Shown here: positions 1 to 64,000 of the stretch, piece after piece
How the letters are laid out: each line of letters begins with the position of its first letter
Position numbering within the stretch: position 1 is the stretch's first letter
Virus record (IMG/VR): IMGVR_UViG_3300032053_000036
Span: 1 to 64,000 of that record
Strand: one strand, 5' to 3'
From: a virus
Taxonomy: Duplodnaviria > Heunggongvirae > Uroviricota > Caudoviricetes > Crassvirales
DNA: 64,000 bases
The notes under the pieces: generated by a model
Database searches by the model: none
Seen by the model: only the letters and a program-made list of their open reading frames with translations
Told to the model about the DNA's origin: nothing
Translations under genes and position numbers: made by a program

Positions 1-30
1 CCTGATGGTGGGTCAATAATTAGTGCCATA

Positions 31-120
31 ATGGAAAATTTTCTATGAATTTAAGCTTTTAGTGGAAAATATTCTTACTAATTCTTTTTTAGTGGAAAAA
101 TATCTTGATTTTAATTGTTC
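31..120. repeat. Degenerate 30-bp direct repeat x3 (iteron-like): (A/G)TGGAAAAT(A)TTCT... starting at 31, 61 and 91.
   Basis: Three units start exactly 30 nt apart. They share the core (A)GTGGAAAA(T)AT(T)CTT and T-rich 3' halves, and they are non-coding. Confidence 0.5.
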
Positions 121-156
121 TCTATAAAATGGCACTAAACTCATTTTACTGCCAAG

Positions 157-435
157 TTATAGTTGTTTTAATTGTTCTCTATACCATTTAGCACAATCCA
201 TAAATCCACTATTATAATGTGGTGTTTCATATCTACTTTTTATTTCTTTCTCTATTTCTTCATCTGATATTTCAAGTTTACTACAATTTGTAGCCATCTC
301 TTGCTTGTGCATTTCTTTGGCTTTTTCAAATATGTTAGGTTGTAATATTGTACCTCTACTATTTATTTCTGCCATTAATTTAAAGTAATACTTTGAAGTT
401 TTTATTTCTGCTATTAACCATTCTATTGATGTCAT
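157..435 (-). CDS. Hypothetical small protein (92 aa).
   Basis: Intact ORF in the co-directional leftward gene array. No motif recognised. Confidence 0.45.
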   Translation of the reverse strand: MTSIEWLIAEIKTSKYYFKLMAEINSRGTILQPNIFEKAKEMHKQEMATNCSKLEISDEEIEKEIKSRYETPHYNSGFMDCAKWYREQLKQL

Positions 436-446
436 TTGTTTAAGTT

Positions 447-713
447 TTAATGGTTTAAAAGTTTAGCATATTCTTTACCCTTGCCATCAGGTTGTACTAT
501 AACACACCAGTCAAATTCTACATCAGGATAGGCAGCTATTCTAGCCTCTATATTATCAAACACTTGTGCATCTTTGTTTATTTGTTTGACATCATCTGGA
601 TGTAATGAATATTGGGTTCCATGTTCCACTATTGTGTCACACTCTGGTGTCTCTTCTGAGACAACTCTAACTACCCATTCTCCACTAATTGTTTTATGTA
701 TTTTACCTTTCAT
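447..713 (-). CDS. Hypothetical small protein (88 aa).
   Basis: Intact ORF, tightly spaced with its neighbours on the minus strand. Confidence 0.45.
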   Translation of the reverse strand: MKGKIHKTISGEWVVRVVSEETPECDTIVEHGTQYSLHPDDVKQINKDAQVFDNIEARIAAYPDVEFDWCVIVQPDGKGKEYAKLLNH

Positions 714-907
714 AGTTTAAATTTATTTGATTATTAGTACTTATAGTACCATTTTGTTTACTTTTTTAAACTGTTTACGTTTTTGTAAACATTTTTACTG
801 GGTAGTTTTCTGTGCAGGTTTCTGTGTAGTTTTTTGCACAAAGTGCTGTTTTTCGACACCTTGTGCAAAATGTTGATTATTTTCAACATTCCTTTGTATA
901 ATGTGTA

Positions 908-1108
908 TTATATTACACATTTTCCTTTGAATAATGTGTCCTTTAAGGTACACTGGTCACAAAATTGAACTGGTAGGTGGTCTATTTCTCCTCTAATGTA
1001 TTGTATTTCCTCAGGAGTGGACTCATGTCCTTCCTTTATTATCTTTCTACATTTAGAGCAAAGAATAGCACCTCTACCACCATTGAATTTTACGATTGCT
1101 TTTTTCAT
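908..1108 (-). CDS. Small Cys-rich zinc-ribbon protein (66 aa).
   Basis: Two CxxC pairs (CSKC...CDQC) separated by about 35 aa with conserved His residues. Its stop is 1 nt from the start of the next ORF. Confidence 0.45.
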   Translation of the reverse strand: MKKAIVKFNGGRGAILCSKCRKIIKEGHESTPEEIQYIRGEIDHLPVQFCDQCTLKDTLFKGKCVI

Positions 1109-1109
1109 G

Positions 1110-1655
1110 TTATTCTATTTTAGCTGTTGAATCAGCAGCTTTTAATGAATCAAGTCTTTGGTTATATGAATTTATAATGCTGTCCAACTGTTCCTGTGTA
1201 AGTAATGGAATCATTGGGGCTATTGTATCTTTCTTTACCTGGTATATAGTGTCAGGCTTTGCTATAATAGGACCATATTTCCATTCATCATACTTTCCTA
1301 GAACATAATCCATCCCTTTATCAAAGAATGTTTCACGATCATTATCTTCATTTGATGCAGATGTTGTAACAAGAGAAGAATGAAACAACATGTAAGTTAG
1401 GCACGACATAAAGAATATAGTCATTAATATTGTTTTAAGTTCATGCAGCCAACCATCATATCTCATTAAGTATTTAGGTTCTATATCCTCTCTACCTCTC
1501 CACACATCTCTTATAATCATCCACCATTTCATTTTAAACTCCTTTGGGTTGATTATTGGAAGAGTTTTTTTCTTATCCCATCCTTCAGGCTTACCATATT
1601 CAAATTTCTTTGTTGTGGTTTCCTCTGTTGTGTATATATTCTCTGGCTTGTTCAT
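1110..1655 (-). CDS. Membrane-anchored protein with a single predicted TM helix (181 aa).
   Basis: Hydrophobic stretch ILMTIFFMSCLTYMLF flanked by charged regions. Confidence 0.45.
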   Translation of the reverse strand: MNKPENIYTTEETTTKKFEYGKPEGWDKKKTLPIINPKEFKMKWWMIIRDVWRGREDIEPKYLMRYDGWLHELKTILMTIFFMSCLTYMLFHSSLVTTSASNEDNDRETFFDKGMDYVLGKYDEWKYGPIIAKPDTIYQVKKDTIAPMIPLLTQEQLDSIINSYNQRLDSLKAADSTAKIE

Positions 1656-1666
1656 AATTGTAATGT

Positions 1667-2008
1667 TTAAACTTCTTCTAATTGTGTTTGTTTTAGTAAT
1701 TCATCCATAGAGAACGCTGTGTTATTACAATCTTTAATCATTTGCATTAGCAGTAATAAGTTTTCATGTGTGAATGCAAATCTACTTGCTGCAAAATACT
1801 CATAAGGAAGACAGCAATCATCTAGTGCTATCTCATCAAGATGAACTCCTAGTGCTTGTGAAGGAATGCTCCACACTGTATATATAATGTAATAGGTTTC
1901 TCCCTTCTTCACCCATTTATCAACAGGAATCTCTTTAGGTCTTTTAGTGTCATCAATACATATTGCTTCTATCATAATGTGCAAATTTAAGAAATAAAAA
2001 CCCCTCAT
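1667..2008 (-). CDS. Hypothetical protein. The true start is probably the internal Met (MIEAICIDD, about 1975), because the annotated ATG lies inside the terminator hairpin.
   Basis: ORF track, plus a hairpin/terminator at 1994-2020 that overlaps the first codons. Confidence 0.4.
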   Translation of the reverse strand: MRGFYFLNLHIMIEAICIDDTKRPKEIPVDKWVKKGETYYIIYTVWSIPSQALGVHLDEIALDDCCLPYEYFAASRFAFTHENLLLLMQMIKDCNNTAFSMDELLKQTQLEEV

Positions 2009-2026
2009 GTAGAAACATAAGGGGAA
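1994..2026 (-). terminator. Rho-independent terminator downstream of the outer-membrane protein gene.
   Basis: Minus-strand hairpin CCCCTTATG-TTTCTA-CATGAGGGG (9 bp, 1 mismatch) followed by TTTTTATTTCTT. Confidence 0.45.
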
Positions 2027-2073
2027 TCAAAAAAAAATGAATATAAAAATCTATTACAAATATAATATAAATA

Positions 2074-2553
2074 TTACAAAGTGTATGCCACTACTAATGC
2101 AATGGTTTTAACAGGGTTTGTTTTCTCAACAATACTAATATAACGTGCATCAACATTAACATGATTCATTTTAACTCCTATGAATGGAGCAAATGAGAAT
2201 GATGTTGTACCATTGTCTTTCTTGTTATAAAATGATAATCCTGCTGAAGAACCAAAATAGGCACTCTCATTAACAAAATACTTTAGTCCAACCATCATTG
2301 GTACTGTAGCAAAGTTTGTCTCAGGATCAGCCTTGAAACGTACATAACCAAAGTCTACAATACCTGTAAACTTGTTATTATACTTTGTACTCACTTGAAA
2401 CCATGTAGAACCAAGATTTACATGTACTTTCTCACTGTTAGCGTCTGTAGGAAGTGCTGTTACAAGACCTACACTAAGGTTTGGCTTTTGTAATTTCTGT
2501 GCGTATGATGCAAATGATGCAAATGATGCAATAATAAGAACTAATTTCTTCAT
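2074..2553 (-). CDS. Secreted outer-membrane beta-barrel-like protein (159 aa) with a Sec signal peptide.
   Basis: N-terminus MKKLVLIIASFASFASYAQK is a Bacteroidota-style signal peptide. The remainder alternates aromatic and hydrophobic residues (FGYVRF, VGLKYFV, SFYNKK, ALVVAYTL), typical of small 8-strand OMPs. Confidence 0.5.
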   Translation of the reverse strand: MKKLVLIIASFASFASYAQKLQKPNLSVGLVTALPTDANSEKVHVNLGSTWFQVSTKYNNKFTGIVDFGYVRFKADPETNFATVPMMVGLKYFVNESAYFGSSAGLSFYNKKDNGTTSFSFAPFIGVKMNHVNVDARYISIVEKTNPVKTIALVVAYTL

Positions 2554-2577
2554 GTTTTAAAATTTTAGATGACAAAT

Positions 2578-2796
2578 TTAATATTTTTCTTTGATTTCAA
2601 GCAAAATAACATTCCTATTTATAACTTGGAGTGCTTTTCCTTCTTTCTCTGTATATATGAGCTGTCTAGCTCTTTTGGCTGTTAAGCCTCTAAAACCATA
2701 ATCAAATGGTGTATCTTCAAGCCTTACAGGCTCTTCTGTAAGAAGAGAGATGTAATTAACATACACATCTCTCTCCATTGCATAGAATCTTCTCAT
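2578..2796 (-). CDS. Hypothetical protein (72 aa).
   Basis: Intact ORF. Its start overlaps the upstream stop (ATGA-type coupling). Confidence 0.4.
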   Translation of the reverse strand: MRRFYAMERDVYVNYISLLTEEPVRLEDTPFDYGFRGLTAKRARQLIYTEKEGKALQVINRNVILLEIKEKY

Positions 2797-3017
2797 TATT
2801 TTGTTCTTTTAAACCTAACAACAAATTGTTTATACTCTTCTGAAGGAGCATAAAAGTATTTATGTTTGGTGATTGTCAATCTATTAGACTTTCTGCCTGT
2901 ATGAGCAAATATTCTATCTATAAGACAAAATGAATTAGCAGTGTTGTCTAGGACTAAAATGTTGTCTCTAGAATGGTCTCTACTACACCATTCTAAACGT
3001 GTGCTTTTAATACGCAT
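2796..3017 (-). CDS. Hypothetical basic protein (73 aa).
   Basis: Intact ORF in an operon-like array. Confidence 0.4.
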   Translation of the reverse strand: MRIKSTRLEWCSRDHSRDNILVLDNTANSFCLIDRIFAHTGRKSNRLTITKHKYFYAPSEEYKQFVVRFKRTK

Positions 3018-3037
3018 GGTTGTGGGGTTTTAATTGT

Positions 3038-3796
3038 TTACATTGTTTTGAACATTTCAAATAGTCTACCTGATTCTTGTGTAGCAAGAGCAAACCTGGT
3101 TTTATTTCTTTTTATCTTCTTGATGAATAGATCATGATCATATGAACTTATAGATCTTCTAAATTTAACATACTCACTACACAAATATCTATTCTCAAAT
3201 CTGCTCATACGATTAACAATCTTTAAAAGATCTGTTAATTGCTTAACTATTTCTACGTTTTGTTTCTCATCTATAATTCTGAATTCTCCTCTTTTTATCT
3301 TTCTTGAGGTTGATCCACCAGATCCTGCCATTCCTCCAGATAGGATATCAGCAAGGATACTGAACTCAAAATCATAAGTAGATTGATATTCGTTTAGCTT
3401 TATATAATCCTCAATCAAAGATGCCCATGCTGTAACATAATCTTGTATAGACCAATTCTTAGAACTTGCATTTAATAAAGCAAGAACCTCAATTAATTCT
3501 TTAGGATCTTTAATAGGAATAAGTACGTATGGAATATCTACGTTGTTCCTAAGGCATGCAGTGAACATGTGCTGACCATCAATTATATACTTGGTCATTC
3601 TTCCTGTAATAAAACTTAGTTCAGCAACAATTACAGGTCTCAATATATCTATTTTGCTAATAGACTCAGCAATAGGATTTACATGAGATGAAACGATTGG
3701 TCTGTTTATACCAGACAAAATACTTAACGCTTTTTTAGAACCTGCTTTCAACCATTTAATGTTTCTTAATGGTGATTTACTTAATAATGCTTTCAT
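3038..3796 (-). CDS. ParB/sulfiredoxin-fold protein with a DGQH motif (252 aa); ParB-like nuclease or DndB-like DNA-binding family.
   Basis: Segment KYIIDGQHMFTACLRNNVDIPYVLIP matches the ParBc/DGQHR-type core (Y-h-h-DGxH-x-x-A-x9-IP). There is a basic C-terminal half. Confidence 0.5.
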   Translation of the reverse strand: MKALLSKSPLRNIKWLKAGSKKALSILSGINRPIVSSHVNPIAESISKIDILRPVIVAELSFITGRMTKYIIDGQHMFTACLRNNVDIPYVLIPIKDPKELIEVLALLNASSKNWSIQDYVTAWASLIEDYIKLNEYQSTYDFEFSILADILSGGMAGSGGSTSRKIKRGEFRIIDEKQNVEIVKQLTDLLKIVNRMSRFENRYLCSEYVKFRRSISSYDHDLFIKKIKRNKTRFALATQESGRLFEMFKTM

Positions 3797-3828
3797 TGTT
3801 TTAATTTTTGATTTCTATGTTTATAAAA

Positions 3829-3866
3829 TTGTTTAAAAAGAAAATGTGCCCAGTTTCCCAGGCACA
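3829..3866 (-). terminator. Rho-independent terminator.
   Basis: Minus-strand hairpin TGTGCC-(10 nt)-GGCACA followed by TTTTCTTTTT. Confidence 0.45.
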
Positions 3867-3892
3867 TAATTCTCATCCATCCCCATAATATT

Positions 3893-4033
3893 TTATCTAT
3901 GGTGTATTCTTGAACTTACATTAAACTGTCTACACCATTGGTTATACTCTCGTACATTGAATGGTCTTTCAGTTGGTGTTAATTTGTTTAGCTGTAGGTC
4001 ATTGTTCTTTGGCTTAATGCCAAATAGTCTCAT
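3893..4033 (-). CDS. Possible small basic protein (about 46 aa, MRLFGIKPK...). The longer poly-Met version (to 4168) is probably an artefact.
   Basis: The ORF-track entry 3893..4168 overlaps the acidic-protein gene in another frame. Only the distal part is non-overlapping. Confidence 0.2.
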   Translation of the reverse strand: MRLFGIKPKNNDLQLNKLTPTERPFNVREYNQWCRQFNVSSRIHHR

Positions 4034-4046
4034 CAAAAGACTTTGT

Positions 4047-4592
4047 TTAATCTTGGTCATAAAGATTGTTTTTTGGATTAGTAAATTGATTTTCCCATTC
4101 ATCATTAGAACTTGGTGGTAAGTATTCTTCATCATCATCAAAGAAATATTCAACATCATCATCATCATTCTCTTCCTCTAGAGGATGACTTAGGATTGCT
4201 TTGTCTTGTATGAATAGAGGAATAGGAAATCCTCTAACATCATATTCATCATCTTCCACCTCTATATCAACACGACAATCATTGTCTAAGATTTGATTTA
4301 TCTCTTTAGATGTAATATCATATAGCTCATCAGACTGTTCTCCTACATCCCACCATCCTATTTGATGTGGATAGGCAATTATATAATCCTCATCAAGATT
4401 TTTATTACCTTCTAGTATTATATATGGATCTACAGGATAACCATTGAGTTGTAGATATGCATCTACATCAATTGGCATAACAGTCAATTGGAATATAACC
4501 ATGTCTTTATTCTGTCTAACAAGGAACAACATACCTCTTTCAAGTCTTAGAGGCTTGTATGATTTAAATATTAGCTTACCTGTGATGTGCAT
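4047..4592 (-). CDS. Highly acidic protein (181 aa); candidate DNA-mimic / anti-restriction-like protein.
   Basis: D/E-rich along its whole length, for example LEEENDDDDVEYFFDDDEEYL and DIEVEDDEYDV, with aromatic residues interspersed as in Ocr/ArdA-type mimics. Confidence 0.45.
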   Translation of the reverse strand: MHITGKLIFKSYKPLRLERGMLFLVRQNKDMVIFQLTVMPIDVDAYLQLNGYPVDPYIILEGNKNLDEDYIIAYPHQIGWWDVGEQSDELYDITSKEINQILDNDCRVDIEVEDDEYDVRGFPIPLFIQDKAILSHPLEEENDDDDVEYFFDDDEEYLPPSSNDEWENQFTNPKNNLYDQD

Positions 4593-4803
4593 ATTAATGT
4601 GTTTTAATTGATGGCTGTGCGTACAATGATGTACTATATCTCATAGCCTTTTTAATTTCTCTGTGTGTAGGCTTATGAGCAATTTGTCTTGTACAGCTGA
4701 GCATTGTTAAAAATAATAGATATTTCATTGATTTCAAAATTTTAATGATGTGGAATCCCCTACGCTCATAAGAGTTTCAGGGATGACCCACACACATAAT
4801 TAT

Positions 4804-4965
4804 TTATTGTGAATTAATACGTTTAACCATTTTGTTCCATGTCTGTTTAGGTGCTCCATGTCCACAACCATATTTATTAGCTGAGCATGAAGATAGAATG
4901 CAACAAACAATTAGTCCTATGACTAATGATAGCATAATTAATAACTTTTTTAATGAATCTGTCAT
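4804..4965 (-). CDS. Small lipoprotein (53 aa), not in the ORF track because it is under 60 aa.
   Basis: Manual translation gives MTDSLKKLLIMLSLVIGLIVCCILSSCSANKYGCGHGAPKQTWNKMVKRINSQ. This is a hydrophobic signal followed by a lipobox-like LSSC, and it starts immediately after a terminator. Confidence 0.4.
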   Translation of the reverse strand: MTDSLKKLLIMLSLVIGLIVCCILSSCSANKYGCGHGAPKQTWNKMVKRINSQ

Positions 4966-4992
4966 TTTAATTGATTTAAATTGTTTAATAAA

Positions 4993-5021
4993 TGAAAAAA
5001 GCCCAGTGTAGAAACACCAGG
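4993..5021 (-). terminator. Rho-independent terminator after the small membrane-protein gene.
   Basis: Minus-strand hairpin CCTGGTGT-TTCT-ACACTGGG (8 bp, 2 G.U) followed by CTTTTTTCATTT. Confidence 0.5.
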
Positions 5022-5051
5022 CGATTATTTATATCCATACCTATTAAAACT

Positions 5052-5240
5052 CTATTTTTTAGCCTTGGTGAACGAATCAAACCAAGCTATTGTTATCAAG
5101 GAACCAAATATGCAAACTGTTAATACAATAATTGCATTAGTTCTTGTACATGGCATAACGCATGTTAATGCCAAAGATACAGCAATAAAGAAGAAGAATG
5201 ATGCTGCTGTCATTAATAAATAAAATGATTTCTTTCCCAT
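5052..5240 (-). CDS. Small membrane protein with two predicted TM helices (62 aa).
   Basis: LLMTAASFFFFIAVSLALTCV and IIVLTVCIFGSLITIAWF. Confidence 0.45.
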   Translation of the reverse strand: MGKKSFYLLMTAASFFFFIAVSLALTCVMPCTRTNAIIVLTVCIFGSLITIAWFDSFTKAKK

Positions 5241-5260
5241 GTTATGTGAGTTTTTAGGGA

Positions 5261-5758
5261 TTAATTAATTTGTTTTCTTTTGTATATGACAAAATAACCT
5301 TTTTCGTTAGGTGTTACTTCTGATATTCTTTCAAACACACCCTCACCAAATACTTTTGTAACAGCAAGGTCAGAATCTGTCCAATCTAATTCTGGGTTAT
5401 ATCTACAAGATATTCCTCCATAATCACATTCAAGAAGAAGGCCATCTGCATCAGATTCAAATATAAGTGTTTCTTCTAATGCTCTAGATGTACTTGCAAT
5501 GATGTATTCAGGATTGTCAGAACGAGATTGTTCCATCTCTTGATCTGCAGACATCATTGCATCACGTAACTGTCTCTCTTCATCTATTGTATCCTGACAA
5601 TCCTCAGGCCATTGATTCTGTCCATATTCAACATCGTAATACTTGTTAATTTGAGCATCATTAAATGCATCCATTGCTCTTTGATATGTCTCTGCATATT
5701 CAAGAACTTCTTCGATGGTAACTACACCATCAGTGAGGAGTTTTTTAATTGTTTCCAT
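5261..5758 (-). CDS. Second highly acidic protein (165 aa); candidate DNA mimic or anti-defence protein.
   Basis: Strongly negative throughout (EDCQDTIDEERQ, DQEMEQSRSDNPEY, ELDWTDSDL). Confidence 0.45.
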   Translation of the reverse strand: METIKKLLTDGVVTIEEVLEYAETYQRAMDAFNDAQINKYYDVEYGQNQWPEDCQDTIDEERQLRDAMMSADQEMEQSRSDNPEYIIASTSRALEETLIFESDADGLLLECDYGGISCRYNPELDWTDSDLAVTKVFGEGVFERISEVTPNEKGYFVIYKRKQIN

Positions 5759-6011
5759 TTTCGTGTATGATTTTTACTTGTTCTATTGGAATATTCCTGA
5801 TATTAAGCCAAGATAATATTCTGCTTAATCTATCCACCTTGATAACATCATCTACATCTCTATCATATAGAGAATATATTTCTGTGCTATTACCAAAATG
5901 GTGTTCGTATTTCACTACATATCTATATTTCTCTGCTTCTATAGATTGTTCTAATTCCTTGAGAAGCTCTAATTGCTTCTCAAGTTTCTCTTTAATAAGA
6001 TTAATAGCCAT
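5745..6011 (-). CDS. Coiled-coil protein (88 aa).
   Basis: Heptad-like N-terminus LIKEKLEKQLELLKELEQSIEAEK. Confidence 0.4.
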   Translation of the reverse strand: MAINLIKEKLEKQLELLKELEQSIEAEKYRYVVKYEHHFGNSTEIYSLYDRDVDDVIKVDRLSRILSWLNIRNIPIEQVKIIHENGNN

Positions 6012-6237
6012 TGTTATTAGTTTTATTGTGATTTAATTTAATATCCTCATCTACCATTTCTATTATAAAGCCTATTAGGCATACATACATAAACCAATAG
6101 ATGATGGAAACACCCCAGAAATTACCATTCTGAAATACCTCATAAGGATTAAATGCAAATCCTGTCAATATAAAACCCATCCACACTAATAGGAAGGGTA
6201 ATGCTGCAAATGTTATTGCTATATACAACTTTCTCAT
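6001..6237 (-). CDS. Small membrane protein with two predicted TM helices (78 aa).
   Basis: ITFAALPFLLVWMGFILTGFAF and IIYWFMYVCLIGFIIEM. Confidence 0.45.
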   Translation of the reverse strand: MRKLYIAITFAALPFLLVWMGFILTGFAFNPYEVFQNGNFWGVSIIYWFMYVCLIGFIIEMVDEDIKLNHNKTNNNGY

Positions 6238-6294
6238 TGTTTAAAATTTATGACAACCCAATATATTTCAATTGGGCTGTCTTATTAGTTAATA

Positions 6295-6588
6295 TTAATA
6301 CCTTTTGAAGTTTATGTATTTTGTAACACTATTATTACATTGCTCCTTCCAAGCCTTGTTAACAAGATATTCTTCCTTCATCCTTGGTGTAGCAAGAATA
6401 ACAATAGGACAATAGTCTGTTTCCATCAATGCATAGTCTTCAGGATTGAATGTTTCAGACATTTGTGGTGTAAACCTACCTGGATTATACGTTGTGTATT
6501 TACCTTCTGAAAGGTTAAGAACAACAACTTTACCATTTACTAATTTGTTTAAGCAGTTTAGTTCTGCTAACAGTGTAATCTTTTTCAT
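6295..6588 (-). CDS. Hypothetical protein (97 aa).
   Basis: Intact ORF. Confidence 0.4.
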   Translation of the reverse strand: MKKITLLAELNCLNKLVNGKVVVLNLSEGKYTTYNPGRFTPQMSETFNPEDYALMETDYCPIVILATPRMKEEYLVNKAWKEQCNNSVTKYINFKRY

Positions 6589-6606
6589 GTGTGTGTGAAT
6601 TTGATT

Positions 6607-6960
6607 TTATAAAAATTGATTAATTACTTGCATTATGCACAAGACAAACTTACTATCAACAGGAACAAGAAATGTATTTGCTATACTATGAGCAATTACA
6701 GCAGGTTTAATTCCTTCTCTAAGCATTAGTTTTCTATGTGCTTTATATTCTCCTTCATATGTACAATCAAGGAATATCTTTCTATTGTCTATAGATAGAT
6801 ATGGTTTATCATACGTATCAATGAATATTGTTGTCTCCATGTTATTTAATTTATGTGTGAATAATAATGTCCCCTCTGCACACAGATGTGTATAATAGAT
6901 ATAACACAAGTTTCTATGACAAGCATAGTCTGTATTGTGTAACGATATTTCACTGTTCAT
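6607..6960 (-). CDS. Hypothetical protein. The start may be the internal Met at about 6840.
   Basis: Intact ORF. The N-terminal 40 aa are Cys/His/Tyr-rich and atypical. Confidence 0.35.
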   Translation of the reverse strand: MNSEISLHNTDYACHRNLCYIYYTHLCAEGTLLFTHKLNNMETTIFIDTYDKPYLSIDNRKIFLDCTYEGEYKAHRKLMLREGIKPAVIAHSIANTFLVPVDSKFVLCIMQVINQFL

Positions 6961-7099
6961 CTATTATTACATCTGTCCACCCTTGGGAACTAATCACTCC
7001 AGATTACTCTGTGTTGCATATCAGTCCTTTATACGACTAATGGTGTGATTAGGCAGTTTTTACCTGCGTGGATTGTGGTGCATTAAACAAATGGGCCTA

Positions 7100-7291
7100 T
7101 TACAGCCCATATATTATCGACTCTAAACCTAAATCATTACATATGTTAAAAGTATTCCTACTAGTCATAATTGTTTCTGTATTACCACTAGGCTGTATAA
7201 GTATAACCTTTACATCCTTAATGTCAGAACCTTTCATTAATGATATGTCATTGTATGAGAAACTAGTTCCCTTTACTACTAATGTTTCCAT
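7100..7291 (-). CDS. Possible small ORF (63 aa).
   Basis: It overlaps an equally weak plus-strand ORF (7068..7319). I chose minus only because of the neighbouring gene direction. Confidence 0.15.
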   Translation of the reverse strand: METLVVKGTSFSYNDISLMKGSDIKDVKVILIQPSGNTETIMTSRNTFNICNDLGLESIIYGL

Positions 7292-7440
7292 GTTATTGCT
7301 ATATATTTTGTTTGAATAATTGTTTCTGAGTATTGTAATTTATTGGTCTTAAGGGCTAAGTGAGTATACTGCACTCTGTTTATCAATGAGTTATGAATAT
7401 TCCCACCCAAATGAGCCACGTACATTGCTCCCACCCTTAT

Positions 7441-7475
7441 ATACGAAAAAGAAAGAGGGACAAAGTCCCCCTTTC
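7441..7475 (-). terminator. Strong rho-independent terminator after the GC-rich gene.
   Basis: Minus-strand hairpin GAAAGGGGGAC-TTT-GTCCCTCTTTC (11-bp stem) followed by TTTTTCGTAT, 18 nt past the stop. Confidence 0.6.
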
Positions 7476-7492
7476 GAGAATTGCGTCAGCAA

Positions 7493-7930
7493 TTAGACAG
7501 AAGCATTAGCCAATGTGCTGACATCACTTGTGGTTAAGCCACGAGAAGATGCAATCTTAGTGGTCTCGTGTTGAATCTCTTGTTCCAAGAGGTTCTCTTC
7601 AACGTGAGCACCAATAAGTTGTGTCTTCTTAGTGAAGACAGACAAGGCAGTAAGACGTGTCATTGTGTTAGAGCCATCAGCAAAAGGAATAGAATTCCCT
7701 TGGTCGTCTTTTCTTGCATTGAAGGTTTTAATTTCAGCAATGCAGAAAAGAGGATTGTCAACTGTGATAGGGTTTGTGCCCTTCACTTTGTCTGTGCCAA
7801 TCATTTCATTGGTCAGACCAAGTGATGTTAGTTGACGAGAGTAGATGTGAATTCTTTCGCCTTTTGATGTGTAGGCAGACACGTTACCCTTGTCTGTGCA
7901 AGTGGCAGAAGTGATGATGTAATTTTTCAT
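7493..7930 (-). CDS. Hypothetical protein (145 aa) in a GC-rich, moron-like cassette.
   Basis: It has the longest intergenic region upstream and its own terminator. Its GC looks about 10 points above its neighbours. CCCACCC motifs flank it. Confidence 0.5.
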   Translation of the reverse strand: MKNYIITSATCTDKGNVSAYTSKGERIHIYSRQLTSLGLTNEMIGTDKVKGTNPITVDNPLFCIAEIKTFNARKDDQGNSIPFADGSNTMTRLTALSVFTKKTQLIGAHVEENLLEQEIQHETTKIASSRGLTTSDVSTLANASV

Positions 7931-8151
7931 CTTTTTGAATGTTTTAGTGAAAAAATGATTAAAAATGTAGCGTGGTGGGGGATTACCCCAACACCCTTTG
8001 CGTAGGCTGGGGTGCCAATATGGAGTAGTCTCTTCTCCTATAGATATAGTATGCCTACCATTTTAGAAAAAATTTTATTTTTTTGTAACAAGAATATTCC
8101 TGACCTTTGAAGGGTGGAGGGTGGGAATAGATCTTCCTTAATACATAAACG

Positions 8152-8403
8152 ATGATTATACCTTTATTGCTTATTACGTTAATCACTTTTATAGCCTATC
8201 CTATTATATTTGGATTAAGGGATGCTATGTTTGTTGATTTTATATTAGAGGTGAAAATCCTATCTAGTCAGTATTATACATTTGGTATGTGGTTTATACA
8301 GCATGATGTAGAAGATCCTGAATATATAGAGCAGGAATTTACAATTGCTCTGTTTTTATTCTCTATGTCCCTAGTGTTTTATAAGCATAAAGACGATGCA
8401 TAA
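8152..8403 (+). CDS. Small membrane protein (83 aa).
   Basis: Hydrophobic N-terminus IIPLLLITLITFIAYPIIFGL. It is the first gene of the rightward array. Confidence 0.4.
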   Translation: MIIPLLLITLITFIAYPIIFGLRDAMFVDFILEVKILSSQYYTFGMWFIQHDVEDPEYIEQEFTIALFLFSMSLVFYKHKDDA

Positions 8404-8456
8404 TATAGCTATGTAGAAAACAATTGTATTTGGAAGTATAACAAGTTTGATTATAT

Positions 8457-8825
8457 TTGTATAAACTAAATATGGAACCAACAAAAGGAATATTACAGAA
8501 GCTCAGAAGGAAGGAAGACAATGATCTCCTAATAGCAGAGAAATATTACACCATCCTTTCAGCTGTTAACAATCTCCATTTGACAAATAGAGAGATACAG
8601 CTTATAGCGTTTACAGCTGTTAAGGGGAACATTTCTTATTCTAATATTAGGCAGGAGTTTTGTGACATTTACAAGACAACAAGTCCAACGATTAATAATA
8701 TAATCAGTAAGCTTAAGAAGATTAAAGTGCTAGTGAAGGATGGGACAAAAGTGAAGGTGAATAATATGATTGTTCTGGATTTTGCAAAGGACATAACATT
8801 AGAAATTAAGCTGACGCATGGATAA
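8457..8825 (+). CDS. Hypothetical protein (122 aa), possibly DNA-binding.
   Basis: Intact ORF. Basic, with a helix-rich composition. Confidence 0.4.
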   Translation: MYKLNMEPTKGILQKLRRKEDNDLLIAEKYYTILSAVNNLHLTNREIQLIAFTAVKGNISYSNIRQEFCDIYKTTSPTINNIISKLKKIKVLVKDGTKVKVNNMIVLDFAKDITLEIKLTHG

Positions 8826-9231
8826 GCCCATTTCACTATCTATGAAGGAATATCTTGTCAGGACACAAGCTGTCAAGATGATGATTTCTGAAAAAACAAT
8901 TGAGGCTGTAATAAACCACCAGTTTAATACAGCAAATGAGGCGTTGAAGACAAATAATAGTGTAGAAATCTCAGGATTTGGAAAGTTTACGTTCAACTAC
9001 AAGAAGGCCCTGAAGAAGATGGAGAAGATGTTGTCTCAACAGCAGCTCTTTCAAAGTAGGATAGATAATCCTGCATTGTCAGAACAGAGAAGAGCAACAG
9101 AAACAGTGAAACTAAATAATGTCATTCATAATATAAACATTTTAAAACCAAAGCTTTATGAATTTCAAACAAATCCTGGAGGGCTGGAGGAACAACACCC
9201 TGCCACCAACGCATCTGAAGGAACTGATTAG
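8818..9231 (+). CDS. HU/IHF-like histone-like DNA-binding protein (137 aa).
   Basis: MKEYLVRTQAVKMMISEKTIEAVINHQFNTANEALKTNNSVEISGFGKFTFNYKK aligns position by position with the HU N-terminal helices and the GFGxF beta-strand (E. coli HU: ...[20 protein letters not shown]). The arm region is degenerate. Confidence 0.45.
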   Translation: MDKPISLSMKEYLVRTQAVKMMISEKTIEAVINHQFNTANEALKTNNSVEISGFGKFTFNYKKALKKMEKMLSQQQLFQSRIDNPALSEQRRATETVKLNNVIHNINILKPKLYEFQTNPGGLEEQHPATNASEGTD

Positions 9232-9460
9232 TGAAACAGCTAAGAAAAGAATAAATATATGTTTAGACTGTGCATACCATTCTAAATATCATAAGACATT
9301 ACGACCTGATGCACATTGTACAAACTGTGGATGTACATTAGCAGCCAAAACTAAATGTCTTTCCTGTGAATGTCCAATAGATAAATGGACAGCTGTACTA
9401 ACAGATGATCAAGAGGAACAACTTAAAAACATGATCAATGGAGAACAACAATCAAATTAG
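9158..9460 (+). CDS. Cys-rich zinc-binding protein. The start is probably downstream of the annotated one because of the overlap with the HU-like gene.
   Basis: CLDC...HCTNCGC...CLSCEC gives three CxxC-type pairs. Confidence 0.3.
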   Translation: MNFKQILEGWRNNTLPPTHLKELISETAKKRINICLDCAYHSKYHKTLRPDAHCTNCGCTLAAKTKCLSCECPIDKWTAVLTDDQEEQLKNMINGEQQSN

Positions 9461-9734
9461 GCTGCACAAGATTCCTCTAGAAACATTCCTGGATGCTCTA
9501 TTAGAATTGTACAATGAAGGACTTGATTATATAGATATTGTAGCCACTCCTGACAAGGAACAGGATACAATAGGAATTATGTTCACACAGGATTATATGT
9601 CCAAAGAAATGAGAGACAAGTATGGTGATATTGTAGATGAAATAGCTGATGAGCTAATTAATAATATTGAAAAAGAAGAGAAGTCTAAAAAGATTGACCT
9701 CTCAAATAATGACGATTTAAACCAAATAATATGA
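9438..9734 (+). CDS. Acidic hypothetical protein (98 aa).
   Basis: Intact ORF. Confidence 0.4.
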   Translation: MENNNQIRLHKIPLETFLDALLELYNEGLDYIDIVATPDKEQDTIGIMFTQDYMSKEMRDKYGDIVDEIADELINNIEKEEKSKKIDLSNNDDLNQII

Positions 9735-9910
9735 ACCCAATACACGAAGCATGGATTGTAATTGAGAAGCTAGGAGCATTATGTGCAACACCAGGCATCT
9801 CAGAAGAAACGCAAAAGATTGCAAATGATAACATTCAAAAGCTGTTGAAGAGTGTTGTTGAACCAAGTTTAACAAAGTTGACAGCTACAAGTGCAGGAAT
9901 ATTAATATGA
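9731..9910 (+). CDS. Small ORF (59 aa), missed by the 60-aa cutoff.
   Basis: Manual translation gives MNPIHEAWIVIEKLGALCATPGISEETQKIANDNIQKLLKSVVEPSLTKLTATSAGILI. Its stop overlaps the next start (ATGA). Confidence 0.4.
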   Translation: MNPIHEAWIVIEKLGALCATPGISEETQKIANDNIQKLLKSVVEPSLTKLTATSAGILI

Positions 9911-10188
9911 GACGAGCAAGTGCATATAATCAAATCCTAGGAGTTCTTCATGAGCTACAGAAAGAATATCCTCAGTATAACATAGGGAGACATTTGGCCA
10001 CAGCACTAGATGTGTATGGAGATGTGTGGGGAGTTCCTGATACAGAAATCCTATTTGCTTTGTTTAAATACAGATCACAATTAGGAATGGACTTCAAACA
10101 CTCTGAAGTGTATGATATTGAAAGGATTATAGAAGATGGGATAGATCTTGATAACATATTAAAAGAAGAAGATAATGGCAACAGTTAA
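9907..10188 (+). CDS. Hypothetical protein (93 aa).
   Basis: Intact ORF. Confidence 0.4.
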   Translation: MRRASAYNQILGVLHELQKEYPQYNIGRHLATALDVYGDVWGVPDTEILFALFKYRSQLGMDFKHSEVYDIERIIEDGIDLDNILKEEDNGNS

Positions 10189-10552
10189 AAAACAAATGAT
10201 TAAACGTAAGGATGGTTCTACATCTCAACGTGGATTGTGGGATAACATAAGAGCTAATGCAGGCTCTGGTAAAAAGCCTACACCTGAAATGCTTAAGCAG
10301 GAAAAGAAAATAAAGCAAGCTAAAACAGGAGCATGGCAGAGAAAGGAAGGAAAGAGTCCTTCTGGTGGTCTCAATGCTAAGGGTAGAGCATCATTAAAAG
10401 CTGAGGGGCATAATATCAAACCTCCTCAGCCAGAAGGTGGTCCTAGGAAAAAGTCATTCTGTGCTAGGATGGGTGGAGTAAAAGGACCTATGAAAAAACC
10501 TGATGGATCACCAACAAGAAAAGCTTTAGCTTTAAGAAAATGGAAATGTTAA
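10175..10552 (+). CDS. Very basic Lys/Arg/Gly/Pro-rich protein (125 aa); nucleic-acid-binding or internal virion protein.
   Basis: Composition KRKDGSTSQRG...GKKPT...KKIKQAK...RKKSF. Confidence 0.45.
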   Translation: MATVKKQMIKRKDGSTSQRGLWDNIRANAGSGKKPTPEMLKQEKKIKQAKTGAWQRKEGKSPSGGLNAKGRASLKAEGHNIKPPQPEGGPRKKSFCARMGGVKGPMKKPDGSPTRKALALRKWKC

Positions 10553-10553
10553 T

Positions 10554-10886
10554 ATGGCAGCAGTAAAAAAAACTACATACATCAACACAGAGCTCGAATG
10601 GGCTGAGACACAACTCAAATCATGGAAGCAATATGTTGATGCCAATCCACTTCACGAACTGAAGGATAGGATTGAATGGAAACCTACATCTAAAGGAGGA
10701 CTACTTCCTATGGTGATAGCCTCTATAGAAGCTCAAGGTAAGTTTGTCCAAGAGACAATGAAGAACTATCTTGCACTGGTAGAAGTGGTGGACAAGCTGA
10801 GAAGCTTAGAAGAAGCAAAAGTTGAGGTGAGAGGGAAGGGAGATCTTTCAGGAATAGCTGAAGACTTCCTTAAAAACAGAAGATAA
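10554..10886 (+). CDS. Hypothetical protein directly upstream of TerL (110 aa). A small terminase subunit is possible but not supported by any motif.
   Basis: Position only. It shares the N-terminal MA(A/T)VKK with the preceding gene. Confidence 0.3.
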   Translation: MAAVKKTTYINTELEWAETQLKSWKQYVDANPLHELKDRIEWKPTSKGGLLPMVIASIEAQGKFVQETMKNYLALVEVVDKLRSLEEAKVEVRGKGDLSGIAEDFLKNRR

Positions 10887-12907
10887 TGAAACTACAAAGC
10901 ATAGATTACAAAGATTGGTTTATGAACCAGAAAAGACTTCCTGATAAGGGGTCTTCTGAATATAAATCATTCTTTGATTTTCATAAGGAGCTTTGTTTAA
11001 ATGGAGCTATGATGGGGGATGTTTACATCAACCCATTTTTGTATTGGCACTTAAACATCTGGCATACAGAGGTGGATATAATAGATGACTATGGAAGAAT
11101 AAACCAGAAATATGCCAATCCTCTTCTTAGGGACAATGAGTGGTTGGTGAGTAATGAGATAGATAGAGCTCAAAAAGACAAGAAAGGTTTAGTCATACTT
11201 GGTATACGAAGGTTTGCTAAGTCTGTTTTGGAAGCAAGTTATATAGGCTGGGGAGCAACATTTGATGAGAACTCTCAGAACATTATTGCAGGACTGAATG
11301 CTCCAGATATAAAGTTGATTACAGATAAGCTTGACAAAGGCTTAAACTTTCTTCCTGAGTATTGGAGATGGCAGAGAATTGAGGACAACTGGAAGAATCA
11401 GGTGACATTAGGTATAAAGACAAAGGCAGGAGAAAGAATACCATTCTCACAAATCCTCATCAGGAACTTAGATGAAGGTAATAATGAAGAAGCTATTGCA
11501 GGTACAAAACCTCGTAAGCTAATTATAGATGAGATTGGTAAAGGAAGTTTCTTAAGAGGTTTCCAAGCAGCTGTGCCTGGTTTCACTACACCATTTGGTT
11601 GGGGTTGTTCTCCAATCTTGACAGGAACAGGTGGTGATATGAAACGATTCATGGATGCCAAGAGTCTTATGTTTGACGTGGACAACTTTAACTTCCTTAC
11701 ATATAACAATGAAAAGGATGAGAGAAGAATCCATGGCTTATTCATTTCTCATAAGTATAGAATGGAGGCAAAGGAAGATTCTACATTAGGAGCTTTCTTA
11801 AATCAGCCTATAGGTTCAGACTTGTACAACGTAAAAATGCTTGTGTCTAATGAGGAGAAAGCTAAGCTGATAACAGATACAAACCTTGATAGATTAAAAA
11901 AGGCTGGAGACAGGATTGCATATTTGAAAGAGAAGATGTACTATCCTCAGGAAGTGGATGATATATTCCTGAATGAAGACACAAACATCTTTGATATTGA
12001 GGCTGCCAAGAGACAGAAGACAAGACTATTGAATCAGGAGAGAACAGGAATACCTGTAGTGTTATTTAATGATGGAGAGAAGATTTGCCATGAGTTTACA
12101 GATAAGCAACCCATATCAAACTTCCCCCTTAAGAATAGCGATCTGAAGGATGCTCCAGTTGTTATATATGAATTCCCTGTAGAAAATCCTCCATATGGAT
12201 TGTATGTAGCAGGAGTCGATCCCTACAGACAAGGAAAGTCTGAATACAGTTCTTCTTTAGGAGCTGTATACATATATAAGAGAATGCATGAGCTGACAGG
12301 CGAGAAGTATCAAGATATGTTTGTAGCCAGTTACTGTGCAAGACCTGATAAGAAGGAAGTGTGGGAAGAACAAGCACGTCTACTCATAAAGTATTTTAAT
12401 GCTAGAACACTTTGTGAGAATGATGATATCTCCTTCATAGAATATATGAAAAGCAAGGGAGATGCTCACTACCTAGAAAAACAACCTGGATGGTTATTGG
12501 AAGTGGTTCCAAATACTACTGTCAAACGTGAGTATGGCGTGCATCGTTCTTCAGATAAGATTAGAGACTATCTGCATAACTGTCTTAAGAAGTATCTAGA
12601 GGAAGTGGTATATAAAGAAACAAATGAGGATGGGGATACAATACGAGAGCTAACAGGTGTCACTAAAATATTTGATCCTGTTTTGCTTGAGGAGATTATA
12701 CAGTATAATGATGTAAGTAACTTTGATAGAATCATTGCAGCAGAACTAGCTATTGCACAGGCACTCAAGATGGACCCTATAATGGGAAAGGTGGGAGGTT
12801 CAGGTGATGAAAGAGTGAAGGCTATGTTCTCATCACAAAAGAAAAACACATTGTTCTCTGAATCAAGAGGACTATTTAATAGTAAAAAACGTAAACTGTT
12901 TACATAA
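10886..12907 (+). CDS. terL: Terminase large subunit (673 aa).
   Basis: Walker-A-like GIRRFAKS, Walker-B-like KLIIDEIGK, and a C-terminal RNaseH-fold nuclease signature YVAGVDPYRQGKSEYSSSLGAVYIY. It lies immediately upstream of the portal gene. Confidence 0.75.
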   Translation: MKLQSIDYKDWFMNQKRLPDKGSSEYKSFFDFHKELCLNGAMMGDVYINPFLYWHLNIWHTEVDIIDDYGRINQKYANPLLRDNEWLVSNEIDRAQKDKKGLVILGIRRFAKSVLEASYIGWGATFDENSQNIIAGLNAPDIKLITDKLDKGLNFLPEYWRWQRIEDNWKNQVTLGIKTKAGERIPFSQILIRNLDEGNNEEAIAGTKPRKLIIDEIGKGSFLRGFQAAVPGFTTPFGWGCSPILTGTGGDMKRFMDAKSLMFDVDNFNFLTYNNEKDERRIHGLFISHKYRMEAKEDSTLGAFLNQPIGSDLYNVKMLVSNEEKAKLITDTNLDRLKKAGDRIAYLKEKMYYPQEVDDIFLNEDTNIFDIEAAKRQKTRLLNQERTGIPVVLFNDGEKICHEFTDKQPISNFPLKNSDLKDAPVVIYEFPVENPPYGLYVAGVDPYRQGKSEYSSSLGAVYIYKRMHELTGEKYQDMFVASYCARPDKKEVWEEQARLLIKYFNARTLCENDDISFIEYMKSKGDAHYLEKQPGWLLEVVPNTTVKREYGVHRSSDKIRDYLHNCLKKYLEEVVYKETNEDGDTIRELTGVTKIFDPVLLEEIIQYNDVSNFDRIIAAELAIAQALKMDPIMGKVGGSGDERVKAMFSSQKKNTLFSESRGLFNSKKRKLFT

Positions 12908-15501
12908 TGGCAATTATAAGGTATACAAAAGATGCTACTATACGCTATGCGTATCTAAACATATTTCCTGATCAGTTCAAAACTGATAAAGAGAAACAAG
13001 ATGAAAGCTGGGTGAAGAATACAATGGACTACTTTGCAAATAAGGCTTATGCTGAGTATGTAAAGAATAGAGATACATTTGTTAAGAACTATGACTTGGT
13101 AAAGGGTATTCTAAGAATGGAAGACTTCTATCAGGAACCACAAGTGAAGAGCTTCACTGATATGCTCACTACAGATCTTCAGCTTCCTGCGTATGTGAAG
13201 CACTATTCAATCATCACCACACCAATCAATGAACTTGTAGGAGAGATATCAAAACGTCCTGATGCATTTAGAGTGAAGGCTTTTGATGAAGATAGTCAGG
13301 CTGAAGAGCTACAATTCAAGACAGAATTATTGCAACAGTTTGTAATAGGAACTGCAAAACAGAAACTATTAGAAAAAGCTGCAATGAGTGGTCAGGAATT
13401 AGGAGAAGAAGAAATGGAACAAATTGAACAGATGTCAATGGATCAGGTGAAAGATCAACTTGATACATACACATCTGTAGCTGAGAAATGGGCCAACCAC
13501 ATCTTAACTTGTCAAAAGGCAGAATTTAATTTAAAAGAAAAAAGTGAAGATGCTTTCAGAGATATGCTTATTTCTGCAAGAGAATTCTATCATATATATG
13601 AAGACAATAGCAAACTTGGGTTTAACATTGAGGTGGCGAATCCTAAGAACACATGGTTCCTTACCACTCCTGATAGAAAATATATCTCTGATCCCACAGG
13701 AAGAGCTCAGGGGGCTTACGCAGCTGGTACAGTTCAAGTCATGGAGCTTTCTGAAATTATTGAGTCAATTCCTGACCTAACAAAAGATGAGATTGACCAC
13801 TTACGTTCATCTCTCCAGGATTATGGTTTGATCAATGTTAGAGAATCAAACCTTGGTAATCCTAATGCAATCCCTGGTCAAGACTCAGTACAATATGATA
13901 CATTTGATCCATTAGTCCTTCAGACAAGAATGATTATTGAATCTGAAATGAAGAACAATGATGATGGGTTACAAGATTTCTTAGGACTTACATCTAATGT
14001 ATCTTCATTTGGATATAAGTATGTAGTGGTTAGAGCTTATTGGATTTCTAAGAAGAAGATTGGTAAGCTAATCTATATAGATGAAATGGACAATGAGCAA
14101 TCTATGCTTGTTGATGAAACATACAAGAGTGGAGCTATACCTACACAACAATCTTTAGATTGGGGATGGGTAAATCAATGGTATCAAGGAATTAAGATTG
14201 GTCCAGACATCTATCACATTAAGCCATACAAACTACTCAACTATTGTCCAATCATAGGACTTACGCATGAGATTAAGAATACAGAAGCAAGATCTTTGGT
14301 AGACTTAATGAAACCTTTCCAGGTGTTATATAATGTTTGTATGAATCAGCTTTACAAACTTCTTGAGAAAGAGGTTGGTAAGGTTTATCTTACATCTATC
14401 AGACACATTCCTATTCCTAAGGATGGTGATGCTCAAGATGCTCTTGACATATGGGAAATGGAAGCACGTAACAGAGGGGTGATGTTTATAGATGATTCTC
14501 CAGAGAATCTAAAATCTCCATCTAGCTTCAATCAGTTTAGAGATATTGATCTTACACGTACGCAGGAGATACAGTCTAGATATAATCTAGCAATGCAGTT
14601 GAAGAATGAGTGTTGGGAACTTATAGGTATGTCAAGACAAAGAATGGGATCTATATCAGCAAGTGAATCTGCAACAGGTACAAATACAGCTATACAACAA
14701 TCTTATTCTCAGACAGAACCTATATTTGTAGCACATGAGTATGTAATGGGTCAGTTGTATCAAGCAATTATAGATGCTGCTTTATATGTAGAAGCTAAAA
14801 AGCCACAGTCAACCCTTTCATACATTACATCTGAAGGAGAATCTGCCTTTGTTCAAGTGAATGGCGCAGATCTCAGATTTAGAGATCTTAAAGTGTTCTT
14901 AACTAACAGACCAGAAGACAAACAAATGTTCCAAGAGATCAGAGCACTTTCTCAGGCTGTTCTACAAAATGGTGGTTCGTTACATGATGTGATTGAGTTG
15001 TATTCTACAAACTCTATGAGAGAAATGAAGAAGGTGTTTAAGACTCTTAAAGAAAGACAAGAGTCTATGCAAGATCAGCAGATGCAACAGCAACAACAAC
15101 AAATGGAACAACAGCAACAACAAGCTCAGGCTCAGTTGCAACAAACAGCTCAAATGGCTCAAGAGAAACAAGCTAATGATGATTATCAAAAAGAACTCGA
15201 TAGATTGTCTAAAGAGAAAATTGCTATCATTCAAGCTACAGGATATGGTAATGTTCCAGGAGAAGATGTTGATAAGAATGCAATTCCTGATGTTCTAGAG
15301 ATGAGCAAACTCACTCATGACCAAGAGAAAGCTGCTAAAGATTACCAAGTAAAACTTGCTGAGATTAATTCTAAAAACAAACAAGCTTCAGATAAGATGG
15401 CTATTGAGAGAGAGAAGCTTCAAGTGGCTAGAGAGAATCAAGCTAATGACTTAGCTGTAGCTAAAGAGAATGCTAAAGGTAGAGCTAAAAAATCTAAATA
15501 A
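12907..15501 (+). CDS. Portal protein (864 aa) with a C-terminal poly-Gln coiled coil.
   Basis: Size and position between TerL and the scaffold/MCP genes. C-terminal QDQQMQQQQQQMEQQQQQAQAQLQQ plus a basic tail. Confidence 0.55.
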   Translation: MAIIRYTKDATIRYAYLNIFPDQFKTDKEKQDESWVKNTMDYFANKAYAEYVKNRDTFVKNYDLVKGILRMEDFYQEPQVKSFTDMLTTDLQLPAYVKHYSIITTPINELVGEISKRPDAFRVKAFDEDSQAEELQFKTELLQQFVIGTAKQKLLEKAAMSGQELGEEEMEQIEQMSMDQVKDQLDTYTSVAEKWANHILTCQKAEFNLKEKSEDAFRDMLISAREFYHIYEDNSKLGFNIEVANPKNTWFLTTPDRKYISDPTGRAQGAYAAGTVQVMELSEIIESIPDLTKDEIDHLRSSLQDYGLINVRESNLGNPNAIPGQDSVQYDTFDPLVLQTRMIIESEMKNNDDGLQDFLGLTSNVSSFGYKYVVVRAYWISKKKIGKLIYIDEMDNEQSMLVDETYKSGAIPTQQSLDWGWVNQWYQGIKIGPDIYHIKPYKLLNYCPIIGLTHEIKNTEARSLVDLMKPFQVLYNVCMNQLYKLLEKEVGKVYLTSIRHIPIPKDGDAQDALDIWEMEARNRGVMFIDDSPENLKSPSSFNQFRDIDLTRTQEIQSRYNLAMQLKNECWELIGMSRQRMGSISASESATGTNTAIQQSYSQTEPIFVAHEYVMGQLYQAIIDAALYVEAKKPQSTLSYITSEGESAFVQVNGADLRFRDLKVFLTNRPEDKQMFQEIRALSQAVLQNGGSLHDVIELYSTNSMREMKKVFKTLKERQESMQDQQMQQQQQQMEQQQQQAQAQLQQTAQMAQEKQANDDYQKELDRLSKEKIAIIQATGYGNVPGEDVDKNAIPDVLEMSKLTHDQEKAAKDYQVKLAEINSKNKQASDKMAIEREKLQVARENQANDLAVAKENAKGRAKKSK

Positions 15502-16031
15502 TGTTTGATAAACTGATAGATCTTATTGTACAATGGATTTCAGACATCCTTCCTATAGTGATTATTCCATCATATGAGGAGGGTGTTCGTCTTAGTTTTG
15601 GTAAATATAAAAGAACTCTTCAGCCAGGACTACATTTTAAGATTCCATTTGTTGATGAAATCCTTCACCAGCACGTAGTGGTAACAACACTCAGTCTTCC
15701 AGCACAATCATTATACACTTTAGATAAACAAAACTTTGTAGTGAAGGGTGTTGTAAAATATAAGATAGCTGATGTAAAAACATTTCTTCTAGAAGTATAT
15801 GATGCTAAAGATGCATTATCAGATATGACTATGAGTATAATAAAAAACATAGTTATATCTATTCCTGCAGAGAGATGTATAGATCCTGAATTAGATGCAC
15901 TTCTTACTAAGAAGGCAAGAGTGGAAGCTAAGAAATGGGGAGTTGATATACAACAAGTTACCCTAACAGATGTAGCACCTATTAGAAGCTTTAGACTGAT
16001 AAATGATGTGGCTGCAAACAAAATCGATTAG
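15501..16031 (+). CDS. SPFH/band-7 (stomatin/HflC/prohibitin-like) domain protein (176 aa).
   Basis: EEGVRLSFGKYKRTLQPGLHFKIPFVDEI, NFVVKGVVKYKIADVKTFLLEV, MSIIKNIV and a C-terminal KKWGVDIQQVTLTDV follow the SPFH consensus (GxxxRFGK..L.PGLHF.iPfiD.v ... wGi.v..V.i.D). Confidence 0.65.
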   Translation: MFDKLIDLIVQWISDILPIVIIPSYEEGVRLSFGKYKRTLQPGLHFKIPFVDEILHQHVVVTTLSLPAQSLYTLDKQNFVVKGVVKYKIADVKTFLLEVYDAKDALSDMTMSIIKNIVISIPAERCIDPELDALLTKKARVEAKKWGVDIQQVTLTDVAPIRSFRLINDVAANKID

Positions 16032-16089
16032 AGTAAAAAACATTAATGCTATATTATCGTGCAAATTCATACATAAAATGTTCTAACTC

Positions 16090-16120
16090 TTTGATATTAA
16101 ATAGCTAAAATCTAGATTTA
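16090..16120 (+). promoter_or_regulatory. Candidate Bacteroidota-type promoter TTTG-N19-TAGATTTA upstream of the scaffold/MCP genes.
   Basis: TTTG at 16090-16093 and TAGATTTA at 16113-16120, in a 118-nt non-coding gap. The last base is A, not the consensus G. Confidence 0.3.
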
Positions 16121-16149
16121 CAATAACAAACCAATAAAAACAACTACAT

Positions 16150-17388
16150 ATGGCAGAGAACTTAGATAACAACTTTGGCAATTTCAGTATTGAAAACACC
16201 ATGGACATGGGAATGGGAAGTGCTGAATTATTAAATGATCTTATTGCTCCAGAAACTTCAACAGGAAGTCCTGATGAGATTAAAGAGATTAAAGATGAAC
16301 CAAAGCAAGAAGCTCCTAAAACAGAACCTAAGAAGGAAGAACCTAAAGAAGATCCTTCAAAGAGTATTCAAGACTTTTTACTAGGTGGGGATGATGATGA
16401 AGAAACAGAGGAAGAAGAACCACCAGCTCCTGTAAAAAAGGCTGCTCCTGCAGAAGGTGCTAAAGAAGAACCAGTTGCTGAAGGAGAGGAAGAACAAGAA
16501 GTAAGTAGATTTGAAGCATTAGCAAATGATCTTTTTAAACTTGGTGTTTTTTCAAAAGATGAAGATGAAGATGATTCTCCAATATCTACTCCTGAGGAAT
16601 TCCTTGAAAGATTTGAAGCAGAGAAAAGAAAAGGTGCTATTGAAACAGTGAACAACTTCATTGGTCAATTTGGAGATGATTATCAAAAAGCTTTTGATGC
16701 CATATTTGTAAAAGGAGTTAATCCTAAAGAATACTTTGGTGCATATGAGTCTGTTGCAAACTTTGCAGAAATGGACTTAGCTGATGAAGCAAACCAAGTA
16801 AGAATAATTAAACAAGCATTAGCTGATCAAGGGTTTGAGGCTGATGATGTAAATAGTGAGGTTGAGAGGTTAAAAAATTATGGAGATTTAGAAAGCGTTG
16901 CTACAAAACATCACAAGGTGCTAGTAAAGAAAGAAGCTGCTAAGTTGCAACAGATGGAACAGAATGCTCAATATGAGCTTCAACAAAAACAAGCAGTTAA
17001 ACAACAGTATTTCACCAACGTACAGTCTGTTCTTCAGGAAAAACTAAAAACTAAGGAATTTGATGGTATTCCATTAAATCCCAAATTAGTAAACGAACTA
17101 CAAGATTTTCTGCTAGTAGACAAGTATAAGACCAATTCTGGAGAGACACTTACAGACTTTGATCGTACAATACTTGAACTAAAAAGACCTGAGAACCATG
17201 CTATGAAGGTTAAAGTTGGATTGCTTTTAAAGATTTTAGAAAAAGATCCATCATTATCAACAATTCAAAAGTCAGGTGTTTCAAAGAAGTCCAATGAGCT
17301 TTTCAGCGAAGTGGCTAGACAGGTTAGTAAAGGTGGAAAATCATCAAGTGGTGGTAGTGCTCAAAAAGCAAATTCTTGGTTCTTATAA
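16150..17388 (+). CDS. Acidic coiled-coil scaffold-like protein (412 aa).
   Basis: Low-complexity acidic N-terminus (KEEPKEDP, DDDEETEEEE) and position just upstream of the MCP. Confidence 0.45.
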   Translation: MAENLDNNFGNFSIENTMDMGMGSAELLNDLIAPETSTGSPDEIKEIKDEPKQEAPKTEPKKEEPKEDPSKSIQDFLLGGDDDEETEEEEPPAPVKKAAPAEGAKEEPVAEGEEEQEVSRFEALANDLFKLGVFSKDEDEDDSPISTPEEFLERFEAEKRKGAIETVNNFIGQFGDDYQKAFDAIFVKGVNPKEYFGAYESVANFAEMDLADEANQVRIIKQALADQGFEADDVNSEVERLKNYGDLESVATKHHKVLVKKEAAKLQQMEQNAQYELQQKQAVKQQYFTNVQSVLQEKLKTKEFDGIPLNPKLVNELQDFLLVDKYKTNSGETLTDFDRTILELKRPENHAMKVKVGLLLKILEKDPSLSTIQKSGVSKKSNELFSEVARQVSKGGKSSSGGSAQKANSWFL

Positions 17389-17417
17389 ACATTTGTAATA
17401 ATTAAACAACAATTAAA

Positions 17418-18977
17418 ATGGCAATTCAAACAATCCCAGGCTTAACTGGTTTTACGTATGCGAGAGTAGCCTCTATGGATAAGCGTGCTGTGGGTAAGCT
17501 CACTGACTCGAATCACTTAGAGAGCTTTCACAGCACTGAACCTGCTGACTATGACAAAAAGATCATTAGTCTTTACACTCAGAGCTCATTGTATAGCAAT
17601 GACTTCTTAGACATGATTAACAAAAGCACACCTTATTACATCGATAATAATAGTGATGCTTGGAAATGGCAAGTAGCTGTTCCCTACAAATTCCCTAAGA
17701 TTATCAATGTTCCAGAAGCAACTGCTGCTTTGGATAAAATTGGTATCGATGGTCAAGAGTTCACTCTTGTTTTGGACACTAATGAATTCTCTAAGAACGC
17801 AATCGTTTCTGTGGGTTCTCGTCAGTATGGTCCTCGTTTCTATGTAATCAAAGATCCAGTTCCTTGGAACATGGGTTACTTGTATTCTTTCAATTTGGTG
17901 ACTGACAATCCAACTGTTGACTACATTTCTTCAGGTTCTCAATTCTTACAAGTAGGTGTTGAGCTTGAATTAGTTGATGCTGCAATTGGTGAGTTTGATC
18001 AAGACTTATTAGGTCTTCCTCGTTTGGGTGAGCAAATCACAATGTTTGAATCTTTAGGTTCTGCATATGGTTATGAGCACAAAATCACTGAGTGGGCTGA
18101 TGACAAGATGATGGTTGATTCAAAAGGAAATCCTTTAGATATTTTGGTATATGCTCCTCAGCGTAGAAACCAACTTCCTTTAACTCGTAATGATGTTAAG
18201 TGGGAACCATTCATTGAGTTCTGGATGCGTAAAAGCATGTTGGAATTGAAAGTTAAGCGTATGATCTGGTCTAAACCAGGTACAGTTAAAACTGGTGGTG
18301 GCAAGCAAGAATTAAAGCGTACATCTGCTGGTGTTTACCACAGAATGCGTAACAATGGTAACTTGGTACAATACAATCGTGGTGAATTCTCTGCTAACTT
18401 GATCAGAAGCGTGTTTGGAGATTTGTTCTACAGACGTGTGGATGTTAAAGATCGTAAGGTTAAAATGTACACAAATGAAGCTGGATTTGACGTATTCCAA
18501 CAAGCTTTGAAGGCTGACGCTTTAAACAGTGGCTTGACTTTCATGGCTGATTCTGGAAATCGTTACATGCAGGGAGAAGGTCAACACATCACTTATAACT
18601 TTGCATTCGATGCAATGGTTACACGTGAAACAGGTCGTGTTGAACTTATTCACTTGAAAGAACTTGATTTGCCACAATCTAACTTAGAGTTTGGTCAAAA
18701 CAAGAAAAGCACTCCAGTGTTTATGGTATTTGATGTTAGTCCTATGAGCGATGGTTCAATGGTTAACAACATCAGAGAAGTGAGAATGAAAGGTGCTCCT
18801 TCTATGACTTGGGGTTATATCGATGGTACTCGTCACCACTTAGGTTTTGCTAAGTCTCAAGGTATGAGTTCTGCGAACAAATTCCCAGGTTATGAAATCT
18901 GGATGAAAGATCGTTGTGATGTATTCATTGAAGATTTGTCTCGTACAGTCTTGATTGAAGAGATTCCACAATTGTAA
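17418..18977 (+). CDS. Major capsid protein (519 aa, HK97-fold candidate).
   Basis: Position after the scaffold, size, strong start context (aaacaac..ATGGCA), and a terminator immediately downstream. Confidence 0.55.
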   Translation: MAIQTIPGLTGFTYARVASMDKRAVGKLTDSNHLESFHSTEPADYDKKIISLYTQSSLYSNDFLDMINKSTPYYIDNNSDAWKWQVAVPYKFPKIINVPEATAALDKIGIDGQEFTLVLDTNEFSKNAIVSVGSRQYGPRFYVIKDPVPWNMGYLYSFNLVTDNPTVDYISSGSQFLQVGVELELVDAAIGEFDQDLLGLPRLGEQITMFESLGSAYGYEHKITEWADDKMMVDSKGNPLDILVYAPQRRNQLPLTRNDVKWEPFIEFWMRKSMLELKVKRMIWSKPGTVKTGGGKQELKRTSAGVYHRMRNNGNLVQYNRGEFSANLIRSVFGDLFYRRVDVKDRKVKMYTNEAGFDVFQQALKADALNSGLTFMADSGNRYMQGEGQHITYNFAFDAMVTRETGRVELIHLKELDLPQSNLEFGQNKKSTPVFMVFDVSPMSDGSMVNNIREVRMKGAPSMTWGYIDGTRHHLGFAKSQGMSSANKFPGYEIWMKDRCDVFIEDLSRTVLIEEIPQL

Positions 18978-18994
18978 TCTTAAAATAAATAAGA

Positions 18995-19025
18995 GAAGGG
19001 CCTCAAACTCTGGGGCTCTTCTTTA
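18995..19025 (+). terminator. Intrinsic terminator after the MCP gene.
   Basis: Hairpin GAAGGGCCTCA-AACTC-TGGGGCTCTTC (11 bp, 2 G.U) followed by TTT. Confidence 0.4.
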
Positions 19026-19114
19026 AATACACAGAGATTTGAATTGGGTAATAACCAATTGCTAGAACTTCGATGTTCACTTCTCTGCAAACAAAACCAA
19101 ATAAACAACTACAT

Positions 19115-20083
19115 ATGGGAAAGATAGGAAAAATCTCTACGATTAAAAAAGACTATAACAATAGTCAGTTACAAACAATGCAAGGTGGACTATCGTTGAA
19201 AGGTCTAACAAGAATTCCTGGTACAGGTGTTTTCAAGTATCCTTACAAAGAACTTGATGGACAGTATAGAACAGGACTTGATCCAAAGGCATCCTATATC
19301 AGAAGGATCCAAGATCCTCTTGAAAAAGAAATGGAAATTGAACGTGTAATAAATCTTAAAGCAAAACTTGAGGAAGCTCTTGGAGATGTTGATCTTGGAC
19401 CTCGCTCTTCTTTTTGGAACTATGGACTTTCAACATCTAATGATGACATGATGCATGTTCAACCTGTTAAATTGATAGATGGAGATAACTTCTTTGATCT
19501 TAGCGTTCCTTTTCAAGAATTAGCATTTTCATGGTTGCGTGTGCATCCTACAATTGCAAGTTCTTATCAAGCTTGGGAGCGTGGTGAGTTCTCTGCAGAA
19601 ACTCAGTTTTATGTAGCAGATGAAGAGATAGAAAATGCAGTGATGTTTAAGAAAAAACAACTTATTAATAAAGCTATTGTTAAGTTTGATTCTATGACTC
19701 CTGAGAGAAAAAAGAAAGTTGCAAGATTACTTGGTCTTCCAGTAACTGATGATAGCAAGGAAGAGGTGGTATATAATCTAGTAGATAATGTCCTAAAACA
19801 AACTGAATTCAAGAATGGCAAATATGCAGGATTAAGTCCTGTTGAGATTTTTAATAGATTTGCAGACATGAAGGAAAACTTACTCCATATTAAAGACTTG
19901 GTTAAACAAGCAATTGCACATTCTGTATATAGAGCAAAACCAAATGGTAAAATCTATGAAGGAGAATATGAAGTTGCAAAGGATGAAGATGACCTAGTTA
20001 AATTTTTAGCTGATGATGATAATCAAGAGGAGTTAATTACTCTTGAACAAAAATTGAAAACAAAGAAACTTGCTTCTGTATGA
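19115..20083 (+). CDS. Virion structural protein; start revised to 19115 (the track gives 19073).
   Basis: The leader AAACAACTACATATGG at 19102-19118 is identical to the leader of the scaffold gene (16137-16153). Confidence 0.4.
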   Translation: MGKIGKISTIKKDYNNSQLQTMQGGLSLKGLTRIPGTGVFKYPYKELDGQYRTGLDPKASYIRRIQDPLEKEMEIERVINLKAKLEEALGDVDLGPRSSFWNYGLSTSNDDMMHVQPVKLIDGDNFFDLSVPFQELAFSWLRVHPTIASSYQAWERGEFSAETQFYVADEEIENAVMFKKKQLINKAIVKFDSMTPERKKKVARLLGLPVTDDSKEEVVYNLVDNVLKQTEFKNGKYAGLSPVEIFNRFADMKENLLHIKDLVKQAIAHSVYRAKPNGKIYEGEYEVAKDEDDLVKFLADDDNQEELITLEQKLKTKKLASV

Positions 20084-20811
20084 TACCAATAGATAGTTTA
20101 TTATATAAGATCGACCAAAGGTTAAATAAACTATCTACTAATGATCACCAACAGATTCAGTTAGAAGATAAAATCTTAGCCTTGAATGAGGCTCAGATTA
20201 AATTGATAAAGCAAAAGATTGATGGAATAAGTGTTGTTGCAGGTCTTGGGTTTGACGCATTTAAAAAGCGTTATGAAGATTTACAAAGCCTAGTTGTAAC
20301 ATATAATAATCAACCTCTTAGTTTAGCAATTAAAAACCCACAACTAAATCAATGGACTGCAGGACTACATCAACTGTCTCCAAAATATATGTTCTATGTA
20401 GATGCATATGTTTTGGCTGATAAAGGAAGATGTAAAGACAGAAAGATTTGGATTAATAAGGAACTATCTAAACATGGTGATCTTACTCTCCTCTTGACAA
20501 ACGATCATTACAAACCTTCGTTTGAATATCAGGAAACATTCAACTTTCTATCCTCAGATGAAATCAGTATATTCACTGATGGTACATTTACACCATCTGA
20601 TATATACATCTCATACATGAGATATCCTGTTTACATTGATAAGGTTGGTTATATAAGGTTTGATGGAACACCCTCGATAGATCAAGACTGTGAACTTGAA
20701 ACCTATCTAGAGGATGAACTCCTAGATCTAACAGTTGAGAACTTAGCAATGTACACTGAAAATGCTTCAGCTGTACAAAGTGCTCAGGCAAGGATTCAAA
20801 CAAATGAATAA
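20080..20811 (+). CDS. Virion structural protein (243 aa).
   Basis: ATGA overlap with the upstream gene, within the structural module. Confidence 0.4.
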   Translation: MIPIDSLLYKIDQRLNKLSTNDHQQIQLEDKILALNEAQIKLIKQKIDGISVVAGLGFDAFKKRYEDLQSLVVTYNNQPLSLAIKNPQLNQWTAGLHQLSPKYMFYVDAYVLADKGRCKDRKIWINKELSKHGDLTLLLTNDHYKPSFEYQETFNFLSSDEISIFTDGTFTPSDIYISYMRYPVYIDKVGYIRFDGTPSIDQDCELETYLEDELLDLTVENLAMYTENASAVQSAQARIQTNE

Positions 20812-20838
20812 GTTTTTTCACAATTAAATATAAACAAA

Positions 20839-21939
20839 ATGGCAGATTTTTCATTAACTACGCTCTTCGTAGTGCCAGTAGGACAAACAACGTTTCCTAG
20901 CACTGACTCTACGCAAGATTTGACAGCTGGCCAAGTTGGAGTATTCTCTAACGCCTATGCTGCAACAAACACACCTGGATCATTTCCTTATTTCTACATT
21001 GCACAAGGTAGGACAAACACGTATTTACAAGGTTCTAAAAGATCTGACAAGATCTCTGGTGTTGATAGCACTGGTAGTAAGAACGTGAATGTTACTGAGT
21101 GGTATGCAACTGCAGGTAATGCAACAGCTGTAAATCAAATTACTCAAGTTACAGATTGGAACGTAAAATGTGGTGACATTGTTACATTGACTTTACGTGC
21201 TCATTCTAGCTACTTGGATACTTTGTATTTCAATGGCTTAACTCGTTCAGTAACTGTTCAAGCTCCTTGCTGCGATTGTGGTGGAGATCCTTGTACTACT
21301 GTTGACACAGATGCATTGATTGATGCGTTCATTGCTAAATTAGAAGCTGCTGCTCCTAGCTTTATCGATGGTGATCCAACAACTGGTACAAACCCTGACA
21401 ACATCAGATTGAGCCAATTCTTTACATTCACAAACGTTGGTGGAACTATTCTTGAGATTGAAGGTAAGCCTTTAACTAAGTATGGTCAACCTTGTGATGT
21501 TGCTGCATTCCCTTTTGAGTATGACAGAATGTATTTCAGAACATTTGTTTACAGTGGTCCTGCAACTACAGCTGACTTTATTGTTGCTGATAATTGTAAC
21601 ATTGTAGCAGTTGCAACTGTAACACAAACTTCTGGTTATCCTTCAGGTACTTCAGAAGAAATCATCCAATTAGAAAAGAACTTCTACAGCTACCAAGCTG
21701 GTTACTTGAAGCATCTTTACAGAATGGCTGGTTACAATGAGAACTTTGAGTCTTGGGTAACTGCTGGTACTGTGTATGATGTATTCTACATCAAGTTCAA
21801 TGAGTATGAGAAATCAGCATACCAATGGGGTGATTATATCTATGAAGATTCAATGGTAATTGTTGCTGTTCCAGCAGCTGCTTCTGCAACTCTTCAAGCA
21901 ATTCTTGAAGATGCATTAGGAACTGTAAGCTTTACCTAA
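20839..21939 (+). CDS. Virion structural protein (366 aa).
   Basis: Intact ORF with strong start context (aaacaaaATGGCA). Confidence 0.4.
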   Translation: MADFSLTTLFVVPVGQTTFPSTDSTQDLTAGQVGVFSNAYAATNTPGSFPYFYIAQGRTNTYLQGSKRSDKISGVDSTGSKNVNVTEWYATAGNATAVNQITQVTDWNVKCGDIVTLTLRAHSSYLDTLYFNGLTRSVTVQAPCCDCGGDPCTTVDTDALIDAFIAKLEAAAPSFIDGDPTTGTNPDNIRLSQFFTFTNVGGTILEIEGKPLTKYGQPCDVAAFPFEYDRMYFRTFVYSGPATTADFIVADNCNIVAVATVTQTSGYPSGTSEEIIQLEKNFYSYQAGYLKHLYRMAGYNENFESWVTAGTVYDVFYIKFNEYEKSAYQWGDYIYEDSMVIVAVPAAASATLQAILEDALGTVSFT

Positions 21940-22026
21940 TCTGAAGAGTTAGTAATAATATCATATAACCTATGCCAGAGGTGAGAGGATCAAACTCAAT
22001 CCTCTGGCATAATTATTTTAAACAAC

Positions 22027-22578
22027 ATGGCAACAAAGCTTGATTTTTTAGTAGTTCCTACATACAACACATTAACGCTGGGTATTGCTGATGCCTCTAT
22101 ATATGTTGGTGTTCCAGCATCTCCCTCAATTGAGATAAGCGTTCCAGGTTTTTCAAAAGTGAATCTTCCATTCGTTCCAAACGATTTCAATATATTCAAT
22201 TCTGCTTCTTTAGGATTAAGTGATCCTGGAGTTAATAATCCCATACCTGATGGTGTTTATTATTTAAAATATTCAATTGCTCCATCGTTTGAAAACTATG
22301 TAGAGAAATCTATAATAAGAGTGGAGCAGTTACAAGAAAGATTTGATGCAGCATTTATGCAACTTGATATGATGGAGTGTGATCTTGCTATCAAGACACA
22401 ATCAAAAGTTGAACTAAACAGTATATATTTCTTCATACAAGGAGCTGTTGCTGCTGCAAACAACTGTGCTGTTGATACAGCAAACAAGTTATATGCTCAG
22501 GCAAGTAAAATGTTAACTAACTTTACAAGGGGTGGCTGTGGCTGCTCAGGAAATAATTATATAACCAACTTTTACTAA
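22027..22578 (+). CDS. Virion structural protein (183 aa).
   Basis: Intact ORF. C-terminal GGCGCSG. Confidence 0.4.
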   Translation: MATKLDFLVVPTYNTLTLGIADASIYVGVPASPSIEISVPGFSKVNLPFVPNDFNIFNSASLGLSDPGVNNPIPDGVYYLKYSIAPSFENYVEKSIIRVEQLQERFDAAFMQLDMMECDLAIKTQSKVELNSIYFFIQGAVAAANNCAVDTANKLYAQASKMLTNFTRGGCGCSGNNYITNFY

Positions 22579-22579
22579 T

Positions 22580-22723
22580 ATGGCTAAGTGTTCAAAATGT
22601 GGAGCTAACGTAGGATGTGGATGTCAATTAATTAATGGTCTCTGTGCATATTGTCATGGACAGTTGCAAAAGGGAATAAACAGTTTAAAAAATGTTATCA
22701 CCCAGATTAACCAATTGTATTGA
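22580..22723 (+). CDS. Small Cys-rich zinc-ribbon ORF (47 aa), not in the track.
   Basis: Manual translation gives MAKCSKCGANVGCGCQLINGLCAYCHGQLQKGINSLKNVITQINQLY. It starts 2 nt after the previous stop. Confidence 0.3.
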   Translation: MAKCSKCGANVGCGCQLINGLCAYCHGQLQKGINSLKNVITQINQLY

Positions 22724-22772
22724 GTGTACTACCATCTCAGCCCTTCTATCTGATATAGATTGTAAGCTTACT

Positions 22773-22958
22773 GAGATGGCAAACAATTATTATAACAATA
22801 TTGTATTTTCATTGAATCTTCCTGCTAAGGGTGTTGTAATGCTAGATCTTCTTAACTACAAAAGAATACTTACGTACAAGCTTTGTAATGAGAATTATGC
22901 ATCACCTTTTACAGTGCAGATGATAGCTAGTAGAGTTAAACTTTTAAAATTTAAATAA
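22773..22958 (+). CDS. Small protein. The track's 22692 start overlaps the zinc-ribbon ORF, so the internal Met (MANNYY...) is preferred.
   Basis: ORF track frame. It ends 1 nt before the fibre gene. Confidence 0.25.
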   Translation, partial: EMANNYYNNIVFSLNLPAKGVVMLDLLNYKRILTYKLCNENYASPFTVQMIASRVKLLKFK

Positions 22959-24095
22959 ATGAGTTGTTCAAATTGCTTCAATGGTTGCGCTGAGATTGTC
23001 TCAGACCAATGCGTTAGATATACAGGAATAGATATTCCTGTTCTAGGAATTAAGAATGGAGATTCTCTATCATTCGTAGAGCAAGCTCTTATAACATTCC
23101 TCACCTCAACATTAGATGGATCAGGAATTAAACCTGACATCAGTTCCACTATTATATGTAACCTTGTTAAAGACTATCTTCCTACGTGTGGAGATCTTAC
23201 AGTGGTAGATTTCTTAACAGCCCTTATAAAAGCCACATGTGATCTCCAGGAACAAGTAGATCTTATAGTTGCAGACATAGTAGTAATCAATAATCAATTA
23301 GATGTAATTGAAGGTGATTATGATGTAAACTGTCTCACAGGTGTAACTGCAGGTAGTGGCACACATGCTGTTCTCCAGGCTACACTAGATGCATTATGTG
23401 CATTTATTGTAGATGTAGAAACAAACTATGTATTGCTTGCTGATTTTAATACATTAGTTGCTGATTATTTAGCAGGTCTTCCTTCAAGTACATTAGTAAG
23501 TCAAAAGATGGTTCCATATGTTGCTTATGAATATTATGGTTCATTAACTCAATTTGATGCTACAGGTAAGGGAATAGGAGATTGGGATAAAATCTATTTA
23601 TGTAATGGATTAAATGGCACTCCTGATAGAAGAGGTGTTGTTGCTGTAGGTGCTATATCAAGTGTTCCTGGTGGACCTCTTCCATCAGCAACAAATCCTG
23701 CATCTTCTCCTTTCAATCCAAACTATGCGTTTGCAGGCCCAATTGTAGGAAGTAATAGTGTTACATTAAATGCTAATCAAATACCAAGTCATGTTCATGA
23801 TAATACATTAGTATTTACTAATCCTGATCATACACATTTTACTTTTACTGCAAATAGTCTTGTAAGTGGTGCAGCTATTATTACTTCTACAACCTCTCCA
23901 GCATATCAGTTAACAGGTGCTGCAGATTTTAGTTATAATATGGTTGGAAACAATGTAACTCCTACAATTGGTTTAACTAGTCCTAGTAAATCAGCTCTTA
24001 CAATAACTCTTACAAACGTTGTTGCTGGTGGAAATCAAGCACATGCTAACAATCAACCAGCAATTGCTGCATATTATATAATGTATCGTCCATAA
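22959..24095 (+). CDS. Tail fibre protein with HxH motifs (378 aa).
   Basis: PSHVHDNTLVFTNPDHTHFTF has two His-x-His motifs, as in metal-binding fibre needle domains. The N-terminus is Cys-rich (CSNCFNGC). Confidence 0.5.
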   Translation: MSCSNCFNGCAEIVSDQCVRYTGIDIPVLGIKNGDSLSFVEQALITFLTSTLDGSGIKPDISSTIICNLVKDYLPTCGDLTVVDFLTALIKATCDLQEQVDLIVADIVVINNQLDVIEGDYDVNCLTGVTAGSGTHAVLQATLDALCAFIVDVETNYVLLADFNTLVADYLAGLPSSTLVSQKMVPYVAYEYYGSLTQFDATGKGIGDWDKIYLCNGLNGTPDRRGVVAVGAISSVPGGPLPSATNPASSPFNPNYAFAGPIVGSNSVTLNANQIPSHVHDNTLVFTNPDHTHFTFTANSLVSGAAIITSTTSPAYQLTGAADFSYNMVGNNVTPTIGLTSPSKSALTITLTNVVAGGNQAHANNQPAIAAYYIMYRP

Positions 24096-24111
24096 TTTAA
24101 ACTTAATATAA

Positions 24112-25734
24112 ATGTCTTGTTTACCAGGTACCCCTTGCTACACTAGCACAATACATACTACAGGAGGATTAACAGGAGGTTGTAATATCGATCCTTGTAT
24201 AACTCTTAAGTTATCATCTGATTCTGTGTTGTACACAGGACCAAATCTTCCTTGTTCAGGAATAAACCCATGTGATAACATGTCATTAGCTCTTCAGAAA
24301 ATAGATGCTGTGATTTGTAATCCTCCAGCTCTTTCTGTAACAGCAGACAATGGACTGACCAAAACTGCAAATAACATACAACTTGGAGGCCCACTAATTC
24401 AACAAACTGTTATTACAACAAGTCACGCAAACACATTCTCCTTACTAGGACTAGATGATGACTTAACTCCTACATACGTACTTTCTCAAACAAGTGGTGG
24501 TGTAACTAAAAGAACAACAATAGCAAGTATTATTTCTACAATCATTGTCAATAATGGTCTTACTAATACAGCAGGAACTTTACAATTAAGTGGTCCATTA
24601 ATTAAACCAACCACTGTAACAACAGATGTCACAAACACATTATCTTTAGCAGGCCTTCAGGCAGATGCAAATCCTGATTTTATTGTTACAGAAACAACAG
24701 CAGGAGTTGTAAGAAGAATCTCTACATCAGCTCTTGCTACATTGATTGTTCCACCAGCTCCTCCAACTGTTACAGCAGACAATGGTCTTACAAAGACAGT
24801 GAACAACATTCGACTGGGTGGGCCATTACTTCAAAATACATCAATAGATCTTGCTACATATAATCTAACATTAAACGATTCAACCTCTCCTCAAAAACTT
24901 TCAAAAATAACATTAGGAGTAAAGACTCTTGATGTATATTCTGAATATACACAAATTGGTAATAATTCTATTCCTCTACAAAAATTTGGAACAGCTATTG
25001 GTAGAGCTAATAGTTTATTAGGAACTGGACAAAATGGATTTGCTGCAGGTGTAGCCAATACTATATATACAGGATCAAGCAGTTATGCAATAGGTGAAAG
25101 TAATTCAATTTACACTAGTCAATGTGGTGCTCTTGGATATGCTCAAATAGTTCGAGGATCCTATTGTCATTCTATTGGATATGATAATGAAACGCCTATA
25201 GGGGCTTTAGGAACATTCCAAGTTGGTATATTTAATGATAGCACTGCTGTAGATTATATTACTAAATTCTCAGATCCTGGTTTACCAGCATTTAGTGTTG
25301 CTCATGGTAAACAATCAGGCAATAATCCTGCAGAGCGTCTTAATGTATTTCATGTAATGACCAATGGTCTTGTAAAGTCAAAAGATGGACATGATGCAAG
25401 AGCAGGAGAAAGAGGAATTGTTCCTGCTCATTGGAGCACAACAGGATGGACTGATACAGTGGTACGTACATTTGATACTGGTGCAAAGTATATAATTATG
25501 CAGATTGTAGCAGGAGATGACTTTTCAAATATTGTAGATGAAGTATTATGGGGATCAACAAATAAAACAGGATTTACATTTATCTCTATTGGTGGTTTTC
25601 CTACAACCTGGACAAATGGATCTACAGTACGTAAGGTGGGAAGACCAGGAACACCTGCAATAGGAGAATTAGGATTTAATCTTGACTTAAGTCAAATGGA
25701 ATACTGGAATGGCAGTGCGTGGACACAGTTTTAA
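24112..25734 (+). CDS. Tail fibre protein with three roughly 75-aa tandem repeats (540 aa).
   Basis: Units beginning TADNGLTKTANNIQLGGPLIQQT, VNNGLTNTAGTLQLSGPLIKPT and TADNGLTKTVNNIRLGGPLLQNT. Confidence 0.5.
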   Translation: MSCLPGTPCYTSTIHTTGGLTGGCNIDPCITLKLSSDSVLYTGPNLPCSGINPCDNMSLALQKIDAVICNPPALSVTADNGLTKTANNIQLGGPLIQQTVITTSHANTFSLLGLDDDLTPTYVLSQTSGGVTKRTTIASIISTIIVNNGLTNTAGTLQLSGPLIKPTTVTTDVTNTLSLAGLQADANPDFIVTETTAGVVRRISTSALATLIVPPAPPTVTADNGLTKTVNNIRLGGPLLQNTSIDLATYNLTLNDSTSPQKLSKITLGVKTLDVYSEYTQIGNNSIPLQKFGTAIGRANSLLGTGQNGFAAGVANTIYTGSSSYAIGESNSIYTSQCGALGYAQIVRGSYCHSIGYDNETPIGALGTFQVGIFNDSTAVDYITKFSDPGLPAFSVAHGKQSGNNPAERLNVFHVMTNGLVKSKDGHDARAGERGIVPAHWSTTGWTDTVVRTFDTGAKYIIMQIVAGDDFSNIVDEVLWGSTNKTGFTFISIGGFPTTWTNGSTVRKVGRPGTPAIGELGFNLDLSQMEYWNGSAWTQF

Positions 25735-25745
25735 ACCAAACATAA

Positions 25746-26915
25746 ATGACAGTAACAATAACATTAACTATTGCTGGTGCTGATACAGGTCCTTTTCTTT
25801 TATTCTCTGATGCAGATGGATATTCTTCTGCATTTGAGGTGGGGGTAACTAAAGCTGCTCTTGAGGCAGGATATACAACAATTCTTGTTCCTCCATTTAC
25901 AACAACAATTAGAGTGATGTCAGCAGGAATATGTACAAACTATATTGATATTCCTATAGACCTTGCTAATTACTGTTACACTGCAAACGTGACAGGAGGA
26001 GGAGGACAATGTACAATTAGTTGGACTAATCCTGATGGAACTGCTAGTAGTGAGATTATTAATGATAAAGTTACAAGTATAACTTTCTGTGCTGAGGAAG
26101 GAAGTGTTAATTCTTTATGTATAGGTGGTGAAGTTTCTACAATTACAGGAGGTACACTTGTTTGTTCAGTTGATGGAGATTGTCCAACAACAACAACTAC
26201 AACTACACAAAATCCATATCTTTTAATAGATATGTGTTTTACTGTTGTTGGTAGAAGTCAAAATTTGTTATGTACTATAACTGGTGTTGGGGGTGTTGCA
26301 ACAGGACTATATAACAATCATCCCTACTATGAATTACTATGTAACTTTAATTGTCCTTTAGGACCAAGTTCAAGAACAGTGTATGTTATATATAGTGTAC
26401 TTAATACTAGATGGGAATCATGGGATACTTTTGATCCTATATTAGGACCTTCAGGAATTTTATTAGCATCTTTAGTTACTACGCAACCATACCCTGAAAT
26501 GCTAACATCTTATTGGGATAATTACACTACAGGTTTTAGATTCTATTCATCTGTTGATGTTAGTAAGGTGGGTGGTGTTTGTGAAACAAATATAAATAGA
26601 ACTGATGTATTTTATGAAGTGGATACATGTTCTTCAGGTGGAGTGTTTGAAATAGATATTGTTGATACTAATTTATTTACTCAAGCTACACCTTATGTTG
26701 GTTCAGGATCTCTTCCAATAACTGTATACCCTGGTTATTTATTGCAAGTTTTTGGAACTACAGGAAGTGGTGGAACTACAACAATAACAATATTAGAAGG
26801 TGCAACTATTGTATTTACAAATACATATCCTCCAAGTACAGTAATTCCACAGTTTGCTGCATCTGTTGTATTAGGATATGATAGTTACACAGTTCAAATT
26901 ATAGAAACTTGTTAA
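25746..26915 (+). CDS. Tail fibre or receptor-binding accessory protein with a poly-Thr linker (389 aa).
   Basis: CSVDGDCPTTTTTTTQNP linker. Its N-terminal module and Cys-rich domain are shared with other genes (see findings). Confidence 0.5.
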   Translation: MTVTITLTIAGADTGPFLLFSDADGYSSAFEVGVTKAALEAGYTTILVPPFTTTIRVMSAGICTNYIDIPIDLANYCYTANVTGGGGQCTISWTNPDGTASSEIINDKVTSITFCAEEGSVNSLCIGGEVSTITGGTLVCSVDGDCPTTTTTTTQNPYLLIDMCFTVVGRSQNLLCTITGVGGVATGLYNNHPYYELLCNFNCPLGPSSRTVYVIYSVLNTRWESWDTFDPILGPSGILLASLVTTQPYPEMLTSYWDNYTTGFRFYSSVDVSKVGGVCETNINRTDVFYEVDTCSSGGVFEIDIVDTNLFTQATPYVGSGSLPITVYPGYLLQVFGTTGSGGTTTITILEGATIVFTNTYPPSTVIPQFAASVVLGYDSYTVQIIETC

Positions 26916-26960
26916 TAATTTATATAAAAACTCCTGCTTTGTTGGTTTTGTAGGAATGTT

Positions 26961-26993
26961 CTCCTAGCATCTCTATGCTGGGAGTTTCTTTTT
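26961..26993 (+). terminator. Strong rho-independent terminator.
   Basis: CTCCTAGCAT-CTCT-ATGCTGGGAG (10-bp stem, 1 G.U) followed by TTTCTTTTT. Confidence 0.6.
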
Positions 26994-27035
26994 AACTAAT
27001 CTAATTATATACAATAATTATCTCTGTTAATTTAA

Positions 27036-27068
27036 TTTGGACAATTACAAAAAAAATAATTATCTTTA
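27036..27068 (+). promoter_or_regulatory. Candidate promoter TTTG-N21-TATCTTTA.
   Basis: Same architecture as the 16090 candidate, about 30 nt upstream of the next ATG. Confidence 0.25.
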
Positions 27069-27095
27069 AAAAGTTTTAATCAAACTTACCTCTAT

Positions 27096-28343
27096 ATGAA
27101 TAACAATCAACAGATGATTGAACGATTGAAGGAAATGTTGTATAAGAAAAAAAGTAAAGCATATTATGCAGAAGCTTTAGGGGTAAGTGAAGAAAAGATC
27201 TCAGAACTTTATAAGGAGATGGGTAGACGACAAACAATCAACAGAGCACCAAAGAAGTTACATAGTGCTGCTAATAAATCAGTTAAGTATGAGGAGGATA
27301 TTGTAAGTGGTACAGGTGAGCTAGTTTTTAATACAGATGAGGAAATAAAAAGTCTTGATGATCTTATAAAGAAGTCAAAGATTGATACAGATAAGTGGAA
27401 TATAACTAAATACATACAGAACTATTGGGGGAATACAAACAATCCCTGTTGGCAGGTAAAAGCTTGGTTAAGTAAGAAAGGTGATGAACAGCTCTTTCAG
27501 GATTATTTTGTTGAGTTTCTAACTACCTATAAACCAGTAGCAAAGAAAACATCTGCTCCTAAGGAAACAGATAAATCAGAAGCTTGTCTAATAATAAATA
27601 AACAAGATTCTCATTTAAACAAACATGACATTAATGGTGACAATAAGATTGAATGGAGAGGTGCTGATATTGAAACAAGAGTTAGCACTATACTTGCTCA
27701 GGCAAAACTATCCAATGATCTTACAACAGTCACTTACATAATAGGATCTGATGAGTTTAATAGTGAGTGGACAGGCATGACCACTAAAGGAACTCCTCAA
27801 CAGAACACAGACGATTATCAGAAGTCTTTTGAAGAAATATGTAATCATGAGATAGATATGATTACACTTCTTTTAAGAAATGCCAAGTATGTAGAGGTTA
27901 TATATGTTCCTGGGAACCATGATGAGTATGTAGGGTGGCATTTGATAAAGTGGTTAGATGCATACTTTAGACATGATGTGCAAGATGAAAGAGTGGTGTT
28001 TAATACAGAACCAAGCTATAGGAAGTATATATCCTATGGAACTACAGCAATGATGTTTAATCATGGAGATGCTATAAAGCCTTCAAAGCTTGCAAGTATA
28101 TTTCCAATGGAATTTAGAGATGAGTGGTCATATTATGATCACTTTTATATTTTTACAGGAGATAAACACCATGAGGTTTCACAAGACTTTAATGGTATTA
28201 AGTTCTACCAGATTCCTGCCTTTTCAAAGGCAAAAAGTAAATGGGATGATAAACATGGCTACACTTGCTCTAAAGGAGAGATTACAGCTTTCCTAATAGA
28301 AAAAGGACAAGGCATGACAAACATATTTAAACAGTATTTATAA
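27096..28343 (+). CDS. Calcineurin-like metallophosphoesterase domain protein (415 aa).
   Basis: VIYVPGNHDEY (GNH[DE] motif III), MFNHGDAIKP and IFTGDKHHEV match the phosphoesterase motifs in the right order. Confidence 0.45.
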   Translation: MNNNQQMIERLKEMLYKKKSKAYYAEALGVSEEKISELYKEMGRRQTINRAPKKLHSAANKSVKYEEDIVSGTGELVFNTDEEIKSLDDLIKKSKIDTDKWNITKYIQNYWGNTNNPCWQVKAWLSKKGDEQLFQDYFVEFLTTYKPVAKKTSAPKETDKSEACLIINKQDSHLNKHDINGDNKIEWRGADIETRVSTILAQAKLSNDLTTVTYIIGSDEFNSEWTGMTTKGTPQQNTDDYQKSFEEICNHEIDMITLLLRNAKYVEVIYVPGNHDEYVGWHLIKWLDAYFRHDVQDERVVFNTEPSYRKYISYGTTAMMFNHGDAIKPSKLASIFPMEFRDEWSYYDHFYIFTGDKHHEVSQDFNGIKFYQIPAFSKAKSKWDDKHGYTCSKGEITAFLIEKGQGMTNIFKQYL

Positions 28344-29071
28344 TGTCAACATTAAGAAAACTAGTTTCAGATGTACGATCAATGCATAAGCTTCTATCTA
28401 CAGATAGCTTAATAACAGATCGTGTTATAGCTTCTGAAATCAAAAATAATGCTCAGCTTCTTATAAAGAGAGAAACAAATCTTAGAAAGCTTTGGGCTAC
28501 ATCAACTCTCTTCACTACCATTCCTTGTTTAGAGATGATGGAAGTTTCTATTTCAGAGTGTTGTAATTATGTAGACCCCTGTACAGTGGCAAGAACTAGA
28601 TTCAAGCTCCCAAGAATAGGAGAAGGTAATTACCAATATCTTATACAGGGTGTGTATTCAATTAACGCAATGAGTGGTTCTGGAAAGAAGCTTAAAGAAA
28701 TTACTATCAATAGGTATATAAATCTATTGAAGCTTCCTATTATAAAGAATGAAGAATACTACTGGATTGTGAATGACTACTTGTATGTAAGCAATCCTCT
28801 TCTTCAAGCTATAAGAATAGCTGCATTCTTTGAACAGGATGTTCCTAATGAGATTATGTATCCTGAATGTGATTGTGGAGATGCAAGACCTACAGATGAA
28901 GAGTGGTGTAAAAACCCTTTGGACAAACCTTATGGTCTTCCAGGATACCTAGAGAGTCAAGTTTTACAATTAACATCGCAGAAACTTTTAACTACATATT
29001 TTGCATTGAAAACAGATTTCACAGATAATCAGTTAGATGGACAAGCACCAAACGCACCAGCAGGAAAATAA
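28343..29071 (+). CDS. Virion or tail-associated protein (242 aa).
   Basis: TAATG coupling within the module. Confidence 0.4.
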   Translation: MSTLRKLVSDVRSMHKLLSTDSLITDRVIASEIKNNAQLLIKRETNLRKLWATSTLFTTIPCLEMMEVSISECCNYVDPCTVARTRFKLPRIGEGNYQYLIQGVYSINAMSGSGKKLKEITINRYINLLKLPIIKNEEYYWIVNDYLYVSNPLLQAIRIAAFFEQDVPNEIMYPECDCGDARPTDEEWCKNPLDKPYGLPGYLESQVLQLTSQKLLTTYFALKTDFTDNQLDGQAPNAPAGK

Positions 29072-29544
29072 TGAGAGTAAAAGTAGATTGGAGAAGTGCT
29101 AGTAGAGATAATTACAATAGTTTTTGTAAATTACACCCATCAATAAAACTTACATTTGATGAGTGGAGAAATATTGTCTACTCATTCAATGATTCTTTTA
29201 AAAACTACATATTAGAGACAGGAGAAAAAGCAAGACTTCCTTTTGGGTTTGGAGAGTTTTCAATTAATAAAAAGAAGAGAAAAAAGAGGAAAGGGTTGAG
29301 TGATGAGTTTGTAAATCTTCCTATTGATTGGCAAAAGACTAAAGAGAAAGGAAAACGTATTTACAATTTCAATTTTCACACAGAAGGGTTTTTCTTTGGA
29401 TGGATGTGGTTTAAAAATTCAGCCAGAATAAAGAATGTTGACCTTTGGTATTTCAAAGCATCGAGGGTTACATCAAGACTCTTGTCTCATTATATAAAGA
29501 CTAATGAGAAATATCAACATATGTATAACGAGTGGAAAAAATAA
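29071..29544 (+). CDS. Basic protein (157 aa).
   Basis: NKKKRKKRKG basic patch, TAATG coupled. Confidence 0.4.
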   Translation: MRVKVDWRSASRDNYNSFCKLHPSIKLTFDEWRNIVYSFNDSFKNYILETGEKARLPFGFGEFSINKKKRKKRKGLSDEFVNLPIDWQKTKEKGKRIYNFNFHTEGFFFGWMWFKNSARIKNVDLWYFKASRVTSRLLSHYIKTNEKYQHMYNEWKK

Positions 29545-29550
29545 AATAAT

Positions 29551-30516
29551 ATGAGCTACTACTATAAATATAATTTCACAACGCCTGAGATAGTTTATTC
29601 CACAGTAAAAGAGGAATTAAAAAGCTATTTTGATACAGGAGCAATTGATGATCTTTTGTTCCCAACCTATCTTGACAAGTGTCTCAGGAAGTTAGGAAGA
29701 ACAACGTATGTCATAGCTGAAACTGCTCTGTTTATAGAAGACTTTCAATGTAGGCTTCCAGATAACTTTTATGCTGTAAGAGAAGCATGGATGTGTTCTG
29801 AAATTCCAGGCAATCCATATCAAGGTGCAAGTTCATTCTATTCCCAAGCTCTTACACAGACAACTATACAAGTGAGTCCTGTAATATCAAACCAAGTGGC
29901 TTGTAATAGTAATTGTCCTCCTAATAATTGTACATGTATGCCAGAACTTATTCAGGCTGTGTATAAAACAAATCAACAGATCCCAAGGTCTTACAAAAAA
30001 CAATATCTCCTGAAACCAGGAAATATTTCTGTTAGACAACATTGTAATGTAGATTATACAAATAATTGGAGCTTTGCACAACAAGGTGTTCCTGTTAATG
30101 AGTTTACACCAGGATCAGCATCTCTTGACTCATTTGATATTAGAGATAATAAGTTTGTTACAAATTTTAGAAATGGTATAGTTCATTTAGTTTTCTATGC
30201 TACAGAGTATGATAATGGTGGGAATCAAATGATTCCAGATAACTATCGTATCAGAGAATATATTGAAGCTTTCATTAAGTTTAAAATGTTTGAAACACTA
30301 ACAAACCAAACAAATGATGAAACCTTTCAACAGCTACAACAAAAGCTTGTATATCACAAGCAATTGTCTGAAGAAGCATTCATCATGGCAGATATTGAAA
30401 TTAAGAAACAAGACGCATATGCTAAACAGAGAAGGATCAAGAATGATCTAAACAGATTTAACATGTACGAATTACCAAATAGAACAAACAGATATGGCTG
30501 GAGAAGAAACAACTAA
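29551..30516 (+). CDS. Tail-associated protein (321 aa).
   Basis: Intact ORF. Its end overlaps the giant ORF by 23 nt. Confidence 0.4.
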   Translation: MSYYYKYNFTTPEIVYSTVKEELKSYFDTGAIDDLLFPTYLDKCLRKLGRTTYVIAETALFIEDFQCRLPDNFYAVREAWMCSEIPGNPYQGASSFYSQALTQTTIQVSPVISNQVACNSNCPPNNCTCMPELIQAVYKTNQQIPRSYKKQYLLKPGNISVRQHCNVDYTNNWSFAQQGVPVNEFTPGSASLDSFDIRDNKFVTNFRNGIVHLVFYATEYDNGGNQMIPDNYRIREYIEAFIKFKMFETLTNQTNDETFQQLQQKLVYHKQLSEEAFIMADIEIKKQDAYAKQRRIKNDLNRFNMYELPNRTNRYGWRRNN

Positions 30517-33500
30517 TCAGGGAAATAACATAAACCCAGAGTATAACGTAGGTAGACTTGGCCTTAATATGGATCAATCTGTTAATCAGATTCCAAAGGG
30601 CACGTTATCTTATGCACTGAACGCTGCTGTTGAGAACTTTGATGCTAATTCTGTCAACTATCAGAATGAGCCAGGTAATGAGTTTTGTCTAAACTTTCCT
30701 ACAGGGTATCATCTTATAGGAGAGCATTTTATAAATGAAAAGAGTAAGCATGTATTCTTCTTAGCAAATCCTGATTCAGAAGAATCTGAGATTGGTTATA
30801 TGGATAATACTGATTGTGTCTATCGCACATTTGTAAATGCTAAGTGTTTAAACTTTAATATAAAAAATCCAATACATAAAGTTGTTCATAAAATATCAAA
30901 CTGTACTACAGAGATATATTGGACAGATGGATTAAATCCTAGAAGATATGTTGATCTTGAGGACATAACAAAAATATATACAGTTACTCCTGGTACAGAT
31001 GTTTGTGATAATCAGCGACTACCTATAATTGATTGTAATAAATTTAAAATACAACCCAACTTTGAAATCCCTGAACTTAGTATTGTAGATGTTAGAAATG
31101 GTGGAGACCTAACAGCAGGAACCTATCAGTTTGCAATACAATATTGTGATTCCTTAGGAACAGGATATACATCATATTATTCTGTAACAAACCCTACACC
31201 AATATTTGATCCTAATAAAGTAACACTTGATTTTAATTATCAAGTGGGTAAGTCTATTGTGGTGAACATCAATAACATAGACATAACAGGATATTTTCAA
31301 TTTTTTAATGTTGCTGTAATTAAAACAGTGAATAATATAAGTTCTGTAGAACTAGTTGGAACATATTTTATAGACAGAGTTACAAAAGAAATCATCTACA
31401 CAGGTCAGAATGTAACACAGATAAGGCTTACAATAGATGATATATTTGAAAAGTTTCCTTACTATGATGTAGCTCAAGATATTACAGCTGTACAGGATAT
31501 TCTTGTATGGGATAATCTTACATCTGCTGAAAGAATAAATTATCAACAAATAGCAAATAGAATAACTCTTCAATGGCAGAGTTATAGAATTCCAAATACA
31601 GAAACATACGCTGATGAATTAAACGCAACTAATCTTCGTGGGTACATGCGTGATGAGGTTTATGCATTTGAAATAGTCTTTCTCCTAAGGAATGGTAAAC
31701 AAACAGATGGCTTTCATATTCCTAGTAGAGCAGTAAATCCTCAAGATGTTGTTCTTGTTGATGAGACAAATCAAGACTTTATAGGAGAACCTGAAACAAC
31801 AGTTGGTAACTTAGGCTATAGTCCTTATTGGAAAATATATAACACAGCATACAAAGTTGCAGATGCTCCAGGTAAAACAGGACTATCTTCTTACAAAGGA
31901 GACTGGGAATATGGTGAGTTTGCATATTGGGAATCAACAGAAACCTATCCTTGCAATGAGGAAGTTTGGGGTGATCTTTCAAACCAACCAATCAGACATC
32001 ACAAGTTTCCTGATGTTCTCGTAAGTCCTATATTTGAAAGTCCTACAATAGCAATTGATGGTAATGGAAAGTATGCTCCTGTAACACAAAAAGATGCCAT
32101 CTATCCACTTGGTGTAAAACTTGACGTTGCTCAAGTGCTTACATTAATACAGCAATCAAATCTAACAGCTGATCAAAAGGCAGAAGTTGTAGCATTTAAA
32201 ATAGTGAGAGGTGATCGTGGCACAAACAAGTCTGTAATTGCAAAAGGTATATTGAGGAATGTAGGAAAGTATAGTAGAGAAGGAACAGACTATTACTATC
32301 CAAACTATCCATACAATGATCTTAGACCAGATCCATTTATCAATGATGCAAGTAATGCGTACACCACTGCATTCATCTCAGGACTAAATGCAAGCATTAC
32401 GTGTAGAAGTTTTACAATCACAGCTAAGACAGACTCTGTAATTGAATATCAAAGTTGTGCAACAACATTAACAGATACAATAGAAGTTAAAGCTGGTGAG
32501 GTAAAAGAAGTGTGTTCTTTTGATTTTCCAAAACCAAAAATTATATCAGGACAAGCTTTTATAACATGCAATACATATAAAAGATATAGTATCTATGCAC
32601 GGGGAGGAGAGTTTAATATTACATGGCCTCATATTCCTGGAGTTAACAACTGGCCTTATTTTAGACCAATAGGAACGAATCAAGCAGATCCTGATAATTA
32701 TCCTTATGGGGCACCACCATTAGGATACTCTTCTTGGGAGTTATATTGTATTGATAATCCAGGTAACACTGCTTGTGCATCTTGTTTAAATCCAAATGCT
32801 ACATGGAATCCTGGATGGCCTACAGAGTTTTGGTATTCTCATTATTGTGGAAGATATGATGCTAGAGATTGTGGGTATACTTGGTATGTAGATTCTATTG
32901 TTCCTCCTGTATGGAATGGTGTAGGCTATACTAGTTTTATAATAAAAGAAGTAGCATCCTTTAATAAAGGTAATTGTACACCAAACCCTTTAGATGGGTT
33001 TAAATTTCCTGAGGCTGCATATAGACTTGTATTTAATTCTCCTGAAACATCATTTGGACAACCATTCCTTGGAAATATTCTAAGACTTGAGAATGTAATG
33101 TATGGAGCTGGTCATGCTCATTTTGTACAAGTAAAAGGTAATGCAAACTATAAACTTCTTACAGCTGAGGCTCAAGGAGATGCTCTTGATTCATCACTTA
33201 ATCTTGCAAATATTACAGGAACATTTGATCCTGCAGCTATGTTTGTTGCCTACCAAGCATATCTAACAATATATGTAAATGGTATCACAAGAAGAAACTA
33301 TGCATATTCATTCAACTCTATTGCTGGGTATGATTATTCTTCAATTATAGCAAATGGTCTTGGTGTAAAACAAAGAGAGATAGATCTTACACAATATCTT
33401 ATTCCTGTTGTACAAAATGTTGGAGATGATCATAGTATAAATAACTGGTATAGAGAATCCTCTGTATACATTAAAACTAATAGTAACACAGATACATATG

Positions 33501-36500
33501 ATGTTCCATATATAGTTTATGAGATTTGTAACAATTCAATATTCCCTCTTAATAATTTAAGAGTTCAAATAACAGATCCAGCTACAGGAGTGACAATAGT
33601 TACTATTCCTGGTGCAAGCACTTGTATAAATTATAACTCAACAACCTACCCTGTTCGTATTTCTGGTCCTTCAACCTATACAATTACAGCATTAGGTAAT
33701 GGTGTACAGCCTGTAGCTTTAACAAGATCAGCTCTACCTTTTCCAAGTAATACACCAAGTCTTTCTCCTGGAGGAGTTAGTCTTATAGAGGATGATACAA
33801 GATTTATTCTTTCTGATGCCACAAGAGGTGGTGATTGTAATAAGCCTCAGAAGGAACTAGATACAAAAGTGGTTGCATACTATGCATCTATGAAGAATGA
33901 TTTTGTTAATCAGTGGGGACAGATGTATTCATATGATACTATCGACACAGGATTTCAAAGAAATATTGATCTTCAAAAAGCATTAAATCCATATGCTCAA
34001 GGAACTGTAACAGTGTTTGGTGGAGATACATTTATTAATAAGTTTGCATTCAAAACAAAGCTTCCATTCTTTATAGATAACAGAGTGAATGCTCCTGATG
34101 ATTCAGATATATTCTACGATGAGATTGGTAATGTTGCCTATCCTACATACTGGCACTCTGCAAGATCTGTACTAGGAAATTACTTTGCTGGAAATGTAGT
34201 TGGTACTAGTGATGTAGACATGACAAATATGATCTCTATAAAAGCTCATAATTTTGATTGTCCTAATAGCCAAACTCCTAAAGCAAACAATCCTGGAAGA
34301 ACTTATTATGATGGTAAGTTTTATCTATTTGCTTATGGTGTTCCATCATTCTATTGTGAGAGTGTAGTGAACGTAGATCTTCGTCAAGCATTTAATAATA
34401 GAGAAGGAGAATTCTGGCCTCATGTAAGCACAAGTATTCCTGATGATTGGTTCCAAGAGAATTTTGTAACTATTGCTCAGGATAATACATACTATTATAA
34501 TGTTACATTCTCTAAACAGAATAGAGAAAACTATTTCTCACATCTACCTGTAGATTGGGAAAAGAAACTTTGTTACACTTATTATCCATTCAGAGCTATA
34601 TATTCTGATATGCAAATAGACATTGTAACAAATCAAACAAACAACTGGTTGATTTATCGTCCAGTGTCTTATTTTGATTTTCCTCAGAACTATGGTAAGC
34701 TTACATCATTAGATGGTGTTCAGAATAAAGAGATTCTTGCAAGGTTTGAGAACAAGACACTTCTATACAATCAGTTGATAACAATTGATACAAGTAATCC
34801 AAAAGCTGCATACATAGGAAACAGTAAATTATTTGAAGGAGCTCCTCCTGTAGATTTTGCAGATACAGACCTTGGCTACATAGGATGTCAGAACAAGATG
34901 TTATTAAAGATTCCACAAGGACAAGTTACAGTTGATGCTAAAAGAGGACAAATATTTCTTTTAACAGGACAAGGTGCAAAAGATCTTTCTGCATTTGGTT
35001 CAGGATTGAATAGATTCTTTACAGACCACTTAGCCTTTGAAATCCTTAGATATTTCCCTGAGGTGGATACAGATAATCATTTTGATGGTATTGGATTACA
35101 TGGTGTATACGATTCTAAGTATGATAGAATCATAATAACAAAACTTGACTACATTCCAGTTGCAGGAAAGAATGTAATGTTTGATGCTATAAACAATAAG
35201 TTTTATGTAGAGAGAATCTTAGGAAATGCAACAATTATAGATGAGGTTTTTGTAACAGATTATGAATACTTCTGTAATAAATCATGGAGTCTTTCATTCA
35301 ACTTCAATACAAACAGTTGGATCAGTTTCCATAGCTATATTCCAAACTGGTATGTAGCTGAGAACAACTTCTTCTATTCAGGACTTAATGGAGGTTGTGA
35401 CATTGCTGCTATTGCGTATGAGGAAGTCATATACACCACATCAAGTACAACTACTCCTTGTATAGGATGTAAACCTCCAGAGTCTACAACATCAACAACA
35501 ACAGTTTATGTAGATTGTGATCTCGAAGGAACAGCTATATTAGAACCAGAACCAACAACCACTACCACTAGTTCTAGCAGTACAAGCACATCTACTAGCA
35601 CAAGTACGACAACTATAACTACAACACTTTGTCCTTCATGTAGTACATACACAGTAACAAACTCAACAGCATTTTCACAACCAGTTACAATAACATCATG
35701 TTATACAAATGAAGAGTTTGTAGTTTATGTAAGTGCAAATAGTTTCATAAATATATGTTCTTGTATACCACCAGAAGTTACAATTGGTGTAACACAATCA
35801 CTTCTTGCAGAAGAGTGTGTTGGTTGCTTCTGTTATACAGTAACAAATGATACAGGAAAAGATTCAGACTTTAGTTACACCACGTGTAATGGTGTAGATT
35901 TAACTCTATCAATATTGAATGGACAATCACTACAAGTTTGTGCTCAACAGTTTTCAGTGACATCATTCTTCCCAGTCTTAATAGAAGGAGGAATGCTTCC
36001 TTGTAGTGTGGATGGAGATTGTACACCAATACCTACAACTACAACTACCAGTAGTTCTACAAGTACAACTACTACCACTACAACAGTGGGTCCTATAAGT
36101 GTACCTCTTTGTGCAGTTCTTTATAATGATACTGATGGACTAATCTACTACTATAATCTCATAACAGATACTTCAACGTTATTGCCTGTACCAGCAACTA
36201 GTTCAATGTACAATCTTGACATTGCTCACACTCAGAATAAATTATGGACACTTTCAACTAATAAACTTTTAGAATGGGACATAACACTAACTCCATTCAC
36301 TGCAGTGTATAATAGAAATATAACTTTACCACACATAGTTGGAGTAGGATTAGGTGCAATAAATGATACAACATTAATTTCTGTAAATCCTCTAACTACA
36401 CCTCAGAGTGTTGTTACATTAGATATATCAATAACTCCTGCAACATCAACTTATAAGTTTGATATGATTGCTAATAGAACAGTTGCTGGAGATATTCTAC

Positions 36501-39013
36501 TTACAACAAATAATAAAGTTTTAATATTGACTGGATCGTATATTGATGGTAGTCAGTATATAACTCAGTATGATTATCTCACTGGTTCTGTAGAAGTTGA
36601 TATTCAAGTTTCTCCAACTATAAATAATCCTTTTGGGTTATTTGAAGATAGTGGAGACATTTACATAATGGAAACATTTCCTCCAGGAAATGTGTATAAA
36701 ATTGATCTTACGCCTCCTTATGGACTAACTTCAATGGGAAGTACAATATCCTATGTAAATGGTGCATCACAAGTACCAAGTTGCCTAACAGTTTCTTTTG
36801 AAGCAACTACTACCACAACAACCACCACTATAAGTGGGCCTAGATCATGGTATATTGATGGTAGAGGAAAAGGATGTACTGATTGTACAGATTTAATATT
36901 TATTGGATCATTTAGAAACGTTGAACCTCTTACTGTTGGTAAATGGTATTTGTTTGATGGTGCTCCTGATTTTCCATCACCAACAAGACTTCTTGTAGAA
37001 AATGTGAATCCTGTTGAGCCATATGCACCAAGTTTCTTTGTTCATGATGCAGATCAACTTGCTACTTGTGAGGATGTTATATGTCCTACAACAACTACAA
37101 CTACTACCATACCACCTACAACAACTACTACAACAACAGTTCAAAACTTTGCTAAATGTGCTGATTGTACTCCTACATTATCTGATGTTACAATTAATGG
37201 TGTTGGTTTATTAGGTGTAGGTAATATGATTTCTAGTCTATGTACTCTTGGTGATTATGTTATAGATTGGTATTTAGATAGTGCATCAGGTCCTATAGAA
37301 TTTACATCTGGTAACACTGGTAATACAGATCCTGCCATTCAACAGTTCCATCCATTTACAGGAAGTGCAGCAAGACCTTCTAAAGGAGGATCTTGGATTC
37401 CTGTAATCAGATATGCATTCTTAGATGGTATAGAATATACTTCTGTAATAACTCCAGGGGTAGCATACGCAAGTGATCTTGCAACATGTCTTGCACCAAT
37501 AACAGTTCTAGATCTTAATTGTACTAATGGAACAAATACCACTGTAGGATTTGAACAATACTCTCACAAGTTTGCATATTTAAATGGTAATCAAGTTGCA
37601 TCAGATGCTTCTAAATCATTAGTGTTCACTCTTAACTCTGATGGATCTACACAATACTTTGCATGGTATTTTGCTGGGTATAATGTAGCTGATAGGATTA
37701 AATTTACATATGTAAGTCCTTTGAACAGTACATCAAATCTTCTTCAAGATTTTGCAATTGGGTATGATGTTTCAACTAACTTCACAGGAACAACTAAGAA
37801 AGTAAGTTCTGGTACTTATAAGTATGTAATAGACTTTACAGGAATAACGTATGCTACAGGTGATTATATTTTAATTGATATTATAGCAAACTATGTAACG
37901 CTTACTACTAATACAAACTGGACAGTATATTTCAAATGCTTAACAACATTTGATACAACATGGGCAGCTACAACAGGATTAGTTCCTTGTAGTTCAACAA
38001 TGACATTTAATCCTACCACATGTTTAATATCAGCAACTGAAACTGTTACAGGTTATTTTGACAAGAAAAATACAGACATCTATAAATATCTTGTTACAGT
38101 TGATTCAATAGCTGGAAATACATCTCCTAGTGAAGCTGTTCCAACAACTAGTGCTCTTCTTAGTGCAGGAAAATATGATTGTACTTATGGTTGTAGTGCT
38201 GGTGGTTCAATAAATTACAACCCTGCTTGTGCACCAGCTACAGGAACAATTACTTTTAGTAGAACAAATGACACTTACACTCTTGTTTACAGTAATATTG
38301 CTGAGTACAATAAAGCATTAAATGATTATAATGCTGCGCAAGCTTCATTATCAGCAACATACACAAGCGATCCAACAAACATAAATCATTATAAGTTCTA
38401 TGAATTCTTCTTTTATAAATTTAATAATGATAGTTGTGGCGATACAACAATTACAAATCGTAATACAATTGTACACTATGATTCAACATTTACATTTGAT
38501 TTAGGAACACTTACATTAACAGTGGTAGCAGTTCCTATTGATGCATCTGCATATTATGCAACATTACCAACCAGTGATTGTAATGGAAATTGTGATAATT
38601 TAATATTAGTTGGAATTGCTAATTCTGCAGCAGGATCTGGTACAAGTGCTCCTATCACTACAGGAACAGATGTTGTTCATCCAATTTGTGGATTTGGATA
38701 TTGTCAAACTATAGGGCAAGATGTAAAAGCAAATGTATATAGACTATATGTATACAACTTACCATATTGGCCAATTGTACCAATTACTATAGCTAACAAC
38801 TGGCATAGTCAAAATATAAATCCAAGTGCAGCTATAAATAGAGCATATTATTATGACTATAATTTAGACTTTAATATTACTAACGTTCTTGATCCAACAA
38901 ATAACTTTAATGTTAGTAATCATTTAAGTGTAGATGGTACATACAATTCAACAGGTACAGTGGTGTATGAAAAAATAGCAGGAGTGGTAACAACACCAAT
39001 TGGAGGATGCTAA
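30494..39013 (+). CDS. Giant modular receptor-binding/tail protein (2839 aa) with at least five poly-Thr/Ser linkers and repeated Cys-rich modules.
   Basis: Uninterrupted 8.5-kb ORF. Linkers at about 35480-35640, 36033-36090, 36805-36830 and 37087-37140. Many Cys pairs. Confidence 0.55.
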   Translation: MAGEETTNQGNNINPEYNVGRLGLNMDQSVNQIPKGTLSYALNAAVENFDANSVNYQNEPGNEFCLNFPTGYHLIGEHFINEKSKHVFFLANPDSEESEIGYMDNTDCVYRTFVNAKCLNFNIKNPIHKVVHKISNCTTEIYWTDGLNPRRYVDLEDITKIYTVTPGTDVCDNQRLPIIDCNKFKIQPNFEIPELSIVDVRNGGDLTAGTYQFAIQYCDSLGTGYTSYYSVTNPTPIFDPNKVTLDFNYQVGKSIVVNINNIDITGYFQFFNVAVIKTVNNISSVELVGTYFIDRVTKEIIYTGQNVTQIRLTIDDIFEKFPYYDVAQDITAVQDILVWDNLTSAERINYQQIANRITLQWQSYRIPNTETYADELNATNLRGYMRDEVYAFEIVFLLRNGKQTDGFHIPSRAVNPQDVVLVDETNQDFIGEPETTVGNLGYSPYWKIYNTAYKVADAPGKTGLSSYKGDWEYGEFAYWESTETYPCNEEVWGDLSNQPIRHHKFPDVLVSPIFESPTIAIDGNGKYAPVTQKDAIYPLGVKLDVAQVLTLIQQSNLTADQKAEVVAFKIVRGDRGTNKSVIAKGILRNVGKYSREGTDYYYPNYPYNDLRPDPFINDASNAYTTAFISGLNASITCRSFTITAKTDSVIEYQSCATTLTDTIEVKAGEVKEVCSFDFPKPKIISGQAFITCNTYKRYSIYARGGEFNITWPHIPGVNNWPYFRPIGTNQADPDNYPYGAPPLGYSSWELYCIDNPGNTACASCLNPNATWNPGWPTEFWYSHYCGRYDARDCGYTWYVDSIVPPVWNGVGYTSFIIKEVASFNKGNCTPNPLDGFKFPEAAYRLVFNSPETSFGQPFLGNILRLENVMYGAGHAHFVQVKGNANYKLLTAEAQGDALDSSLNLANITGTFDPAAMFVAYQAYLTIYVNGITRRNYAYSFNSIAGYDYSSIIANGLGVKQREIDLTQYLIPVVQNVGDDHSINNWYRESSVYIKTNSNTDTYDVPYIVYEICNNSIFPLNNLRVQITDPATGVTIVTIPGASTCINYNSTTYPVRISGPSTYTITALGNGVQPVALTRSALPFPSNTPSLSPGGVSLIEDDTRFILSDATRGGDCNKPQKELDTKVVAYYASMKNDFVNQWGQMYSYDTIDTGFQRNIDLQKALNPYAQGTVTVFGGDTFINKFAFKTKLPFFIDNRVNAPDDSDIFYDEIGNVAYPTYWHSARSVLGNYFAGNVVGTSDVDMTNMISIKAHNFDCPNSQTPKANNPGRTYYDGKFYLFAYGVPSFYCESVVNVDLRQAFNNREGEFWPHVSTSIPDDWFQENFVTIAQDNTYYYNVTFSKQNRENYFSHLPVDWEKKLCYTYYPFRAIYSDMQIDIVTNQTNNWLIYRPVSYFDFPQNYGKLTSLDGVQNKEILARFENKTLLYNQLITIDTSNPKAAYIGNSKLFEGAPPVDFADTDLGYIGCQNKMLLKIPQGQVTVDAKRGQIFLLTGQGAKDLSAFGSGLNRFFTDHLAFEILRYFPEVDTDNHFDGIGLHGVYDSKYDRIIITKLDYIPVAGKNVMFDAINNKFYVERILGNATIIDEVFVTDYEYFCNKSWSLSFNFNTNSWISFHSYIPNWYVAENNFFYSGLNGGCDIAAIAYEEVIYTTSSTTTPCIGCKPPESTTSTTTVYVDCDLEGTAILEPEPTTTTTSSSSTSTSTSTSTTTITTTLCPSCSTYTVTNSTAFSQPVTITSCYTNEEFVVYVSANSFINICSCIPPEVTIGVTQSLLAEECVGCFCYTVTNDTGKDSDFSYTTCNGVDLTLSILNGQSLQVCAQQFSVTSFFPVLIEGGMLPCSVDGDCTPIPTTTTTSSSTSTTTTTTTVGPISVPLCAVLYNDTDGLIYYYNLITDTSTLLPVPATSSMYNLDIAHTQNKLWTLSTNKLLEWDITLTPFTAVYNRNITLPHIVGVGLGAINDTTLISVNPLTTPQSVVTLDISITPATSTYKFDMIANRTVAGDILLTTNNKVLILTGSYIDGSQYITQYDYLTGSVEVDIQVSPTINNPFGLFEDSGDIYIMETFPPGNVYKIDLTPPYGLTSMGSTISYVNGASQVPSCLTVSFEATTTTTTTTISGPRSWYIDGRGKGCTDCTDLIFIGSFRNVEPLTVGKWYLFDGAPDFPSPTRLLVENVNPVEPYAPSFFVHDADQLATCEDVICPTTTTTTTIPPTTTTTTTVQNFAKCADCTPTLSDVTINGVGLLGVGNMISSLCTLGDYVIDWYLDSASGPIEFTSGNTGNTDPAIQQFHPFTGSAARPSKGGSWIPVIRYAFLDGIEYTSVITPGVAYASDLATCLAPITVLDLNCTNGTNTTVGFEQYSHKFAYLNGNQVASDASKSLVFTLNSDGSTQYFAWYFAGYNVADRIKFTYVSPLNSTSNLLQDFAIGYDVSTNFTGTTKKVSSGTYKYVIDFTGITYATGDYILIDIIANYVTLTTNTNWTVYFKCLTTFDTTWAATTGLVPCSSTMTFNPTTCLISATETVTGYFDKKNTDIYKYLVTVDSIAGNTSPSEAVPTTSALLSAGKYDCTYGCSAGGSINYNPACAPATGTITFSRTNDTYTLVYSNIAEYNKALNDYNAAQASLSATYTSDPTNINHYKFYEFFFYKFNNDSCGDTTITNRNTIVHYDSTFTFDLGTLTLTVVAVPIDASAYYATLPTSDCNGNCDNLILVGIANSAAGSGTSAPITTGTDVVHPICGFGYCQTIGQDVKANVYRLYVYNLPYWPIVPITIANNWHSQNINPSAAINRAYYYDYNLDFNITNVLDPTNNFNVSNHLSVDGTYNSTGTVVYEKIAGVVTTPIGGC

Positions 39014-39027
39014 TAAATAATTAAACT

Positions 39028-39909
39028 ATGTCAAAAGTAATAACCATAAAATTAACAAAGGCAGGATCAAGAACTGGTCCTTTTGATGTAACAGATAACT
39101 TTGGTGACGTCTTAGGAACTTCTGTTCCTAAGAGTTCTCTTATTGCAGGGCTTACAGTTACAATAGATGATGGTGTATCTGTTATAATAATAAAGTCTGT
39201 AAAGGGATGTGGTACAAACTGCGAGGTGGAAATAAGAATTCCTATTACACAGCTTACAATATTAGATGTTGTAGGACTTACGTTCACCAATACAAACACT
39301 GCATCACTCTGGAGACATCTTACAAACCCAAGGATATACAACTACTATTATAATACAATATATCCTTACATAATAGAATATCCTTTTACATATCAGTTCA
39401 ATGATGAAATCTTACAGAATGTAAAAGACTACACTAAGGCATATCAATATCTTGACATGCCTGATGGTGTATGGAATTACAATAATAGAATTGAGACAGA
39501 TGATGTTTGGTTTAACAAAGCTGTTCTATATAATGGTCAGCAGTCTTCTGGTGTGTTAGAACTTGTTCCTAAACCATTACGTAATCTCAGTGAATACATG
39601 AAATATCCTATTTACAACACTGATAGTAAAACAATCACTTACACAAAGAGTGATAACTTCTATCAATACAATACATTCTGGTCTTTGGTGAAAGACAAAA
39701 GAACACCTATGTTTGTAACAGACTGTTGTTCAACTCTCTCCTTGGATAAATTAGTGAACCAACCAAACATGGACTATGGAAAAAGATCATTTAAGAAGGA
39801 ACCTCTAAGAGCAAAAGAATTAAAAGTAAGACACATATTAGATAATCGCTCAGATGCACATTTAACTAGTCAGTTCATTGTGACTCCAGCACAAATCTCT
39901 TATAAATAA
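39028..39909 (+). CDS. Tail accessory protein (293 aa) whose N-terminal module is shared with 25746..26915.
   Basis: MSKVITIKLTKAGSRTGPFDVTD versus MTVTITLTIAGADTGPFLLFSD. Confidence 0.45.
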   Translation: MSKVITIKLTKAGSRTGPFDVTDNFGDVLGTSVPKSSLIAGLTVTIDDGVSVIIIKSVKGCGTNCEVEIRIPITQLTILDVVGLTFTNTNTASLWRHLTNPRIYNYYYNTIYPYIIEYPFTYQFNDEILQNVKDYTKAYQYLDMPDGVWNYNNRIETDDVWFNKAVLYNGQQSSGVLELVPKPLRNLSEYMKYPIYNTDSKTITYTKSDNFYQYNTFWSLVKDKRTPMFVTDCCSTLSLDKLVNQPNMDYGKRSFKKEPLRAKELKVRHILDNRSDAHLTSQFIVTPAQISYK

Positions 39910-42764
39910 TGCCTGACAAAAAACCCAAATATCAAACTCTGCCAGGAGTAATTATAAACGCTAAGCGTAAGTATAAAACGCTTCCAGGAATCACTGTGAA
40001 CGCTAAGACTAAAAAGAAAGCATCAAGTACAACAGATTGGAAGATGACTCCTTCAAGAAATGTATCAGAGTCTACATCTCCAGCATCAACAAGACTTAAG
40101 CAAAATATTGAATTAGAGAATGATGTTGATCAGTATAAAAGAATGAATCGTGATGGGCTGAAAGAAATATCAAAAGAAGATTTTAATAATATCCCAGAAC
40201 GTGATACTAGATCTTGGTGGAGTGATTCTAGAGCAAAAGAAAGAGGGGATGCTTTTTGGAATGGTACAAAAAAAGTAACAGCAGTTGGTCAATTTTCTCC
40301 TGAGCCAGTATCAAGATATTCATCAATTGCATTAAACTCATTAATGGGAGCAGCAGATACATACTTCTCAATAGAAGATGGTGATCTTACTAATGCAAAA
40401 ATTAATGCAATTGGAGCAATTCCTCTTCCAGGATATGGTAGCATTAAAGCATTAAAAAATGTGCCAGGTCTTAGCAATAGACAAAAACTTAGTATATTAA
40501 AAACATCCTTGTCAACACTTGGAGTTGATTTATTTGGAACAGTTGCAGATCTTACAGATAACTTTGGTCTTGAACAACAAAAGAATGGTGGAACTTCTAG
40601 CAAAACAGTAACTTGTACATGTGGACATTCCTGGGATAAATCAGATTCTAGTAAGAAGGATGCAACAGTGTGTCACATCTGTGGAAAGAATAATATGAAA
40701 GATGGTGGTTGGTTAGATAAATATCAAGATGATATCACTCCTGCTAAAGCTCAGAAGGGTAATAAAGTTATTATAGATGGAAAGGAGTATGATACAGATA
40801 GTAATGAGTATAGAAATATGCTTGATAAGGGACAAGTTGGTACAATGAAAGATGATGTTTGGTATGGTAATAAATCAGAACTTCAACCAGTTACAATTTA
40901 CAGTAGTAAAGATAAAAACACTCAAAAGTTTTATGATAGATTAAAAGATGAAAATGGTCTTACAACTTATGAATCATTATTAAAACTAGGAGCAAAATAT
41001 GGAGCTCCTCATGTTACTATAAAAGATAAACCTGGTTTTTTTGATCCAAAGTATACTAATTACCCAGATAGAGTAAGACCTCATTACGATCCTCTTTCTC
41101 AAAATATAACTTTAGGAAATGATCCTTATACCTGGTATGATGAATATATATCAGAATTAGCACATCAAAAACAATTAATGAATAAAGGAGCTTTAGATTT
41201 TGTAATGAGAGGTGTAGAAAACTTTCCTCGTATTGTAAAAAATAAAATTGATCCAAATAAAAAAGGTTATAATGAAGAATATGATATTCCAGGATCTATA
41301 GAATATGAAGCTCATAAAAAAATTGAACCTGAATTAATAAAAGAATTTGATGATATATGGTATAAAAAATCTTATGAGGGAGATTATTATGAAAAGCCTG
41401 GTACATTTAGTTCATCTAAACCTAATGCAACATTTAAATCAGGAGGTTGGTTAGATAAATACGGTAAAGAAATAAACGCTAATGAAGGACGTTCTTCTGC
41501 TCCAGAGAACTGGGTAGGAGAAGGATATAGTAATGTAGGTAGAAACTATTCTCCTGCATGGGGTGGACAGTTTGCAATGGGAGGTTCTCTTCCTGGTTCT
41601 GTAGGATTCACATACGCACGTACACAAGACGCTGCTCCTGTTAATGGTCCTTATGCTAAGAAGACAAAAGCTTCTGCACAGAATGGACAAGTGCCTTACA
41701 ATATAAATGATATACAATCAGAACTTCGTAATTTTATTAAACAAGGAGAAAAATTAAAAGAATACCCTAATATAAAAACAAATATATACAAAAATAAATT
41801 ACTTACAGATAAATTGAATAATTTAAATAATAGTATACCTAACTATTCAACTGTTGTAAAAAAACAAAAAGAAGGTGGAATAATAGAAGATGATAGAGGA
41901 CAATGGGCACATCCTGGAAAGATAACAAAGATCAACTCTAATCAAATAACAATGAAAGGTGTGGACTATCCTGTACTAGGAATATCAGATGCAGGTGATC
42001 AACAAATGATGTACCCAGAACAAGAATATACATTTAAAGGAAAGAAGGTTACAGAATTCCCTATGGCTCAAGATGGTACAAGGATGCCCATATATACAAC
42101 AGATCCTAAAAAGATACAGGCATATGCTGATAGTTTAGCATTACACAATATATCATTAAATTGTTTTAATTTAACTAAAAAATTTGCTGAAACACTTGGA
42201 AAAGGAAAAGATTATAATAAATCTGTATTAGCACAGAAAGCAGCAAATGATGCAGAACTATGGAGAACTGATGTTACAAATAGTTATAATAACCTTTCTA
42301 GTTTAAATAAAAAAGAACCTACTCCTGTAGAACGTATAGAAAATATTCCTCTAAGTGAACAAGAGAAGAAAGGTTGGGATATTCATGGGATTTATTCAGC
42401 TGAGCTATATAAAAAACCAGTACAGCCATATATACTAAAAAAAGAAGAAGAACCTACATTAAAAAGAAAACCTGTAAAGGTGGAAACTATAAAGTCTAAG
42501 TCTGCAAGCACACCAGGTTTAAAAACTATACCAGGCACTCCTGTAGAACAACAACCTGTTCCACAGAGAGGAGAATACAGAGTGAGCTATTACAATCCTG
42601 ATATAAAAGATTGGAGTGAACAAGCGTTCCAGACAGAAAAAGAAAGTGAAAAGTTTGCTAGTGAGATGAGTGGACGAGGATATGGAGGTTCATATGGCAA
42701 TGTCACTCAAACTAGAAAAGTTAACAAAAAAGAGAATGGTGGTTGGTTAAGTCAATATAAATAA
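39909..42764 (+). CDS. Cargo/ejection-type virion protein 1 (951 aa) with a zinc ribbon and GGWL(D/S)xY repeats.
   Basis: CTCGHSWDK...CHICGK ribbon, GGWLDKY x2 plus a C-terminal GGWLSQY, GAIPLPGYG motif, Lys-rich composition. Confidence 0.45.
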   Translation: MPDKKPKYQTLPGVIINAKRKYKTLPGITVNAKTKKKASSTTDWKMTPSRNVSESTSPASTRLKQNIELENDVDQYKRMNRDGLKEISKEDFNNIPERDTRSWWSDSRAKERGDAFWNGTKKVTAVGQFSPEPVSRYSSIALNSLMGAADTYFSIEDGDLTNAKINAIGAIPLPGYGSIKALKNVPGLSNRQKLSILKTSLSTLGVDLFGTVADLTDNFGLEQQKNGGTSSKTVTCTCGHSWDKSDSSKKDATVCHICGKNNMKDGGWLDKYQDDITPAKAQKGNKVIIDGKEYDTDSNEYRNMLDKGQVGTMKDDVWYGNKSELQPVTIYSSKDKNTQKFYDRLKDENGLTTYESLLKLGAKYGAPHVTIKDKPGFFDPKYTNYPDRVRPHYDPLSQNITLGNDPYTWYDEYISELAHQKQLMNKGALDFVMRGVENFPRIVKNKIDPNKKGYNEEYDIPGSIEYEAHKKIEPELIKEFDDIWYKKSYEGDYYEKPGTFSSSKPNATFKSGGWLDKYGKEINANEGRSSAPENWVGEGYSNVGRNYSPAWGGQFAMGGSLPGSVGFTYARTQDAAPVNGPYAKKTKASAQNGQVPYNINDIQSELRNFIKQGEKLKEYPNIKTNIYKNKLLTDKLNNLNNSIPNYSTVVKKQKEGGIIEDDRGQWAHPGKITKINSNQITMKGVDYPVLGISDAGDQQMMYPEQEYTFKGKKVTEFPMAQDGTRMPIYTTDPKKIQAYADSLALHNISLNCFNLTKKFAETLGKGKDYNKSVLAQKAANDAELWRTDVTNSYNNLSSLNKKEPTPVERIENIPLSEQEKKGWDIHGIYSAELYKKPVQPYILKKEEEPTLKRKPVKVETIKSKSASTPGLKTIPGTPVEQQPVPQRGEYRVSYYNPDIKDWSEQAFQTEKESEKFASEMSGRGYGGSYGNVTQTRKVNKKENGGWLSQYK

Positions 42765-42787
42765 TTAATTTTAATAAAATTTGCCCA

Positions 42788-45700
42788 ATGGTAAAAAAGT
42801 TTTTAAAAATAGCAGGTGTTAAGACAGAACAAGAGTTCTATAATAAATATCCTTCAGAGGGTGCTTTCTTTAAAGCTCATCCTGAGGCCAAAGATTTTAA
42901 ACAGTATAAGCAAGGTGGTCAGATGAAAAAGCTGAACCAACTCACTAACTGGACTAATGATGTAGACAACATGATTCCAACAGCCCAATATGGTTGTAAG
43001 GGAAAGAGTTGTACACAGACAGGAGAAGGTATAAAGAAACATGATAGTAGACTTGGTCTTGATGATACTCATTCTGGTAGTGGTGGTTTTATAGACTATG
43101 CTGCATATAATGCTCCTAGTACATGGGAAGAACTTCAAACATATAACGAAACTAATCCCAAGGACAAAGCTTTTAAAAATCAGCTCAAAACTTTACAGGG
43201 TCAGTTTCCAGGATTGACACAACAGCAAATGCTTGCTGCTGGTGCAGATTCTGCTAGAATCAGACAAAGAATGGGAAACCTTCCTAGATATGATAAGCCT
43301 GAAGAACAGACATATGATAAAGCATATCATCAGTTTTACAGACCATTGATGGATCAATCGAAGCCTGTAACCATTCCACAAATCCTTCAGTTTCAGTCTC
43401 AACAGCCTGGTGGACTAGAAGGATATGAAGGAACAGTAAGAAGTAACTATGGTAAAAAGAAAGCACAGAATGGTGCTCCTATAGGAAGCTATATGTCTTC
43501 TCCTTCCTATGAAACTAAAATGATGAACTTCTCAGAATACATGAATCCTGTAGATAAGATGATTACAGGTTCTACACAGGAAGAAAGAGATGCTGCAGCA
43601 AAGAAACAAGCTGAAGATGCTGCTAAACAAAAATCTGGTGGAGGTGGAGGATTAGGAAACATATTAAATATGGCTAGTCAGTTTATGGGGAAAGGTGCAG
43701 GAGGAAGTGATATGGGTGCAATAGGTGCTTCTGCATTAGGTGGTGTTGGTAAAGGAAAGAATGGTCTTAAAAGAGCACAGATAGGTCTTAATCAACCACA
43801 GAACGGATCTATGCCAAGTAATAATAATCCATATATGTATAATAGTCTTCAACCACTTGGAGGAAGTCAACAGGCTGTAACGAACCCTTATCAAAATCCT
43901 CTAATGCTTGATCCTAATCAAACAGGAACATTTGAACAACAAGTAGCTGGGTCTGCAGGAGCTGTAAATCCAAAAAAGAAATTTAATCCTCTTGGAGCAA
44001 TTCCTATTGCAGGACAAATATTTGGTGGTATACAACAAATTAAAGCAGCTAAAACAGCAGAGAAAGAAGCTAATAAGCAATTTCAACTTAGTGGTCTTAC
44101 TAAACAAGCAGGTCTCACAAGAGGAGAACCTATCAAAAGGAAGTATGTAAGACCAGAAGATCAAGTTATAAATGAAAATGAAATGTTTCCTACATATGGT
44201 GTAGGAACAAACTATATAGCTGAAGATGGTGCTGAGGTTACAAGAGGTGGTATAGGTGGTAATCCTACAGAGATTCAAAACATGTACAACCCTTATGATC
44301 TATTCAAAGACCTTGGTTATGAATCTCTTGAGGATTCTGAGAGAGTTAAACAATATCAAGGTGGTGGATTAGTGAGTGGTTCTCAGTTTGGTCAAATAGG
44401 CAATCAACTTGGTGCTATGGTAGGTGGTGGAGGACAAGGTACTCCTGGAGGATGGAGTCAGGCATTGGGTGCTATTCCTGGTCCAATAGGAATGATAGGT
44501 GGTATGGTTGGTTCTGTAATAGATGGAAAACAACAAGCTAAAATTAGAAACTTCCAAGAAAGAGCTCAGAAGAATGTTGTTGATACAGCAATGCAACAAG
44601 GTATGCAGAATGTACAAAGTCAATATTCAAATGTGATGGAAGATGGTGGATATGTAAGTCATGATTGGCAGCCACAAGTGATTTCACAATTTGATGGTGT
44701 TCCTATTAAGAGTCTTTTAACAAAAGATCCTATGATGGATACATTGAGAACTGGTGGAAACATTACACAAAATAATATGTTCTCTACAGATCAATACGCT
44801 ATGGGTGGGGAATTGAAAACTACATGGGGTGGATATGCAGAACCTATATCACACAATCCTTATCTCCCAGGAACAGGAGAAACTGTGATGTTCAGAGGTA
44901 AATCTCATGAAGAAGGTGATGGTAATGGACATACAGGAATAGGAGTTAAGTATGGTGGAGGAGACCATGATAGCTATACAGACTATGCTGAATATGGTAC
45001 AGAGCAAGCTGATGCTGATGTTGAAGTTGAAAGAGGTGAGCCTGCTCAAGAAATGATGGACCCTCAGACAGGGGAAAAGAACATGGTGGTATATGGTAAC
45101 CTCAAAATACCAAACCAATACCTTTCTGAGATAGGAGATCCAAAAGCTAAAGGTAAGAAGTTCAAAAACTACGTAGCTGATCTCTCTAGACAGGAAGCAA
45201 GACATAATAAAACAGTAGAGAAAAACATGAACACAGTTGATGAAATGGATGACATTACATCATTTGATCAAATGAAGTTCTTGTCTGCTAAAGCAAACAT
45301 AGATGGAGCTAATATGAAACTAAAAAATATTGCTGAAAAGAAAATGAATGCTTCTGCTGTGCAGAATGCAATCAATGAAGCTGCGCAAGAGCATGGCTTA
45401 GATGCTGATTCTCTAGCAAAGGGTAAGTTCAGGATTGACAAGAAAGCTATGGATGAATCTGCTAAATGGGGAAAGAGTATTAAGAAAGCTCAGAATGGTA
45501 CAACTGAGGGTAATTTTGTAGGACCAACTCCTACTGATTATTTAGATGGTCTATATGAGCAATCTAAAAATGAAACAAATAAAAACCTTCGTAAGAAATA
45601 CACTGAGATATTTCAAAAGGAATTTCATAGATTTTATCCTGAACAAGCTAAAGAAATAATTCTAGGTTCTTCAGATGTTACCACTAAAGGTAAAAAGATG

Positions 45701-46699
45701 GGTATTAAGAATGTAGATCAGCTTGGTAAAAAGGATGATAAAACTATACTTAATACAAATGTTGATGGTATATTTGGAGATAGAACAGAACAATATCATG
45801 CTATAGCAGAAGATTTTAGAAAACCTTACACACCAACAACTATACCAGTTCCTGGAACATCAGTTACAAAAACAACAACAGATCAAACAACACACTATCC
45901 TGTCACTCCATATAAAGGAAGTAAGTTAATGGATGCATATAGTCAACTTATTCCTTACTTAAGACCTTCAGATCAAGAAGCTCTTGATCCAACACAAATG
46001 TATGGAGAGATGTATGCATTAGCTACCAATCAGTTAGATCCTGTACAAGCTCAAAAGTATAATCCTTTATTAGAACAACCTTATGACATATCTCTACAGG
46101 ATCAACTAAATGCTAATCAAGCAGACTTCAATGCTATCCAAAGACAAACAGGATATAATCCTGCAGCTGCTGCAACCTTAGCAGGTCAGAAATATGCAGC
46201 CAATAGTAAAGTGTTAGCAGATCAGTTTAGAATGAACCAAGGTATGAAAGCTGAGGTTTATAATAAAAACAGAGGAACATTAAACGATGCTCAACTCAAG
46301 AACCTTGGAATCCTTGATCAACAGATGGTTAGACAAGAAACAGCTAAGTCTAGAACTAAAGAAGTGGGACAAGCAGCTCTTAATTCTATATCTGATAAGA
46401 TCTTGAAACAGAAGCTTGCTAACAGAACATTAAGTATATATGAGAATATGTACAACTACAGATTTGATAAGAGTGGTAGAGCAGTTAATATGAACCCTGC
46501 ATTCCAGCCAAACATACCAAATGTTCTTCCTGTGTACGATGATCAAGGTAATGTTGTAGCATATCAGAAAGGAACCACCACTACAAATCAAACAACAGCA
46601 ATTCCTCTACCACCACTAGCTCTTCCTACAGGTGGTAAAAATGGAACTAAAGTTCCTAGTAGGAATAGAGATATTTTAAGAGCAATGAAGAATCTCTAA
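42788..46699 (+). CDS. Cargo/ejection-type virion protein 2 (1303 aa), Gly/Gln/Asn-rich.
   Basis: Poly-Gly tracts and two GAIP glycine-zipper-like segments. Confidence 0.45.
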   Translation: MVKKFLKIAGVKTEQEFYNKYPSEGAFFKAHPEAKDFKQYKQGGQMKKLNQLTNWTNDVDNMIPTAQYGCKGKSCTQTGEGIKKHDSRLGLDDTHSGSGGFIDYAAYNAPSTWEELQTYNETNPKDKAFKNQLKTLQGQFPGLTQQQMLAAGADSARIRQRMGNLPRYDKPEEQTYDKAYHQFYRPLMDQSKPVTIPQILQFQSQQPGGLEGYEGTVRSNYGKKKAQNGAPIGSYMSSPSYETKMMNFSEYMNPVDKMITGSTQEERDAAAKKQAEDAAKQKSGGGGGLGNILNMASQFMGKGAGGSDMGAIGASALGGVGKGKNGLKRAQIGLNQPQNGSMPSNNNPYMYNSLQPLGGSQQAVTNPYQNPLMLDPNQTGTFEQQVAGSAGAVNPKKKFNPLGAIPIAGQIFGGIQQIKAAKTAEKEANKQFQLSGLTKQAGLTRGEPIKRKYVRPEDQVINENEMFPTYGVGTNYIAEDGAEVTRGGIGGNPTEIQNMYNPYDLFKDLGYESLEDSERVKQYQGGGLVSGSQFGQIGNQLGAMVGGGGQGTPGGWSQALGAIPGPIGMIGGMVGSVIDGKQQAKIRNFQERAQKNVVDTAMQQGMQNVQSQYSNVMEDGGYVSHDWQPQVISQFDGVPIKSLLTKDPMMDTLRTGGNITQNNMFSTDQYAMGGELKTTWGGYAEPISHNPYLPGTGETVMFRGKSHEEGDGNGHTGIGVKYGGGDHDSYTDYAEYGTEQADADVEVERGEPAQEMMDPQTGEKNMVVYGNLKIPNQYLSEIGDPKAKGKKFKNYVADLSRQEARHNKTVEKNMNTVDEMDDITSFDQMKFLSAKANIDGANMKLKNIAEKKMNASAVQNAINEAAQEHGLDADSLAKGKFRIDKKAMDESAKWGKSIKKAQNGTTEGNFVGPTPTDYLDGLYEQSKNETNKNLRKKYTEIFQKEFHRFYPEQAKEIILGSSDVTTKGKKMGIKNVDQLGKKDDKTILNTNVDGIFGDRTEQYHAIAEDFRKPYTPTTIPVPGTSVTKTTTDQTTHYPVTPYKGSKLMDAYSQLIPYLRPSDQEALDPTQMYGEMYALATNQLDPVQAQKYNPLLEQPYDISLQDQLNANQADFNAIQRQTGYNPAAAATLAGQKYAANSKVLADQFRMNQGMKAEVYNKNRGTLNDAQLKNLGILDQQMVRQETAKSRTKEVGQAALNSISDKILKQKLANRTLSIYENMYNYRFDKSGRAVNMNPAFQPNIPNVLPVYDDQGNVVAYQKGTTTTNQTTAIPLPPLALPTGGKNGTKVPSRNRDILRAMKNL

Positions 46700-46715
46700 T
46701 CAATTCAATTATATA

Positions 46716-46751
46716 AGATTACCAGAAATTGTTATGGTTTTTGGTAATCTT
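46716..46751. repeat. Perfect 9-bp inverted repeat AGATTACCA...TGGTAATCT with an 18-nt spacer.
   Basis: Read directly in the gap between the cargo genes. Confidence 0.4.
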
Positions 46752-46786
46752 AATTCATTCAGTTACATTTGATAACATAATTTAAG

Positions 46787-49474
46787 ATGGCATCATTTAC
46801 AGATACAGTCCCCCAATTTAACCCATTTGTTGATCAATTGCCTATAGATGCAATGGTTAAGGTGGGCACGTACAAGCAAGAGAAGTATGATCAGGGCATT
46901 CAAAAAATTCAAGGATACATAGATAACATCGCTGGCCTTGATATCTATAAAGATATACATAAAGAATATCTCCAATCTAAACTTAATGAGCTTGGTAACA
47001 ATCTAACAAAAGTGGCAGGAGGAGATTTCTCAAACTTCCAATTAGTCAATTCTGTCTCAGGAATGGCAACACAAATTTCTAAAGATCCTGTTATACAAGG
47101 TGCTGTAAACTCTACAGCTAAAATAAGAAAGAATTTCCAAACAATAGAAACTGCTAAAAAAGAAGGAAAGTCTTCTATTCAAAACGAAGCATGGTTTAGT
47201 GACCAACTTAACAGCTGGGCAAATGATGGAAATATAAAGTCTTCATACTCAGGAGAATATGTACAATACACTGATATGGAGAAGAAGCTTAGAGAAGTGG
47301 CTGAAAAAGTTCACGAAGCTGATAACTCTATAGAAATTCCATTTAAGAGAGACAATAAAGGAAATACATTATATTATAAAAGAGATCCAAATACAGGAAG
47401 AACATCTGTGTCTACAGATCCTAACTCAGGAGGAGTCACTCAAATAGATGATGCAATTCTTAGTATCAAAACAAAAGGTAAGTCTGCAGATAAAATTCTA
47501 TCAAACTTTTATGACAGCCTTGATGAGAACGATAAGAGACAATTAAAAATAGATGGATGGTATCATTATAAAGGTTCTACACAAGAAACATTTATAAAAG
47601 ACGCTACAACAAACTATAATGCAAATATAAAGATGTTGTCTGATAAGATTGTCACTCTTAATACAGAACTACAAACTAATACAAAACTAACACAAGCTGA
47701 AAGATCAAAAATACAAGCAGTGATAAATGACACTGATAAAACTCTTACTAATGGTAGTCTTGAGAAAGATCTGCAAAAACAGTATGATGATATAACTGCT
47801 TCTAAAGATGTTGAAGACTATAAGTATAAATTGTATACACAAACATTCTTAACCAATCTTGCCAAGGACATATCATATCAAGACATTCAACAGGAATATA
47901 AAGCCAACCCATATGAACAAGCAGACAATAGAAGAAAAGAACTGCAGTTCAAATACGATGATGCAAGAAGACAACAAGCTAATTCAGATCGTACATTTAT
48001 GTGGGAGAAGACTAAGTTTTTTACAGAACAAATGCAAAAAGCACAAGCTGCAACAGGCTCTCAACCTATTGTTACTCCTGGAAGTCTTCCAACAGATATA
48101 AATGCACCAGATATTAGCAAACTAGATAAAGAAATTATGGGTATTGCTGGAGATCCTTCTACAAAAACTCCTGGGGCAATTGATAAATTAAATGCTGACT
48201 ATGCTCCATTATTAGCAGATAAGTCTTTAAAAACTCCTGAGCAAAAACTACAATATTTAAATAACTTAGCTAGCACTTATGCAAAAGATCCATCTAGCAT
48301 TAATGGAATCAAAGATCCAAACTTAAGAGAATACCTTGAGAGAAGGAGGGCTTTTGACATAATGCTTGGGCAAAAACAAAATCTTTATGCAGCTACAGTA
48401 AATGCATCTAAATCTTTTGATGATCAATTAAATAATGTTTTTTCTAAGGATAAAGCAATTGCTGATAGAAATGGTAAAGTTATATTCTCTCCAAGAGAAA
48501 TATATGAAGTTGTTAAAGATGTAAAAGCGATGCAAGTGGGAGCATCTTTTGACTATGACACTTTTTTAAAAAAATATCAAGGAACAAAAAAAGAAGCAAT
48601 TGCAAGAGCTTATGTTAAGAATGCTCAAATAAATGAAGCAATTAGACTTGGAGATGTAAGATATGGTAGACCTAATGCACCTGAATTAACAGCCACTGAA
48701 AAATCTATTTTAGAAATAGGTACAAGTACAATAAACACTAGGGATGCTGATGTTAGTAATATTCTTAAACAAAAACAAAAATTTCAATCTGACTATCTTG
48801 CTAAAAGAATGCCTGAGAGACAAACACAAATTGGAACATTAAGTGCTGACAATAAAATTGATATGGATCATGTTAATCAATTGATTGGAACTAAAATAAA
48901 AGAACATTCTACATATGGAACAATTGATGGTCTTAGAGATGAAGACGACTTTGATCCAGAAACTGTTGGAGAACTTCAAGGAGAAAAGGATGTTAAATAT
49001 AATATAGAAAAGAAATACGATGGTTCTGCAACTCTTACAGTGTTTGCTAAAGGAAAAACTCAAATTATTCCAATGAACAGTAATGAGTTTGCTTCTTTCT
49101 TTCCAAACTATCGCAAGAATAATCCTATCAACGATATCAAACAGACTGTTTTTGGTTCTCCAAATTACACAACAAATCTTCTTGGTGGAAAAGATTCATC
49201 AGCTGCAGTGAATGCTTATATGAGTGGGTATGATATTCCTAATTTAACTAATACAATACTTGCACCATTAGTAAGACTTGATGTTGAAGGAAGTCCTTTT
49301 AATGATGGTGGTGCAAATGATAAATTTGTTGTTAGAATGTATGTAAATGACAATGGTCAATGGAAAACAGATATTGTAACTCAAGGAGGATATGTTTCAG
49401 AAGCAGCTGTTCAACAGGTTATTAATAATATAGGTGCAACTACAGTTTCAGATTTACTAAAGAAAAACCCATAA
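46787..49474 (+). CDS. Cargo/ejection-type virion protein 3 (895 aa), coiled-coil rich.
   Basis: Position and composition. Confidence 0.45.
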   Translation: MASFTDTVPQFNPFVDQLPIDAMVKVGTYKQEKYDQGIQKIQGYIDNIAGLDIYKDIHKEYLQSKLNELGNNLTKVAGGDFSNFQLVNSVSGMATQISKDPVIQGAVNSTAKIRKNFQTIETAKKEGKSSIQNEAWFSDQLNSWANDGNIKSSYSGEYVQYTDMEKKLREVAEKVHEADNSIEIPFKRDNKGNTLYYKRDPNTGRTSVSTDPNSGGVTQIDDAILSIKTKGKSADKILSNFYDSLDENDKRQLKIDGWYHYKGSTQETFIKDATTNYNANIKMLSDKIVTLNTELQTNTKLTQAERSKIQAVINDTDKTLTNGSLEKDLQKQYDDITASKDVEDYKYKLYTQTFLTNLAKDISYQDIQQEYKANPYEQADNRRKELQFKYDDARRQQANSDRTFMWEKTKFFTEQMQKAQAATGSQPIVTPGSLPTDINAPDISKLDKEIMGIAGDPSTKTPGAIDKLNADYAPLLADKSLKTPEQKLQYLNNLASTYAKDPSSINGIKDPNLREYLERRRAFDIMLGQKQNLYAATVNASKSFDDQLNNVFSKDKAIADRNGKVIFSPREIYEVVKDVKAMQVGASFDYDTFLKKYQGTKKEAIARAYVKNAQINEAIRLGDVRYGRPNAPELTATEKSILEIGTSTINTRDADVSNILKQKQKFQSDYLAKRMPERQTQIGTLSADNKIDMDHVNQLIGTKIKEHSTYGTIDGLRDEDDFDPETVGELQGEKDVKYNIEKKYDGSATLTVFAKGKTQIIPMNSNEFASFFPNYRKNNPINDIKQTVFGSPNYTTNLLGGKDSSAAVNAYMSGYDIPNLTNTILAPLVRLDVEGSPFNDGGANDKFVVRMYVNDNGQWKTDIVTQGGYVSEAAVQQVINNIGATTVSDLLKKNP

Positions 49475-49477
49475 CCA

Positions 49478-52400
49478 ATGCCAATTTTTGATAAAGAGCT
49501 TATAGATAATATTTCTAATAGAGAAAATGTACTTCCTAATATGCCACTTGGTTCTCCTGTTACAAGGGAACTTAATACTGACATGGGAGGATATGGACTT
49601 GAAACTGATTCAAAAGGAGGATTGACAATTGATCAATTATCAAATATTAAAGCTAGTAATAGTACAGGATTTGATTCTCCTTTTCAAATGATTCCTAAGA
49701 GTGAACTCTTGTCAAATCAAAGATACTCAATGTATGAAAGAGACAAAGATCTTGAAAATACATATGGGTTACAACAAGGAGCATTGTCACAGCTTGGTAA
49801 TGGTGTTGTTAAAATGGCTGCTACACTTGGTGGAACATTCTTACAGGGGTTTGCAACTATTCCTAATACAATCGCTTCTTTCAAAGGAGGAGTTAAAGAA
49901 CTATCTGGTGTTGAAGGATATGAATCTGATATAGATAATTGGTTAAAGAACATAGAAGATAGATTCCCAAACTATGTAACAAAAAAAGAACAAGAACATC
50001 CTTTCTTAGCAGCTATTCCTGGATTTGCAGGAAGTGCTAATTTCTGGGGAGATAAGATTATTAAAAACATTGGTTTTACAGTGGGTGCTATTGGCAGTGC
50101 CTTAGTACAAGATGCTGTTGTGGGATTTGCTACAGAGGGTCTTGGAGAGATTCCATTAGTTGCAAATCAAATTGGTAAAGCTTCACTATATTTAAATAAA
50201 CTTTTTACAGGAACAAACGATATTGAAAAAACATTACAGATTGCAACATCTTTAGGAAAGAGTGAAAAGGCAATGTTGAATATAAAAAGACTTGGAGAAC
50301 TTGCTGCTGCTGAAAAAGTAAGTAATGGGTTTAGATATGGATTGAATATATACAGTTCTGCAAGAACAGAAGCTGCTATTGAGGCTAGAGATGGATATAG
50401 ACAAGTTAAAGAAATATTAACCACTCAATACAAAGAAGGAAATTTAGGAGAAGAACCTTCAGGAAAAGATCTTACAGACATTGAACAATATGCAACAGAT
50501 GCTATGAATACTAGATTTGGTATTAACATGGCTATCCTTACAGTGAGTAATGCTTTTCAATTTGATAATCTATTTAAGTCTGTTAGTAATGGAGCTACTA
50601 CAAAAGGTGTAGGTTCAGGACTTATAAAAGATATTCAAGATGCTGGTAAGGTAGGTCTTAAGGAAGGATCTTTAGATGTATTTGAGAAGAAACTTCCAAC
50701 AAGCTTTATGGGTAAAGTTTGGGAAAGTGTTAAGCCTAAAACAGCAAGTATATTCAGAGAGGGTGTATATGAAGAAGGTGGACAGTATGCTGCTGAGCGT
50801 GGTACATATGATTATTATACAAGAAAGTATAAAGATCCAAAAAGAAGAGAAAGTATAGATAACTGGAATACACTAAATGAAGTTATAGATTCTACAGTTA
50901 AGGGTCTTAATGATCAGTTTGGTACCACTGAGGGTATAGAGAATATGTTGATTGGTGGTATATCAGGAATGTTGATGGATGCAGGAATGCAAACATATGA
51001 TAGAGCTAAAGGTAAAGGAAAAGATAAGAGATTGGACACTGCAGTGAGTCTACTTAATAGATATGGTCTTACAGGAATTCTTGGTCAAAAATATACAGAT
51101 ACATTAAACTCTGTAAACATTGCACAGGAAATGACTAAAGCTGCTAGAACAGGTAATGTGTTTAGATATCAAAATCTAAAAGATGACATGTTCTTTGGAT
51201 TTGTTAATTCTAGACTTGGATCTAACATGCACGATGTAACCATTGAGCAGTTAAGAATGTTGAAAGATCTTGATAAGGAGGAGTTTGAAAAAACCTTTGG
51301 AATGAACTTCAGTGAATCAAACAAATCTACTGTTGGTGAATATGTTGATGGATTGATAAGTAAAGCAAATGAAATAAAGAAAATCTCTGATTCTGTAAAT
51401 AATACATACAAGAATGTTTTCACTTTCTATGATGATCCTGGAGATGATCAAGATAAAAAAGAAAGTAATAAAAACTACAACACATTTGAGACCTGGAAAA
51501 CAAACCTCATCTATGAAGGTAGTGTTATGAAAAACACAAACCAGAGATTGGTTGATGTACAACAATCTCTTAGTAAGATAAATCCCCTTATAACAAATGA
51601 TCTTGCTAGTAGATTGATGGATGAAGATTCTCTTAGAGAACTTAGTCAAGATTATGAAGAACAAGCCAAAACACTTCTTGGTACATTGAATGATGCTATG
51701 TCATTTGATGAGAGAAGAAAAGTTAAAGAGCAGGCTAAACAATTACGTACAGCATCAGAGATAGCAATGATGGCTGCTAATGATGGACAAATTTCGCAGA
51801 AAGATTTTGCAAAAATTCTTAATTATGAATTAAATGGTAGAGATGGCTCTAAAGATGATGTTGTCACTATAGATAGAGTTAACGACATTCAAACATTAGG
51901 ACACGATATCAATATGATTAATGCTAGAAAGAAAGATGCATCTAATGCGTTTGAAATTCTTTCTAGTGAAAAAGGTTTTGAAAAGTTTTTCAAAGATGAA
52001 AACGATATTGCAGCAGCAGCAGAAAAAGCAGCCTTTGATAGAGAGGAGGTTAAGAAAAGACCTCTTCCAGAATTTACAAATGTTGGAGGTGTAAAAGAAG
52101 CAATACAACTTGAAAGAGAATACCAAGCTCAACCTAAGAAAGGATCTAAGGTTAGAAAACTTGCTGCAGATAGATTTAGAGTTATAGATCCTGATGGTAA
52201 GGTGACATTCTACCCAACTAGAGAAAAGGCTCAAGAGGCAGCTGCTGATATTGATCTTAGATACACTGAGCTCTCAAAGATTAAAATACTTGCTGTTAAT
52301 GCTGATGGTACAATTAAAGTGCAAGATGTTAAAGGTAACATCCAAAACATTGGATTAGGAGAACTTGAAGGATATGAAAAGATAATCACTGAGCAAGAAA

Positions 52401-55400
52401 GACTACAACAGTTTGCTGATCAGATGAAACAAGATCAAGAAGATATAGAAAAATCTTCTGGTGTAGTGGGTACAAATCCTTCTGATGAAGAGACTGTTGT
52501 ATGGGAAGATAAAAAAAGAGATATCTCTCATTTATTCAATGGAGGAATTACAGAATCTGAGAGATGGGAGAATCCTGAAGGATCTCCTATTCATATTCAG
52601 AACTCTAGATATTTCTTAAACAATGCAAGAAACTTTCCTAATAGAGCAAACCTTAGAGCAATTCTTATTCCTGCTACACATGAGGCAGCGTTTGGTTTAG
52701 CAGGACTTACAGCCATCTCTTATAAATCAGAAGAGAAAGATCCAACTAAAATTCCTGGTGCCACTGATCCTAAAACAGGATTCATAGCTCAGGTATTTGT
52801 TGAACAAGATGGATCAGATGTTTACTTTGTAGACAAAGAAGGAAATAGAATTGGTAAGCTTGGAGAAGCTATAGATATTGAAAAGGTTATATTCCAAGCT
52901 ATGCCTGCAGCATCATTAGAATATAGTGATGGTAGTCCAAGATATAGAAATAGTCAGGCAGCAGACGCTGAAGTTTATAAGAAGGCGTGGGAAATAAAAA
53001 GAGAAAGATTATTTGGTGCAACTCCTGGTACATATCAACTTTATACATTCAAGATATCAAGAGGTATAGCAAGAGAGATTAAGATAGATGGTAAACTTGA
53101 AAGAAATCCTATATCAGATATTCTTGTTGACATGAATCTAATTCCTACACAGGAAGGACTAATACAGATATCAACAACAGGAAACCTTGCTCACCAGGGA
53201 GAACAATTAAACTTTCCTAAAGGAAGACCTATTCTTCAATTTGAAGATGTATTTGTTCCTTTGAACAATAGAAAGTTTACAGCAAATGAGGCTGAAACAA
53301 TATTTGAACTTCTCAACAGGATTGGTAAAGAAACAGTTAGACAGTCAAAGCTTCCTGGAGGTCCTGCAATAAGAACTAATAGAAGGTATGCTAGATTCTT
53401 ACAAGGATTGTTGTTCTGGAAATCAGACATCACTGGAAAGAAGAATCCTAACAACATGTACATCAATGAGAAAGAAGGTAATCTCTATCTTGGTGGAGTA
53501 GCTTATGATCTTACAAATCTTGAAGCAAGTAAAACTGCTATAGTAGATCATCTTAAAGCAACATATAATAATATAAACAATAGTCATCTAACTGAAACGT
53601 TCAGTGAACCATTTGTTGAATACAGAATGGAGAATGGAAACCTTGTAGAAGTTGAATGGCAAAACTATCAAACATACCTTTTATCAAAAGAAAATCCTGA
53701 TGGTTCTTCTAGAGGAATAGAGAACATCCCATTAGTTACATCTGTTCAAAAAGCAACAAATACATTACAACCTTTTGAACAAAAGTATGCTATCATGGAA
53801 GACCTTGAACTTCCTATAGCAGAAGTACCAAAGCCTGAAACAAAAGTTTCTACAGATGGTAGTGGAGCTGTTGAAGTTGATGGATTTAAAATAGATGGTT
53901 CAGTACAAATCTATAGAGAATTTAATGCTGGTCCAGTTGAATTTACAGCCACATTAGATAAAGATGGTTTTATAGAAACAGACGTTAAAGATGGTGATAC
54001 AGTCAATGCTCTTGCAGGTAGCGAGAAGACAATGAATGATGTAATCATTGCAACTCTAAAAGCTCTAGGTAAACTAGATGAAAAAGCTCTTGAGGCTAAT
54101 GATAATGTAAGACTTGTAAAAGATTTCTTAGGACTTAAGATAGCAGTGGATCTTCAGGCTAAATTAGATGCTGCAAAAACAAAACCAACATCTACAGCAC
54201 CAAAAGCTTCTGCTCCTATTGAGATAAGTTCTAATGCTAAAGGATTTGGAGCTGTTCTTACAAACCCTACAGAGATTGCTAGTAGTAAGAAGAACGTAAC
54301 CAATGTAGTAAATATTAAGAAGACATATGGTGATAAGTATAAAATCTTAAAAAGATTTGTAATAGGAAGAGGAATTGTTGATGTATCAGTAACAGATACA
54401 ACAAATGCTGCCTATCCTATAGAATTTGAAGGTCAGTTATATGCAGACGCTGAAGCAGCATATCAAGATCAAAAAACTAAGTATTCAAATAAGACCAAGT
54501 CTGCAGGATCTACGTATGATCTTATGGTGAAGATTCTTACAGCTAAGCTTCAACAATATCCTCAGATGATTGATGAGATTAAGAAACAAGGTGGTACACC
54601 ATGGTTATCAAAGGCTGTACATCAACCTACTAATAAGAATAGTGTATGGGAAACAGGTGGTCAGAACTGGTTTGTATTAAGCTTAGTTGATGCATATACG
54701 AAAGTTCTTCCTACAACTCCTGAAAAAAAGGATGATGATAAGAAGGAACCACCAACACCCCCTCCCCCTCCTGCTCCTTCAGGACCTGCTCCAACAGTAA
54801 CATTTGAGGGAGAAGATACTCCTGATGATGCATTCAGAAAGCTCTCTAAAGGAAAAGAAAGATCTTGGAGAACTACACAAGGAGATATTGAGATATTCAA
54901 GAAATGGGTTGCTGAAAATGCTCCAGGGATCCCTTATGAGATTCTTGAACAAATGATTGATACATATGATGGAGAGAAAGCTTGGGGTGTATACGAAAAT
55001 GGTATAGCTAAGTTTTTCAAAGGTGGATTAAGAGGTACAGAATACCATGAGGTATTTGAAGCTATATGGAAACATTTCCTTACAGACTCTGAGAAACAAG
55101 CAATTATTGATGAGTTTAGAACAAAAGCTGGGAAGTTTACAGATAGAGAATCTGGAAAGAAGTTTAACTATGATGATTCTAGTGTAACTGATAAGATGAT
55201 TAAAGAAAGAATTGCTGATGACTTTGCTGATTTTAGATTGGGTAAAATACCTGCTACATCTCTTGGTGGAAAGATTATGCAATTCTTCAAAAGGATTATA
55301 GACTTTATTAAATCTTTCTTATTCAAACCAGATCTTAAAACAAAACTGTTCCAACAAATAGATACAGGAAGATTCAAAACAGCTACACTACAGATTACAA

Positions 55401-58400
55401 AAGAAGATGTAGAAAATACATTCAGAGATAACTTAGAACTTGAAAACCAAGTTGTAGAAACTATTGAAGATAATAGTCCAGAAGCTGCTAAAATGCTTTA
55501 TACAAAATATATAAAGAGTGTTCAGTCTAGAGGAAGTGAAACTGACATGGATAAGTTTAGACAGTGGGCTAAGAACTATGGAATTCCTGAATACAGTAGA
55601 GCTGGTATACTTACAGAAACTCAAACACATCAGTTTGTACAAGATCTTACAGCAAGAGCTGCAGGAATTATATTCAATGAGAATGATGTACAAGCTTTAT
55701 ATGAGCCTGCTAAACTAACTAGTGTTGAACTATTCACTAAGATTGCTAATCAAAAAGATATGGTTAGCAAGAAGGCTAAGATGGGTGAAGAAACATGGAA
55801 CGCACTTATTGTAAAAACAAAAGAACAATTACGTACCCTTGGTATAGACTTTACTGAGGAAGATAGAGTGAGTGTGAATGATTCAGAAAAAACAAATAGA
55901 GATTATGCTCCTGAGCCATTTGCAACAGACTGGAAAAAGTATTCATACTTTCCAATAAAGATTCTTCTTGCAACATTGATTGAGACAGAACCAATGAATC
56001 AATCAACTTCTACAGAATTAAAGATGCCTAATGCAAAGTTTTCATCTGAAGCAAGAGGATTATCTCTTGTAAACTTTAGTAGAACCTTTGCTACACTAAT
56101 GGATAGATTGAGCAATACGACTGATGTTGATGAGTTTATTGCTAAACTTACAGAACTTGCAAAAGAAGATAGCAAATTTGTTAGATTGTTTGTAAGACTT
56201 GGAGGAGGAACAGATTGGAAAATAGATTTTAGTCAAGCTAAATATAAGTCTGCCAATTGGAGATTGTTTACACAGTTCTATCAAACTTTCACAAAACAAA
56301 ATCCTGATGCAATAGCTCAGTACATAAATGATACACAGGTTTATTCTGGATCTGCAGCTCTCACAGGAGCATCAAATATGATAAAGAAAGAGTGGGTAGA
56401 AAATATTAAAGCTCTCTCTAAGAAATCTGATTCGTTAATAACGTACGAATCAGGTAGTAGAACATATAAAGTAAAAAACATTTCAGAAATTCCTATTAAG
56501 GAACTAGATGATCAAATTGAATTTCTAAAAAAGATGGGCGTATTATTTGATAAAGATGCCTATCTAGGATTGAACACTACAGATAGAAATAGATTTGGTA
56601 GAGCTGTAAGTAACATACATGCTTTCCTTCAGAAGGCAAATGATATATTCTCTGTTACATCTAAGACATTGAATATCGAAGGTCATCTAAATACATTGTC
56701 TGAACTGTACGTTAAGTCTACTAATCCCAATCAAGATACTACGCATTTTAATATTGATGGTAATAGAACAAACTCATTTGCTGAGAACAATGCACCTTCA
56801 GTGTTTGAGAATGAATTTAATGAATCAAAGACAATTCAAGAGCTTCTTAAGAAGAGACCTGACATGAATGATGTGTTTTCAAAACATTCTATTCTTTTAC
56901 AATTAGGAGGTCCTTTCTGGACTAAAGATGGTAAACGTACAGCTCGTCAATTAAAGATTGGTTATATAGGTGGGACAATTAATGTAAATAAAAACAAGGG
57001 TGTTTCTACACAAAGATTAAATATTGGTACACGTTTTACACAAGAGATAAACCAAAACCTTGCTGGTAACTATTACATTCTTGTTCCTGCAGATAGCTCT
57101 ACAGAGTGGATGATGAACCTTGGAAACAACATATCGTTTGTTGATATAGATAGTGAGAATGGTAAATCTGCATGGAAGAAGATAAACAGTATATTCAGAG
57201 GATATTTGATAGATGAAGTTGCTCTTGCTCTTGATTATAAGAATAGAGAGAAGCTTCGTAACATTAGTGCAAAGAGAGTTAAGCAACTTAGATTCTTCAA
57301 AGAAATTCTTAGCGACTCTCTTCTTACAAAGATTCATAACATGATCTTAGATAAGAAATCGCTAACAGAAATTACAGCTGAAATAGATAGTAACATAGGG
57401 GAAGTAAATACATCTATAAAAGAATTTATAGAAAGAACAACTAAAGAAACAAGAGGAAATCTTGAGAAAACAGGAAAGATTAAAGTGGTTGATGAAAACA
57501 ATTTCTCATACGCTGAACTTGATAATGACTTTACTGATGATGAGAATGTTAGCATCAACAAATTCAAAATGTCAGATGAGCTTGTAAACAATGTATTATT
57601 GTTTGCTAATGCTAACTACATCATCAATAACATTGAACTTCATAAAATAATCTTTGGTGATCCTTATCAGTTTGAAGAGAAAACTAAGAATGGTAAAACT
57701 TTATTGGATGAAACTAAACGTATCAAATCTTTCCTTTCTCCAAGAAGAACAACTTTTGATCATGCTGCATTTAGATCTTTCTTAAATAATGAATATAATA
57801 AGACAGGTCTTCCTGAAGAAACAGGCAGGATACAATTAAAACCATCTGATCCAGGTTATCATACAGCAAAGCGTTATTTAAGAACAATCACTGCTAGTGA
57901 TGTAAATATTATAGGTAGAGTTTTAGGTAAGGCTAAAGAGACAGATGGTATGTCTTGGTTAACAATTGATGGGTACAGAGAAATCAAACAAAGAAATGGT
58001 CAATGGTCAAATGATGCTGAAACATGGTATCAGTGGCAGATGGCATACATGAGAAATAAAATGGCTGAAAAGGGTGATTATACATATGACAACCCTGCTC
58101 TTGAAAAACACGATAGTGATCTGATTAAGAAAAAAGAACCAGTATACAAGCTTGATGTTCTTAAGCCTATTGTTACAGGGTCTAAATACAATAAGAATAA
58201 TATAGATCTTGTTCTTGATAAATTTTCTCAGATGCCTATGTATTACAAGGCTGTAGAAGGAAGGACTCTTGAGAAACTTCTTGTTAAAATGTTTAACGAA
58301 AAGATAGACTATCTTATTGTACAAAGTGGTAGAAAAGTTGGTGCTGAGTCTTTACACGATCTTTATAATCCAGGTGGAACTTTTAATCAAGAGGTGTTCA

Positions 58401-61400
58401 CAGATCCAATAGATATTTCTTGGAAGACATATGGTATACAAGTTGAGAATGCTAACGAAGGATCTGGTGGACAACAAACAATGGGATCACAGGTTACAAA
58501 GATTGTAACAATGGATCTTTTTGAGAATGGAGAAGCTGTTTCAAAACAAGGGGCTATTCTTTATAAAAAGTACAATACAATTCTTACAAACATTTTTACC
58601 AATGGTTATGAAAGATTATTAAAAGATCTTGGTATAGAAGACCTTGGATTTTCATTCAAGCTTATAAACAATGATTCTATTGCTAACACTCTTAGACAAG
58701 AGATGCTTAGAAGAGAACTTCCTGAGAACGCTAAAGACACTTTGCAATTAAAAGATGGAGAATTCCCTTTACCTTTTGAAGCATCATCTTCATACAAGCA
58801 AATAAAAGATATTCTTTATTCTATGGTGAATAAAGCAATTATTTCTCCAAGAATGAATGGTGGTGGTTATGTACAGGTTCCTGTAACAATGTGGGAGAAT
58901 GCTAAAGAAGGAAGACGTGTTGGTGTAAAAGAAAATGGAAAATCAAGGATTGTAACAAGCGAAGAATTTAAAAATCTTTCTCCAGAGATACAAGAAACAG
59001 CATTTTTTACAGATGATACATTAAGTTTCTATAGCAAAGATAAACCTTATTGTGAAATATTATTACCCCATTGGTTTAAAGATAAGTTTGAAGGAACGCA
59101 GTATGATACAGATGAGAAGATATTAAAGTATCTGAATGATTCTGAAGAAGGAAAAGAGATATTGAAAGGTATAGCTTTTCGTATTCCTACACAATTGCAA
59201 TCGTCTATTGAAGCAGTTGTTATAAAAGGATTCTTACCACAATCTATGGGTAAGACAGTAGTTGTTCCTTCAGAGATTGTTACAAAAGCTGGATCTGATT
59301 TTGATATAGATAAGCTTAACATGTATCTAAAGTCTGTATATATGGATGCTGATGGAGAAATTCGTCTTGCTAGATTTATGCAAGATGAAGCATCTACAAG
59401 AGAATTTTATGGAGATGTATTTGATGAAACAATTGGTAGAGAGATTGAGAAGCTTGAGAAATATGAAGGCTTTAGAGAAAAGATTGTAAGTATATTTGAA
59501 ACAATTGAATCATTAGAGGTAGTAGATACTGACTCTATTCAAAACAAGTTATCAGAGGAAGACTATAATTTCTACAAATTACATAACAAATTACTTTCTG
59601 AAATTGTAAACCAAGCAGCAGAGAAGGACATGAACCCTTCATCCTATATTAAGGAACAAATAAAAGCTCTTGGAGAAAAGAAAGAAAGTCTGATAGCAAA
59701 ACAATTGAATCAGACTCTTAGAGAAAATTATGTAGAAGACATGTACAGACGTGCTCTTGAGAATGAGTATTATGATACAATGTATAAAATAATTACACTT
59801 CCAGAAAACCTTGAGAGATTACTTTCTCCTGTAGATGATGATGGATTGAGTGAACTTGCTGATGAATTAGATGAACTTAGGGGATATGATGAGTCTAATA
59901 TTAAGAATAGAATTCTTGATAGAAACTATATGACTACATTAAGACATGCGTTTGTATCTGCTAAAAGATGGATTGGTATAGCTGCTGTAAACATTACAGG
60001 ACATTCACTTTATCAAAAAACTAAAGTGTATATTGATCCTGAGATGTTTGAAAATGTTAGCAAGGCTGATCAAAAGATTCTTGGTGATGGATTTATAGCA
60101 TTAGATCATAATACAGTTGATATAAATGGTAACAAATACATATCTCTTTCAGGAAGAAAGGATAGTGCTGGAAGATTTATATCAAATGGATTGTCTGGTT
60201 TTGCTACAACATTTGTGGATGTAGCTAGAGATCCATACATCATGAAGATTATTAAGAATGAAATGGTTGTAGGAACATTCATGTTTGCTAGAAGGATTGG
60301 TATATCTAGAGAAGACATTGTAATGTTTATGAACCAACCTATAATAGATGCATATCTTACAATGCTTGATAACTCTGGAGATAAGAGTTTATTCAAGGAT
60401 GCTAATATTATAGCAACAAGAATGCAGTTTCCTGCAGGTGGTGAACAAGGTGTTATTGATGTTAATAATTTTAGAGGGGCTATAAAAGAATACTACCAAG
60501 GAAAACTTTCAGATAAACAGAATGCTGATCAACAGGAAATATTTACACAATTCTTAAGACTGGCAAAGATGGCTGACTATTCATATAGAATGAGTCAGGC
60601 TGTAAACTATGACACTACAAGATTTAAAAGTGGTGATTCTCTTTTCCAAAAACAAGTGAGAACACAGCTTGCAAGAGAGGCTAACATAATTAACTCTGTA
60701 GATAACATCCTTAACAATTCACACATAGGTCACCAGGAACTTCTATTAGATTATTCTATGGAAGCTTTAGGAGAGATTATGAAATTAGAAAGAGATGACT
60801 TCAGGGAGATTACAGATGAGCTTCTTAGGAGACATGCTGAGAACTTTTACATGAGTGCTGATGATTATGAGAGGATAGCAATTAGAATCAAAGCTTCTTT
60901 CTTAGACTACATCATTCAGACTAAATCAAACATTGCTAGTAATATCAGTCGTTTATTAGTTGAGGGAGGGGATGTTCTTGTAGATAGACTTGCAGTATTA
61001 AAAGTAAAATATCCTAACTTACAGATTCTCAAGGATTTAGTTCCTGCCACTTCAATAAGAATTGATGGTGCTAAATCTATAGAACTCAAAGCAAACTTAA
61101 AAGATGCTTATGATGAGAATCTATATACAGGAATGATGAGAGAACTTAGAGATAGTGGTAACCTAGAACTAAATGAATTCTATCATGATCTTGTAACACT
61201 TTCCATCTTGCAGGGAACATTACAATCTCCTATATCTATCAAGAATATCATTCCAATAGAAGACTATTCAGCACAGATAAAAGATATAATTGCTCCTCTT
61301 ACAGTGGATGAAGATGTGAGAAACTTCAACAAAGGTGCATTCCAAAGGAACAACTGGAAGAATGATGATGTGTTTGAAGAATACGAACCTAGATTTTTCC

Positions 61401-62686
61401 AATCTGAAGAGCCTGTCGATATAGATCCTTACACAATGGAGGACATCTATGAATATTTCTCATATTCATTCCAACAAAACAAGAAATTAAATCTTGGAAG
61501 AAACCAAAGAATGCTTATGTTTGTAAGCGAAAATTCATACGCAGCTCAAAGTGATTATTTGAAAGTGAGAAGAACAATACAACAAAAAGATAAGGATGGT
61601 AAACCTGTTCAATCTTGGGTTGATTTGAGATCAGGAGTTAACATATTTGCTGCAGATTTTGTTGTTAGAAAGAAAAGAGGAGACCTTGCTTTACAAGACT
61701 ACTATGGTTATGAGAGAGTTACATATGAAGATGGAACACCATTGACAATAACTAACTCAAAAGGATATACAAGTTATATATACAAACTTATAAATCTTTT
61801 GGGTGATGGAATGTATGCTTCTGAATACTATCTTGATAGAAGACCTTCAGCAATGAATAATGGTACAGTGAAAGTGGAGAAAGAACTTACTAATGGTGAA
61901 ATCATACAAGCATTTACAGAAAGAACAGAGAAAGCAAACACAGACACTTCTTCTCCAACATCTTTAGCTAATACAATAACGTCTACAGAAACTAATATTG
62001 ATGCACTAAGAGCAGAAGAAAAAGCTGCACTAGATGTTCTTGATTTTGTTAAAGCTAGAGAGATTAGAGATAGGATTGATGCACTTTCTACAAGTACTGA
62101 AAGAGAATACACTCCTGAAAAACTTACAAAAGCAAACATGCCTGCAAATGGAATATTTGTATTTGGAAGTAATACAGAAGGTAGACATGGTAAAGGTGCT
62201 GCTGAAGATGCTAAAGATATGTTTGGTGCTATACAAGGACAAGCTGAAGGATTACAAGGAAAGTCTTATGCTATTATAACAAAAGACTTATCAAAAGGGA
62301 AAAGAAGTGTTCCTTTATATTCAATGGATGATACTTCAATTGCTTATGGAATTAAGAGATTTATGGAATATGCAAATTCTCATCCTGAACTTAAATTCTA
62401 TGTTACTAAGTTAGGATCTAGTCTTGCTGGATATTCTATAGAAGAAATAAAAGATATATTTAATTCTATTAACACCTTATATGCATATGAAGGAATTCAA
62501 AATTATATACCTAATAATGTAATTCTTCCTAGAGAATATGAGGTAAGATTAGAGAAAAAACCTGCAACTGAATTAAAACTTAGAGATGGTTTGATGTATC
62601 AATCTGCTGATATCAATGGAACAATGCTTGAGAATATGGGATATAGTCCTTTGGAAATTGCTGAAATTTTAAAACAAATTTGTTAA
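49478..62686 (+). CDS. Giant multidomain virion protein (4402 aa). It has RNAP-like DPBB catalytic-loop similarity with DFDID, an internal NADAR-like domain, a Pro-rich linker and a C-terminal LOG/DprA-like Rossmann domain.
   Basis: RIPTQLQSSIEAVVIKGFLPQSMGKTVVVPSEIVTKAGSDFDIDKLNMY resembles the beta-prime RQPSLHRMSIQAF...AFNADFDGDQMAVH loop. NADAR-like motifs are PIEFEGQLYADAEAAYQDQK and SVWETGGQNWFVLSLV. The C-terminus has GIFVFGSNTEGRHGKGAA and GSSLAGYSIEEI. Confidence 0.65.
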   Translation: MPIFDKELIDNISNRENVLPNMPLGSPVTRELNTDMGGYGLETDSKGGLTIDQLSNIKASNSTGFDSPFQMIPKSELLSNQRYSMYERDKDLENTYGLQQGALSQLGNGVVKMAATLGGTFLQGFATIPNTIASFKGGVKELSGVEGYESDIDNWLKNIEDRFPNYVTKKEQEHPFLAAIPGFAGSANFWGDKIIKNIGFTVGAIGSALVQDAVVGFATEGLGEIPLVANQIGKASLYLNKLFTGTNDIEKTLQIATSLGKSEKAMLNIKRLGELAAAEKVSNGFRYGLNIYSSARTEAAIEARDGYRQVKEILTTQYKEGNLGEEPSGKDLTDIEQYATDAMNTRFGINMAILTVSNAFQFDNLFKSVSNGATTKGVGSGLIKDIQDAGKVGLKEGSLDVFEKKLPTSFMGKVWESVKPKTASIFREGVYEEGGQYAAERGTYDYYTRKYKDPKRRESIDNWNTLNEVIDSTVKGLNDQFGTTEGIENMLIGGISGMLMDAGMQTYDRAKGKGKDKRLDTAVSLLNRYGLTGILGQKYTDTLNSVNIAQEMTKAARTGNVFRYQNLKDDMFFGFVNSRLGSNMHDVTIEQLRMLKDLDKEEFEKTFGMNFSESNKSTVGEYVDGLISKANEIKKISDSVNNTYKNVFTFYDDPGDDQDKKESNKNYNTFETWKTNLIYEGSVMKNTNQRLVDVQQSLSKINPLITNDLASRLMDEDSLRELSQDYEEQAKTLLGTLNDAMSFDERRKVKEQAKQLRTASEIAMMAANDGQISQKDFAKILNYELNGRDGSKDDVVTIDRVNDIQTLGHDINMINARKKDASNAFEILSSEKGFEKFFKDENDIAAAAEKAAFDREEVKKRPLPEFTNVGGVKEAIQLEREYQAQPKKGSKVRKLAADRFRVIDPDGKVTFYPTREKAQEAAADIDLRYTELSKIKILAVNADGTIKVQDVKGNIQNIGLGELEGYEKIITEQERLQQFADQMKQDQEDIEKSSGVVGTNPSDEETVVWEDKKRDISHLFNGGITESERWENPEGSPIHIQNSRYFLNNARNFPNRANLRAILIPATHEAAFGLAGLTAISYKSEEKDPTKIPGATDPKTGFIAQVFVEQDGSDVYFVDKEGNRIGKLGEAIDIEKVIFQAMPAASLEYSDGSPRYRNSQAADAEVYKKAWEIKRERLFGATPGTYQLYTFKISRGIAREIKIDGKLERNPISDILVDMNLIPTQEGLIQISTTGNLAHQGEQLNFPKGRPILQFEDVFVPLNNRKFTANEAETIFELLNRIGKETVRQSKLPGGPAIRTNRRYARFLQGLLFWKSDITGKKNPNNMYINEKEGNLYLGGVAYDLTNLEASKTAIVDHLKATYNNINNSHLTETFSEPFVEYRMENGNLVEVEWQNYQTYLLSKENPDGSSRGIENIPLVTSVQKATNTLQPFEQKYAIMEDLELPIAEVPKPETKVSTDGSGAVEVDGFKIDGSVQIYREFNAGPVEFTATLDKDGFIETDVKDGDTVNALAGSEKTMNDVIIATLKALGKLDEKALEANDNVRLVKDFLGLKIAVDLQAKLDAAKTKPTSTAPKASAPIEISSNAKGFGAVLTNPTEIASSKKNVTNVVNIKKTYGDKYKILKRFVIGRGIVDVSVTDTTNAAYPIEFEGQLYADAEAAYQDQKTKYSNKTKSAGSTYDLMVKILTAKLQQYPQMIDEIKKQGGTPWLSKAVHQPTNKNSVWETGGQNWFVLSLVDAYTKVLPTTPEKKDDDKKEPPTPPPPPAPSGPAPTVTFEGEDTPDDAFRKLSKGKERSWRTTQGDIEIFKKWVAENAPGIPYEILEQMIDTYDGEKAWGVYENGIAKFFKGGLRGTEYHEVFEAIWKHFLTDSEKQAIIDEFRTKAGKFTDRESGKKFNYDDSSVTDKMIKERIADDFADFRLGKIPATSLGGKIMQFFKRIIDFIKSFLFKPDLKTKLFQQIDTGRFKTATLQITKEDVENTFRDNLELENQVVETIEDNSPEAAKMLYTKYIKSVQSRGSETDMDKFRQWAKNYGIPEYSRAGILTETQTHQFVQDLTARAAGIIFNENDVQALYEPAKLTSVELFTKIANQKDMVSKKAKMGEETWNALIVKTKEQLRTLGIDFTEEDRVSVNDSEKTNRDYAPEPFATDWKKYSYFPIKILLATLIETEPMNQSTSTELKMPNAKFSSEARGLSLVNFSRTFATLMDRLSNTTDVDEFIAKLTELAKEDSKFVRLFVRLGGGTDWKIDFSQAKYKSANWRLFTQFYQTFTKQNPDAIAQYINDTQVYSGSAALTGASNMIKKEWVENIKALSKKSDSLITYESGSRTYKVKNISEIPIKELDDQIEFLKKMGVLFDKDAYLGLNTTDRNRFGRAVSNIHAFLQKANDIFSVTSKTLNIEGHLNTLSELYVKSTNPNQDTTHFNIDGNRTNSFAENNAPSVFENEFNESKTIQELLKKRPDMNDVFSKHSILLQLGGPFWTKDGKRTARQLKIGYIGGTINVNKNKGVSTQRLNIGTRFTQEINQNLAGNYYILVPADSSTEWMMNLGNNISFVDIDSENGKSAWKKINSIFRGYLIDEVALALDYKNREKLRNISAKRVKQLRFFKEILSDSLLTKIHNMILDKKSLTEITAEIDSNIGEVNTSIKEFIERTTKETRGNLEKTGKIKVVDENNFSYAELDNDFTDDENVSINKFKMSDELVNNVLLFANANYIINNIELHKIIFGDPYQFEEKTKNGKTLLDETKRIKSFLSPRRTTFDHAAFRSFLNNEYNKTGLPEETGRIQLKPSDPGYHTAKRYLRTITASDVNIIGRVLGKAKETDGMSWLTIDGYREIKQRNGQWSNDAETWYQWQMAYMRNKMAEKGDYTYDNPALEKHDSDLIKKKEPVYKLDVLKPIVTGSKYNKNNIDLVLDKFSQMPMYYKAVEGRTLEKLLVKMFNEKIDYLIVQSGRKVGAESLHDLYNPGGTFNQEVFTDPIDISWKTYGIQVENANEGSGGQQTMGSQVTKIVTMDLFENGEAVSKQGAILYKKYNTILTNIFTNGYERLLKDLGIEDLGFSFKLINNDSIANTLRQEMLRRELPENAKDTLQLKDGEFPLPFEASSSYKQIKDILYSMVNKAIISPRMNGGGYVQVPVTMWENAKEGRRVGVKENGKSRIVTSEEFKNLSPEIQETAFFTDDTLSFYSKDKPYCEILLPHWFKDKFEGTQYDTDEKILKYLNDSEEGKEILKGIAFRIPTQLQSSIEAVVIKGFLPQSMGKTVVVPSEIVTKAGSDFDIDKLNMYLKSVYMDADGEIRLARFMQDEASTREFYGDVFDETIGREIEKLEKYEGFREKIVSIFETIESLEVVDTDSIQNKLSEEDYNFYKLHNKLLSEIVNQAAEKDMNPSSYIKEQIKALGEKKESLIAKQLNQTLRENYVEDMYRRALENEYYDTMYKIITLPENLERLLSPVDDDGLSELADELDELRGYDESNIKNRILDRNYMTTLRHAFVSAKRWIGIAAVNITGHSLYQKTKVYIDPEMFENVSKADQKILGDGFIALDHNTVDINGNKYISLSGRKDSAGRFISNGLSGFATTFVDVARDPYIMKIIKNEMVVGTFMFARRIGISREDIVMFMNQPIIDAYLTMLDNSGDKSLFKDANIIATRMQFPAGGEQGVIDVNNFRGAIKEYYQGKLSDKQNADQQEIFTQFLRLAKMADYSYRMSQAVNYDTTRFKSGDSLFQKQVRTQLAREANIINSVDNILNNSHIGHQELLLDYSMEALGEIMKLERDDFREITDELLRRHAENFYMSADDYERIAIRIKASFLDYIIQTKSNIASNISRLLVEGGDVLVDRLAVLKVKYPNLQILKDLVPATSIRIDGAKSIELKANLKDAYDENLYTGMMRELRDSGNLELNEFYHDLVTLSILQGTLQSPISIKNIIPIEDYSAQIKDIIAPLTVDEDVRNFNKGAFQRNNWKNDDVFEEYEPRFFQSEEPVDIDPYTMEDIYEYFSYSFQQNKKLNLGRNQRMLMFVSENSYAAQSDYLKVRRTIQQKDKDGKPVQSWVDLRSGVNIFAADFVVRKKRGDLALQDYYGYERVTYEDGTPLTITNSKGYTSYIYKLINLLGDGMYASEYYLDRRPSAMNNGTVKVEKELTNGEIIQAFTERTEKANTDTSSPTSLANTITSTETNIDALRAEEKAALDVLDFVKAREIRDRIDALSTSTEREYTPEKLTKANMPANGIFVFGSNTEGRHGKGAAEDAKDMFGAIQGQAEGLQGKSYAIITKDLSKGKRSVPLYSMDDTSIAYGIKRFMEYANSHPELKFYVTKLGSSLAGYSIEEIKDIFNSINTLYAYEGIQNYIPNNVILPREYEVRLEKKPATELKLRDGLMYQSADINGTMLENMGYSPLEIAEILKQIC

Positions 62687-62687
62687 G

Positions 62688-64000
62688 ATGGGATGTCCAA
62701 ATAAAAATTTAGAATCTTGGAAAACTCTTGTGGAGGCACAGGGTGAGAAGATGGCCTACTATCTATGGGATAAGTATGAAGGAAATGTTCCTGAGAGATT
62801 CAATAAGTCTATCAATCAAACACTTATAGATGGCTTTCTAAAGGACTTCAATATTACCACTGAGGAATTTGATAACTTAAAAGATATACTTGGGTTTGAT
62901 GCAAAAACAGCATCTGATTTTCTTGAGAAGGTGATTGCATATGAGAAAGGTCAGAAGATATCTGGTGAAGCTGCTTATTTTGCATTCAACCTGCTTGGTA
63001 AACAGAATAGTAAGATACGTTCCAATTTAAGATATTTGATATATCAATGGCCTAAGTTTAAAGAAAGGTTTACGTTTCATACTAATGAACTAAAGAAACA
63101 GAAAGAGTTTTATAAGGATAAAAAGCAATGGAAAAATGTTGTAAGAGATAGAGTGATATATGACTTTCTAAAGGAAAATATAGAATCATACTATTTAAAT
63201 CCTGTAAAGTTTGAAAAAGATCTTAATACAAGATGGGTTTCAAAAGATTTCAGAGAGAACATGAACTTATGGGAAAAATTTATTAAATGGCTTGAAGATA
63301 TTCTATCTAACTTCTCAAATAAACATGAGAGTAAACAAGAACAACTTAATACTCTAGGTCTTGGTATTGCTAGTGAAATCCTTGATAGGAACTATGAATA
63401 CTTCAAATATGATCTTTCAGAAGGTCAGATACAAAAGTATTACGACAGTACAATAGCTTCAGATCCATTTGCAAAGGAGTTAGTTGAGTTTGGTCAAAAA
63501 GATCTTAAACTTATTCTTACAGGAAGTCTTGCTGTAAGAAAAGCTGGTACTGTTTATAGAACTGAAAATGAAAACATTCATGATATAGATTGGGTGGTAC
63601 CTTATGATTTAAGTACTGAAAATGAAGAAAATTTATCAATTGTAGAAAAAATAAAAGCATATCAAAAAGGTAACACTAAAGAAGATCGTGATTATGCAGC
63701 AGGTATGGCCAAACCTCTTGTTGAAAGACTAAGTTGGTATAAAGACTTTATTAAAAAATATCCATCTTTTATAATAACAAGGTGTTTCTATGGAGCAGAG
63801 CATGATTCTTATGAATCACTTACTGTAACTGGAGTTATTGATGTAGAATTTTATGAAAGTGATGGTACTCATGAAAAAGAAGTTTCATACTATGTGAAAG
63901 ATCGTAAAACACAAAAACCTGTAAAAGTAAAAGAAACAAGAACAATTAAACATAAAAAAGGAGACATGATAGAAGATACAGGATATGTAGTTGATTTCTT
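62688..64000 (+). CDS. Partial ORF (runs off the window) with a minimal nucleotidyltransferase-like motif.
   Basis: Open frame from the ATG at 62688 to the window end. LTGSLAVRKAGTVYRTENENIHDIDWVV shows a GS...DxD pattern. Confidence 0.4.
   Translation, partial: MGCPNKNLESWKTLVEAQGEKMAYYLWDKYEGNVPERFNKSINQTLIDGFLKDFNITTEEFDNLKDILGFDAKTASDFLEKVIAYEKGQKISGEAAYFAFNLLGKQNSKIRSNLRYLIYQWPKFKERFTFHTNELKKQKEFYKDKKQWKNVVRDRVIYDFLKENIESYYLNPVKFEKDLNTRWVSKDFRENMNLWEKFIKWLEDILSNFSNKHESKQEQLNTLGLGIASEILDRNYEYFKYDLSEGQIQKYYDSTIASDPFAKELVEFGQKDLKLILTGSLAVRKAGTVYRTENENIHDIDWVVPYDLSTENEENLSIVEKIKAYQKGNTKEDRDYAAGMAKPLVERLSWYKDFIKKYPSFIITRCFYGAEHDSYESLTVTGVIDVEFYESDGTHEKEVSYYVKDRKTQKPVKVKETRTIKHKKGDMIEDTGYVVDF

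Follow-up and report, generated by a model that had tools for sequence, protein, structure and literature searches.

An orphan ParB/Srx-fold protein from the replication arm of a crAss-related podophage lineage lacks the canonical phosphate-binding arginine

The ParB-CTPase fold is a versatile nucleotide switch that mobile elements have reused far beyond chromosome segregation (PMC12704722). It can take ATP or GTP besides CTP, and the arginine of its Box II GxxR motif is needed for nucleotide binding in every nucleotide-binding ParB-fold protein; 17 of 28 purified ParB-fold proteins bound no nucleotide in vitro, and a match to TIGR00180 serves as the criterion for canonical ParB domain organization (PMC12704722). 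[quoted passage not shown] DNase activity has been reported in this superfamily for P. furiosus 1VK1, for Osa and for plant Srx (PMC4619093). The DGQHR protein DndB is a repressor that binds ATP/GTP (PMC4507180; PMC12704722). In phages, a ParB protein activates its T-dioxygenase partner on dsDNA even when the residues of its NTP site are mutated (PMC13229309). Orphan phage ParB-fold proteins are a recognized and recently surveyed class, and the protein described here belongs to it with a noteworthy variant, a Box II without arginine.

The window, by which we mean the whole 64,000-nucleotide stretch of viral DNA that was analyzed, is AT-rich (GC 31–38%) and carries no tRNAs. Its plus strand encodes a terminase (phrog_6681, E = 4e-83) and a portal protein (phrog_6547, E = 1e-96), after which come giant ORFs of 2,839 and 4,402 aa. 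The terminase is nearest to that of Leptolyngbya phage Lbo-JY46 (40% identity) and to those of Cellulophaga phages phi4:1 and phi17:2 (33%), with crAss-like phages next at 27–30%; from these relationships, the source is a distantly crAss-related, uncultivated podophage. The right end of the window holds no usable complete ORF. Divergent from the structural arm runs a minus-strand arm of small ORFs, and it is in this arm that the gene of interest lies.

This gene is an ATG-to-stop ORF of 252 aa at positions 3038–3796 of the minus strand (stop codon at 3038–3040). The first-pass annotation had matched the peptide YIIDGQHMFTACLRNNVDIPYVLIP, which corresponds to residues 70–94, to the core of the DGQHR domain. 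Four of the five residues bear this out, as D73, G74, Q75 and H76 are encoded by gat ggt cag cac (positions 3580–3569, minus strand); the fifth does not, as the next codon specifies Met77 at the position of the GxxR arginine, a residue missing from nearly the whole phage clade. Translated in all six frames, the window contains the DGQH tetrapeptide once, against 0.04 occurrences expected from shuffled sequences, so the tetrapeptide by itself is weak evidence. The ParB/Srx observation is solid because of motif conservation and fold. In an alignment of 38 sequences (A1), D73–H76 are invariant, together with N31, R32, R83, N109, S111, S112 and W115. In a second alignment of 63 diverse homologs with identities down to ~22% (A2), R32, N109, W115 and G170 are invariant, and N31, S45, R53 and D73–H76 are at least 90% conserved.

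An AlphaFold2 model built from A1 (pLDDT 85, pTM 0.73) consists of an α/β N-terminal domain, approximately residues 14–110 (positions 3467–3757, minus strand), followed by nine helices in residues 117–252. The N-terminal domain carries a Box I-like N31–R32, a Box II at D73–H76(–M77) and a Box III-like N109…K113. In its compact α/β core the phosphate-binding motif lies where strand 3 meets helix 2, the arrangement by which the ParB/Srx superfamily is recognized, and DGQH sits at such a strand-to-helix junction (strand 68–73, helix 75–83). The best matches of Foldseek searches of the PDB were ParB–CDP (6sdk, E = 3e-4), Noc, KorB, PadC and sulfiredoxins, at a probability of 1.0. In BFVD, full-length matches (TM 0.56–0.59) were to uncultured-phage proteins bearing only the names 'ParB/Sulfiredoxin' or 'ParB-like nuclease domain'. 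Because the searches returned ParB/Srx hits and no different fold was predicted, the fold assignment of the first-pass annotation stands, borne out by predicted structure and profile evidence alike. The 252-aa protein is a genuine, strongly constrained member of the ParB/Srx fold.

Searches of Pfam, NCBIfam and PADLOC with the 252-aa protein alone gave nothing significant, with no PADLOC match at E ≤ 10; a Pfam HEAT_5MP1_2 match was rejected as noise (18.8 bits against a cut-off of 26.5). Among PHROGs, which come without a curated cut-off, the protein matched phrog_12305 ('ParB-like partition protein') at E = 8.9e-18, with residues 71–237 aligned to profile positions 54–214 of 271; this significant HMM match reaches both domains and makes the protein a member of that family. 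Pfam ParB_N (PF02195, gathering cut-off 26.3 bits) gave no match at E ≤ 10 for the protein itself and was weakly matched by 23 of the 38 relatives (best E = 7.7e-6), a relative at 22.9 bits still falling under the cut-off. ParBc_2 (PF08857) was matched by four of the 38 (best E = 0.0038; 17.6 bits for a relative against a cut-off of 23.6). The 252-aa protein likewise had no match to TIGR00180 (relatives at 12–18 bits against 58), to the DndB/DGQHR models TIGR03187, TIGR03233 and PF14072 (relatives at 12–17 bits against cut-offs of 58.9 and 29.1) or to DUF262/GmrSD_N (PF03235; relatives at 14–20 bits against 33.2). Members with a literal DGQHR gave the best E values, all below threshold, for SerK (1e-4), GmrSD_N (1e-3), TIGR00180 (1e-3), TIGR03187 (4e-3) and DndB (6e-3). 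The ParB, DndB and DUF262 profiles that the first-pass annotation had named thus respond weakly to the DGQHR-bearing relatives, and no DGQHR, DndB, DUF262 or ParB model is reached at threshold. Because these relatives weakly match GmrSD_N, DndB, TIGR03187 and SerK, DGQHR/DndB and DUF262 are among the nearest branches. In both, D-G-Q-H occupies the same structural place as in the 252-aa protein, preceded by [Q/N]R and followed by a hydrophobic residue-xxx-N.

Comparisons with proteins of known structure place the motif on equivalent segments of several branches. A PDB search with the A1 profile recovered no ParB; the A2 profile gave marginal matches to SbnI (0.011), plant Srx (0.025), H. pylori ParB (0.28) and Noc. 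Profile alignments set DGQH against DGVHR in SbnI, SGCHR in sulfiredoxin and AGERR in ParB. Alignment by hhalign to a B. subtilis ParB sequence that is identical to 6sdk over residues 21–218 covered residues 37–112 (E = 1e-4) and paired GILRPVIV with GILQPLIV, YIIDGQHMF with YDIVAGERRF and ALLNASS(K) with ALLENLQ(R). These pairings put Boxes I, II and III in register with ParB, and the protein shares its N-domain fold and box order with canonical ParB/Spo0J, Noc and KorB. The family is roughly equidistant from the named ParB/Srx branches and belongs to none of them; it is a distinct, phrog_12305-like phage family that falls between the ParB_N and DGQHR/DUF262 branches.

The SbnI, sulfiredoxin and SerK matches raise the question of a phosphotransferase that would phosphorylate a small molecule or a side chain of a protein with ATP or ADP. 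Such a function is very improbable. The matches span only ~60–100 residues of the shared core, and SerK scores 21 bits against a cut-off of 380. Unlike these enzymes, the 252-aa protein has neither the catalytic cysteine nor the phosphate-binding arginine after the histidine, and its C-terminal domain is unrelated to those of SerK and SbnI.

The missing arginine is a property of the clade. G74-Q75-H76-M77 aligns to the G-E-R-R of ParB, so that both arginines are replaced, by His76 and Met77. An arginine or lysine after DGQH is absent from 113 of the 119 close homologs that have the motif (present in six) and from 99 of 118 representatives (present in 19), and the phage clade mostly reads DGQHL. 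DGQHR itself occurs in only ~16% of representatives, among them every long bacterial fusion and a few of the short stand-alone proteins. The canonical phosphate-binding arginine has been lost in this clade. The invariant R83 is not a relocated GxxR arginine, because it corresponds to a Lys that Srx and SbnI have as well. The elements that flank the pentapeptide in DGQHR domains have equivalents in similar register with different residues, N31–R32 standing for QR and L105-x-x-x-N109 (consensus I-x-x-x-N) for FxxxN, and R32 and N109 are invariant. Because the remaining pocket residues are so strongly conserved, the alignments argue that the ParB-fold pocket is retained and would still be functional. 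Judged by its sequence, the protein is probably not a canonical CTP-dependent clamp; compared with such clamps, it lacks the GERR arginines, and neither a helix–turn–helix (HTH) nor a C-terminal dimerization domain was detected in it.

The second half of the protein is a basic, all-helical domain (residues 117–252, pI 9.3; positions 3041–3448, minus strand) with an invariant K168-x-G170-x-F172, and it is conserved over its full length in the cultured-phage homologs described below. Both halves are basic (pI 9.9 and 9.3). The C-terminal domain alone matched nothing in the PDB, aligned to the ParB HTH region at 0.1% probability and, in sequence searches, detected no relative outside the family; sequence analysis of the 252-aa protein revealed no HTH or demonstrable DNA-binding motif. 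Foldseek alignments outside the N-terminal domain are loose (TM 0.32–0.40), the overlaps with Noc and ParB being at TM 0.39–0.40. Charge and this loose overlap suggest that the C-terminal domain may bind DNA.

These features invite comparison with transcriptional regulators or silencers such as DndB, KorB, VirB or Noc, in which case the protein would bind specific sites on phage or host DNA, and ATP or GTP rather than CTP would modulate that binding and thereby time phage gene expression. KorB, Noc and ParB are the closest structural matches that align past the core, the protein is basic, DndB offers a repressor precedent within the DGQHR proteins, and the gene heads its own terminator-bounded unit. 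Against this role, which we regard as distinctly unlikely, stand the missing HTH, the absence of any recurring palindrome or operator-like repeat in the 64-kb window and the loss of the GxxR arginine, on which NTP binding depends in every member tested.

The transcription unit is delimited by two intrinsic-terminator-like hairpins on the minus strand, one with a T-run just upstream of the ParB-like gene (positions 3844–3867) and one that closes the unit (2001–2024). The unit comprises four genes, the ParB-like gene followed by genes of 73, 72 and 159 aa; five terminator-like sites were found against 1.1 expected. Followed on identical or near-identical contigs, the arm runs on into genes for DNA polymerase (652 aa, phrog_1252, E = 4e-142), a DnaB-like helicase and an SF2 helicase. 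In four diverged genomes, the ParB-like gene lies a few kilobases or less upstream of these three. Synteny with the replication genes is proximity only, within a long co-directional arm.

We compared the locus with three diverged relatives (L005, L006 and L007). Only three small-arm genes have homologs there: the ParB-like gene, its upstream neighbor of 181 aa (positions 4047–4592, minus strand) and its downstream neighbor of 73 aa (2796–3017, minus strand). The order of the trio is kept in two of the three relatives, and in L005 it abuts the DNA polymerase gene. The ParB-like protein is 54–60% identical to its counterparts, compared with 62–76% for DNA polymerase, 84% for terminase, 40% for the SF2 helicase, 31–39% for the 181-aa neighbor and 31–40% for the 73-aa neighbor. 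By these identities, the gene behaves as core-like rather than accessory-like. The label of accessory region that the first-pass annotation had applied is therefore wrong for this gene, which shows core-level conservation and synteny with the replication module amid small ORFs that are nearly all unconserved.

The 181-aa neighbor is modeled with a β-rich domain (residues 1–138, pLDDT ~90) and a disordered, acidic tail that ends in a conserved DDEEYxPPxNDEWENxF. It could be assigned to no family and has just 22 homologs; its sequence matched nothing in the PDB and showed no similarity to the single-stranded DNA-binding protein (SSB) of phage lillamy9-1. Because the layout of a β-rich domain and acidic tail resembles that of phage SSBs, the neighbor is a candidate SSB-like protein; the model offers a lead only that it might be such a protein or a partner of the ParB-like gene product. 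The 73-aa neighbor has no Pfam or PHROG match.

A search of 5.8 billion proteins yielded 269 homologs of the 252-aa protein, all unnamed and metagenomic, on contigs that reach ~119 kb, and a profile search of 1.84 billion representatives yielded 3,676 relatives at E ≤ 1e-3. In GenBank phages, neither DNA nor protein searches matched anything at 1e-5; the hits there were faint (E ≥ 5e-3), and two of them were later validated by profile comparison. With hhalign, Enterococcus phage EfV12-phi1 gp084 (YP_009814791) aligned over 197 columns and both domains (99.3%, E = 3e-20) and Flavobacterium phage lillamy9-1 gp41 (YP_009854896) over 199 columns and both domains (98%, E = 1e-13); both bear the label that PHROGs gives phrog_12305 and may belong to that family. 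They share with the 252-aa protein the signature NR...DGQH...LNxSSKxWxxxDY...IKxGxF and a similar length (266–276 aa). They differ in their low identity to it (~20–25%) and in keeping the arginine, as DGQHR, where the window clade has DGQH[L/M]. Both genes sit among those for replication or nucleotide metabolism: EfV12-phi1 gp084 adjoins ribonucleotide reductase and thymidylate kinase genes, and lillamy gp41 is directly followed by the SSB gene and then by a primase/helicase gene. We found no paper that pairs 'ParB-like' with Herelleviridae, and the two proteins accordingly appear to be unstudied.

PHROGs and GenBank label such relatives 'ParB-like partition protein', and the fold is indeed that of ParB. 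A genuine partition ParB would ensure that the phage persists as an episome during a carrier or pseudolysogenic state. EfV12-phi1 belongs to Herelleviridae, a strictly lytic group. With the recurring placement beside genes of replication and nucleotide metabolism, this renders the partition label implausible. Neither the window arm nor the flanks of the relatives yielded a ParA-type gene, the ParA-binding motif (L/F/I)G[KR]G(L/F/I) occurs in none of 237 family members, and the 64-kb window contains no recurring palindromes, operator repeats or parS-like clusters. GERR has become GQHM, TIGR00180 is not matched, and a scan of 185,579 species genomes with the closer alignment located the family on only four short MAG contigs, which are probably mis-binned phage. 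On this evidence, we consider a partition function extremely improbable.

The module also has bacterial relatives. All long bacterial forms (348–642 aa) carry a literal DGQHR, with the module fused behind an N-terminal region of 180–420 aa that has no Pfam, PHROG or PDB match. A Rosetta-stone link was rejected, as the fused extension has no counterpart among the ORFs of the window or the loci. The one bacterial relative readable in context (P0242) lies among pnp, rpsO, polA and tsaE. These bacterial relatives are chromosomal and not replisome-linked, and they have little bearing on a replication role.

They do bear on the proposal that the protein is a ParB-like nuclease, active early in infection, that would nick or degrade the DNA of the host or the phage. 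DNases have been reported in the superfamily, 1vk1 and Osa are among the structural hits, four of the 38 members weakly match ParBc_2, and the conserved D73 and H76 could bind metal. The ParBc_2 hits are few and below threshold, however; neither an HNH or DUF1524 effector domain nor a nuclease neighbor of these types was found, and outside the generic pocket the family conserves no motif of nuclease type. This pocket is also conserved in the chromosomal relatives amid housekeeping genes, where a non-specific DNase would be hazardous. We judge a nuclease role improbable on balance.

An anti-defense or DNA-modification accessory role would make the protein a decoy for DUF262 enzymes (GmrSD, BrxU, SspE), a DndB-like interferer with phosphorothioate systems or an activator of a DNA-modifying enzyme. 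The DGQHR-bearing relatives with their weak matches to GmrSD_N (E = 1e-3) and DndB (E = 6e-3) are consistent with the first two, as are BFVD neighbors named 'GmrSD N-terminal domain' and 'sulfur modification protein'. Activation finds precedent in the published phage ParB activators of T-dioxygenases, which are 5mYOX-associated (PMC13229309), and an N6/N4 methyltransferase is encoded three genes upstream of lillamy gp41. Precomputed Pfam labels for 8–10 kb flanks in four genomes include no ParA, TET/JBP, methyltransferase, dnd or dpd genes, and no ssp genes are among the neighbors of the ParB-like gene. We think a role of this kind unlikely, and the nuclease, host-DNA-targeting and anti-phosphorothioate or anti-modification-defense roles that the first-pass annotation had suggested are speculative.

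Like the 252-aa protein, the 5mYOX-associated ParB176 is an orphan phage ParB fold with no obvious DNA-binding domain. Its function tolerates NTP-site mutation, which shows that such a protein can have an accessory role on DNA other than as a CTPase (PMC13229309). The 5mYOX-associated ParBs differ in having NTP-binding residues, a ParB-type C-terminal dimerization domain and a TET/JBP dioxygenase neighbor, none of which was seen here.

Taken together, the 252-aa protein is a lineage-conserved gene product of the crAss-related podophage replication arm. We tentatively favor, at somewhat less than even confidence, an accessory or regulatory factor that acts on phage DNA or on a partner from the replisome or nucleotide metabolism. 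By analogy with orphan phage ParBs whose role on dsDNA is to activate a partner enzyme, the basic C-terminal domain would supply nucleic-acid or partner binding, and the ParB-fold pocket would act as a module for self-association or activation that is ligand-gated or, in this clade, possibly ligand-independent. We infer that the protein binds DNA or a partner and that it is linked to replication; the ligand status of its pocket is likewise inferred. In a bolder version, which we hold to be unlikely though worth stating, a nucleotide-independent or differently liganded ParB-fold module would serve lytic phages as a dedicated replisome, origin or DNA-organizing factor. This version draws on the loss of the arginine from a pocket whose other residues all stay invariant in the clade, and on the core-like retention of the gene beside polymerase and helicase genes, along with its β-rich, acidic-tailed neighbor.

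The present result is a sound fold assignment and demonstrates no new mechanism. Its interest lies in the family, which is abundant and spans uncultivated crAss-related phages, a cultivable Enterococcus phage of the Herelleviridae and Flavobacterium phages. Almost no orphan phage ParB has a known job, and this family is routinely mislabeled as a partition protein, an annotation that a function would correct. The natural variants with and without the key arginine amount to a ready experiment on the need for nucleotide binding. If the bolder version is true, these arginine-containing and arginine-less variants would make the switch mechanism directly testable, and such a module would represent a hitherto undescribed functional class of the ParB fold.

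The 252-residue ParB-like protein encoded at window positions 3038-3796 on the minus strand has a homolog, P0002, that carries a 23-residue N-terminal extension, MCLGNWAHFLFKQFYKLEINFKT. Because this extension matches a translation of the upstream terminator hairpin (within window 3797-3867, minus strand), it is likely the product of a miscalled start; the true start of the ParB-like gene is probably the ATG at 3796.

The small-gene arm also contains two intrinsic-terminator-like hairpins on the minus strand (2001-2024 and 5001-5022) that share an identical inner stem-loop, TGTTTCTACA. This 10-mer occurs four times in the window, versus 0.34 copies expected. The remaining two copies, at 23414 and 57001, lie within long plus-strand open reading frames (22959-24095 and 49478-62686, respectively) and probably arose by chance, and the hairpin pair may represent a reused terminator or regulatory module.

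Within the terminator-bounded unit, the ParB-like gene is accompanied by a 159-residue ORF (2074-2553, minus strand) that returned no match in a family search. Its N terminus resembles a signal peptide (MKKLVLIIASFASFASYAQ), and it has an alternating β-strand-like pattern ending in VVAYTL; judged from these sequence features, its product looks like a small outer-membrane β-barrel-like protein. In diverged relatives, the ParB-like gene keeps its synteny with the gene for a 181-residue protein (4047-4592, minus strand). Residues 1-138 of this protein form a β-rich globular domain, followed by a disordered tail that is strongly acidic and terminates in a conserved DDEEYxPPxNDEWENxF motif. This layout of globular domain and acidic tail resembles that of phage SSBs. 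Searches of Pfam, PHROG and the PDB gave no match for this protein, which has only 22 known homologs.

The divergent plus-strand arm is headed by a gene for an HU/IHF-type DNA-binding protein (8818-9231; phrog_379, E = 3e-6; precomputed PF00216 on identical contigs), which adjoins the divergent intergenic region. Downstream of the structural genes, two giant plus-strand ORFs encode 2,839 and 4,402 residues (30494-39013 and 49478-62686). Such ORFs are typical of crAss-related phages, where their products are RNA polymerase or multidomain proteins packaged into virions.

Past the left end of the window, a contig of the same phage (L001) encodes a 652-residue DNA polymerase (9120-11078) that matches phrog_1252 with E = 4e-142 and no Pfam family at E ≤ 0.01; the polymerase of this lineage appears too divergent for Pfam models. 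In the diverged relative L006, the DNA polymerase is surrounded by a guanylate-kinase-like gene, an HNH/NUMOD4 homing endonuclease and a 366-residue thymidylate synthase homolog (10658-15301), a set that could indicate that this sub-lineage modifies nucleotides or bases. None of the three genes is present in the readable stretch of the window's own phage.

Relatives of the ParB-like module also occur in bacteria (loci L009 and L010, 8001-9929), as 642-residue proteins with a literal DGQHR motif in which the module is fused C-terminally to an unfamiliar N-terminal region of ~420 residues. These genes are chromosomal and neighbor pnp, rpsO, dsbB, polA and tsaE; they constitute a cellular branch of the ParB-like family in a housekeeping context.

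Follow-up and report, generated by a model that had tools for sequence, protein, structure and literature searches.

The interval 7398-8129 of the window, by which we mean the whole 64-kb stretch of phage DNA that was analysed, holds, in the reading that we prefer with moderate confidence, a conserved self-contained expression unit flanked by strand-oriented G-tract control elements that act in cis and are most likely of the G-quadruplex type. This reading builds on the observed conservation of the elements, on their orientation and position relative to promoter and terminator, and on the OB fold predicted for the product of the central gene. The unit would comprise a promoter-like region of its own, a structured 5′ leader, an A/U-rich stretch, a GC3-enriched SSB-like ORF and a strong terminator, and each of the two units flanking the OB-fold gene would be headed by one G-tract element on its non-template (RNA-like) strand. 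The right copy would lie directly past a host-type -33/-7 promoter of the packaging and structural unit, and the left copy, as G3-T-G3/spacer/G3-T-G3, directly past the terminator of the gene, heading the leftward early region.

The phage is a crAss-like member of an uncultured freshwater clade, with a member of the Bacteroidota as its probable host. Its TerL shows 40% identity to that of Leptolyngbya phage Lbo-JY46 and also has crAss-type matches, one relative with identical gene order carries a Crass_capsid Pfam domain, and a 4402-aa protein of the giant virion-RNAP type contains the DFDID motif described in 10.1101/2020.03.07.982082. In the comparison set of more than 80 related contigs, the relatives in which both flanks are present share the locus order portal, terminase, small genes, HU-like gene, divergent junction, OB-fold-gene slot and small early genes, and the site and orientation of the OB-fold gene are identical in every one of them. 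Synteny and motifs are kept even at about 40% protein identity, and also in a relative whose slot contains another protein family. At the divergent junction the genes change orientation and the cumulative GC skew switches; the neighbours there are the SSB-like gene, a wHTH gene (8472-8825) weakly similar to Phage_rep_O (E 0.0036) and the HU-like gene. Neither the region nor the protein was matched by blastn and tblastn among 50,697 phage records, Rfam searched by E-value with 7000-8600 yielded chance miRNA matches only, and GGGTGGG is absent from the first 9 kb of Cellulophaga phage phi14:2 and from the 19-kb TerL locus of Lbo-JY46. The full pattern of the left element matched cellular genomes 37 times; nearly all of these were, by inspection, unrelated occurrences in GC-rich genomes, and the single real match was a mis-binned Sediminibacterium contig. 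The G-tract element appears confined to the clade, none having been seen in the unrelated phages scanned or, as a genuine occurrence, in cellular genomes.

The initial annotation saw the interval as a GC-rich cassette bounded by an exact 11-bp inverted repeat, and the repeat is indeed there: TATTCCCACCC at 7398-7408 (+) has its exact reverse complement at 8119-8129. Exact 11-bp inverted repeats with arms no more than 1 kb apart are at chance frequency in the window, with 55 matches as against 42 in simulated sequence and, among those with at least 6 G/C, two observed as against about one expected. Judged from the sequence, this repeat is two oppositely pointing copies of one conserved G-rich motif that flank the OB-fold gene. 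GGGTGGG is always on the RNA-like strand of the local transcription unit, and all three exact copies of GGGTGGGA in the window fall inside the interval, each on the sense strand of its unit. Exact CCCACCC occurs five times in the window and three of the five are inside the 730-bp interval; the annotation had counted four there, the supposed fourth being GGGTGGA at 8112-8118. Its idea of a regulatory motif array at the divergent early/late junction comes near the outcome of the comparison, in which the motif is a conserved strand-oriented cis element heading the two flanking units. As a complementary pair the arms are not conserved, since in L004 and L005 they read TATTCCCTCCC and GGGTGGGAATA, one central mismatch breaking the 11-bp complementarity, and in L012 and L014 the complementarity is down to a 7-nt core. 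Long-range RNA pairing of the arms, as in an RNase III-type stem around the mRNA, was rejected given this loss in L004 and L005 and the upstream arm probably lying upstream of the gene's own promoter. Also rejected were Chi-like recombination hotspots, which would, in these orientations, shield the 730-bp interior only, and a Shine-Dalgarno-like role, which would sit poorly with start codons that are too distant and a poor match to the anti-SD.

The left element (7398-7443, minus strand) consists of TATATAAGGGTGGG, a 21-nt spacer and GGGTGGGAATA, and its last 11 nt are the left repeat arm. G3-T-G3-N21-G3-T-G3 at 7402-7436 (-) is the sole four-tract G3 motif in the 64 kb. The element is unchanged in the first 14 related loci, which were found via the protein, and each of 78 viral contigs in IMG/VR has a single TATATAAGGGTGGG-spacer-GGGTGGG, the spacer measuring 9-35 nt and 61 distinct variants being represented. 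It lies 38-110 nt past the stop codon of the OB-fold gene in 36 variants, and in 23 others it follows a different small gene with its terminator. Because the search pattern prescribed the first half of the element, its variability is under-sampled, and a search with the half-pattern TATATAAGGGTGGG gave, beside mostly unrelated matches, about ten informative clade variants, in which the G-tracts are kept, the linkers are changed (GGGATGGG, GGGTTGGG) and the spacers are of 2 or 6 nt. Overall the spacers thus span 2-35 nt, and the single-T linker can be swapped for AT or TT. The conservation of the G-tracts while linkers and spacer vary suggests a cis-regulatory element of the G-quadruplex type. 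Stems anchored at the 5′ end of the spacer are enriched, with a mean length of 3.64 as against 2.91 in shuffles (shuffle maximum 3.26), and most spacer hairpins are thermodynamically negligible when folded alone; once the spacer exceeds 15 nt, the folding model is unable to assess a G4 and favours hairpins into which part of a G-tract is drawn.

Further conserved sequences lie between the left element and the early genes. The block ATAACTCATTGAT just downstream of the element (7382-7394, minus strand) recurs in many relatives, namely L022, L036, L040, L061, L091, L158 and L221. The ATATAGCAATAA motif (7293-7304, minus strand) stands 1 nt before the first early ORF, whose ATG is at 7291, and nearly all relatives keep it in the form ATATATAGCATTAA, at a distance of 0-40 nt from the first early ORF on its upstream side; a second conserved copy of this type is found at 16043-16054 (-). 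In the relatives, AT-rich palindromes (CCTATATATATAGG) and other repeats are also seen between the G element and the early operon, and the palindromes are absent from the window. For TATATAAG, which stands before the left element, we considered and rejected the role of a canonical -7 box, as it deviates at two of the TTTG positions and is without a conserved -33 TTTG.

On the right side, TTTG-N21-TAnnTTTG occupies the matching position in 29 of the relatives' 47 loci whose flank is long enough, 24 of the 29 having the 21-nt spacer, for a pattern with a background rate of 0.012 per kb. This is like the promoters of Bacteroidota sigma-A (-33 TTTG, -7 TAnnTTTG; PMC2483708, PMC7641319), and it faces the first rightward ORF. 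The putative promoter of the window (8082-8109, plus strand), placed by the consensus of the relatives, would serve the rightward unit of an 83-aa ORF, the wHTH and HU-like genes, terminase, portal and onward. It is degenerate by comparison with the sigma-A consensus: the -7-like box GACCTTTG at 8102-8109 matches 7 of 8 positions, TTTG (8082-8085) is found 16 nt upstream of it and TTTT stands at the canonical 21-nt spacing, so that the window offers a weaker promoter match than its relatives. The first rightward ORF (8152-8403, plus strand) encodes a hydrophobic product of 83 aa by the ORF list, and an ORF of 82-83 aa occupies the same position in L004, L012 and L014.

The right G-tract block, GGGTGGAGGGTGGGAATA (8112-8129, plus strand), includes the right repeat arm, starts 2 nt past the -7-like box and ends 22 nt before the ATG at 8152. 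Of the compact four-tract G motifs in the window it is the best; its tracts of 3, 2, 3 and 3 fit only a two-layer or bulged G4. Relatives have G blocks at this position with differing linkers (GGGCGGAGGGTGGG, GGGTGGTTGGGTGGG, GCGGGTGGGTGGG, G6ATTTAG7, G7AAG8), the linkers across the set being T, C, A, TT, ATTTA and AA. In the commonest block, GGGTGGAGGGTGGG, one tract is just GG and that GG is itself conserved; a canonical three-layer G4 accounts for this less well than does a quadruplex with two layers or a bulge, or else a site recognised by its sequence. In some lineages no more than three G3 tracts are present. The G4 model of ViennaRNA places a quadruplex in the minimum-energy structure of the right block, and does so wherever it can evaluate one. 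What sets these loci apart from the sigma-A promoters of the hosts is that the 3′ G of the -7 box runs straight on into a conserved G block of several tracts, an arrangement for which, to our knowledge, there is no description in host promoters.

The c-MYC NHE III1 (GGGTGGGGAGGGTGGGG) is a promoter-proximal G-quadruplex, and quadruplex-duplex hybrids carry a hairpin in a long loop. The phage elements share with the former the G3 runs with single T or A linkers, GGGTGGAGGGTGGG being almost of the c-MYC type, and the left element resembles the latter in its order of G3-T-G3, long loop and G3-T-G3 with 5′-anchored stems in the spacer. They differ from c-MYC-type quadruplexes in their AT-rich genomic setting, in the one tract of the right block that is just GG, and in being known from sequence and a folding model. 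In the mechanism we propose, the G-tract blocks would act in cis on transcript starts, most likely through G-quadruplex-type folding, either of the displaced DNA strand or of the 5′ end of the RNA, with a hairpin-prone central loop in the case of the left element, and such structures would tune initiation, promoter escape or 5′-end stability.

The gene between the two elements (7493-7930, minus strand) had been singled out for its raised GC, and it ranks first of 47 ORFs in both GC (0.418) and GC3 (0.404), the means being 0.341 and 0.250. The neighbouring rightward genes are GC-high in kind as well, with a GC3 of 0.39. The homologous gene shows a GC excess in 14 of 14 relatives tested (average +0.078), so that the excess is a property of the gene itself and not a mark of recent transfer. 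It has, as had been noted, a strong intrinsic terminator of its own (7446-7475, minus strand), with an 11-bp stem at 7475-7451 (-) containing 6 G-C pairs and followed by a T-run, and the relatives have a terminator at the same place with a different sequence. The non-coding region upstream of the gene is not the largest in the window, as had been supposed: on a map of ORFs of at least 60 aa, its 221-nt gap is exceeded by gaps of 459 and 250 nt before other leftward ORFs.

The 145-aa product is an orphan for which a five-stranded OB barrel of the SSB/S1/cold-shock-like kind, followed by C-terminal helices, is predicted. Pfam, PHROGs and PDB sequences contain no match to this protein, nor to its family members, of which 56 and 30 were searched; protein patterns of the window protein and of P0015 found nothing in viral contigs, and by sequence membership the slot protein falls outside described SSB families such as PF00436. 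The slot is filled by sequence families that do not match one another (A2, A3/A5 and a miscellaneous A4 set) next to an unchanged left motif, so that, within a conserved regulatory frame, the ORF was either exchanged or altered past recognition; both slot protein families yield a predicted OB fold. The gene product is best seen as a candidate small, SSB-like OB-fold protein of the DNA/RNA-binding type, going by the fold model, and it is presumably abundantly expressed.

Upstream of the gene, a promoter-like region (8022-8048, minus strand) recognised by its conservation combines a TATA box (8039-8048), a putative purine-rich start and a small 5′ hairpin GGAG..CUCC (8022-8038). It is kept in many relatives as (T)GTATAnA-GGGAGrGG..CTACTCC, with AAAATTTT and CCCCCC boxes upstream of it, it is tandemly duplicated in L005, and the arms of the hairpin covary from GGAG/CTCC to GGG/CCC in L019, L027 and L087. 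From this pattern we infer that the OB-fold gene has its own promoter. The roughly 115 nt before the ATG are nearly invariant across relatives with 61-97% protein identity, the leader being conserved more strongly than the coding sequence. Frame-shifting indels indicate that the leader is non-coding; together with an in-frame stop in the window, they also led us to reject the call made in P0001 and P0006, where it extends the protein at the N-terminus.

The structured part of the leader (7977-8012, minus strand) includes the GC hairpin noticed earlier, which is present as GGGGG-ATTA-CCCC at 7977-7989 within a longer imperfect stem. Its runs on the minus strand are C-run 1 (8009-8012), GGGUG (7993-7997), GGGG (7986-7989) and C-run 2 (7977-7981). 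This triad of C-run, G-run and C-run is found in 24 of 37 loci examined (22 distinct leader sequences), its closing pairs change compatibly for both possible hairpins, C1:G and G:C2, and thermodynamic folding is split, the G-run pairing with C-run 2 in 10 leaders and with C-run 1 in 8. An A/U-rich stretch of 35-60 nt, longer in some loci, then leads to the AUG (7931-7976, minus strand, in the window); across the 22 leaders its AU content is about 0.72 and its mean unpaired probability 0.6-0.7, so that it is predicted to be mostly unpaired.

The operator of T4 gene 32, to which gp32 itself binds, begins with a 5′ pseudoknot and continues as an unstructured A/U-rich tract in which the ribosome-binding site lies. 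The phage gene likewise encodes an SSB-like protein with a predicted OB fold, and its leader has a GC-rich structure 35-60 nt before the AUG and then an A/U-rich, mostly unpaired tract over the initiation region. There is no sequence similarity to gp32 or its operator, and in place of a pseudoknot the phage leader looks like two alternative hairpins that share one G-run. By this analogy, we infer that the OB-fold gene is controlled through its leader, possibly by autogenous translational repression as in T4 gene 32.

The strongest rival to a quadruplex-type element, which we regard as possible if doubtful, takes GGGTGGG/CCCACCC as sequence-specific sites for a protein regulator with no need for a nucleic-acid structure. 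Candidates for the regulator are the OB-fold protein, which would bind single strands rich in G, as well as the wHTH protein (8472-8825), the HU-like protein and some factor of the host; once bound, it would set the timing of the early-to-late switch or let the locus regulate itself. The conserved GG of the right block would suit such a site; however, the spacing of 2-35 nt within the left copy is awkward for cooperative binding to duplex DNA, some right blocks (G6ATTTAG7, G7AAG8) are without GGGTGGG, and the left motif stays constant next to slot proteins of mutually non-matching families.

An unlikely alternative gives the G-runs a kinetic role, in which starts within them would make initiation GTP-dependent or allow reiterative transcription and so couple expression to the nucleotide status of the host; iNTP-sensing rRNA promoters and B. 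subtilis pyrG are known examples of kinetic control. As the G block begins 0-3 nt past the -7 box in 29 loci, the transcript probably begins inside the G-run, and the promoter-like region of the OB-fold gene also runs into GGAG/GGGAGG, with leader C-runs that could pair with extra 5′ G residues. This role leaves unexplained, however, both the second GGGTGGG conserved 9-35 nt downstream at the left element and the retention of four tracts, and we know of no documentation of such a mechanism in the Bacteroidota.

Quite improbable, in our judgement, is that the junction is a replication origin at which outward G-rich transcripts form R-loops or hybrid quadruplexes that prime DNA synthesis, for which ColE1 RNA II and the mitochondrial CSB II are precedents, with the SSB-like, Rep-O-like wHTH and HU-like proteins assisting. 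The switch of gene orientation and skew at the junction, these three neighbours, the single copy of the G element per genome and the palindromes and repeats of the relatives would agree with an origin. Yet the skew switch is expected from the change of gene orientation alone, the Rep-O match is below the Pfam cut-off, and HU/IHF-like genes are standard in the structural block of crAss-like phages (10.1101/2020.03.07.982082). Neither the AT-rich palindromes nor an iteron array is present in the window.

The early promoters of the phage N4 virion RNAP are DNA hairpins on a single-stranded template, with SSB as a cofactor. Our phage likewise has a giant virion-RNAP-type protein with the DFDID motif, and a single-copy structured element that heads the early region beside an SSB-like gene. 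The bipartite element (TATATAAGGGTGGG, hairpin-prone spacer, GGGTGGG) might, as a long shot, be the entry site or promoter of the crAss-type virion RNA polymerase, where a quadruplex-duplex hybrid in the non-template strand would keep the C-rich template open and the fast-evolving SSB-like protein would be the cofactor. The phi14:2 enzyme transcribes single-stranded or denatured DNA, and the same study found no common promoter motif, no promoter being defined for crAss virion RNAPs (10.1101/2020.03.07.982082). The polymerase family differs from that of N4, being of the two-barrel crAss type, and the link to N4 is speculative.

The suggestion of the initial annotation that the interval is a horizontally acquired moron-like cassette, or an invertible segment, whose recombination sites would be the 11-bp repeats, is barely credible, given that the slot is occupied and its flanking motifs are present, with the gene in the same site and orientation, in every relative with both flanks, that all 14 relatives tested share the raised GC, that repeats of this length occur at chance frequency and lose their complementarity in close relatives, and that no recombinase was recognised by Pfam or PHROGs among 16 neighbouring proteins, many small ORFs being unannotated and 64 kb of about 115 kb covered. 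In its favour are a unit with its own terminator, raised GC and a promoter-like region known from conservation, the exactness of the repeat, and the different protein families that occupy one slot among relatives. The PeSL of T4-type phages are mobile cassettes of promoter and stem-loop. Like them and the morons of lambdoid phages, the locus consists of one gene, equipped with a promoter-like region and a terminator, between two larger units, with a variable ORF between kept regulatory sequences. It departs from them in a slot that is always filled, in one predicted fold, in a conserved composition bias that does not look foreign and in the lack of presence/absence polymorphism. With the invertons of Bacteroidales it shares a short inverted repeat around a promoter-containing segment and a probable Bacteroidota host, but the complementarity of its arms is not kept among relatives, a single orientation is seen in every assembled contig that has both flanks, no invertase was found nearby, and the segment holds a whole gene and terminator instead of a promoter alone.

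Little is understood of how crAss-like phages control transcription. The locus offers two concrete candidates for early and late control points in a large freshwater branch that is uncultured: a G-tract element, present in single copy and deeply conserved, at the head of the early region, and a related block, joined to a host-type promoter, at the head of the late region. It also teaches that a short inverted repeat, rich in GC and placed around a divergent junction, can be one oriented motif used both ways. With conservation stronger in the leader than in the coding sequence, the orphan OB-fold family is a candidate for an autoregulated SSB. If the G-quadruplex reading is true, the elements would be an unusually clear case of purifying selection on a quadruplex-forming sequence in an AT-rich phage genome, and if the left one were in addition the entry site of the virion RNAP, it would follow the logic of N4, a hairpin promoter with SSB, built on a G-quadruplex.

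The interval 7398-8129 sits at a divergent junction, since in the ORF map of the window small leftward ORFs fill positions 1-7930 and rightward ORFs begin at 8152. The initial annotation had described it as a moron-like, possibly invertible cassette, and several of the features on which that rested were recovered: TATTCCCACCC at 7398-7408 has its exact reverse complement at 8119-8129, the OB-fold gene (7493-7930, minus strand) has a GC of 0.418 and a GC3 of 0.404, both the highest of the 47 ORFs (means of 0.341, sd 0.031, and 0.250, sd 0.065, respectively), its strong terminator has an 11-bp stem at 7475-7451 (minus strand), and the GC hairpin, GGGGG-ATTA-CCCC, is found at 7977-7989. Three of the window's five exact CCCACCC copies are inside the interval (as are all three of its exact GGGTGGGA copies), but three is one fewer than the four claimed, and other upstream gaps are larger than the one of 221 nt that had been called the largest. 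Exact 11-bp inverted repeats within 1 kb are statistically ordinary in the window (55 observed vs 42 in simulated sequence; 2 vs about 1 for GC-rich repeats), so that the significance of the motif must rest on comparison.

In order to make this comparison, 11 contigs with close homologues were aligned on the strand of the OB-fold gene, and two with homologues only ~40% identical (L012 and L014) joined later. Synteny is constant (portal, terminase, small genes, HU-like gene, an 82-83-aa ORF, divergent gap, OB-fold gene, small early ORFs), and the orientation of the OB-fold gene is identical in every contig with both flanks. The high GC, which had been taken as a possible foreign mark, exceeds that of the other ORFs in all 14 relatives tested (mean +0.078), and GC3 is likewise raised, at 0.39, in the rightward neighbours (8472-8825 and 8818-9231); the composition is a property of the gene and no sign of recent transfer, probably reflecting expression level or amino-acid content. 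The 11-bp complementarity is lost in two relatives, L004 and L005 (TATTCCCTCCC upstream vs GGGTGGGAATA downstream), only a 7-nt core is common to both arms of L012 and L014, and no recombinase was found among the scanned neighbours of the OB-fold gene. The moron and the invertible switch are thus both unsupported. What stands is a self-contained unit of unusual composition within a regulatory hotspot, but not the repeat as the ends of an acquired cassette: the unit goes back to the ancestor of a large clade, and the inverted repeat is two outward-facing copies of one oriented element.

On the plus strand of the relatives, AAATAAATTTGG, 21 nt and TAnnTTTG lead, after 0-3 nt, into a G-rich block. 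Bacteroidetes promoters have TTTG as their -33 consensus and TAnnTTTG as their -7 consensus (PMC2483708; PMC7641319). Of 47 loci with sufficient flanking sequence, a regular-expression count recovered the arrangement on the divergent strand in 29, 24 of them with a 21-nt -33/-7 spacer, against a background of 0.012 matches per kb elsewhere in the same loci. The block exists as GGGTGGAGGGTGGG, GGGCGGAGGGTGGG, GGGTGGTTGGGTGGG, GCGGGTGGGTGGG, G6ATTTAG7 and G7AAG8, in every variant a set of G-tracts. With a -7-like box (GACCTTTG, 8102-8109) and a G block (GGGTGGAGGGTGGG, 8112-8125) on the plus strand before the first rightward ATG of the ORF map at 8152, the right repeat arm belongs to the putative start region of the rightward transcription unit, although the -33 match of the window is imperfect. 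Read on the minus strand, the complement of this promoter and block occupies 8129-8082 and is followed by an A/T-rich spacer.

The left-hand element (7443-7398, minus strand, after the terminator at 7475-7446) is bipartite: in every relative, a few nt after the terminator T-run, (C/T)(A/G)TATATAAGGGTGGG is followed by a variable spacer and GGGTGGG. An IMG/VR scan for TATAAGGGTGGG-N(8-36)-GGGTGGG, a pattern holding the first half fixed, matched 78 contigs with exactly one copy in each, for a total of 61 distinct variants with spacers of 9-35 nt. An OB-family gene ends 38-110 nt upstream of the element in 36 variants, and 23 more have another small protein (115-180 aa) plus a terminator in its place. 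Scanning for the first half only gave mostly unrelated matches, along with clade members that have GGGATGGG, GGGTTGGG or GGTGGGG as their second half, or a spacer as short as 2 or 6 nt. The full pattern had 37 matches in 596 Gb of cellular genomes, one being a true clade member, a mis-binned phage contig, and the rest, by inspection, unrelated and in GC-rich genomes. At 10440-10475 of a related locus, L221, the second GGGTGGG of the element is followed by ACTAAAAAACCCACCTTTTG and could form a terminator-like hairpin as well (GGTGGG/CCCACC and a T-run); a partner for such a hairpin is absent in the window.

We favour the reading, drawn from sequence and folding models, that the G-tract elements would act structurally, as G-quadruplexes or similar. 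The tracts are kept across relatives while linkers switch among T, A, C, AT, TT and ATTTA, and the central spacer of the left element is free in sequence and varies from 2 to 35 nt, which is the pattern expected of a quadruplex-forming sequence. The 64 kb contain no four-tract G3 motif other than the left element, and their best compact four-tract motif is the right element. With its G4 model, ViennaRNA predicts a quadruplex within the minimum-energy structure of the right-hand 5′ region (-10.2 vs -8.5 kcal/mol in the window, -22.8 vs -10.7 in its relative L015) and in short-spacer left elements too. Stems anchored at the 5′ end of the spacer average 3.64 vs 2.91 in shuffles, none of which reached 3.64, and would suit a quadruplex-duplex hybrid, although most spacer stems are negligible when folded alone. 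Against a quadruplex, the commonest right-hand block has a conserved GG as its second tract, the right side of some lineages counts just three G3 tracts, and the first half of the left element was set by the scan pattern. A sequence-specific reader of the elements is the alternative that fares best, yet it is rather unlikely, given that kept tracts with variable linkers and spacer poorly fit cooperative protein binding on duplex DNA. A role in GTP sensing or reiterative initiation is improbable, and an R-loop or origin role slightly more so.

Among relatives whose proteins share only 61-97% identity, the ~115 nt before the ATG of the OB-fold gene hardly vary, and frame-shifting indels, together with an in-frame stop in the window, show this stretch to be non-coding. 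The architecture of this leader, examined in 37 loci, runs from a TATA-like box through a purine-rich start with a small hairpin (box and hairpin at 8048-8022, minus strand) and a C-G-C triad (8012-7977) to an A/U-rich tract (7976-7931) of 35-60 nt or more that reaches the AUG of the coding sequence (7930-7493). The hairpin arms covary (GGAG/CUCC to GGG/CCC). The triad, present in 24 of the 37 loci (22 distinct leader sequences), consists of a first C-run, 8-18 nt, a G-run, 3-11 nt and a second C-run, and the closing nucleotides of both possible helices (C1:G and G:C2) change compatibly (T:A, A:T, C:G). On folding, 10 leaders favour G:C2, 8 favour C1:G and one is split 50/50, and the tract to the AUG (~72% AU) is predicted to be mostly unpaired. 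The autogenous operator of T4 gene 32 likewise places a structured element ahead of an initiation region that is AU-rich and unstructured, and this geometry resembles that of the window's leader before an SSB-like gene. By analogy, and with modest confidence, the likeliest mode of control would be autogenous, the OB-fold protein acting through its own leader. Upstream of the OB gene in L005 (~60-170) a promoter-like unit, AAAATTTTT...TATAGGAGrAGAGACTA, is tandemly duplicated, and L014 has three AAATTTTT...CCCCCTAG repeats, which suggests stacked promoters.

Beyond the left element, a block also kept in relatives, ATAACTCATTGAT(T), lies at 7394-7382 (minus strand), and ATATAGCAATAA at 7304-7293 is separated by 1 nt from the first early ORF (ATG at 7291). 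In many relatives a hairpin and GGTGTGTAACC after ATAACTCATTGAT are also conserved between the left element and the early operon, and others have CCTATATATATAGG palindromes and AAAAAGTTT..AAACTTTTT inverted repeats at that place; the region could be a non-coding RNA or origin-like. ATATATAGCATTAA precedes the first early ORF in nearly all relatives. Its form ATATAGCA(A/T)TAA is found in the window at 7293-7304 and 16043-16054 (both minus strand), at 2314 and 10579 of L221 and at 9196 of L017, another related locus. The second conserved copy in the window is antisense, in the gap that separates a 176-aa gene (Band_7 in L221) from the structural gene after it. The motif could represent a separate class of promoter or binding site.

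The rightward block encodes a large terminase with 40% identity to that of Leptolyngbya phage Lbo-JY46, 33% to Cellulophaga phi4:1 and ~26% to gut crAss-like phages, as well as the portal, the major head protein and giant proteins. One of these, a 4402-aa ORF (49478-62686, plus strand), has at residue 3274 a DFDID, described as the catalytic motif for phi14:2 gp66, a virion RNA polymerase of the crAss type (10.1101/2020.03.07.982082); the motif is common to both, but the window protein is twice the size of gp66. A relative with the same gene order has a Crass_capsid Pfam domain, and the related contigs come from freshwater metagenomes and reach ~113-117 kb. Two of them are binned with Bacteroidota, namely L193 (59 kb, in a Sediminibacterium MAG) and P0154 (113 kb, labelled Cytophagia), which is a hint to the host and a contamination flag for those bins. 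Taken together, these data indicate that the window is from a divergent, uncultured crAss-like phage, with a freshwater Bacteroidota as its probable host. Immediately right of the junction are a 117-aa protein (8472-8825, plus strand) with a weak, sub-threshold Phage_rep_O winged-helix match (E 0.0036) and, overlapping it, an HU/IHF-like gene (8818-9231, plus strand; PF00216, E 6e-8). A ParB-like protein (phrog_12305, E 9e-18) is encoded at 3038-3796 (minus strand) among otherwise unannotated leftward early genes. In a profile search, P0010, a 4665-aa protein, gave 49 separate matches to the OB-family profile (residues 20-73); it could be a giant protein made of repeats of a related module or a low-complexity artefact. 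The strongest G4Hunter score of the window (-2.12) belongs to the C-rich ACCACCAACACCCCCTCCCCCTCCT at 54748-54772, inside the giant polymerase ORF.

We found no description of these G-tract and leader elements in the literature, nothing relevant there on G-quadruplexes in Crassvirales, and no match to the locus in Rfam. Host-type promoters, promoter-proximal G-tracts and SSB-like genes with a regulatory leader are each of a known kind, and the novelty is in their combination and depth of conservation. The phi14:2 study reported no motif for early promoters (10.1101/2020.03.07.982082). It is very improbable that the left element is the entry site of the virion RNA polymerase, held open by a quadruplex; if this were true, it would be the long-sought entry site of the crAss polymerase.

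Follow-up and report, generated by a model that had tools for sequence, protein, structure and literature searches.

A single-domain SPFH protein in an exchangeable slot between the portal and putative scaffold genes of a marine crAss-like phage

SPFH proteins are known for the large membrane cages that they build with coiled coils. QmcA of E. coli, a stomatin-type SPFH protein and the partner of the NfeD protein YbbJ, comprises 305 aa, is anchored by a hydrophobic N-terminus, has an extended coiled-coil and C-terminal region, and assembles into a large oligomer, with 26 chains present in its structural entry (PDB 8z5g). HflK and HflC, encoded by a gene pair, form a cage that modulates FtsH (PDB 7vhp, 7wi3, 9cz2). 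SPFH/Band-7 ORFs have also been recorded in other phages, namely in T4-like 44RR (ORF098c), Aeh1 (ORF064c) and RB43 (ORF139c), in Vi01-like phages (gp200) and in Bruynoghevirus relatives. Like the gene described here, these ORFs are accessory, unassigned in function and patchily distributed even among close relatives; those that were checked either exceed it in length or have a lipoprotein or membrane form, and none has been reported inside a portal-scaffold-MCP block.

Here we describe a much reduced SPFH protein encoded in just such a block. The window, by which we mean the whole stretch of DNA analysed, comprises positions 1 to 64,000 of IMG/VR record IMGVR_UViG_3300032053_000036 and belongs to a marine crAss-like phage with the gene order TerL, portal, SPFH, putative scaffold and MCP, all on the + strand. 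The TerL gene (10886-12907, 673 aa) was identified by its match to phrog_6681, terminase large subunit (E 4e-83); the portal gene (12907-15501, 864 aa) by matches to P22_portal (E 2.6e-15), phrog_6547 (E 1.2e-96) and PhicrAss001 gp20 (7qog; E 1.1e-32); and the MCP gene (17418-18977, 519 aa) by matches to Crass_capsid PF23898 (E 1.2e-26) and phrog_11589 (E 6e-32). We infer that the 412-aa product of 16150-17388 is the scaffolding protein from its position between portal and MCP, its acidic and disordered N-terminus (residues 1-113), the all-alpha remainder, with a long helix at 247-300, of a low-confidence model (pLDDT 49), its fast evolution, and the absence of a PDB match or a significant Pfam match, the single Pfam match being weak and far under the cut-off. 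The head module is of the crAss/P22 type, an order without a protease slot; in P22 the genes run portal, scaffold, coat, with no protease. The expectation voiced in a preliminary description of this locus, that the slot usually holds a prohead protease, is true of HK97/lambda-type modules and does not carry over to the module found here.

The SPFH gene occupies 15501-16031 on the + strand, from ATG to stop with the stop codon included, and encodes a 176-aa protein with a single SPFH/Band-7 domain. Its ATG has one base in common with the TAA of the portal gene (TAATG, 15499-15503), an overlap that implies translational coupling of SPFH to portal; the 1-nt overlap is present in 46 of the 56 SPFH-anchored relatives, and eight others have a 2-nt gap. 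Like junctions are found at 12907, between TerL and portal, and at 10886, between the preceding ORF and TerL, with TerL the first of the three identified genes in this overlapping run and the SPFH gene its last cistron. Pairwise dN/dS was 0.091 for SPFH, 0.085 for portal, 0.086 for TerL and 0.154, the highest of the module, for the putative scaffold; the SPFH gene is thus under purifying selection (dN/dS ~0.09). This value, together with the 720 homologues retrieved at E ≤ 1e-3 from a collection clustered at 90% identity, establishes that 15501-16031 is not a chance ORF.

The earlier recognition of an SPFH/band-7 protein between the portal and the gene in scaffold position was confirmed by a Pfam match to PF01145 Band_7 (E 2.2e-24, 86.9 bits against a cut-off of 23.6) that covers residues 21-160 of the protein and positions 2-147 of the 176 in the profile. 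Sequence searches of solved structures retrieved QmcA, HflC, HflK and stomatin (E 1.6e-12 to 1e-6), the best being QmcA, in which residues 20-162 of the query aligned with residues 21-166 of 305. An AlphaFold2 model built from 115 homologues (pLDDT 95, pTM 0.84) was matched by Foldseek to SPFH proteins only, including prohibitin, erlin and flotillin as well as stomatin, HflK/C and QmcA (E 2e-14 to 1e-8), and its fold is that of QmcA (E 1e-12, TM 0.76). In this model residues 19-89 of the SPFH core (residues 19-160; 15555-15980, + strand) fold into a beta sheet, residues 92-146 into helices and residues 148-160 into the last strand. The NCBIfam models for HflK (TIGR01933) and HflC (TIGR01932) were rejected as identities: the former scored 69.2 bits against a cut-off of 159.4, with only positions 1-148 of 261 aligned, and the latter 43.8 against 134.4. 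The earlier characterisation of the protein as a stomatin/HflC-like scaffold therefore goes too far. Nor does it fit the description of a phage scaffolding protein, the model being a compact alpha/beta domain rather than an elongated, largely alpha-helical one and the gene missing in 14 of 75 close relatives.

The core is flanked by two short conserved elements. Residues 2-16 (15504-15548, + strand) form a short amphipathic helix, apparently not membrane-spanning, with the motif M-[FL]-[DE]-[KR]-L-[IL]-[DE]-[FLW]-[LI], which is specific to this family and, in the AlphaFold2 model, occupies the position of the canonical SPFH membrane anchor, immediately before strand 19-22; in the alignment with HflC the helix residues lie opposite the end of the HflC N-terminal segment. 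Across the family the first 18 residues hold a median of 4 charged residues, and the median maximum hydropathy is 1.36, below the usual threshold of 1.6; the protein of the window reaches 1.89 over residues 4-24, above that threshold, because this stretch runs on into the first strand of the sheet, and for this protein a genuine membrane anchor is conceivable. Acidic residues (D3, D7 and D15) make up the polar face of the helix, an uncommon trait among helices binding anionic bacterial membranes and one that would equally suit a protein-protein interface. At the other end, alignment column counts define a motif [RK]-[ST]-[ILF]-R-[LIV]-[IFL] at residues 162-167 (15984-16001, + strand), in which R165 is shared by 109 of 115 sequences; the motif lies in the lower-confidence tail (pLDDT 77 and 61 in the last two blocks), where the coiled coil begins in canonical SPFH proteins. 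Since the protein stops right after the SPFH domain there is no coiled coil: it is a mini-SPFH protein without the coiled-coil and C-terminal half that builds SPFH cages. The differences from the characterised relatives follow the same lines. Unlike QmcA, the phage protein has 176 aa, a charged amphipathic N-terminal helix and nothing after the SPFH domain, and no NfeD gene adjoins it, neither the portal nor the putative scaffold having a Pfam match to NfeD; NCBIfam likewise gave no match for the putative scaffold or for the three upstream ORFs. The half of the HflK/HflC profiles that corresponds to cage wall and lid is missing, and in place of a gene pair there is one gene between portal and putative scaffold.

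Proteins of this kind form a large family, for which phage contigs are the only setting found. We define the mini-SPFH family as proteins of ~168-185 aa from phage contigs that can be aligned from residue 1 and carry an N-terminal M-[FL]-[DE]-[KR]-L-[IL]-[DE] helix and a C-terminal [RK]-[ST]-x-R-[LIV]; the protein of the window, with MFDKLID at its N-terminus and RSFRL at 162-166, belongs to it. Among the best 150 of 3,764 matching clusters at 50% identity, nearly all representatives are 168-192 aa long and can be aligned from residue 1. The best match in 185,579 species genomes, 35% identical, is encoded on a contig of a T7-like phage that had been binned into a MAG, and the further matches listed there are 25-37% identical, most of them starting only near residue 19. 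Other phage SPFH proteins are longer: the PHROG 200 'lipoprotein' profile has 379 positions and is matched only at E 1.5e-5, and the BFVD matches are 258-500 aa long, apart from a 173-aa 'HflK' of an uncultured phage. In a phage collection of 50,697 records, no homologue at E ≤ 1e-3 was found in any cultured crassvirus or in Leptolyngbya phage Lbo-JY46, the sole GenBank phage with a similar MCP. The earlier remark that an SPFH gene is unusual in a head-assembly block was correct, this arrangement being found in no GenBank phage. JGI automatic annotation labels members of the family 'regulator of protease activity HflC'.

Elsewhere the family occurs in varied company, each context being represented by one to a few loci and hence anecdotal: in a lysis-type cassette of lysozyme, TM protein and mini-SPFH; adjoining a KaiC-like ATPase and a PHROG 'membrane protein'; beside a multi-TM protein; with a GTP-cyclohydrolase-I-like neighbour; close to a cobalamin adenosyltransferase gene; and downstream of TerL in a T7-like podovirus. 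Two distant crAss-like contigs (L080 and L081) encode SPFH proteins 49-51% identical to that of the window, with MCPs of only ~22% and portals of ~28% identity. Within the clade of the window the reverse holds, as SPFH diverges faster than the MCP (64% to 93% identity against 93-100%), and the comparison of these sequences suggests a mosaic history of the SPFH gene.

The genetic behaviour of the locus was surveyed in 75 TerL-anchored relatives, representing 65 distinct genotypes, whose MCPs are 90-96% identical. The space between portal and putative scaffold proved to be a slot with four states: an SPFH gene of the type found in the window (type 1) in 58 relatives, a second type of mini-SPFH (type 2, 24-36% identical to type 1; Band_7 E 1e-12) in three, two small ORFs in ten, and nothing in four. 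The two small ORFs, an acidic protein and an 84-aa protein with an HExxH motif, are unrelated to SPFH. SPFH is accordingly absent from the slot in 14 of the 75, at 92-95% MCP and ~82% portal identity, and Lbo-JY46 also has nothing between the portal and the gene in scaffold position. It had been asked whether related phages carry a protease here; where type-1 SPFH is missing, they carry type-2 SPFH, the two small ORFs or nothing. An Endonuclease VII insertion was also observed at the portal/scaffold junction. The right-hand boundary of the slot (16032-16149, + strand) is a conserved intergenic element composed of TTAGAGTAAAAAA, a 14-mer, a promoter-like pattern and the leader AACTACATATGG. The 14-mer, TTAATGCTATATTA (16043-16056), is invariant in an alignment of 14 sequences and has a single copy in the window, and the pattern TTTG-N19-TAnnTTTA at 16090-16120 is a putative promoter. 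This boundary is conserved in 74 of 75 loci whatever the slot contains, the exception being one empty-slot locus (L200) in which the 14-mer has a 1-nt variant.

Conserved flanks, alternative unrelated contents and an empty state are likewise features of moron-type slots and of homing-endonuclease sites. Classical morons have a promoter and a terminator of their own; the SPFH gene, unlike these, has neither and is translationally coupled to portal. Because it can be exchanged for another mini-SPFH, for unrelated ORFs or for nothing, SPFH is not required for head assembly in this clade, and a slot that is swapped or emptied in close relatives marks SPFH as an accessory gene, neither a stand-in for a capsid protease nor a required part of the head. 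The earlier proposal that the protein organises head assembly is thus difficult to maintain as an essential function.

The mini-SPFH protein is best read as an accessory product, dispensable and made late, with the inner membrane of the host as its probable place of action, and on balance we lean towards regarding it as phage-specific, single-domain, exchangeable cargo of a variable slot with its site of action at the host membrane. In outline, the protein would be made late, in roughly portal-like amounts, and, having no signal peptide, would remain cytoplasmic. The amphipathic helix and the SPFH domain would then attach it to the host cytoplasmic membrane from inside the cell, a step suggested by homology and by the chemistry of the helix, and the docked protein would alter a membrane process in a way that raises phage fitness in some hosts. 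Candidate processes are substrate access for a membrane protease (FtsH, for example), the integrity of the envelope or the timing of lysis, and the exclusion of, or defence against, competitors. Modulation of FtsH or of another membrane protease is conceivable, and this preferred explanation also covers the case in which the truncated SPFH protein would interfere with SPFH or FtsH complexes of the host. No defence-system model of PADLOC-DB was matched by mini-SPFH at E ≤ 0.01, which gives it no tie to known defence-related families.

A bolder form of the host-directed reading, which we put forward as speculation with a low probability, is that the portal/scaffold junction of this abundant marine clade is a hot-spot of interchangeable host-interaction cassettes, in which mini-SPFH represents a new class of phage effector, cage-less and docked on the inner membrane, and the alternative contents are its host-tuned equivalents. 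Late in infection the protein would disable or redirect a host membrane system, for which the candidate targets are FtsH/SPFH proteostasis, envelope stress or abortive-infection effectors, and the entry of competing phages.

Among the rival explanations, the one that survives best holds that mini-SPFH is a non-essential helper of head assembly tied to the portal. Forming oligomers at the membrane, mini-SPFH would anchor or seed the assembly of portal ring and procapsid and raise its efficiency. The T4 membrane chaperone gp40, which assists the assembly of portal gp20, offers a parallel at the level of the idea. This explanation draws on the overlap of the SPFH start with the portal stop in most relatives, on the same position of the gene in the distant contigs L080 and L081, on the arrival of a second, unrelated mini-SPFH type in the same slot, and on purifying selection equal to that on the portal; SPFH proteins in general, as PDB titles indicate, are ring-forming membrane scaffolds. 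Retention in ~80% of the sampled relatives, the portal overlap and the two very different SPFH types in the slot are equally compatible with a non-essential link to portal or head and with a host-directed role. Against it stand the close relatives that have a similar portal and no SPFH in the slot, the lack of SPFH in Lbo-JY46 and the cultured crassviruses, the members of this family that other phages encode at loci remote from a portal gene, and the missing coiled coil, which drives ring formation in solved SPFH complexes. We judge this explanation unlikely.

Still less probable, in our view, is a virion component, i.e. a decoration of the capsid or portal vertex or a minor head protein whose N-terminal helix binds the capsid. 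The positional analogue would be PhicrAss001 gp21, a trimeric head fibre that by gene numbering follows portal gp20 in a crAss-type head module; its first 38 residues bind a hexon pocket, and the authors of the PhicrAss001 structural atlas note that uncharacterised proteins may fill its role in other crassviruses. Like SPFH, gp21 is lineage-variable and not universal in crassviruses, and dispensability and lineage variability are typical of decoration proteins; gp21 is, however, a proven virion component of ~97 aa with no relationship to mini-SPFH in sequence or fold. An SPFH protein did give 3 peptides in a Vi01-like virion preparation, which is a trace level. A capsid-binding peptide is expected to co-vary with its own capsid, and the N-terminal motif is instead conserved across phages that have unrelated structural genes or carry the gene outside the structural module; within the clade, SPFH varies far more than the highly conserved MCP and can be exchanged for a protein of ~25% identity.

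Also very improbable is a cage in the strict HflK/C or stomatin sense, serving to organise membrane microdomains or to enclose and regulate host FtsH. The closest characterised relatives of the protein are indeed QmcA, HflK, HflC and stomatin, and PDB titles record that HflK/C regulates FtsH; the protein nevertheless scores more than 90 bits under both the HflK and the HflC cut-offs, and coiled coil, C-terminal domain, second subunit gene and NfeD partner gene are all missing. It also has neither a signal peptide nor an evident full-length transmembrane helix. HflK/C is located on the periplasmic side, which would thus be out of its reach. Finally, that mini-SPFH substitutes for or acts as a prohead maturation protease is scarcely credible, as the sole support is positional analogy with the HK97/lambda-type order portal, protease, scaffold, MCP, the slot can be empty, no protease is described for the crAss/P22-type module (the PhicrAss001 structural atlas uses neither the word scaffold nor the word protease), and no protease family, HK97 gp4/assemblin-like and ClpP/S49-like types included, was found in Pfam, PHROGs or NCBIfam or among PDB sequence matches, nor any protease fold among the 50 best Foldseek matches, a capsid maturation protease fold being the result named beforehand as speaking against SPFH.

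For annotation, these findings counsel caution on two points: the tag 'HflC, regulator of protease activity' that automatic annotation assigns ought not to be read as a function, nor a position in the head module as proof of a morphogenetic role. The natural variants of the slot (type 1, type 2, two small ORFs and empty), on near-identical capsid backgrounds, provide a ready comparison set suited to experiments or ecological association studies. In place of the cages for which SPFH proteins are known, there is here a widespread version, found on phage contigs only, that keeps just the SPFH domain and supplements it with a conserved helix at the N-terminus and a conserved C-terminal motif, both of its own. 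Its target, if found, would reveal what a bare SPFH domain can do, and might indicate a host membrane process over which marine Bacteroidota-type phages need control late in infection.

The plus-strand open reading frame at 15501-16031 encodes an SPFH/Band-7 protein of 176 aa, with coordinates and domain assignment exactly as proposed in the preliminary description: the Pfam profile PF01145 matches at E 2.2e-24, with 86.9 bits against a cut-off of 23.6. Solved structures of QmcA, HflC, HflK and stomatin were matched in a PDB sequence search, and an AlphaFold2 model calculated from 115 homologues (pLDDT 95, pTM 0.84) was placed by Foldseek on stomatin, HflK/C, QmcA, prohibitin, erlin, flotillin and the major vault protein. 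The reading frame is a genuine gene under selection. In a collection clustered at 90% it has 720 homologues at E<=1e-3, the best 120 of which are nearly all exactly 176 aa long, and its pairwise dN/dS is 0.091, next to 0.085 for the portal gene, 0.086 for TerL and 0.154 for the putative scaffold gene. A minus-strand ORF lying within it (15665-16021) is a TTG-started shadow ORF.

It had been suggested that this position is usually held by a prohead protease. Pfam, PHROGs, NCBIfam, the PDB sequence search and Foldseek returned SPFH matches only, and a protease in the place of the SPFH protein was rejected; no protease, and hence no capsid-protease fold, stands among the 50 best Foldseek matches of the model. 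The premise about the slot was not supported either: among GenBank phages only Leptolyngbya phage Lbo-JY46 has a similar MCP (26% identity), and there the portal gene is directly followed by the scaffold-position gene. The scan of the head block gave no protease match, at the sequence level, for 18 other proteins encoded between 10886 and 42764 or for four large proteins beyond. The PDB sequence search returned nothing for the putative scaffold, g19073 or g20839.

We read the window, which has a GC content of 31-38% and a plus-strand gene run beginning at ~8.1 kb, as a crAss-like phage's structural arm. Along this run, all on the plus strand, lie an HU/IHF-like gene (8818-9231; Bac_DNA_binding, E 6e-8), TerL (10886-12907; phrog_6681, E 4e-83), the portal gene (12907-15501; P22_portal E 3e-15, phrog_6547 E 1e-96, PhicrAss001 gp20 (7qog) E 1e-32), the SPFH gene (Band_7), a gene for an acidic 412-aa protein to which we assign a putative scaffold role (16150-17388), the MCP gene (17418-18977; Crass_capsid, E 1e-26) and, by family matches, the genes for crAss tail ring proteins 2 (28343-29071) and 1 (29551-30516). 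A 2,839-aa ORF (30494-39013, plus strand) matches the crassvirus muzzle protein over its first ~300 residues only (E 2e-33), and a 4,402-aa ORF (49478-62686, plus strand) has no Pfam or family match; both are far bigger than their PhicrAss001 counterparts would suggest. Directly upstream of the TerL operon, a plus-strand gene for a very basic, Gly/Lys/Pro-rich protein of 125 aa (10175-10552), with no family match, overlaps the preceding ORF by 14 nt at its start. At a strand switch at ~7930-8152 the GC and AT skews flip sign, the larger ORFs leftward all being on the minus strand and those rightward all on the plus strand. The single-sequence model of the putative scaffold (pLDDT 49) was used for secondary-structure content only.

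Close relatives of this phage are plentiful in environmental metagenomes, marine ones among them, as contigs of ~110-115 kb. Their MCP is unusually conserved, at 93-100% identity and a dN of 0.05 compared with 0.12-0.13 for the portal, TerL and post-MCP genes. In two contigs, L029 and L074, TerL is only 57% identical to that of the window, while the portal protein is 81% and the MCP (seen in L074) 94% identical, which indicates mosaic terminase exchange within the clade.

The preliminary description had also likened the protein to HflC and stomatin, and this part was not borne out. With the hflK profile the protein reaches 69 bits, where the cut-off is 159, and with hflC 44 bits, where the cut-off is 134, and it lacks the coiled-coil region; by these measures it is not an orthologue of HflK, HflC or stomatin. 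All alignments end near its residue 160, at 2-147 of 176 in the Pfam profile, 1-148 of 261 in the hflK profile and 21-166 of 305 in QmcA, so the cage-building coiled-coil and cap region is absent. At the other end, residues 2-16 form a helix in the AlphaFold2 model, with the first domain strand directly after. By alignment this helix occupies the position of the membrane anchor in HflC and QmcA; at only fifteen residues, it would be too short to span a bilayer. Across 115 members it follows the pattern M-[FL]-[DE]-[KR]-L-[IL]-[DE]-[FLW]-[LI], with more polar positions at 11 and 14; the first 18 residues contain a median of four charged ones, and the hydropathy maximum has a median of 1.36. The window protein reaches a hydropathy of 1.89 over residues 4-24, above the usual threshold of 1.6, because this stretch extends into the hydrophobic first strand, and a true membrane anchor is unlikely. 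Past the last strand, in the lower-confidence tail of the model, a [RK]-[ST]-x-R-[LIV] motif is conserved, with R165 in 109 of the 115 sequences. We are thus dealing with a selected, cage-less protein of SPFH fold that has terminal motifs of its own.

The portal stop and SPFH start codons share one base in a TAATG, and the same type of overlap joins TerL to the portal gene and the ORF before TerL to TerL. The portal/SPFH overlap is kept in 46 of 56 relatives sampled through their SPFH gene, with a 2-nt gap in eight more, an arrangement implying that the SPFH protein would be co-translated with the portal. In these relatives the spacer to the next gene is always 117-123 nt. In the window it covers 16032-16149, and an alignment of 14 sequences has the invariant blocks TTAATGCTATATTA, TCTTTG, TTTAC and AACTACATATGG; the 14-mer at 16043-16056 occurs once in the window. 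The spacer also contains TTTG-N19-TAnnTTTA at 16090-16120, which we take to resemble the Bacteroidota -33/-7 promoter consensus. Similar patterns lie just upstream of two further gene starts, at 8429 and 46740; the former, TTTG-N-TAnnTTTG at 8429-8459, is near the strand switch. The pattern is not enriched window-wide (7 vs 4.3), and around the SPFH gene sigma-70 promoters (33 vs 32) and terminators (7 vs 4.8) did no better than in shuffled sequence, so we infer a putative promoter at 16090-16120 from conservation and position, not from enrichment. If this promoter is real, the SPFH gene is the last of a low-copy unit with TerL and portal, and a separate, presumably stronger, start serves the scaffold and MCP genes.

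Since sampling anchored on SPFH is blind to its absence, the clade was re-sampled through TerL, taking 80 of 546 TerL-matched loci (TerL 83-88% and MCP 90-96% identical to the window), of which the 75 containing both the portal and the scaffold gene were used for counting. The window-type SPFH gene, 64-86% identical, occupies the slot in 58 of the 75 (50 distinct genotypes). Three loci, each a distinct genotype, carry a second type only 24-36% identical to that of the window; ten (8 distinct genotypes) have two small ORFs instead; and in four, all distinct, the slot is empty, with 141-149 nt from portal to scaffold gene. Two further loci have an extra gene ahead of SPFH, of Endonuclease VII type in one (E 8e-26).

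The second type is also a Band_7 protein (E 1e-12), and its nearest representatives are ~40% identical. Its genes (L172 8974-9492, L220 7080-7607 and L242 7607-8134; MCP ~94% identical) encode a different N-terminus and begin 28-157 nt past the point where the portal match ends, not immediately at it. The two-ORF cassette (L178, L180, L182, L183, L185, L188, L212, L213, L232 and L235) consists of an ORF for an acidic protein of 78-83 aa and, overlapping it, one whose 84-aa product bears an HEHFH motif of the HExxH type. Pfam matches neither ORF and the PDB search returned nothing for the 84-aa one, for which a peptidase label was not adopted. Exactly at the portal/SPFH junction, L009, L019 and L169 (8712-9134) have a 140-aa gene of Endonuclease VII type (Pfam E 8e-26), probably a homing endonuclease; the insert in L009 and L019 is 425 nt, and the L019 copy has an in-frame stop.

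Whatever the slot holds, the right-hand element, the intergenic stretch before the scaffold gene, is kept, the exception being one locus with an empty slot, where the 14-mer differs by 1 nt. With the 3' end of the portal gene also conserved, the flanks bracket exchangeable cargo, which makes the slot a cassette site. Some phages whose capsid, portal and scaffold are essentially the same manage without SPFH. The protein is therefore exchangeable and dispensable, and it can be neither a required part of head assembly nor a stand-in for a protease.

When 1.84 billion representatives of 50%-identity clusters were searched exhaustively, 3,764 matched at E<=1e-3, of which the best 150 are nearly all 168-192 aa and align from residue 1; we refer to such short matches, alignable from residue 1, as the mini-SPFH family. 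Bacterial and archaeal genomes representing their species (185,579) yielded a best match of only 35% identity, which lies on a MAG-binned T7-like phage contig that also encodes lysozyme, endonuclease I, exonuclease and DNA polymerase A. The other matches listed are 25-37% identical and most start only near residue 19, as expected for ordinary cellular SPFH proteins, so that the mini-SPFH family looks phage-specific. Of the viral structure predictions, the closest (TM 0.89) is that of a 173-aa 'HflK' from an uncultured phage. Among 50,697 phage records, including Lbo-JY46 and the cultured crassviruses, there was no close homologue, and when IMG/VR was scanned with one divergent member at a time (P0134, P0147 and P0125), nothing matched. 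A neighbour-joining tree of the mini-SPFH proteins, without support values, is star-like. The human-faecal record MT835563 (H2) was set aside, its SPFH ORF being of canonical length (301 aa) with overlapping ORFs on both strands around it.

In two distant crAss-like contigs, L080 (126 kb) and L081 (70 kb), the order is portal, small ORF, mini-SPFH, scaffold-position gene and MCP. Their SPFH proteins are 49-51% identical to that of the window, compared with ~22% for MCP, ~28% for portal and 29-36% for TerL; inside the window clade the opposite holds, the median dN being 0.20 for SPFH, 0.13 for portal and 0.05 for MCP. The simplest explanation of this mismatch would be that lineages have exchanged the SPFH gene, as opposed to its strict co-descent. 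The small ORF (86-89 aa; L080 7729-7998, L081 7738-7998) directly adjoins mini-SPFH, and its product may be a membrane partner; the N-termini, MKLILILFTFLCKPG and MDFLFSILFTIICKPG, are lipoprotein-like, hydrophobic and then Cys. In L081 the TerL-position ORF (880-4026; 1,048 aa) has LAGLIDADG/Hom_end hits and may contain an intein, and separate Endonuclease_7 and NUMOD1 genes flank the portal gene in distant relatives (L080 3061-3807 and 7000-7713).

Other members, seen on a few contigs, show that this phage-only family moves between genomic contexts. In L088 (5127-6513), a T7-like contig from a Phycisphaeraceae MAG, lysozyme is followed by a 135-aa TM-segment protein (PHROG 2524, unknown function) and a 170-aa mini-SPFH, the only context found that ties the family to a lysis-type cassette. 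Elsewhere mini-SPFH comes after TerL where the late region of a T7-like podovirus ends, adjoins a KaiC-like ATPase and a PHROG 'membrane protein', or is located beside metallophosphoesterase-like genes or before a GTP cyclohydrolase I-like gene (both judged by eye) or near a cobalamin adenosyltransferase gene in a contig group of up to ~110 kb. The recurrence of a membrane-protein gene as neighbour is suggestive but anecdotal.

To our knowledge, all characterised SPFH proteins act at membranes. Together with the hydrophobic-faced helix at the anchor position and the lack of an export signal, this suggests that mini-SPFH would most likely dock on the cytoplasmic face of the host inner membrane, late in infection, a step that we put forward tentatively, at somewhat under even confidence. 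There it might alter a host membrane process, candidates being the access of a protease such as FtsH to its substrates, the integrity of the envelope or the timing of lysis, and the exclusion of competitors or defence against them; PADLOC found no match for the protein among its defence-system models. As a whole we favour, by a modest degree, an accessory, host-directed, membrane-docking protein, with most of the weight on its being accessory, not morphogenetic and not a canonical HflK/C. The main rival, a non-essential helper of portal or procapsid assembly, would account for the overlap of the portal stop with the SPFH start and for the arrival of two different mini-SPFH types in the same slot; given the relatives with an empty slot and the contexts independent of a portal, we consider it unlikely. 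It is quite improbable that the protein decorates the virion in analogy to PhicrAss001 gp21, and marginally more so that it builds a strict HflK/C-like cage. Substitution for a protease, with SPFH-less relatives sharing the same head genes, can hardly be entertained.

SPFH ORFs have been known in T4-like phages since 2006, and also occur in Vi01-like phages, in Bruynoghevirus relatives and in one gut crassvirus preprint, in each case with at most a speculative function; reviews and the structural atlas of crassviruses are silent on prohead proteases and SPFH proteins alike, and in the literature that we searched no phage SPFH protein had been studied functionally. Members of the mini-SPFH family already carry the JGI label 'regulator of protease activity HflC', so the SPFH domain in phages is not itself new. 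What is apparently undescribed in the searched literature is the truncated architecture with its own motifs, the restriction of mini-SPFH to phages, and its standing as the allele that most sampled relatives carry at a cassette slot within a crAss-type head operon.

Follow-up and report, generated by a model that had tools for sequence, protein, structure and literature searches.

A tail-tip muzzle encoded in two pieces, with a variable string of linker-joined modules at the break, in a clade of uncultured crAss-like phages

Among the closest described systems, the muzzle gp44 of Bacteroides phage crAss001 is a hexameric gatekeeper at the tail tip, and contact with the cell was proposed for its tip (Bayfield et al. 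2023, PMC10172136). The tail of this phage is stabilised by disulfides, and the length variation reported for the muzzle is confined to insertions within its crass and IG2 domains (PMC10172136). The gene order in crAss001 is gp43 (R1) followed by gp44 (muzzle). In the papers found on the muzzle, the protein is treated as a conserved single polypeptide, with no mention of a split or of an extension at the junction or terminus. A hexamer that closes the tail tip, built with a seven-bladed propeller, IG1, IG2, and the crass fold, counts as characteristic of the muzzle family. Two further muzzles, gp30 of Flavobacterium phage Fpv1 (1783 aa) and XAI97387 of Leptolyngbya phage Lbo-JY46 (1654 aa), are likewise uninterrupted. 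Both are collinear with the two consecutive reading frames described below, a giant ORF and the following ORF293, and both lie in the same neighbourhood, which in Fpv1 has an exonuclease gene located 5' of the ring protein genes. At the position equivalent to our break, however, neither carries Ser/Thr (S/T) linkers or appended modules.

The window, i.e., the entire 64-kb stretch of DNA analysed out of a genome of ~115 kb, is a structural block of an uncultured crAss-like podovirus, and a near-DNA search among 50,697 phage records returned no match to it. TerL, the portal, and the Crass_capsid major capsid protein are encoded 5' of the giant ORF, followed by Ring 2 and Ring 1 (Table 1), with the ring protein 1 gene directly 5' of the muzzle gene as in crAss001. 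A separate tail-fibre-like gene with a PHROGs tail fiber match is located upstream at 22959..24095. Against the Pfam profile PF25731 crAss_MUZ, the giant scored 116.2 bits at a gathering cut-off of 27 (E = 1.9e-33), with three stretches covered and the best match at aa 23-312. In PHROGs, it matched phrog_37948 at 1.7e-97 and phrog_15100 at 1.3e-26, both annotated as 'virion structural protein'. Profile score and position after the ring genes thus both place it in the muzzle family, and judged from the sequence, the protein is the main body of a crAss-type tail-tip muzzle with an appended string of ~1200 aa. The first-pass annotation had called it a receptor-binding giant. This name does not fit the first ~58% of the protein, which is the muzzle, a tail-tip gatekeeper, while receptor binding may well apply to the appended string, although Pfam and PHROG fibre or receptor-binding families did not match anywhere in these C-terminal 1200 aa.

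A tblastn search of the phage records with the giant (aa 16-1632) retrieved distant relatives only, namely Lbo-JY46 (35%), Cellulophaga phi4:1 and phi17:2, csAssE-Sib, and the Flavobacterium FpV phages. The 35% identity to the Lbo-JY46 muzzle CDS extends across aa 40-1631. With regard to gp44 itself, aa 1283-1493 of the giant were 23% identical to residues 967-1151 (215 aa). The hhalign alignment of the two muzzles had a low probability and stopped at gp44 residue 1153, and the muzzle end was therefore mapped via Fpv1 and Lbo-JY46. A phmmer search with the muzzle body found nothing among the PDB sequences.

Table 1. Positions of the muzzle pieces, the appended modules and the related upstream gene in the window, with the alignments that locate the break.
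Feature	Residues (aa)	Position (nt)	Strand	Remarks
Gene 25746..26915, N-terminal 'TGPF' domain	1-73	25746..25964	+	
Gene 25746..26915, Cys module F	74-146	25965..26183	+	Subtype without C3 and C23
Gene 25746..26915, poly-Thr linker	147-155	26184..26210	+	
Gene 25746..26915, C-terminal domain	156-389	26211..26912	+	Recurs in P0052
Tail ring protein 2 (context)		28343..29071	+	Pfam PF25702 CrAss_Ring_2, E = 1.2e-17
Tail ring protein 1 (context)		29551..30516	+	Pfam PF24228 CrAss_Ring_1, E = 4.2e-8
Giant ORF		30494..39013	+	2839 aa
Muzzle body	giant 1 to ~1640	30494..35413	+	End ...NNFFYSGLNGGCD
First S/T linker region	giant 1647-1711	35432..35626	+	Single-Cys mini-motifs CIGC, DCDLEGTA
Cys module A	giant 1712-1775	35627..35818	+	Iterated profile, E = 1e-5
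Cys module B	giant 1776-1846	35819..36031	+	Module of the first-pass annotation
S/T linker	giant 1847-1865	36032..36088	+	
Module C, five-bladed beta-propeller (predicted)	giant 1866-2103	36089..36802	+	
S/T linker	giant 2104-2114	36803..36835	+	
Module D, small	giant 2115-2197	36836..37084	+	83 aa; low-confidence model
Double S/T linker	giant 2198-2216	37085..37141	+	
Module E, terminal, beta-rich	giant 2217-2839	37142..39010	+	623 aa; ends ...GGC
ORF293, C-terminal muzzle piece		39028..39909	+	293 aa; next ORF after the giant
ORF293, N-terminal 'TGPF' domain	1-75	39028..39252	+	Common to gene 25746..26915
ORF293, muzzle C-terminal part	92-293	39301..39906	+	phrog_15100, Lbo-JY46 and Fpv1 matches
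Alignment, giant to Lbo-JY46	giant 1100-1631			Lbo-JY46 muzzle CDS 956-1455
Alignment, ORF293 to Lbo-JY46	ORF293 92-279			Lbo-JY46 muzzle CDS 1461-1640, E = 2.8e-24
Alignment, giant to Fpv1	giant 1594-1637			Fpv1 gp30 1547-1590
Alignment, ORF293 to Fpv1	ORF293 93-293			Fpv1 gp30 1589-1783, E = 4.7e-12

The rest of the muzzle is found in ORF293. Its aa 92-291 aligned with positions 1588-1781 of the 1783 in phrog_15100 (E = 1.3e-8); the start of the giant matches the first 400 positions of this family and ORF293 the last 200. In Lbo-JY46 and Fpv1, both parts fall within one annotated CDS and abut within 0-5 residues: giant residue 1631 corresponds to Lbo-JY46 residue 1455 and ORF293 residue 92 to 1461, while in gp30 the corresponding pairs are 1637 with 1590 and 93 with 1589. 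The domain PF25729 crAss_MUZ_C is located at residues 1597-1706 of gp30 and in gp44 immediately behind the PF25731 match, and the break can therefore be equated with the junction of the body and the C-terminal domain. ORF293 alone remained below every Pfam threshold, its assignment being made through PHROG and the pairwise matches to single-CDS muzzles. According to these alignments, the muzzle gene is interrupted exactly at the body/C-terminal domain junction in this phage clade. Like crAss001 gp44, the locus holds an N-terminal 1640 aa that fit the family profile, a gene position after rings 2 and 1, and a C-terminal domain. Unlike in gp44, the body and this domain are separate, the body carries the 1200-aa string at its break point, and the complete muzzle is encoded as two proteins instead of one polypeptide comprising the body and the PF25729 domain.

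The giant terminates with TAA TAA, and the next ATG follows 14 nt downstream in a different frame. The material inserted at the junction comprises aa 1640-2839 of the giant, the stop, the start, and aa 1-91 of ORF293. All related loci of sufficient extent encode the ORF293 homologue as an ORF of its own, the spacing and frame between the two muzzle parts vary among relatives, and approximately 20 related loci carry one or two extra small genes between them. Stop-codon recoding or readthrough was considered as a cause of the split and is ruled out by the double TAA, the differing frames, and the variable spacing. An intein or intron origin of the insert appears unlikely since Pfam found no family within the inserted 1200 aa. 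For annotation, this arrangement implies that a small ORF behind an apparently 'truncated' muzzle may be its missing C-terminal domain. It also shows that a large machine protein can be broken at a domain junction and take up more than 1000 extra residues there.

The appended string consists of modules separated by seven S/T-rich linkers (aa 1647-1655, 1663-1671, 1687-1711, 1847-1865, 2104-2114, 2198-2206, and 2208-2216), and the mini-motifs of the first linker region recur in relatives. One further linker is present in gene 25746..26915, and the earlier description of a modular protein with poly-Thr linkers is accurate. The same holds for the proposed homology of a Cys-rich module between the two genes, which was recovered at the positions originally given (Table 1). 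By BLASTP, aa 1776-1846 of the giant and aa 74-146 of the smaller protein were 36% identical over 72 columns (E = 5e-4). The Smith-Waterman score of 83 compares with 28.1 ± 5.4 in 2000 composition-preserving shuffles (z = 10.3), none of which scored as high, and the identity did not vanish in a proper alignment. In both copies, the module closes with CSVDGDC and a poly-Thr tract follows. A correction is required for the size of the module, which had been put at ~130 aa. Since an iterated profile also recovers aa 1714-1777 of the giant (E = 1e-5), this stretch comprises two tandem units of ~68 aa, A and B, which are weak paralogues (pairwise z = 4), and gene 25746..26915 has one such unit. A two-sequence profile found no further copy among all ORFs of the window. 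At the DNA level, the two genes share 76% identity over 63 nt at the GG..CSVDGDC/poly-T boundary and otherwise only short ACN-repeat matches, and the limited similarity indicates that the sharing of the module is old rather than the result of a recent exchange.

When 1.84 billion representative proteins were searched exhaustively with HMMER, 59 proteins with the Cys module were recovered at E <= 1e-3 and eight at E <= 1e-10, many of them with several copies and poly-T/P linkers in between. Word-indexed protein searches, conducted with a single sequence and with a 46-sequence profile, found P0001 only. Five weaker hits rich in cadherin/VCBS-type repeats (P0058, P0062, P0067, P0091, and P0107) lack the cysteines, probably represent profile drift, and were left out of the alignment. 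The resulting consensus, xxCxCYTxxN...YxxCxG...ICAxxGxV...ITGGxxxCxxxxDC, was not matched by Pfam models or by known Cys-rich or repeat families such as the SprB repeat, and on this sequence basis the module is assigned to a previously unnamed ~68-aa domain family. Across 147 distinct copies, C3 covaries with C23 (phi = 0.88, p = 3e-15) and C5 with C68 (phi = 0.65, p = 7e-18), while C41 and C62 are nearly invariant. Because of this pattern, the module probably contains three disulfides. The AF2 model (pLDDT 93) has the fold of a generic small beta-sandwich without a ligand-site match.

With these data, an artefactual origin of the observations can be judged. Low-complexity ACN repeats are prone to misassembly, and the ORFs of many relatives end within a linker, so the giant ORF could in principle be a chimeric assembly across poly-Thr repeats and the Cys resemblance a chance compositional match. 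However, the identical 2839-aa protein occurs on seven metagenomic contigs from several samples and different assemblers, and the giant is therefore not an assembly chimera. The same module order was moreover found in three relatives (L009, P0057, and P0036). Chance similarity conflicts with the z-score over shuffles, the independent recovery of the family in 59 representatives, and the confident AF2 model. We consider an artefact hardly conceivable.

Module C is confidently predicted to be a five-bladed beta-propeller. Its best fold matches are glutaminyl cyclase, YjiK, and olfactomedin at 8-15% identity, and there is a structural link to the propeller of phage phi11 Gp45. Module D neighbours module C in only one relative (P0031), and its low-confidence model gave no fold assignment. 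Module E is itself sub-modular (E1 ~2217-2483, E2 2484-2839), and its model reached a pLDDT of 70-90 for most residues, with low confidence for the first ~100. Its homologues (P0002-P0015, P0021, P0026, P0027, P0034, and P0049) share 28-66% identity and nearly always carry it at the C-terminus; a further 31% identity links it to the 735-kb uncultured phage LR756501. No relative of module E was found among PDB sequences or the top fold matches. Many proteins of varied length contain homologues of C and E, with C often repeated, and these carriers also hold SprB, fn3, cadherin, LRR_5, Laminin_G_3, or Fib_succ_major domains.

The composition of the string differs widely between relatives. Scanning IMG/VR for the muzzle end returned at least 412 contigs with relatives, up to about 110-117 kb in length, and 80 loci were kept. 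In 31 diverse clade members, the muzzle core, i.e., the last ~580 body residues, is 64-73% identical to the window. The string behind the conserved NNFFYSG motif ranges from 17 to 1692 aa and exists in 66 distinct versions in the 80 loci, which bears out the module shuffling suggested by the first-pass annotation. Nearly all strings start with S/T linkers. They comprise between zero and three Cys modules, in some cases also C or E, and many further modules. In total, 87 modules with a length of 40 aa or more were counted in the relatives; they fall into at least 29 sequence families, including 16 singletons. The locus thereby displays a hypervariable distal part on a conserved anchor, which is a trait of receptor-binding proteins. 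In P0057, modules A and B and a propeller are kept, with a Fib_succ_major domain in place of module E; the same contig has a second muzzle break ~65 residues earlier, where another linker and propeller are appended. Near-clonal contigs with 99.2% nucleotide identity over 21 kb have an invariant giant gene but vary in the next-but-one gene, 39909..42764, within its C-terminal half. Since these strains are identical at the giant locus, it is not the variable one on short time scales.

Neither modular receptor-binding proteins nor multi-module proteins with S/T linkers are new. The arrangement resembles Gp45 of the S. aureus phage phi11 (PDB 5efv) in combining a conserved virion anchor with exchangeable distal modules. 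In our case, however, the anchor is the tail-tip gatekeeper rather than a fibre shaft or baseplate adaptor, and the modules are held by poly-Thr tethers instead of trimeric coiled or beta-helical shafts, with no evidence of trimerisation. Carbohydrate-active enzymes bearing CBMs and Bacteroidota adhesins (SprB, cadherin-like, Fib_succ_major) share the beads-on-string layout with Thr/Ser/Pro linkers. They differ from our locus in that the carrier is here a virion protein, and the Cys module and propeller are essentially absent from 185,579 bacterial and archaeal GTDB species genomes.

We lean towards the interpretation that the split muzzle, together with its tethered and swappable modules, acts as a multivalent device for host adhesion. 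The junction holds a cassette in which ~1200 aa of S/T linkers, alternating with independently folding modules, are fused to the body and are followed by the double stop, the 14-nt spacer, and a new start with a 75-aa N-domain fused to the muzzle C-part. The polypeptides of the body and ORF293 presumably reassemble into one muzzle. Provided that this is a hexamer like that of crAss001, the tail tip of a virion would bear six flexible tethers, and each tether would display two 68-aa beta modules with putatively three disulfides, the five-bladed propeller, module D, and the 623-aa module E. Such tethers could provide multivalent, long-reach adhesion to glycans or proteins of the host surface before the muzzle opens. 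They would establish the first contact and set the host range, with specificity being changed by the replacement of whole modules. This provides a concrete testable candidate for host-range setting in uncultured environmental crAss-like phages.

The tethered modules might instead be generic decoration, comparable to the Ig-like domains of capsids and tails, and retain the virion on particles, capsule, or mucus-like polymers, if they do not simply serve as spacers and stalks. Such a role would suit the mostly proximal and tandem position of the Cys modules, which appears stalk-like, as well as their generic fold lacking a ligand-site match. The unvarying giant locus of near-clonal strains and the dedicated tail-fibre-like gene upstream also agree with it, and separate tail-fibre-like genes such as 22959..24095 may be the main receptor-binding proteins. 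However, the wholesale replacement across the clade, with the core conserved, is what specificity determinants usually show, and the receptor-binding protein of phage phi11 uses a five-bladed propeller as its receptor-binding platform. Furthermore, the Cys module is the terminal module in some relatives, and the domain that takes the place of module E in P0057, Fib_succ_major, is a cell-surface protein domain. We therefore regard mere decoration as unlikely compared with host adhesion.

Module E could also have an enzymatic role, e.g., as a depolymerase. In a broader form of this idea, module E or the propeller would be a tethered polysaccharide depolymerase or esterase that clears the capsule to give the muzzle access to the outer membrane. 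The size of module E, its beta-rich character, and its nearly always terminal position speak for this idea, and the work on crAss001 stresses the crossing of a 30-nm capsule (PMC10172136). On the other hand, no catalytic family was matched in Pfam or among PDB sequences, and the best matches of the propeller are non-glycosidases of low identity. A tethered enzyme is accordingly rated as improbable, below generic decoration, and adhesion by the tethered modules remains the preferred explanation.

The modules are not restricted to the giant. In an all-versus-all comparison of the structural proteins of the window, exactly two inter-protein similarities were found, and both involve the 389-aa product of gene 25746..26915: one is the Cys module shared with the giant, the other the N-domain shared with ORF293 (BLASTP of ORF293 aa 1-75 versus aa 1-73, E = 1e-6). 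A jackhmmer search detected 163 copies of this N-domain in the window and related loci, with 161 situated at the N-terminus of a protein. The extra small genes between the muzzle parts are built from an N-domain, a poly-T linker, and a variable module, and gene 25746..26915 follows this plan with an N-domain, a Cys module, a linker, and a C-domain. In its Cys module F, C3 and C23 were lost jointly, and an alternative Cys pair was acquired. P0052, encoded in the tail block of another crAss-like contig, contains two copies of the C-terminal domain, both of them preceded by a pair of Cys modules. The N-domain and the Cys module appear to belong to a phage-borne toolkit of modules on which small genes like this one also draw. 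The gene had been labelled a fibre gene, which is plausible from its modular plan and its syntenic position, where relatives have similar modular genes, but no family match backs the label: Pfam and PHROG contained no matching family, and tblastn against the phage collection gave no match.

On a larger scale, we propose only tentatively that the clade (>400 IMG/VR contigs) has made the tail-tip gatekeeper its host-recognition scaffold, with the junction as a cassette site at which tethered adhesion modules are gained, lost, and exchanged through recombination between linker repeats. Host range would then be determined at the muzzle rather than, or besides, at the side fibres, and the shared 75-aa N-domain would mark a matching set of free-standing modular proteins. 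The linker DNA of gene 25746..26915 matches that of the giant linkers over 17-24 nt at 85-100% identity, and low-complexity linker DNA made of ACN repeats is probably the recombination joint. The crassvirus muzzle, so far described as a conserved gatekeeper that varies in its surface insertions, appears here as a split protein with a combinatorial hot spot for module display. Independent of the tentative reading, two unannotated domain families, the 68-aa Cys module and the 75-aa N-domain, can be added to databases.

With regard to the origin of the modules, peptide-pattern scans of 185,579 GTDB species genomes detected no relative of the Cys module and a single relative of the propeller, located on a 1.8-kb MAG contig. 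As far as these scans reach, the modules appear to be phage-borne, and a host-derived origin is unsupported within the limits of the peptide patterns used. O-glycosylation of the Thr linkers, which had been suggested earlier, is unsupported at this locus as well: the scanned ORFs of the window, which covers 64 kb of the ~115-kb genome, contain no glycosyltransferase, and homologues of the glycosyltransferases of relatives are absent from the window and the 80 clade loci. In three more distant contigs, glycosyltransferase genes directly adjoin module-bearing genes.

ORF293, which encodes the C-terminal part of the split muzzle, begins with the same 75-aa N-terminal domain as the 389-aa modular gene 25746..26915, and in some relatives this domain opens two to four proteins per locus. 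Searches of the domain against Pfam and PHROG gave no match, and it may serve for anchoring. One or two additional small genes separate the ORF for the muzzle body from the homologue of ORF293 in the related contig L017 and in some 20 further loci of relatives; each of these genes is built from the N-terminal domain, a poly-T linker and a variable module. Many of the muzzle-body ORFs in these loci end within a poly-T linker. Another relative, L006, shows a second break site approximately 65 residues upstream of the usual one, and its upstream muzzle ORF has a separate poly-S/T linker and a propeller-like module at its end; thus, this contig has at least two muzzle breaks. The coordinates of these and further features are summarized in the table below.

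Features of the window and of related loci
Feature	Location	Remark
75-aa N-terminal domain, ...AGxxTGPF...	window 39028-39252; 25746-25964	ORF293; gene 25746..26915
Extra small gene(s) between muzzle-body ORF and ORF293 homologue	L017:10968-11612	also ~20 other related loci
Additional muzzle break	L006:2-3273	one relative
951-aa gene	window 39909-42764	C-terminal half exchanged between close contigs
Single-Cys motifs CIGC; VDCDLEGTA	window 35459-35551 (giant aa 1656-1686)	between linkers
Part of module E	window 37208-38485 (giant aa 2239-2664)	similarity to 735-kb phage
Glycosyltransferase	L007:16283-17836	PF05704/PF04488
Glycosyltransferase	L093:15435-15992	PF00777
Three consecutive glycosyltransferase genes	L092:3378-7964	308-kb contig
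DNA repair exonuclease-like gene	window 27096-28343	phrog_704, E = 2.7e-46
4402-aa ORF	window 49478-62686	no Pfam family

Just 3' of the split muzzle, the first 597 residues of the 951-aa product are 99% identical to homologues of 1253 and 1264 aa, relative to which the C-terminal half has been swapped out, while the contigs carrying these homologues share 99.2% nucleotide identity elsewhere. Judged from these sequence comparisons, the gene is a recombination hot spot.

Within the 2839-aa muzzle-body ORF (the giant), the single-Cys motifs have 'DCxLEG'-like counterparts at the same position in relatives, and they might form inter-chain disulfides. The listed part of module E, its terminal module, matches an unannotated region of the uncultured phage LR756501/LR756503 with 31% identity (E = 5e-42).

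In the more distant contigs L007, L093 and L092, module-bearing tail genes adjoin glycosyltransferase genes, and none of the latter were found in the loci of this clade.

With regard to the layout of the window, the exonuclease-like gene lies within the tail-gene block, directly upstream of the ring protein genes, and Flavobacterium phage Fpv1 carries an exonuclease gene at the same location. The 4402-aa ORF, following the muzzle and cargo-like genes, corresponds in position to the virion RNA polymerase/cargo block of crAss001. No tRNA genes were found within the 64 kb. At approximately 8 kb, gene orientation flips from small minus-strand ORFs upstream to the plus-strand structural block downstream, and the sign of the GC skew changes near the same point, coinciding with this switch.
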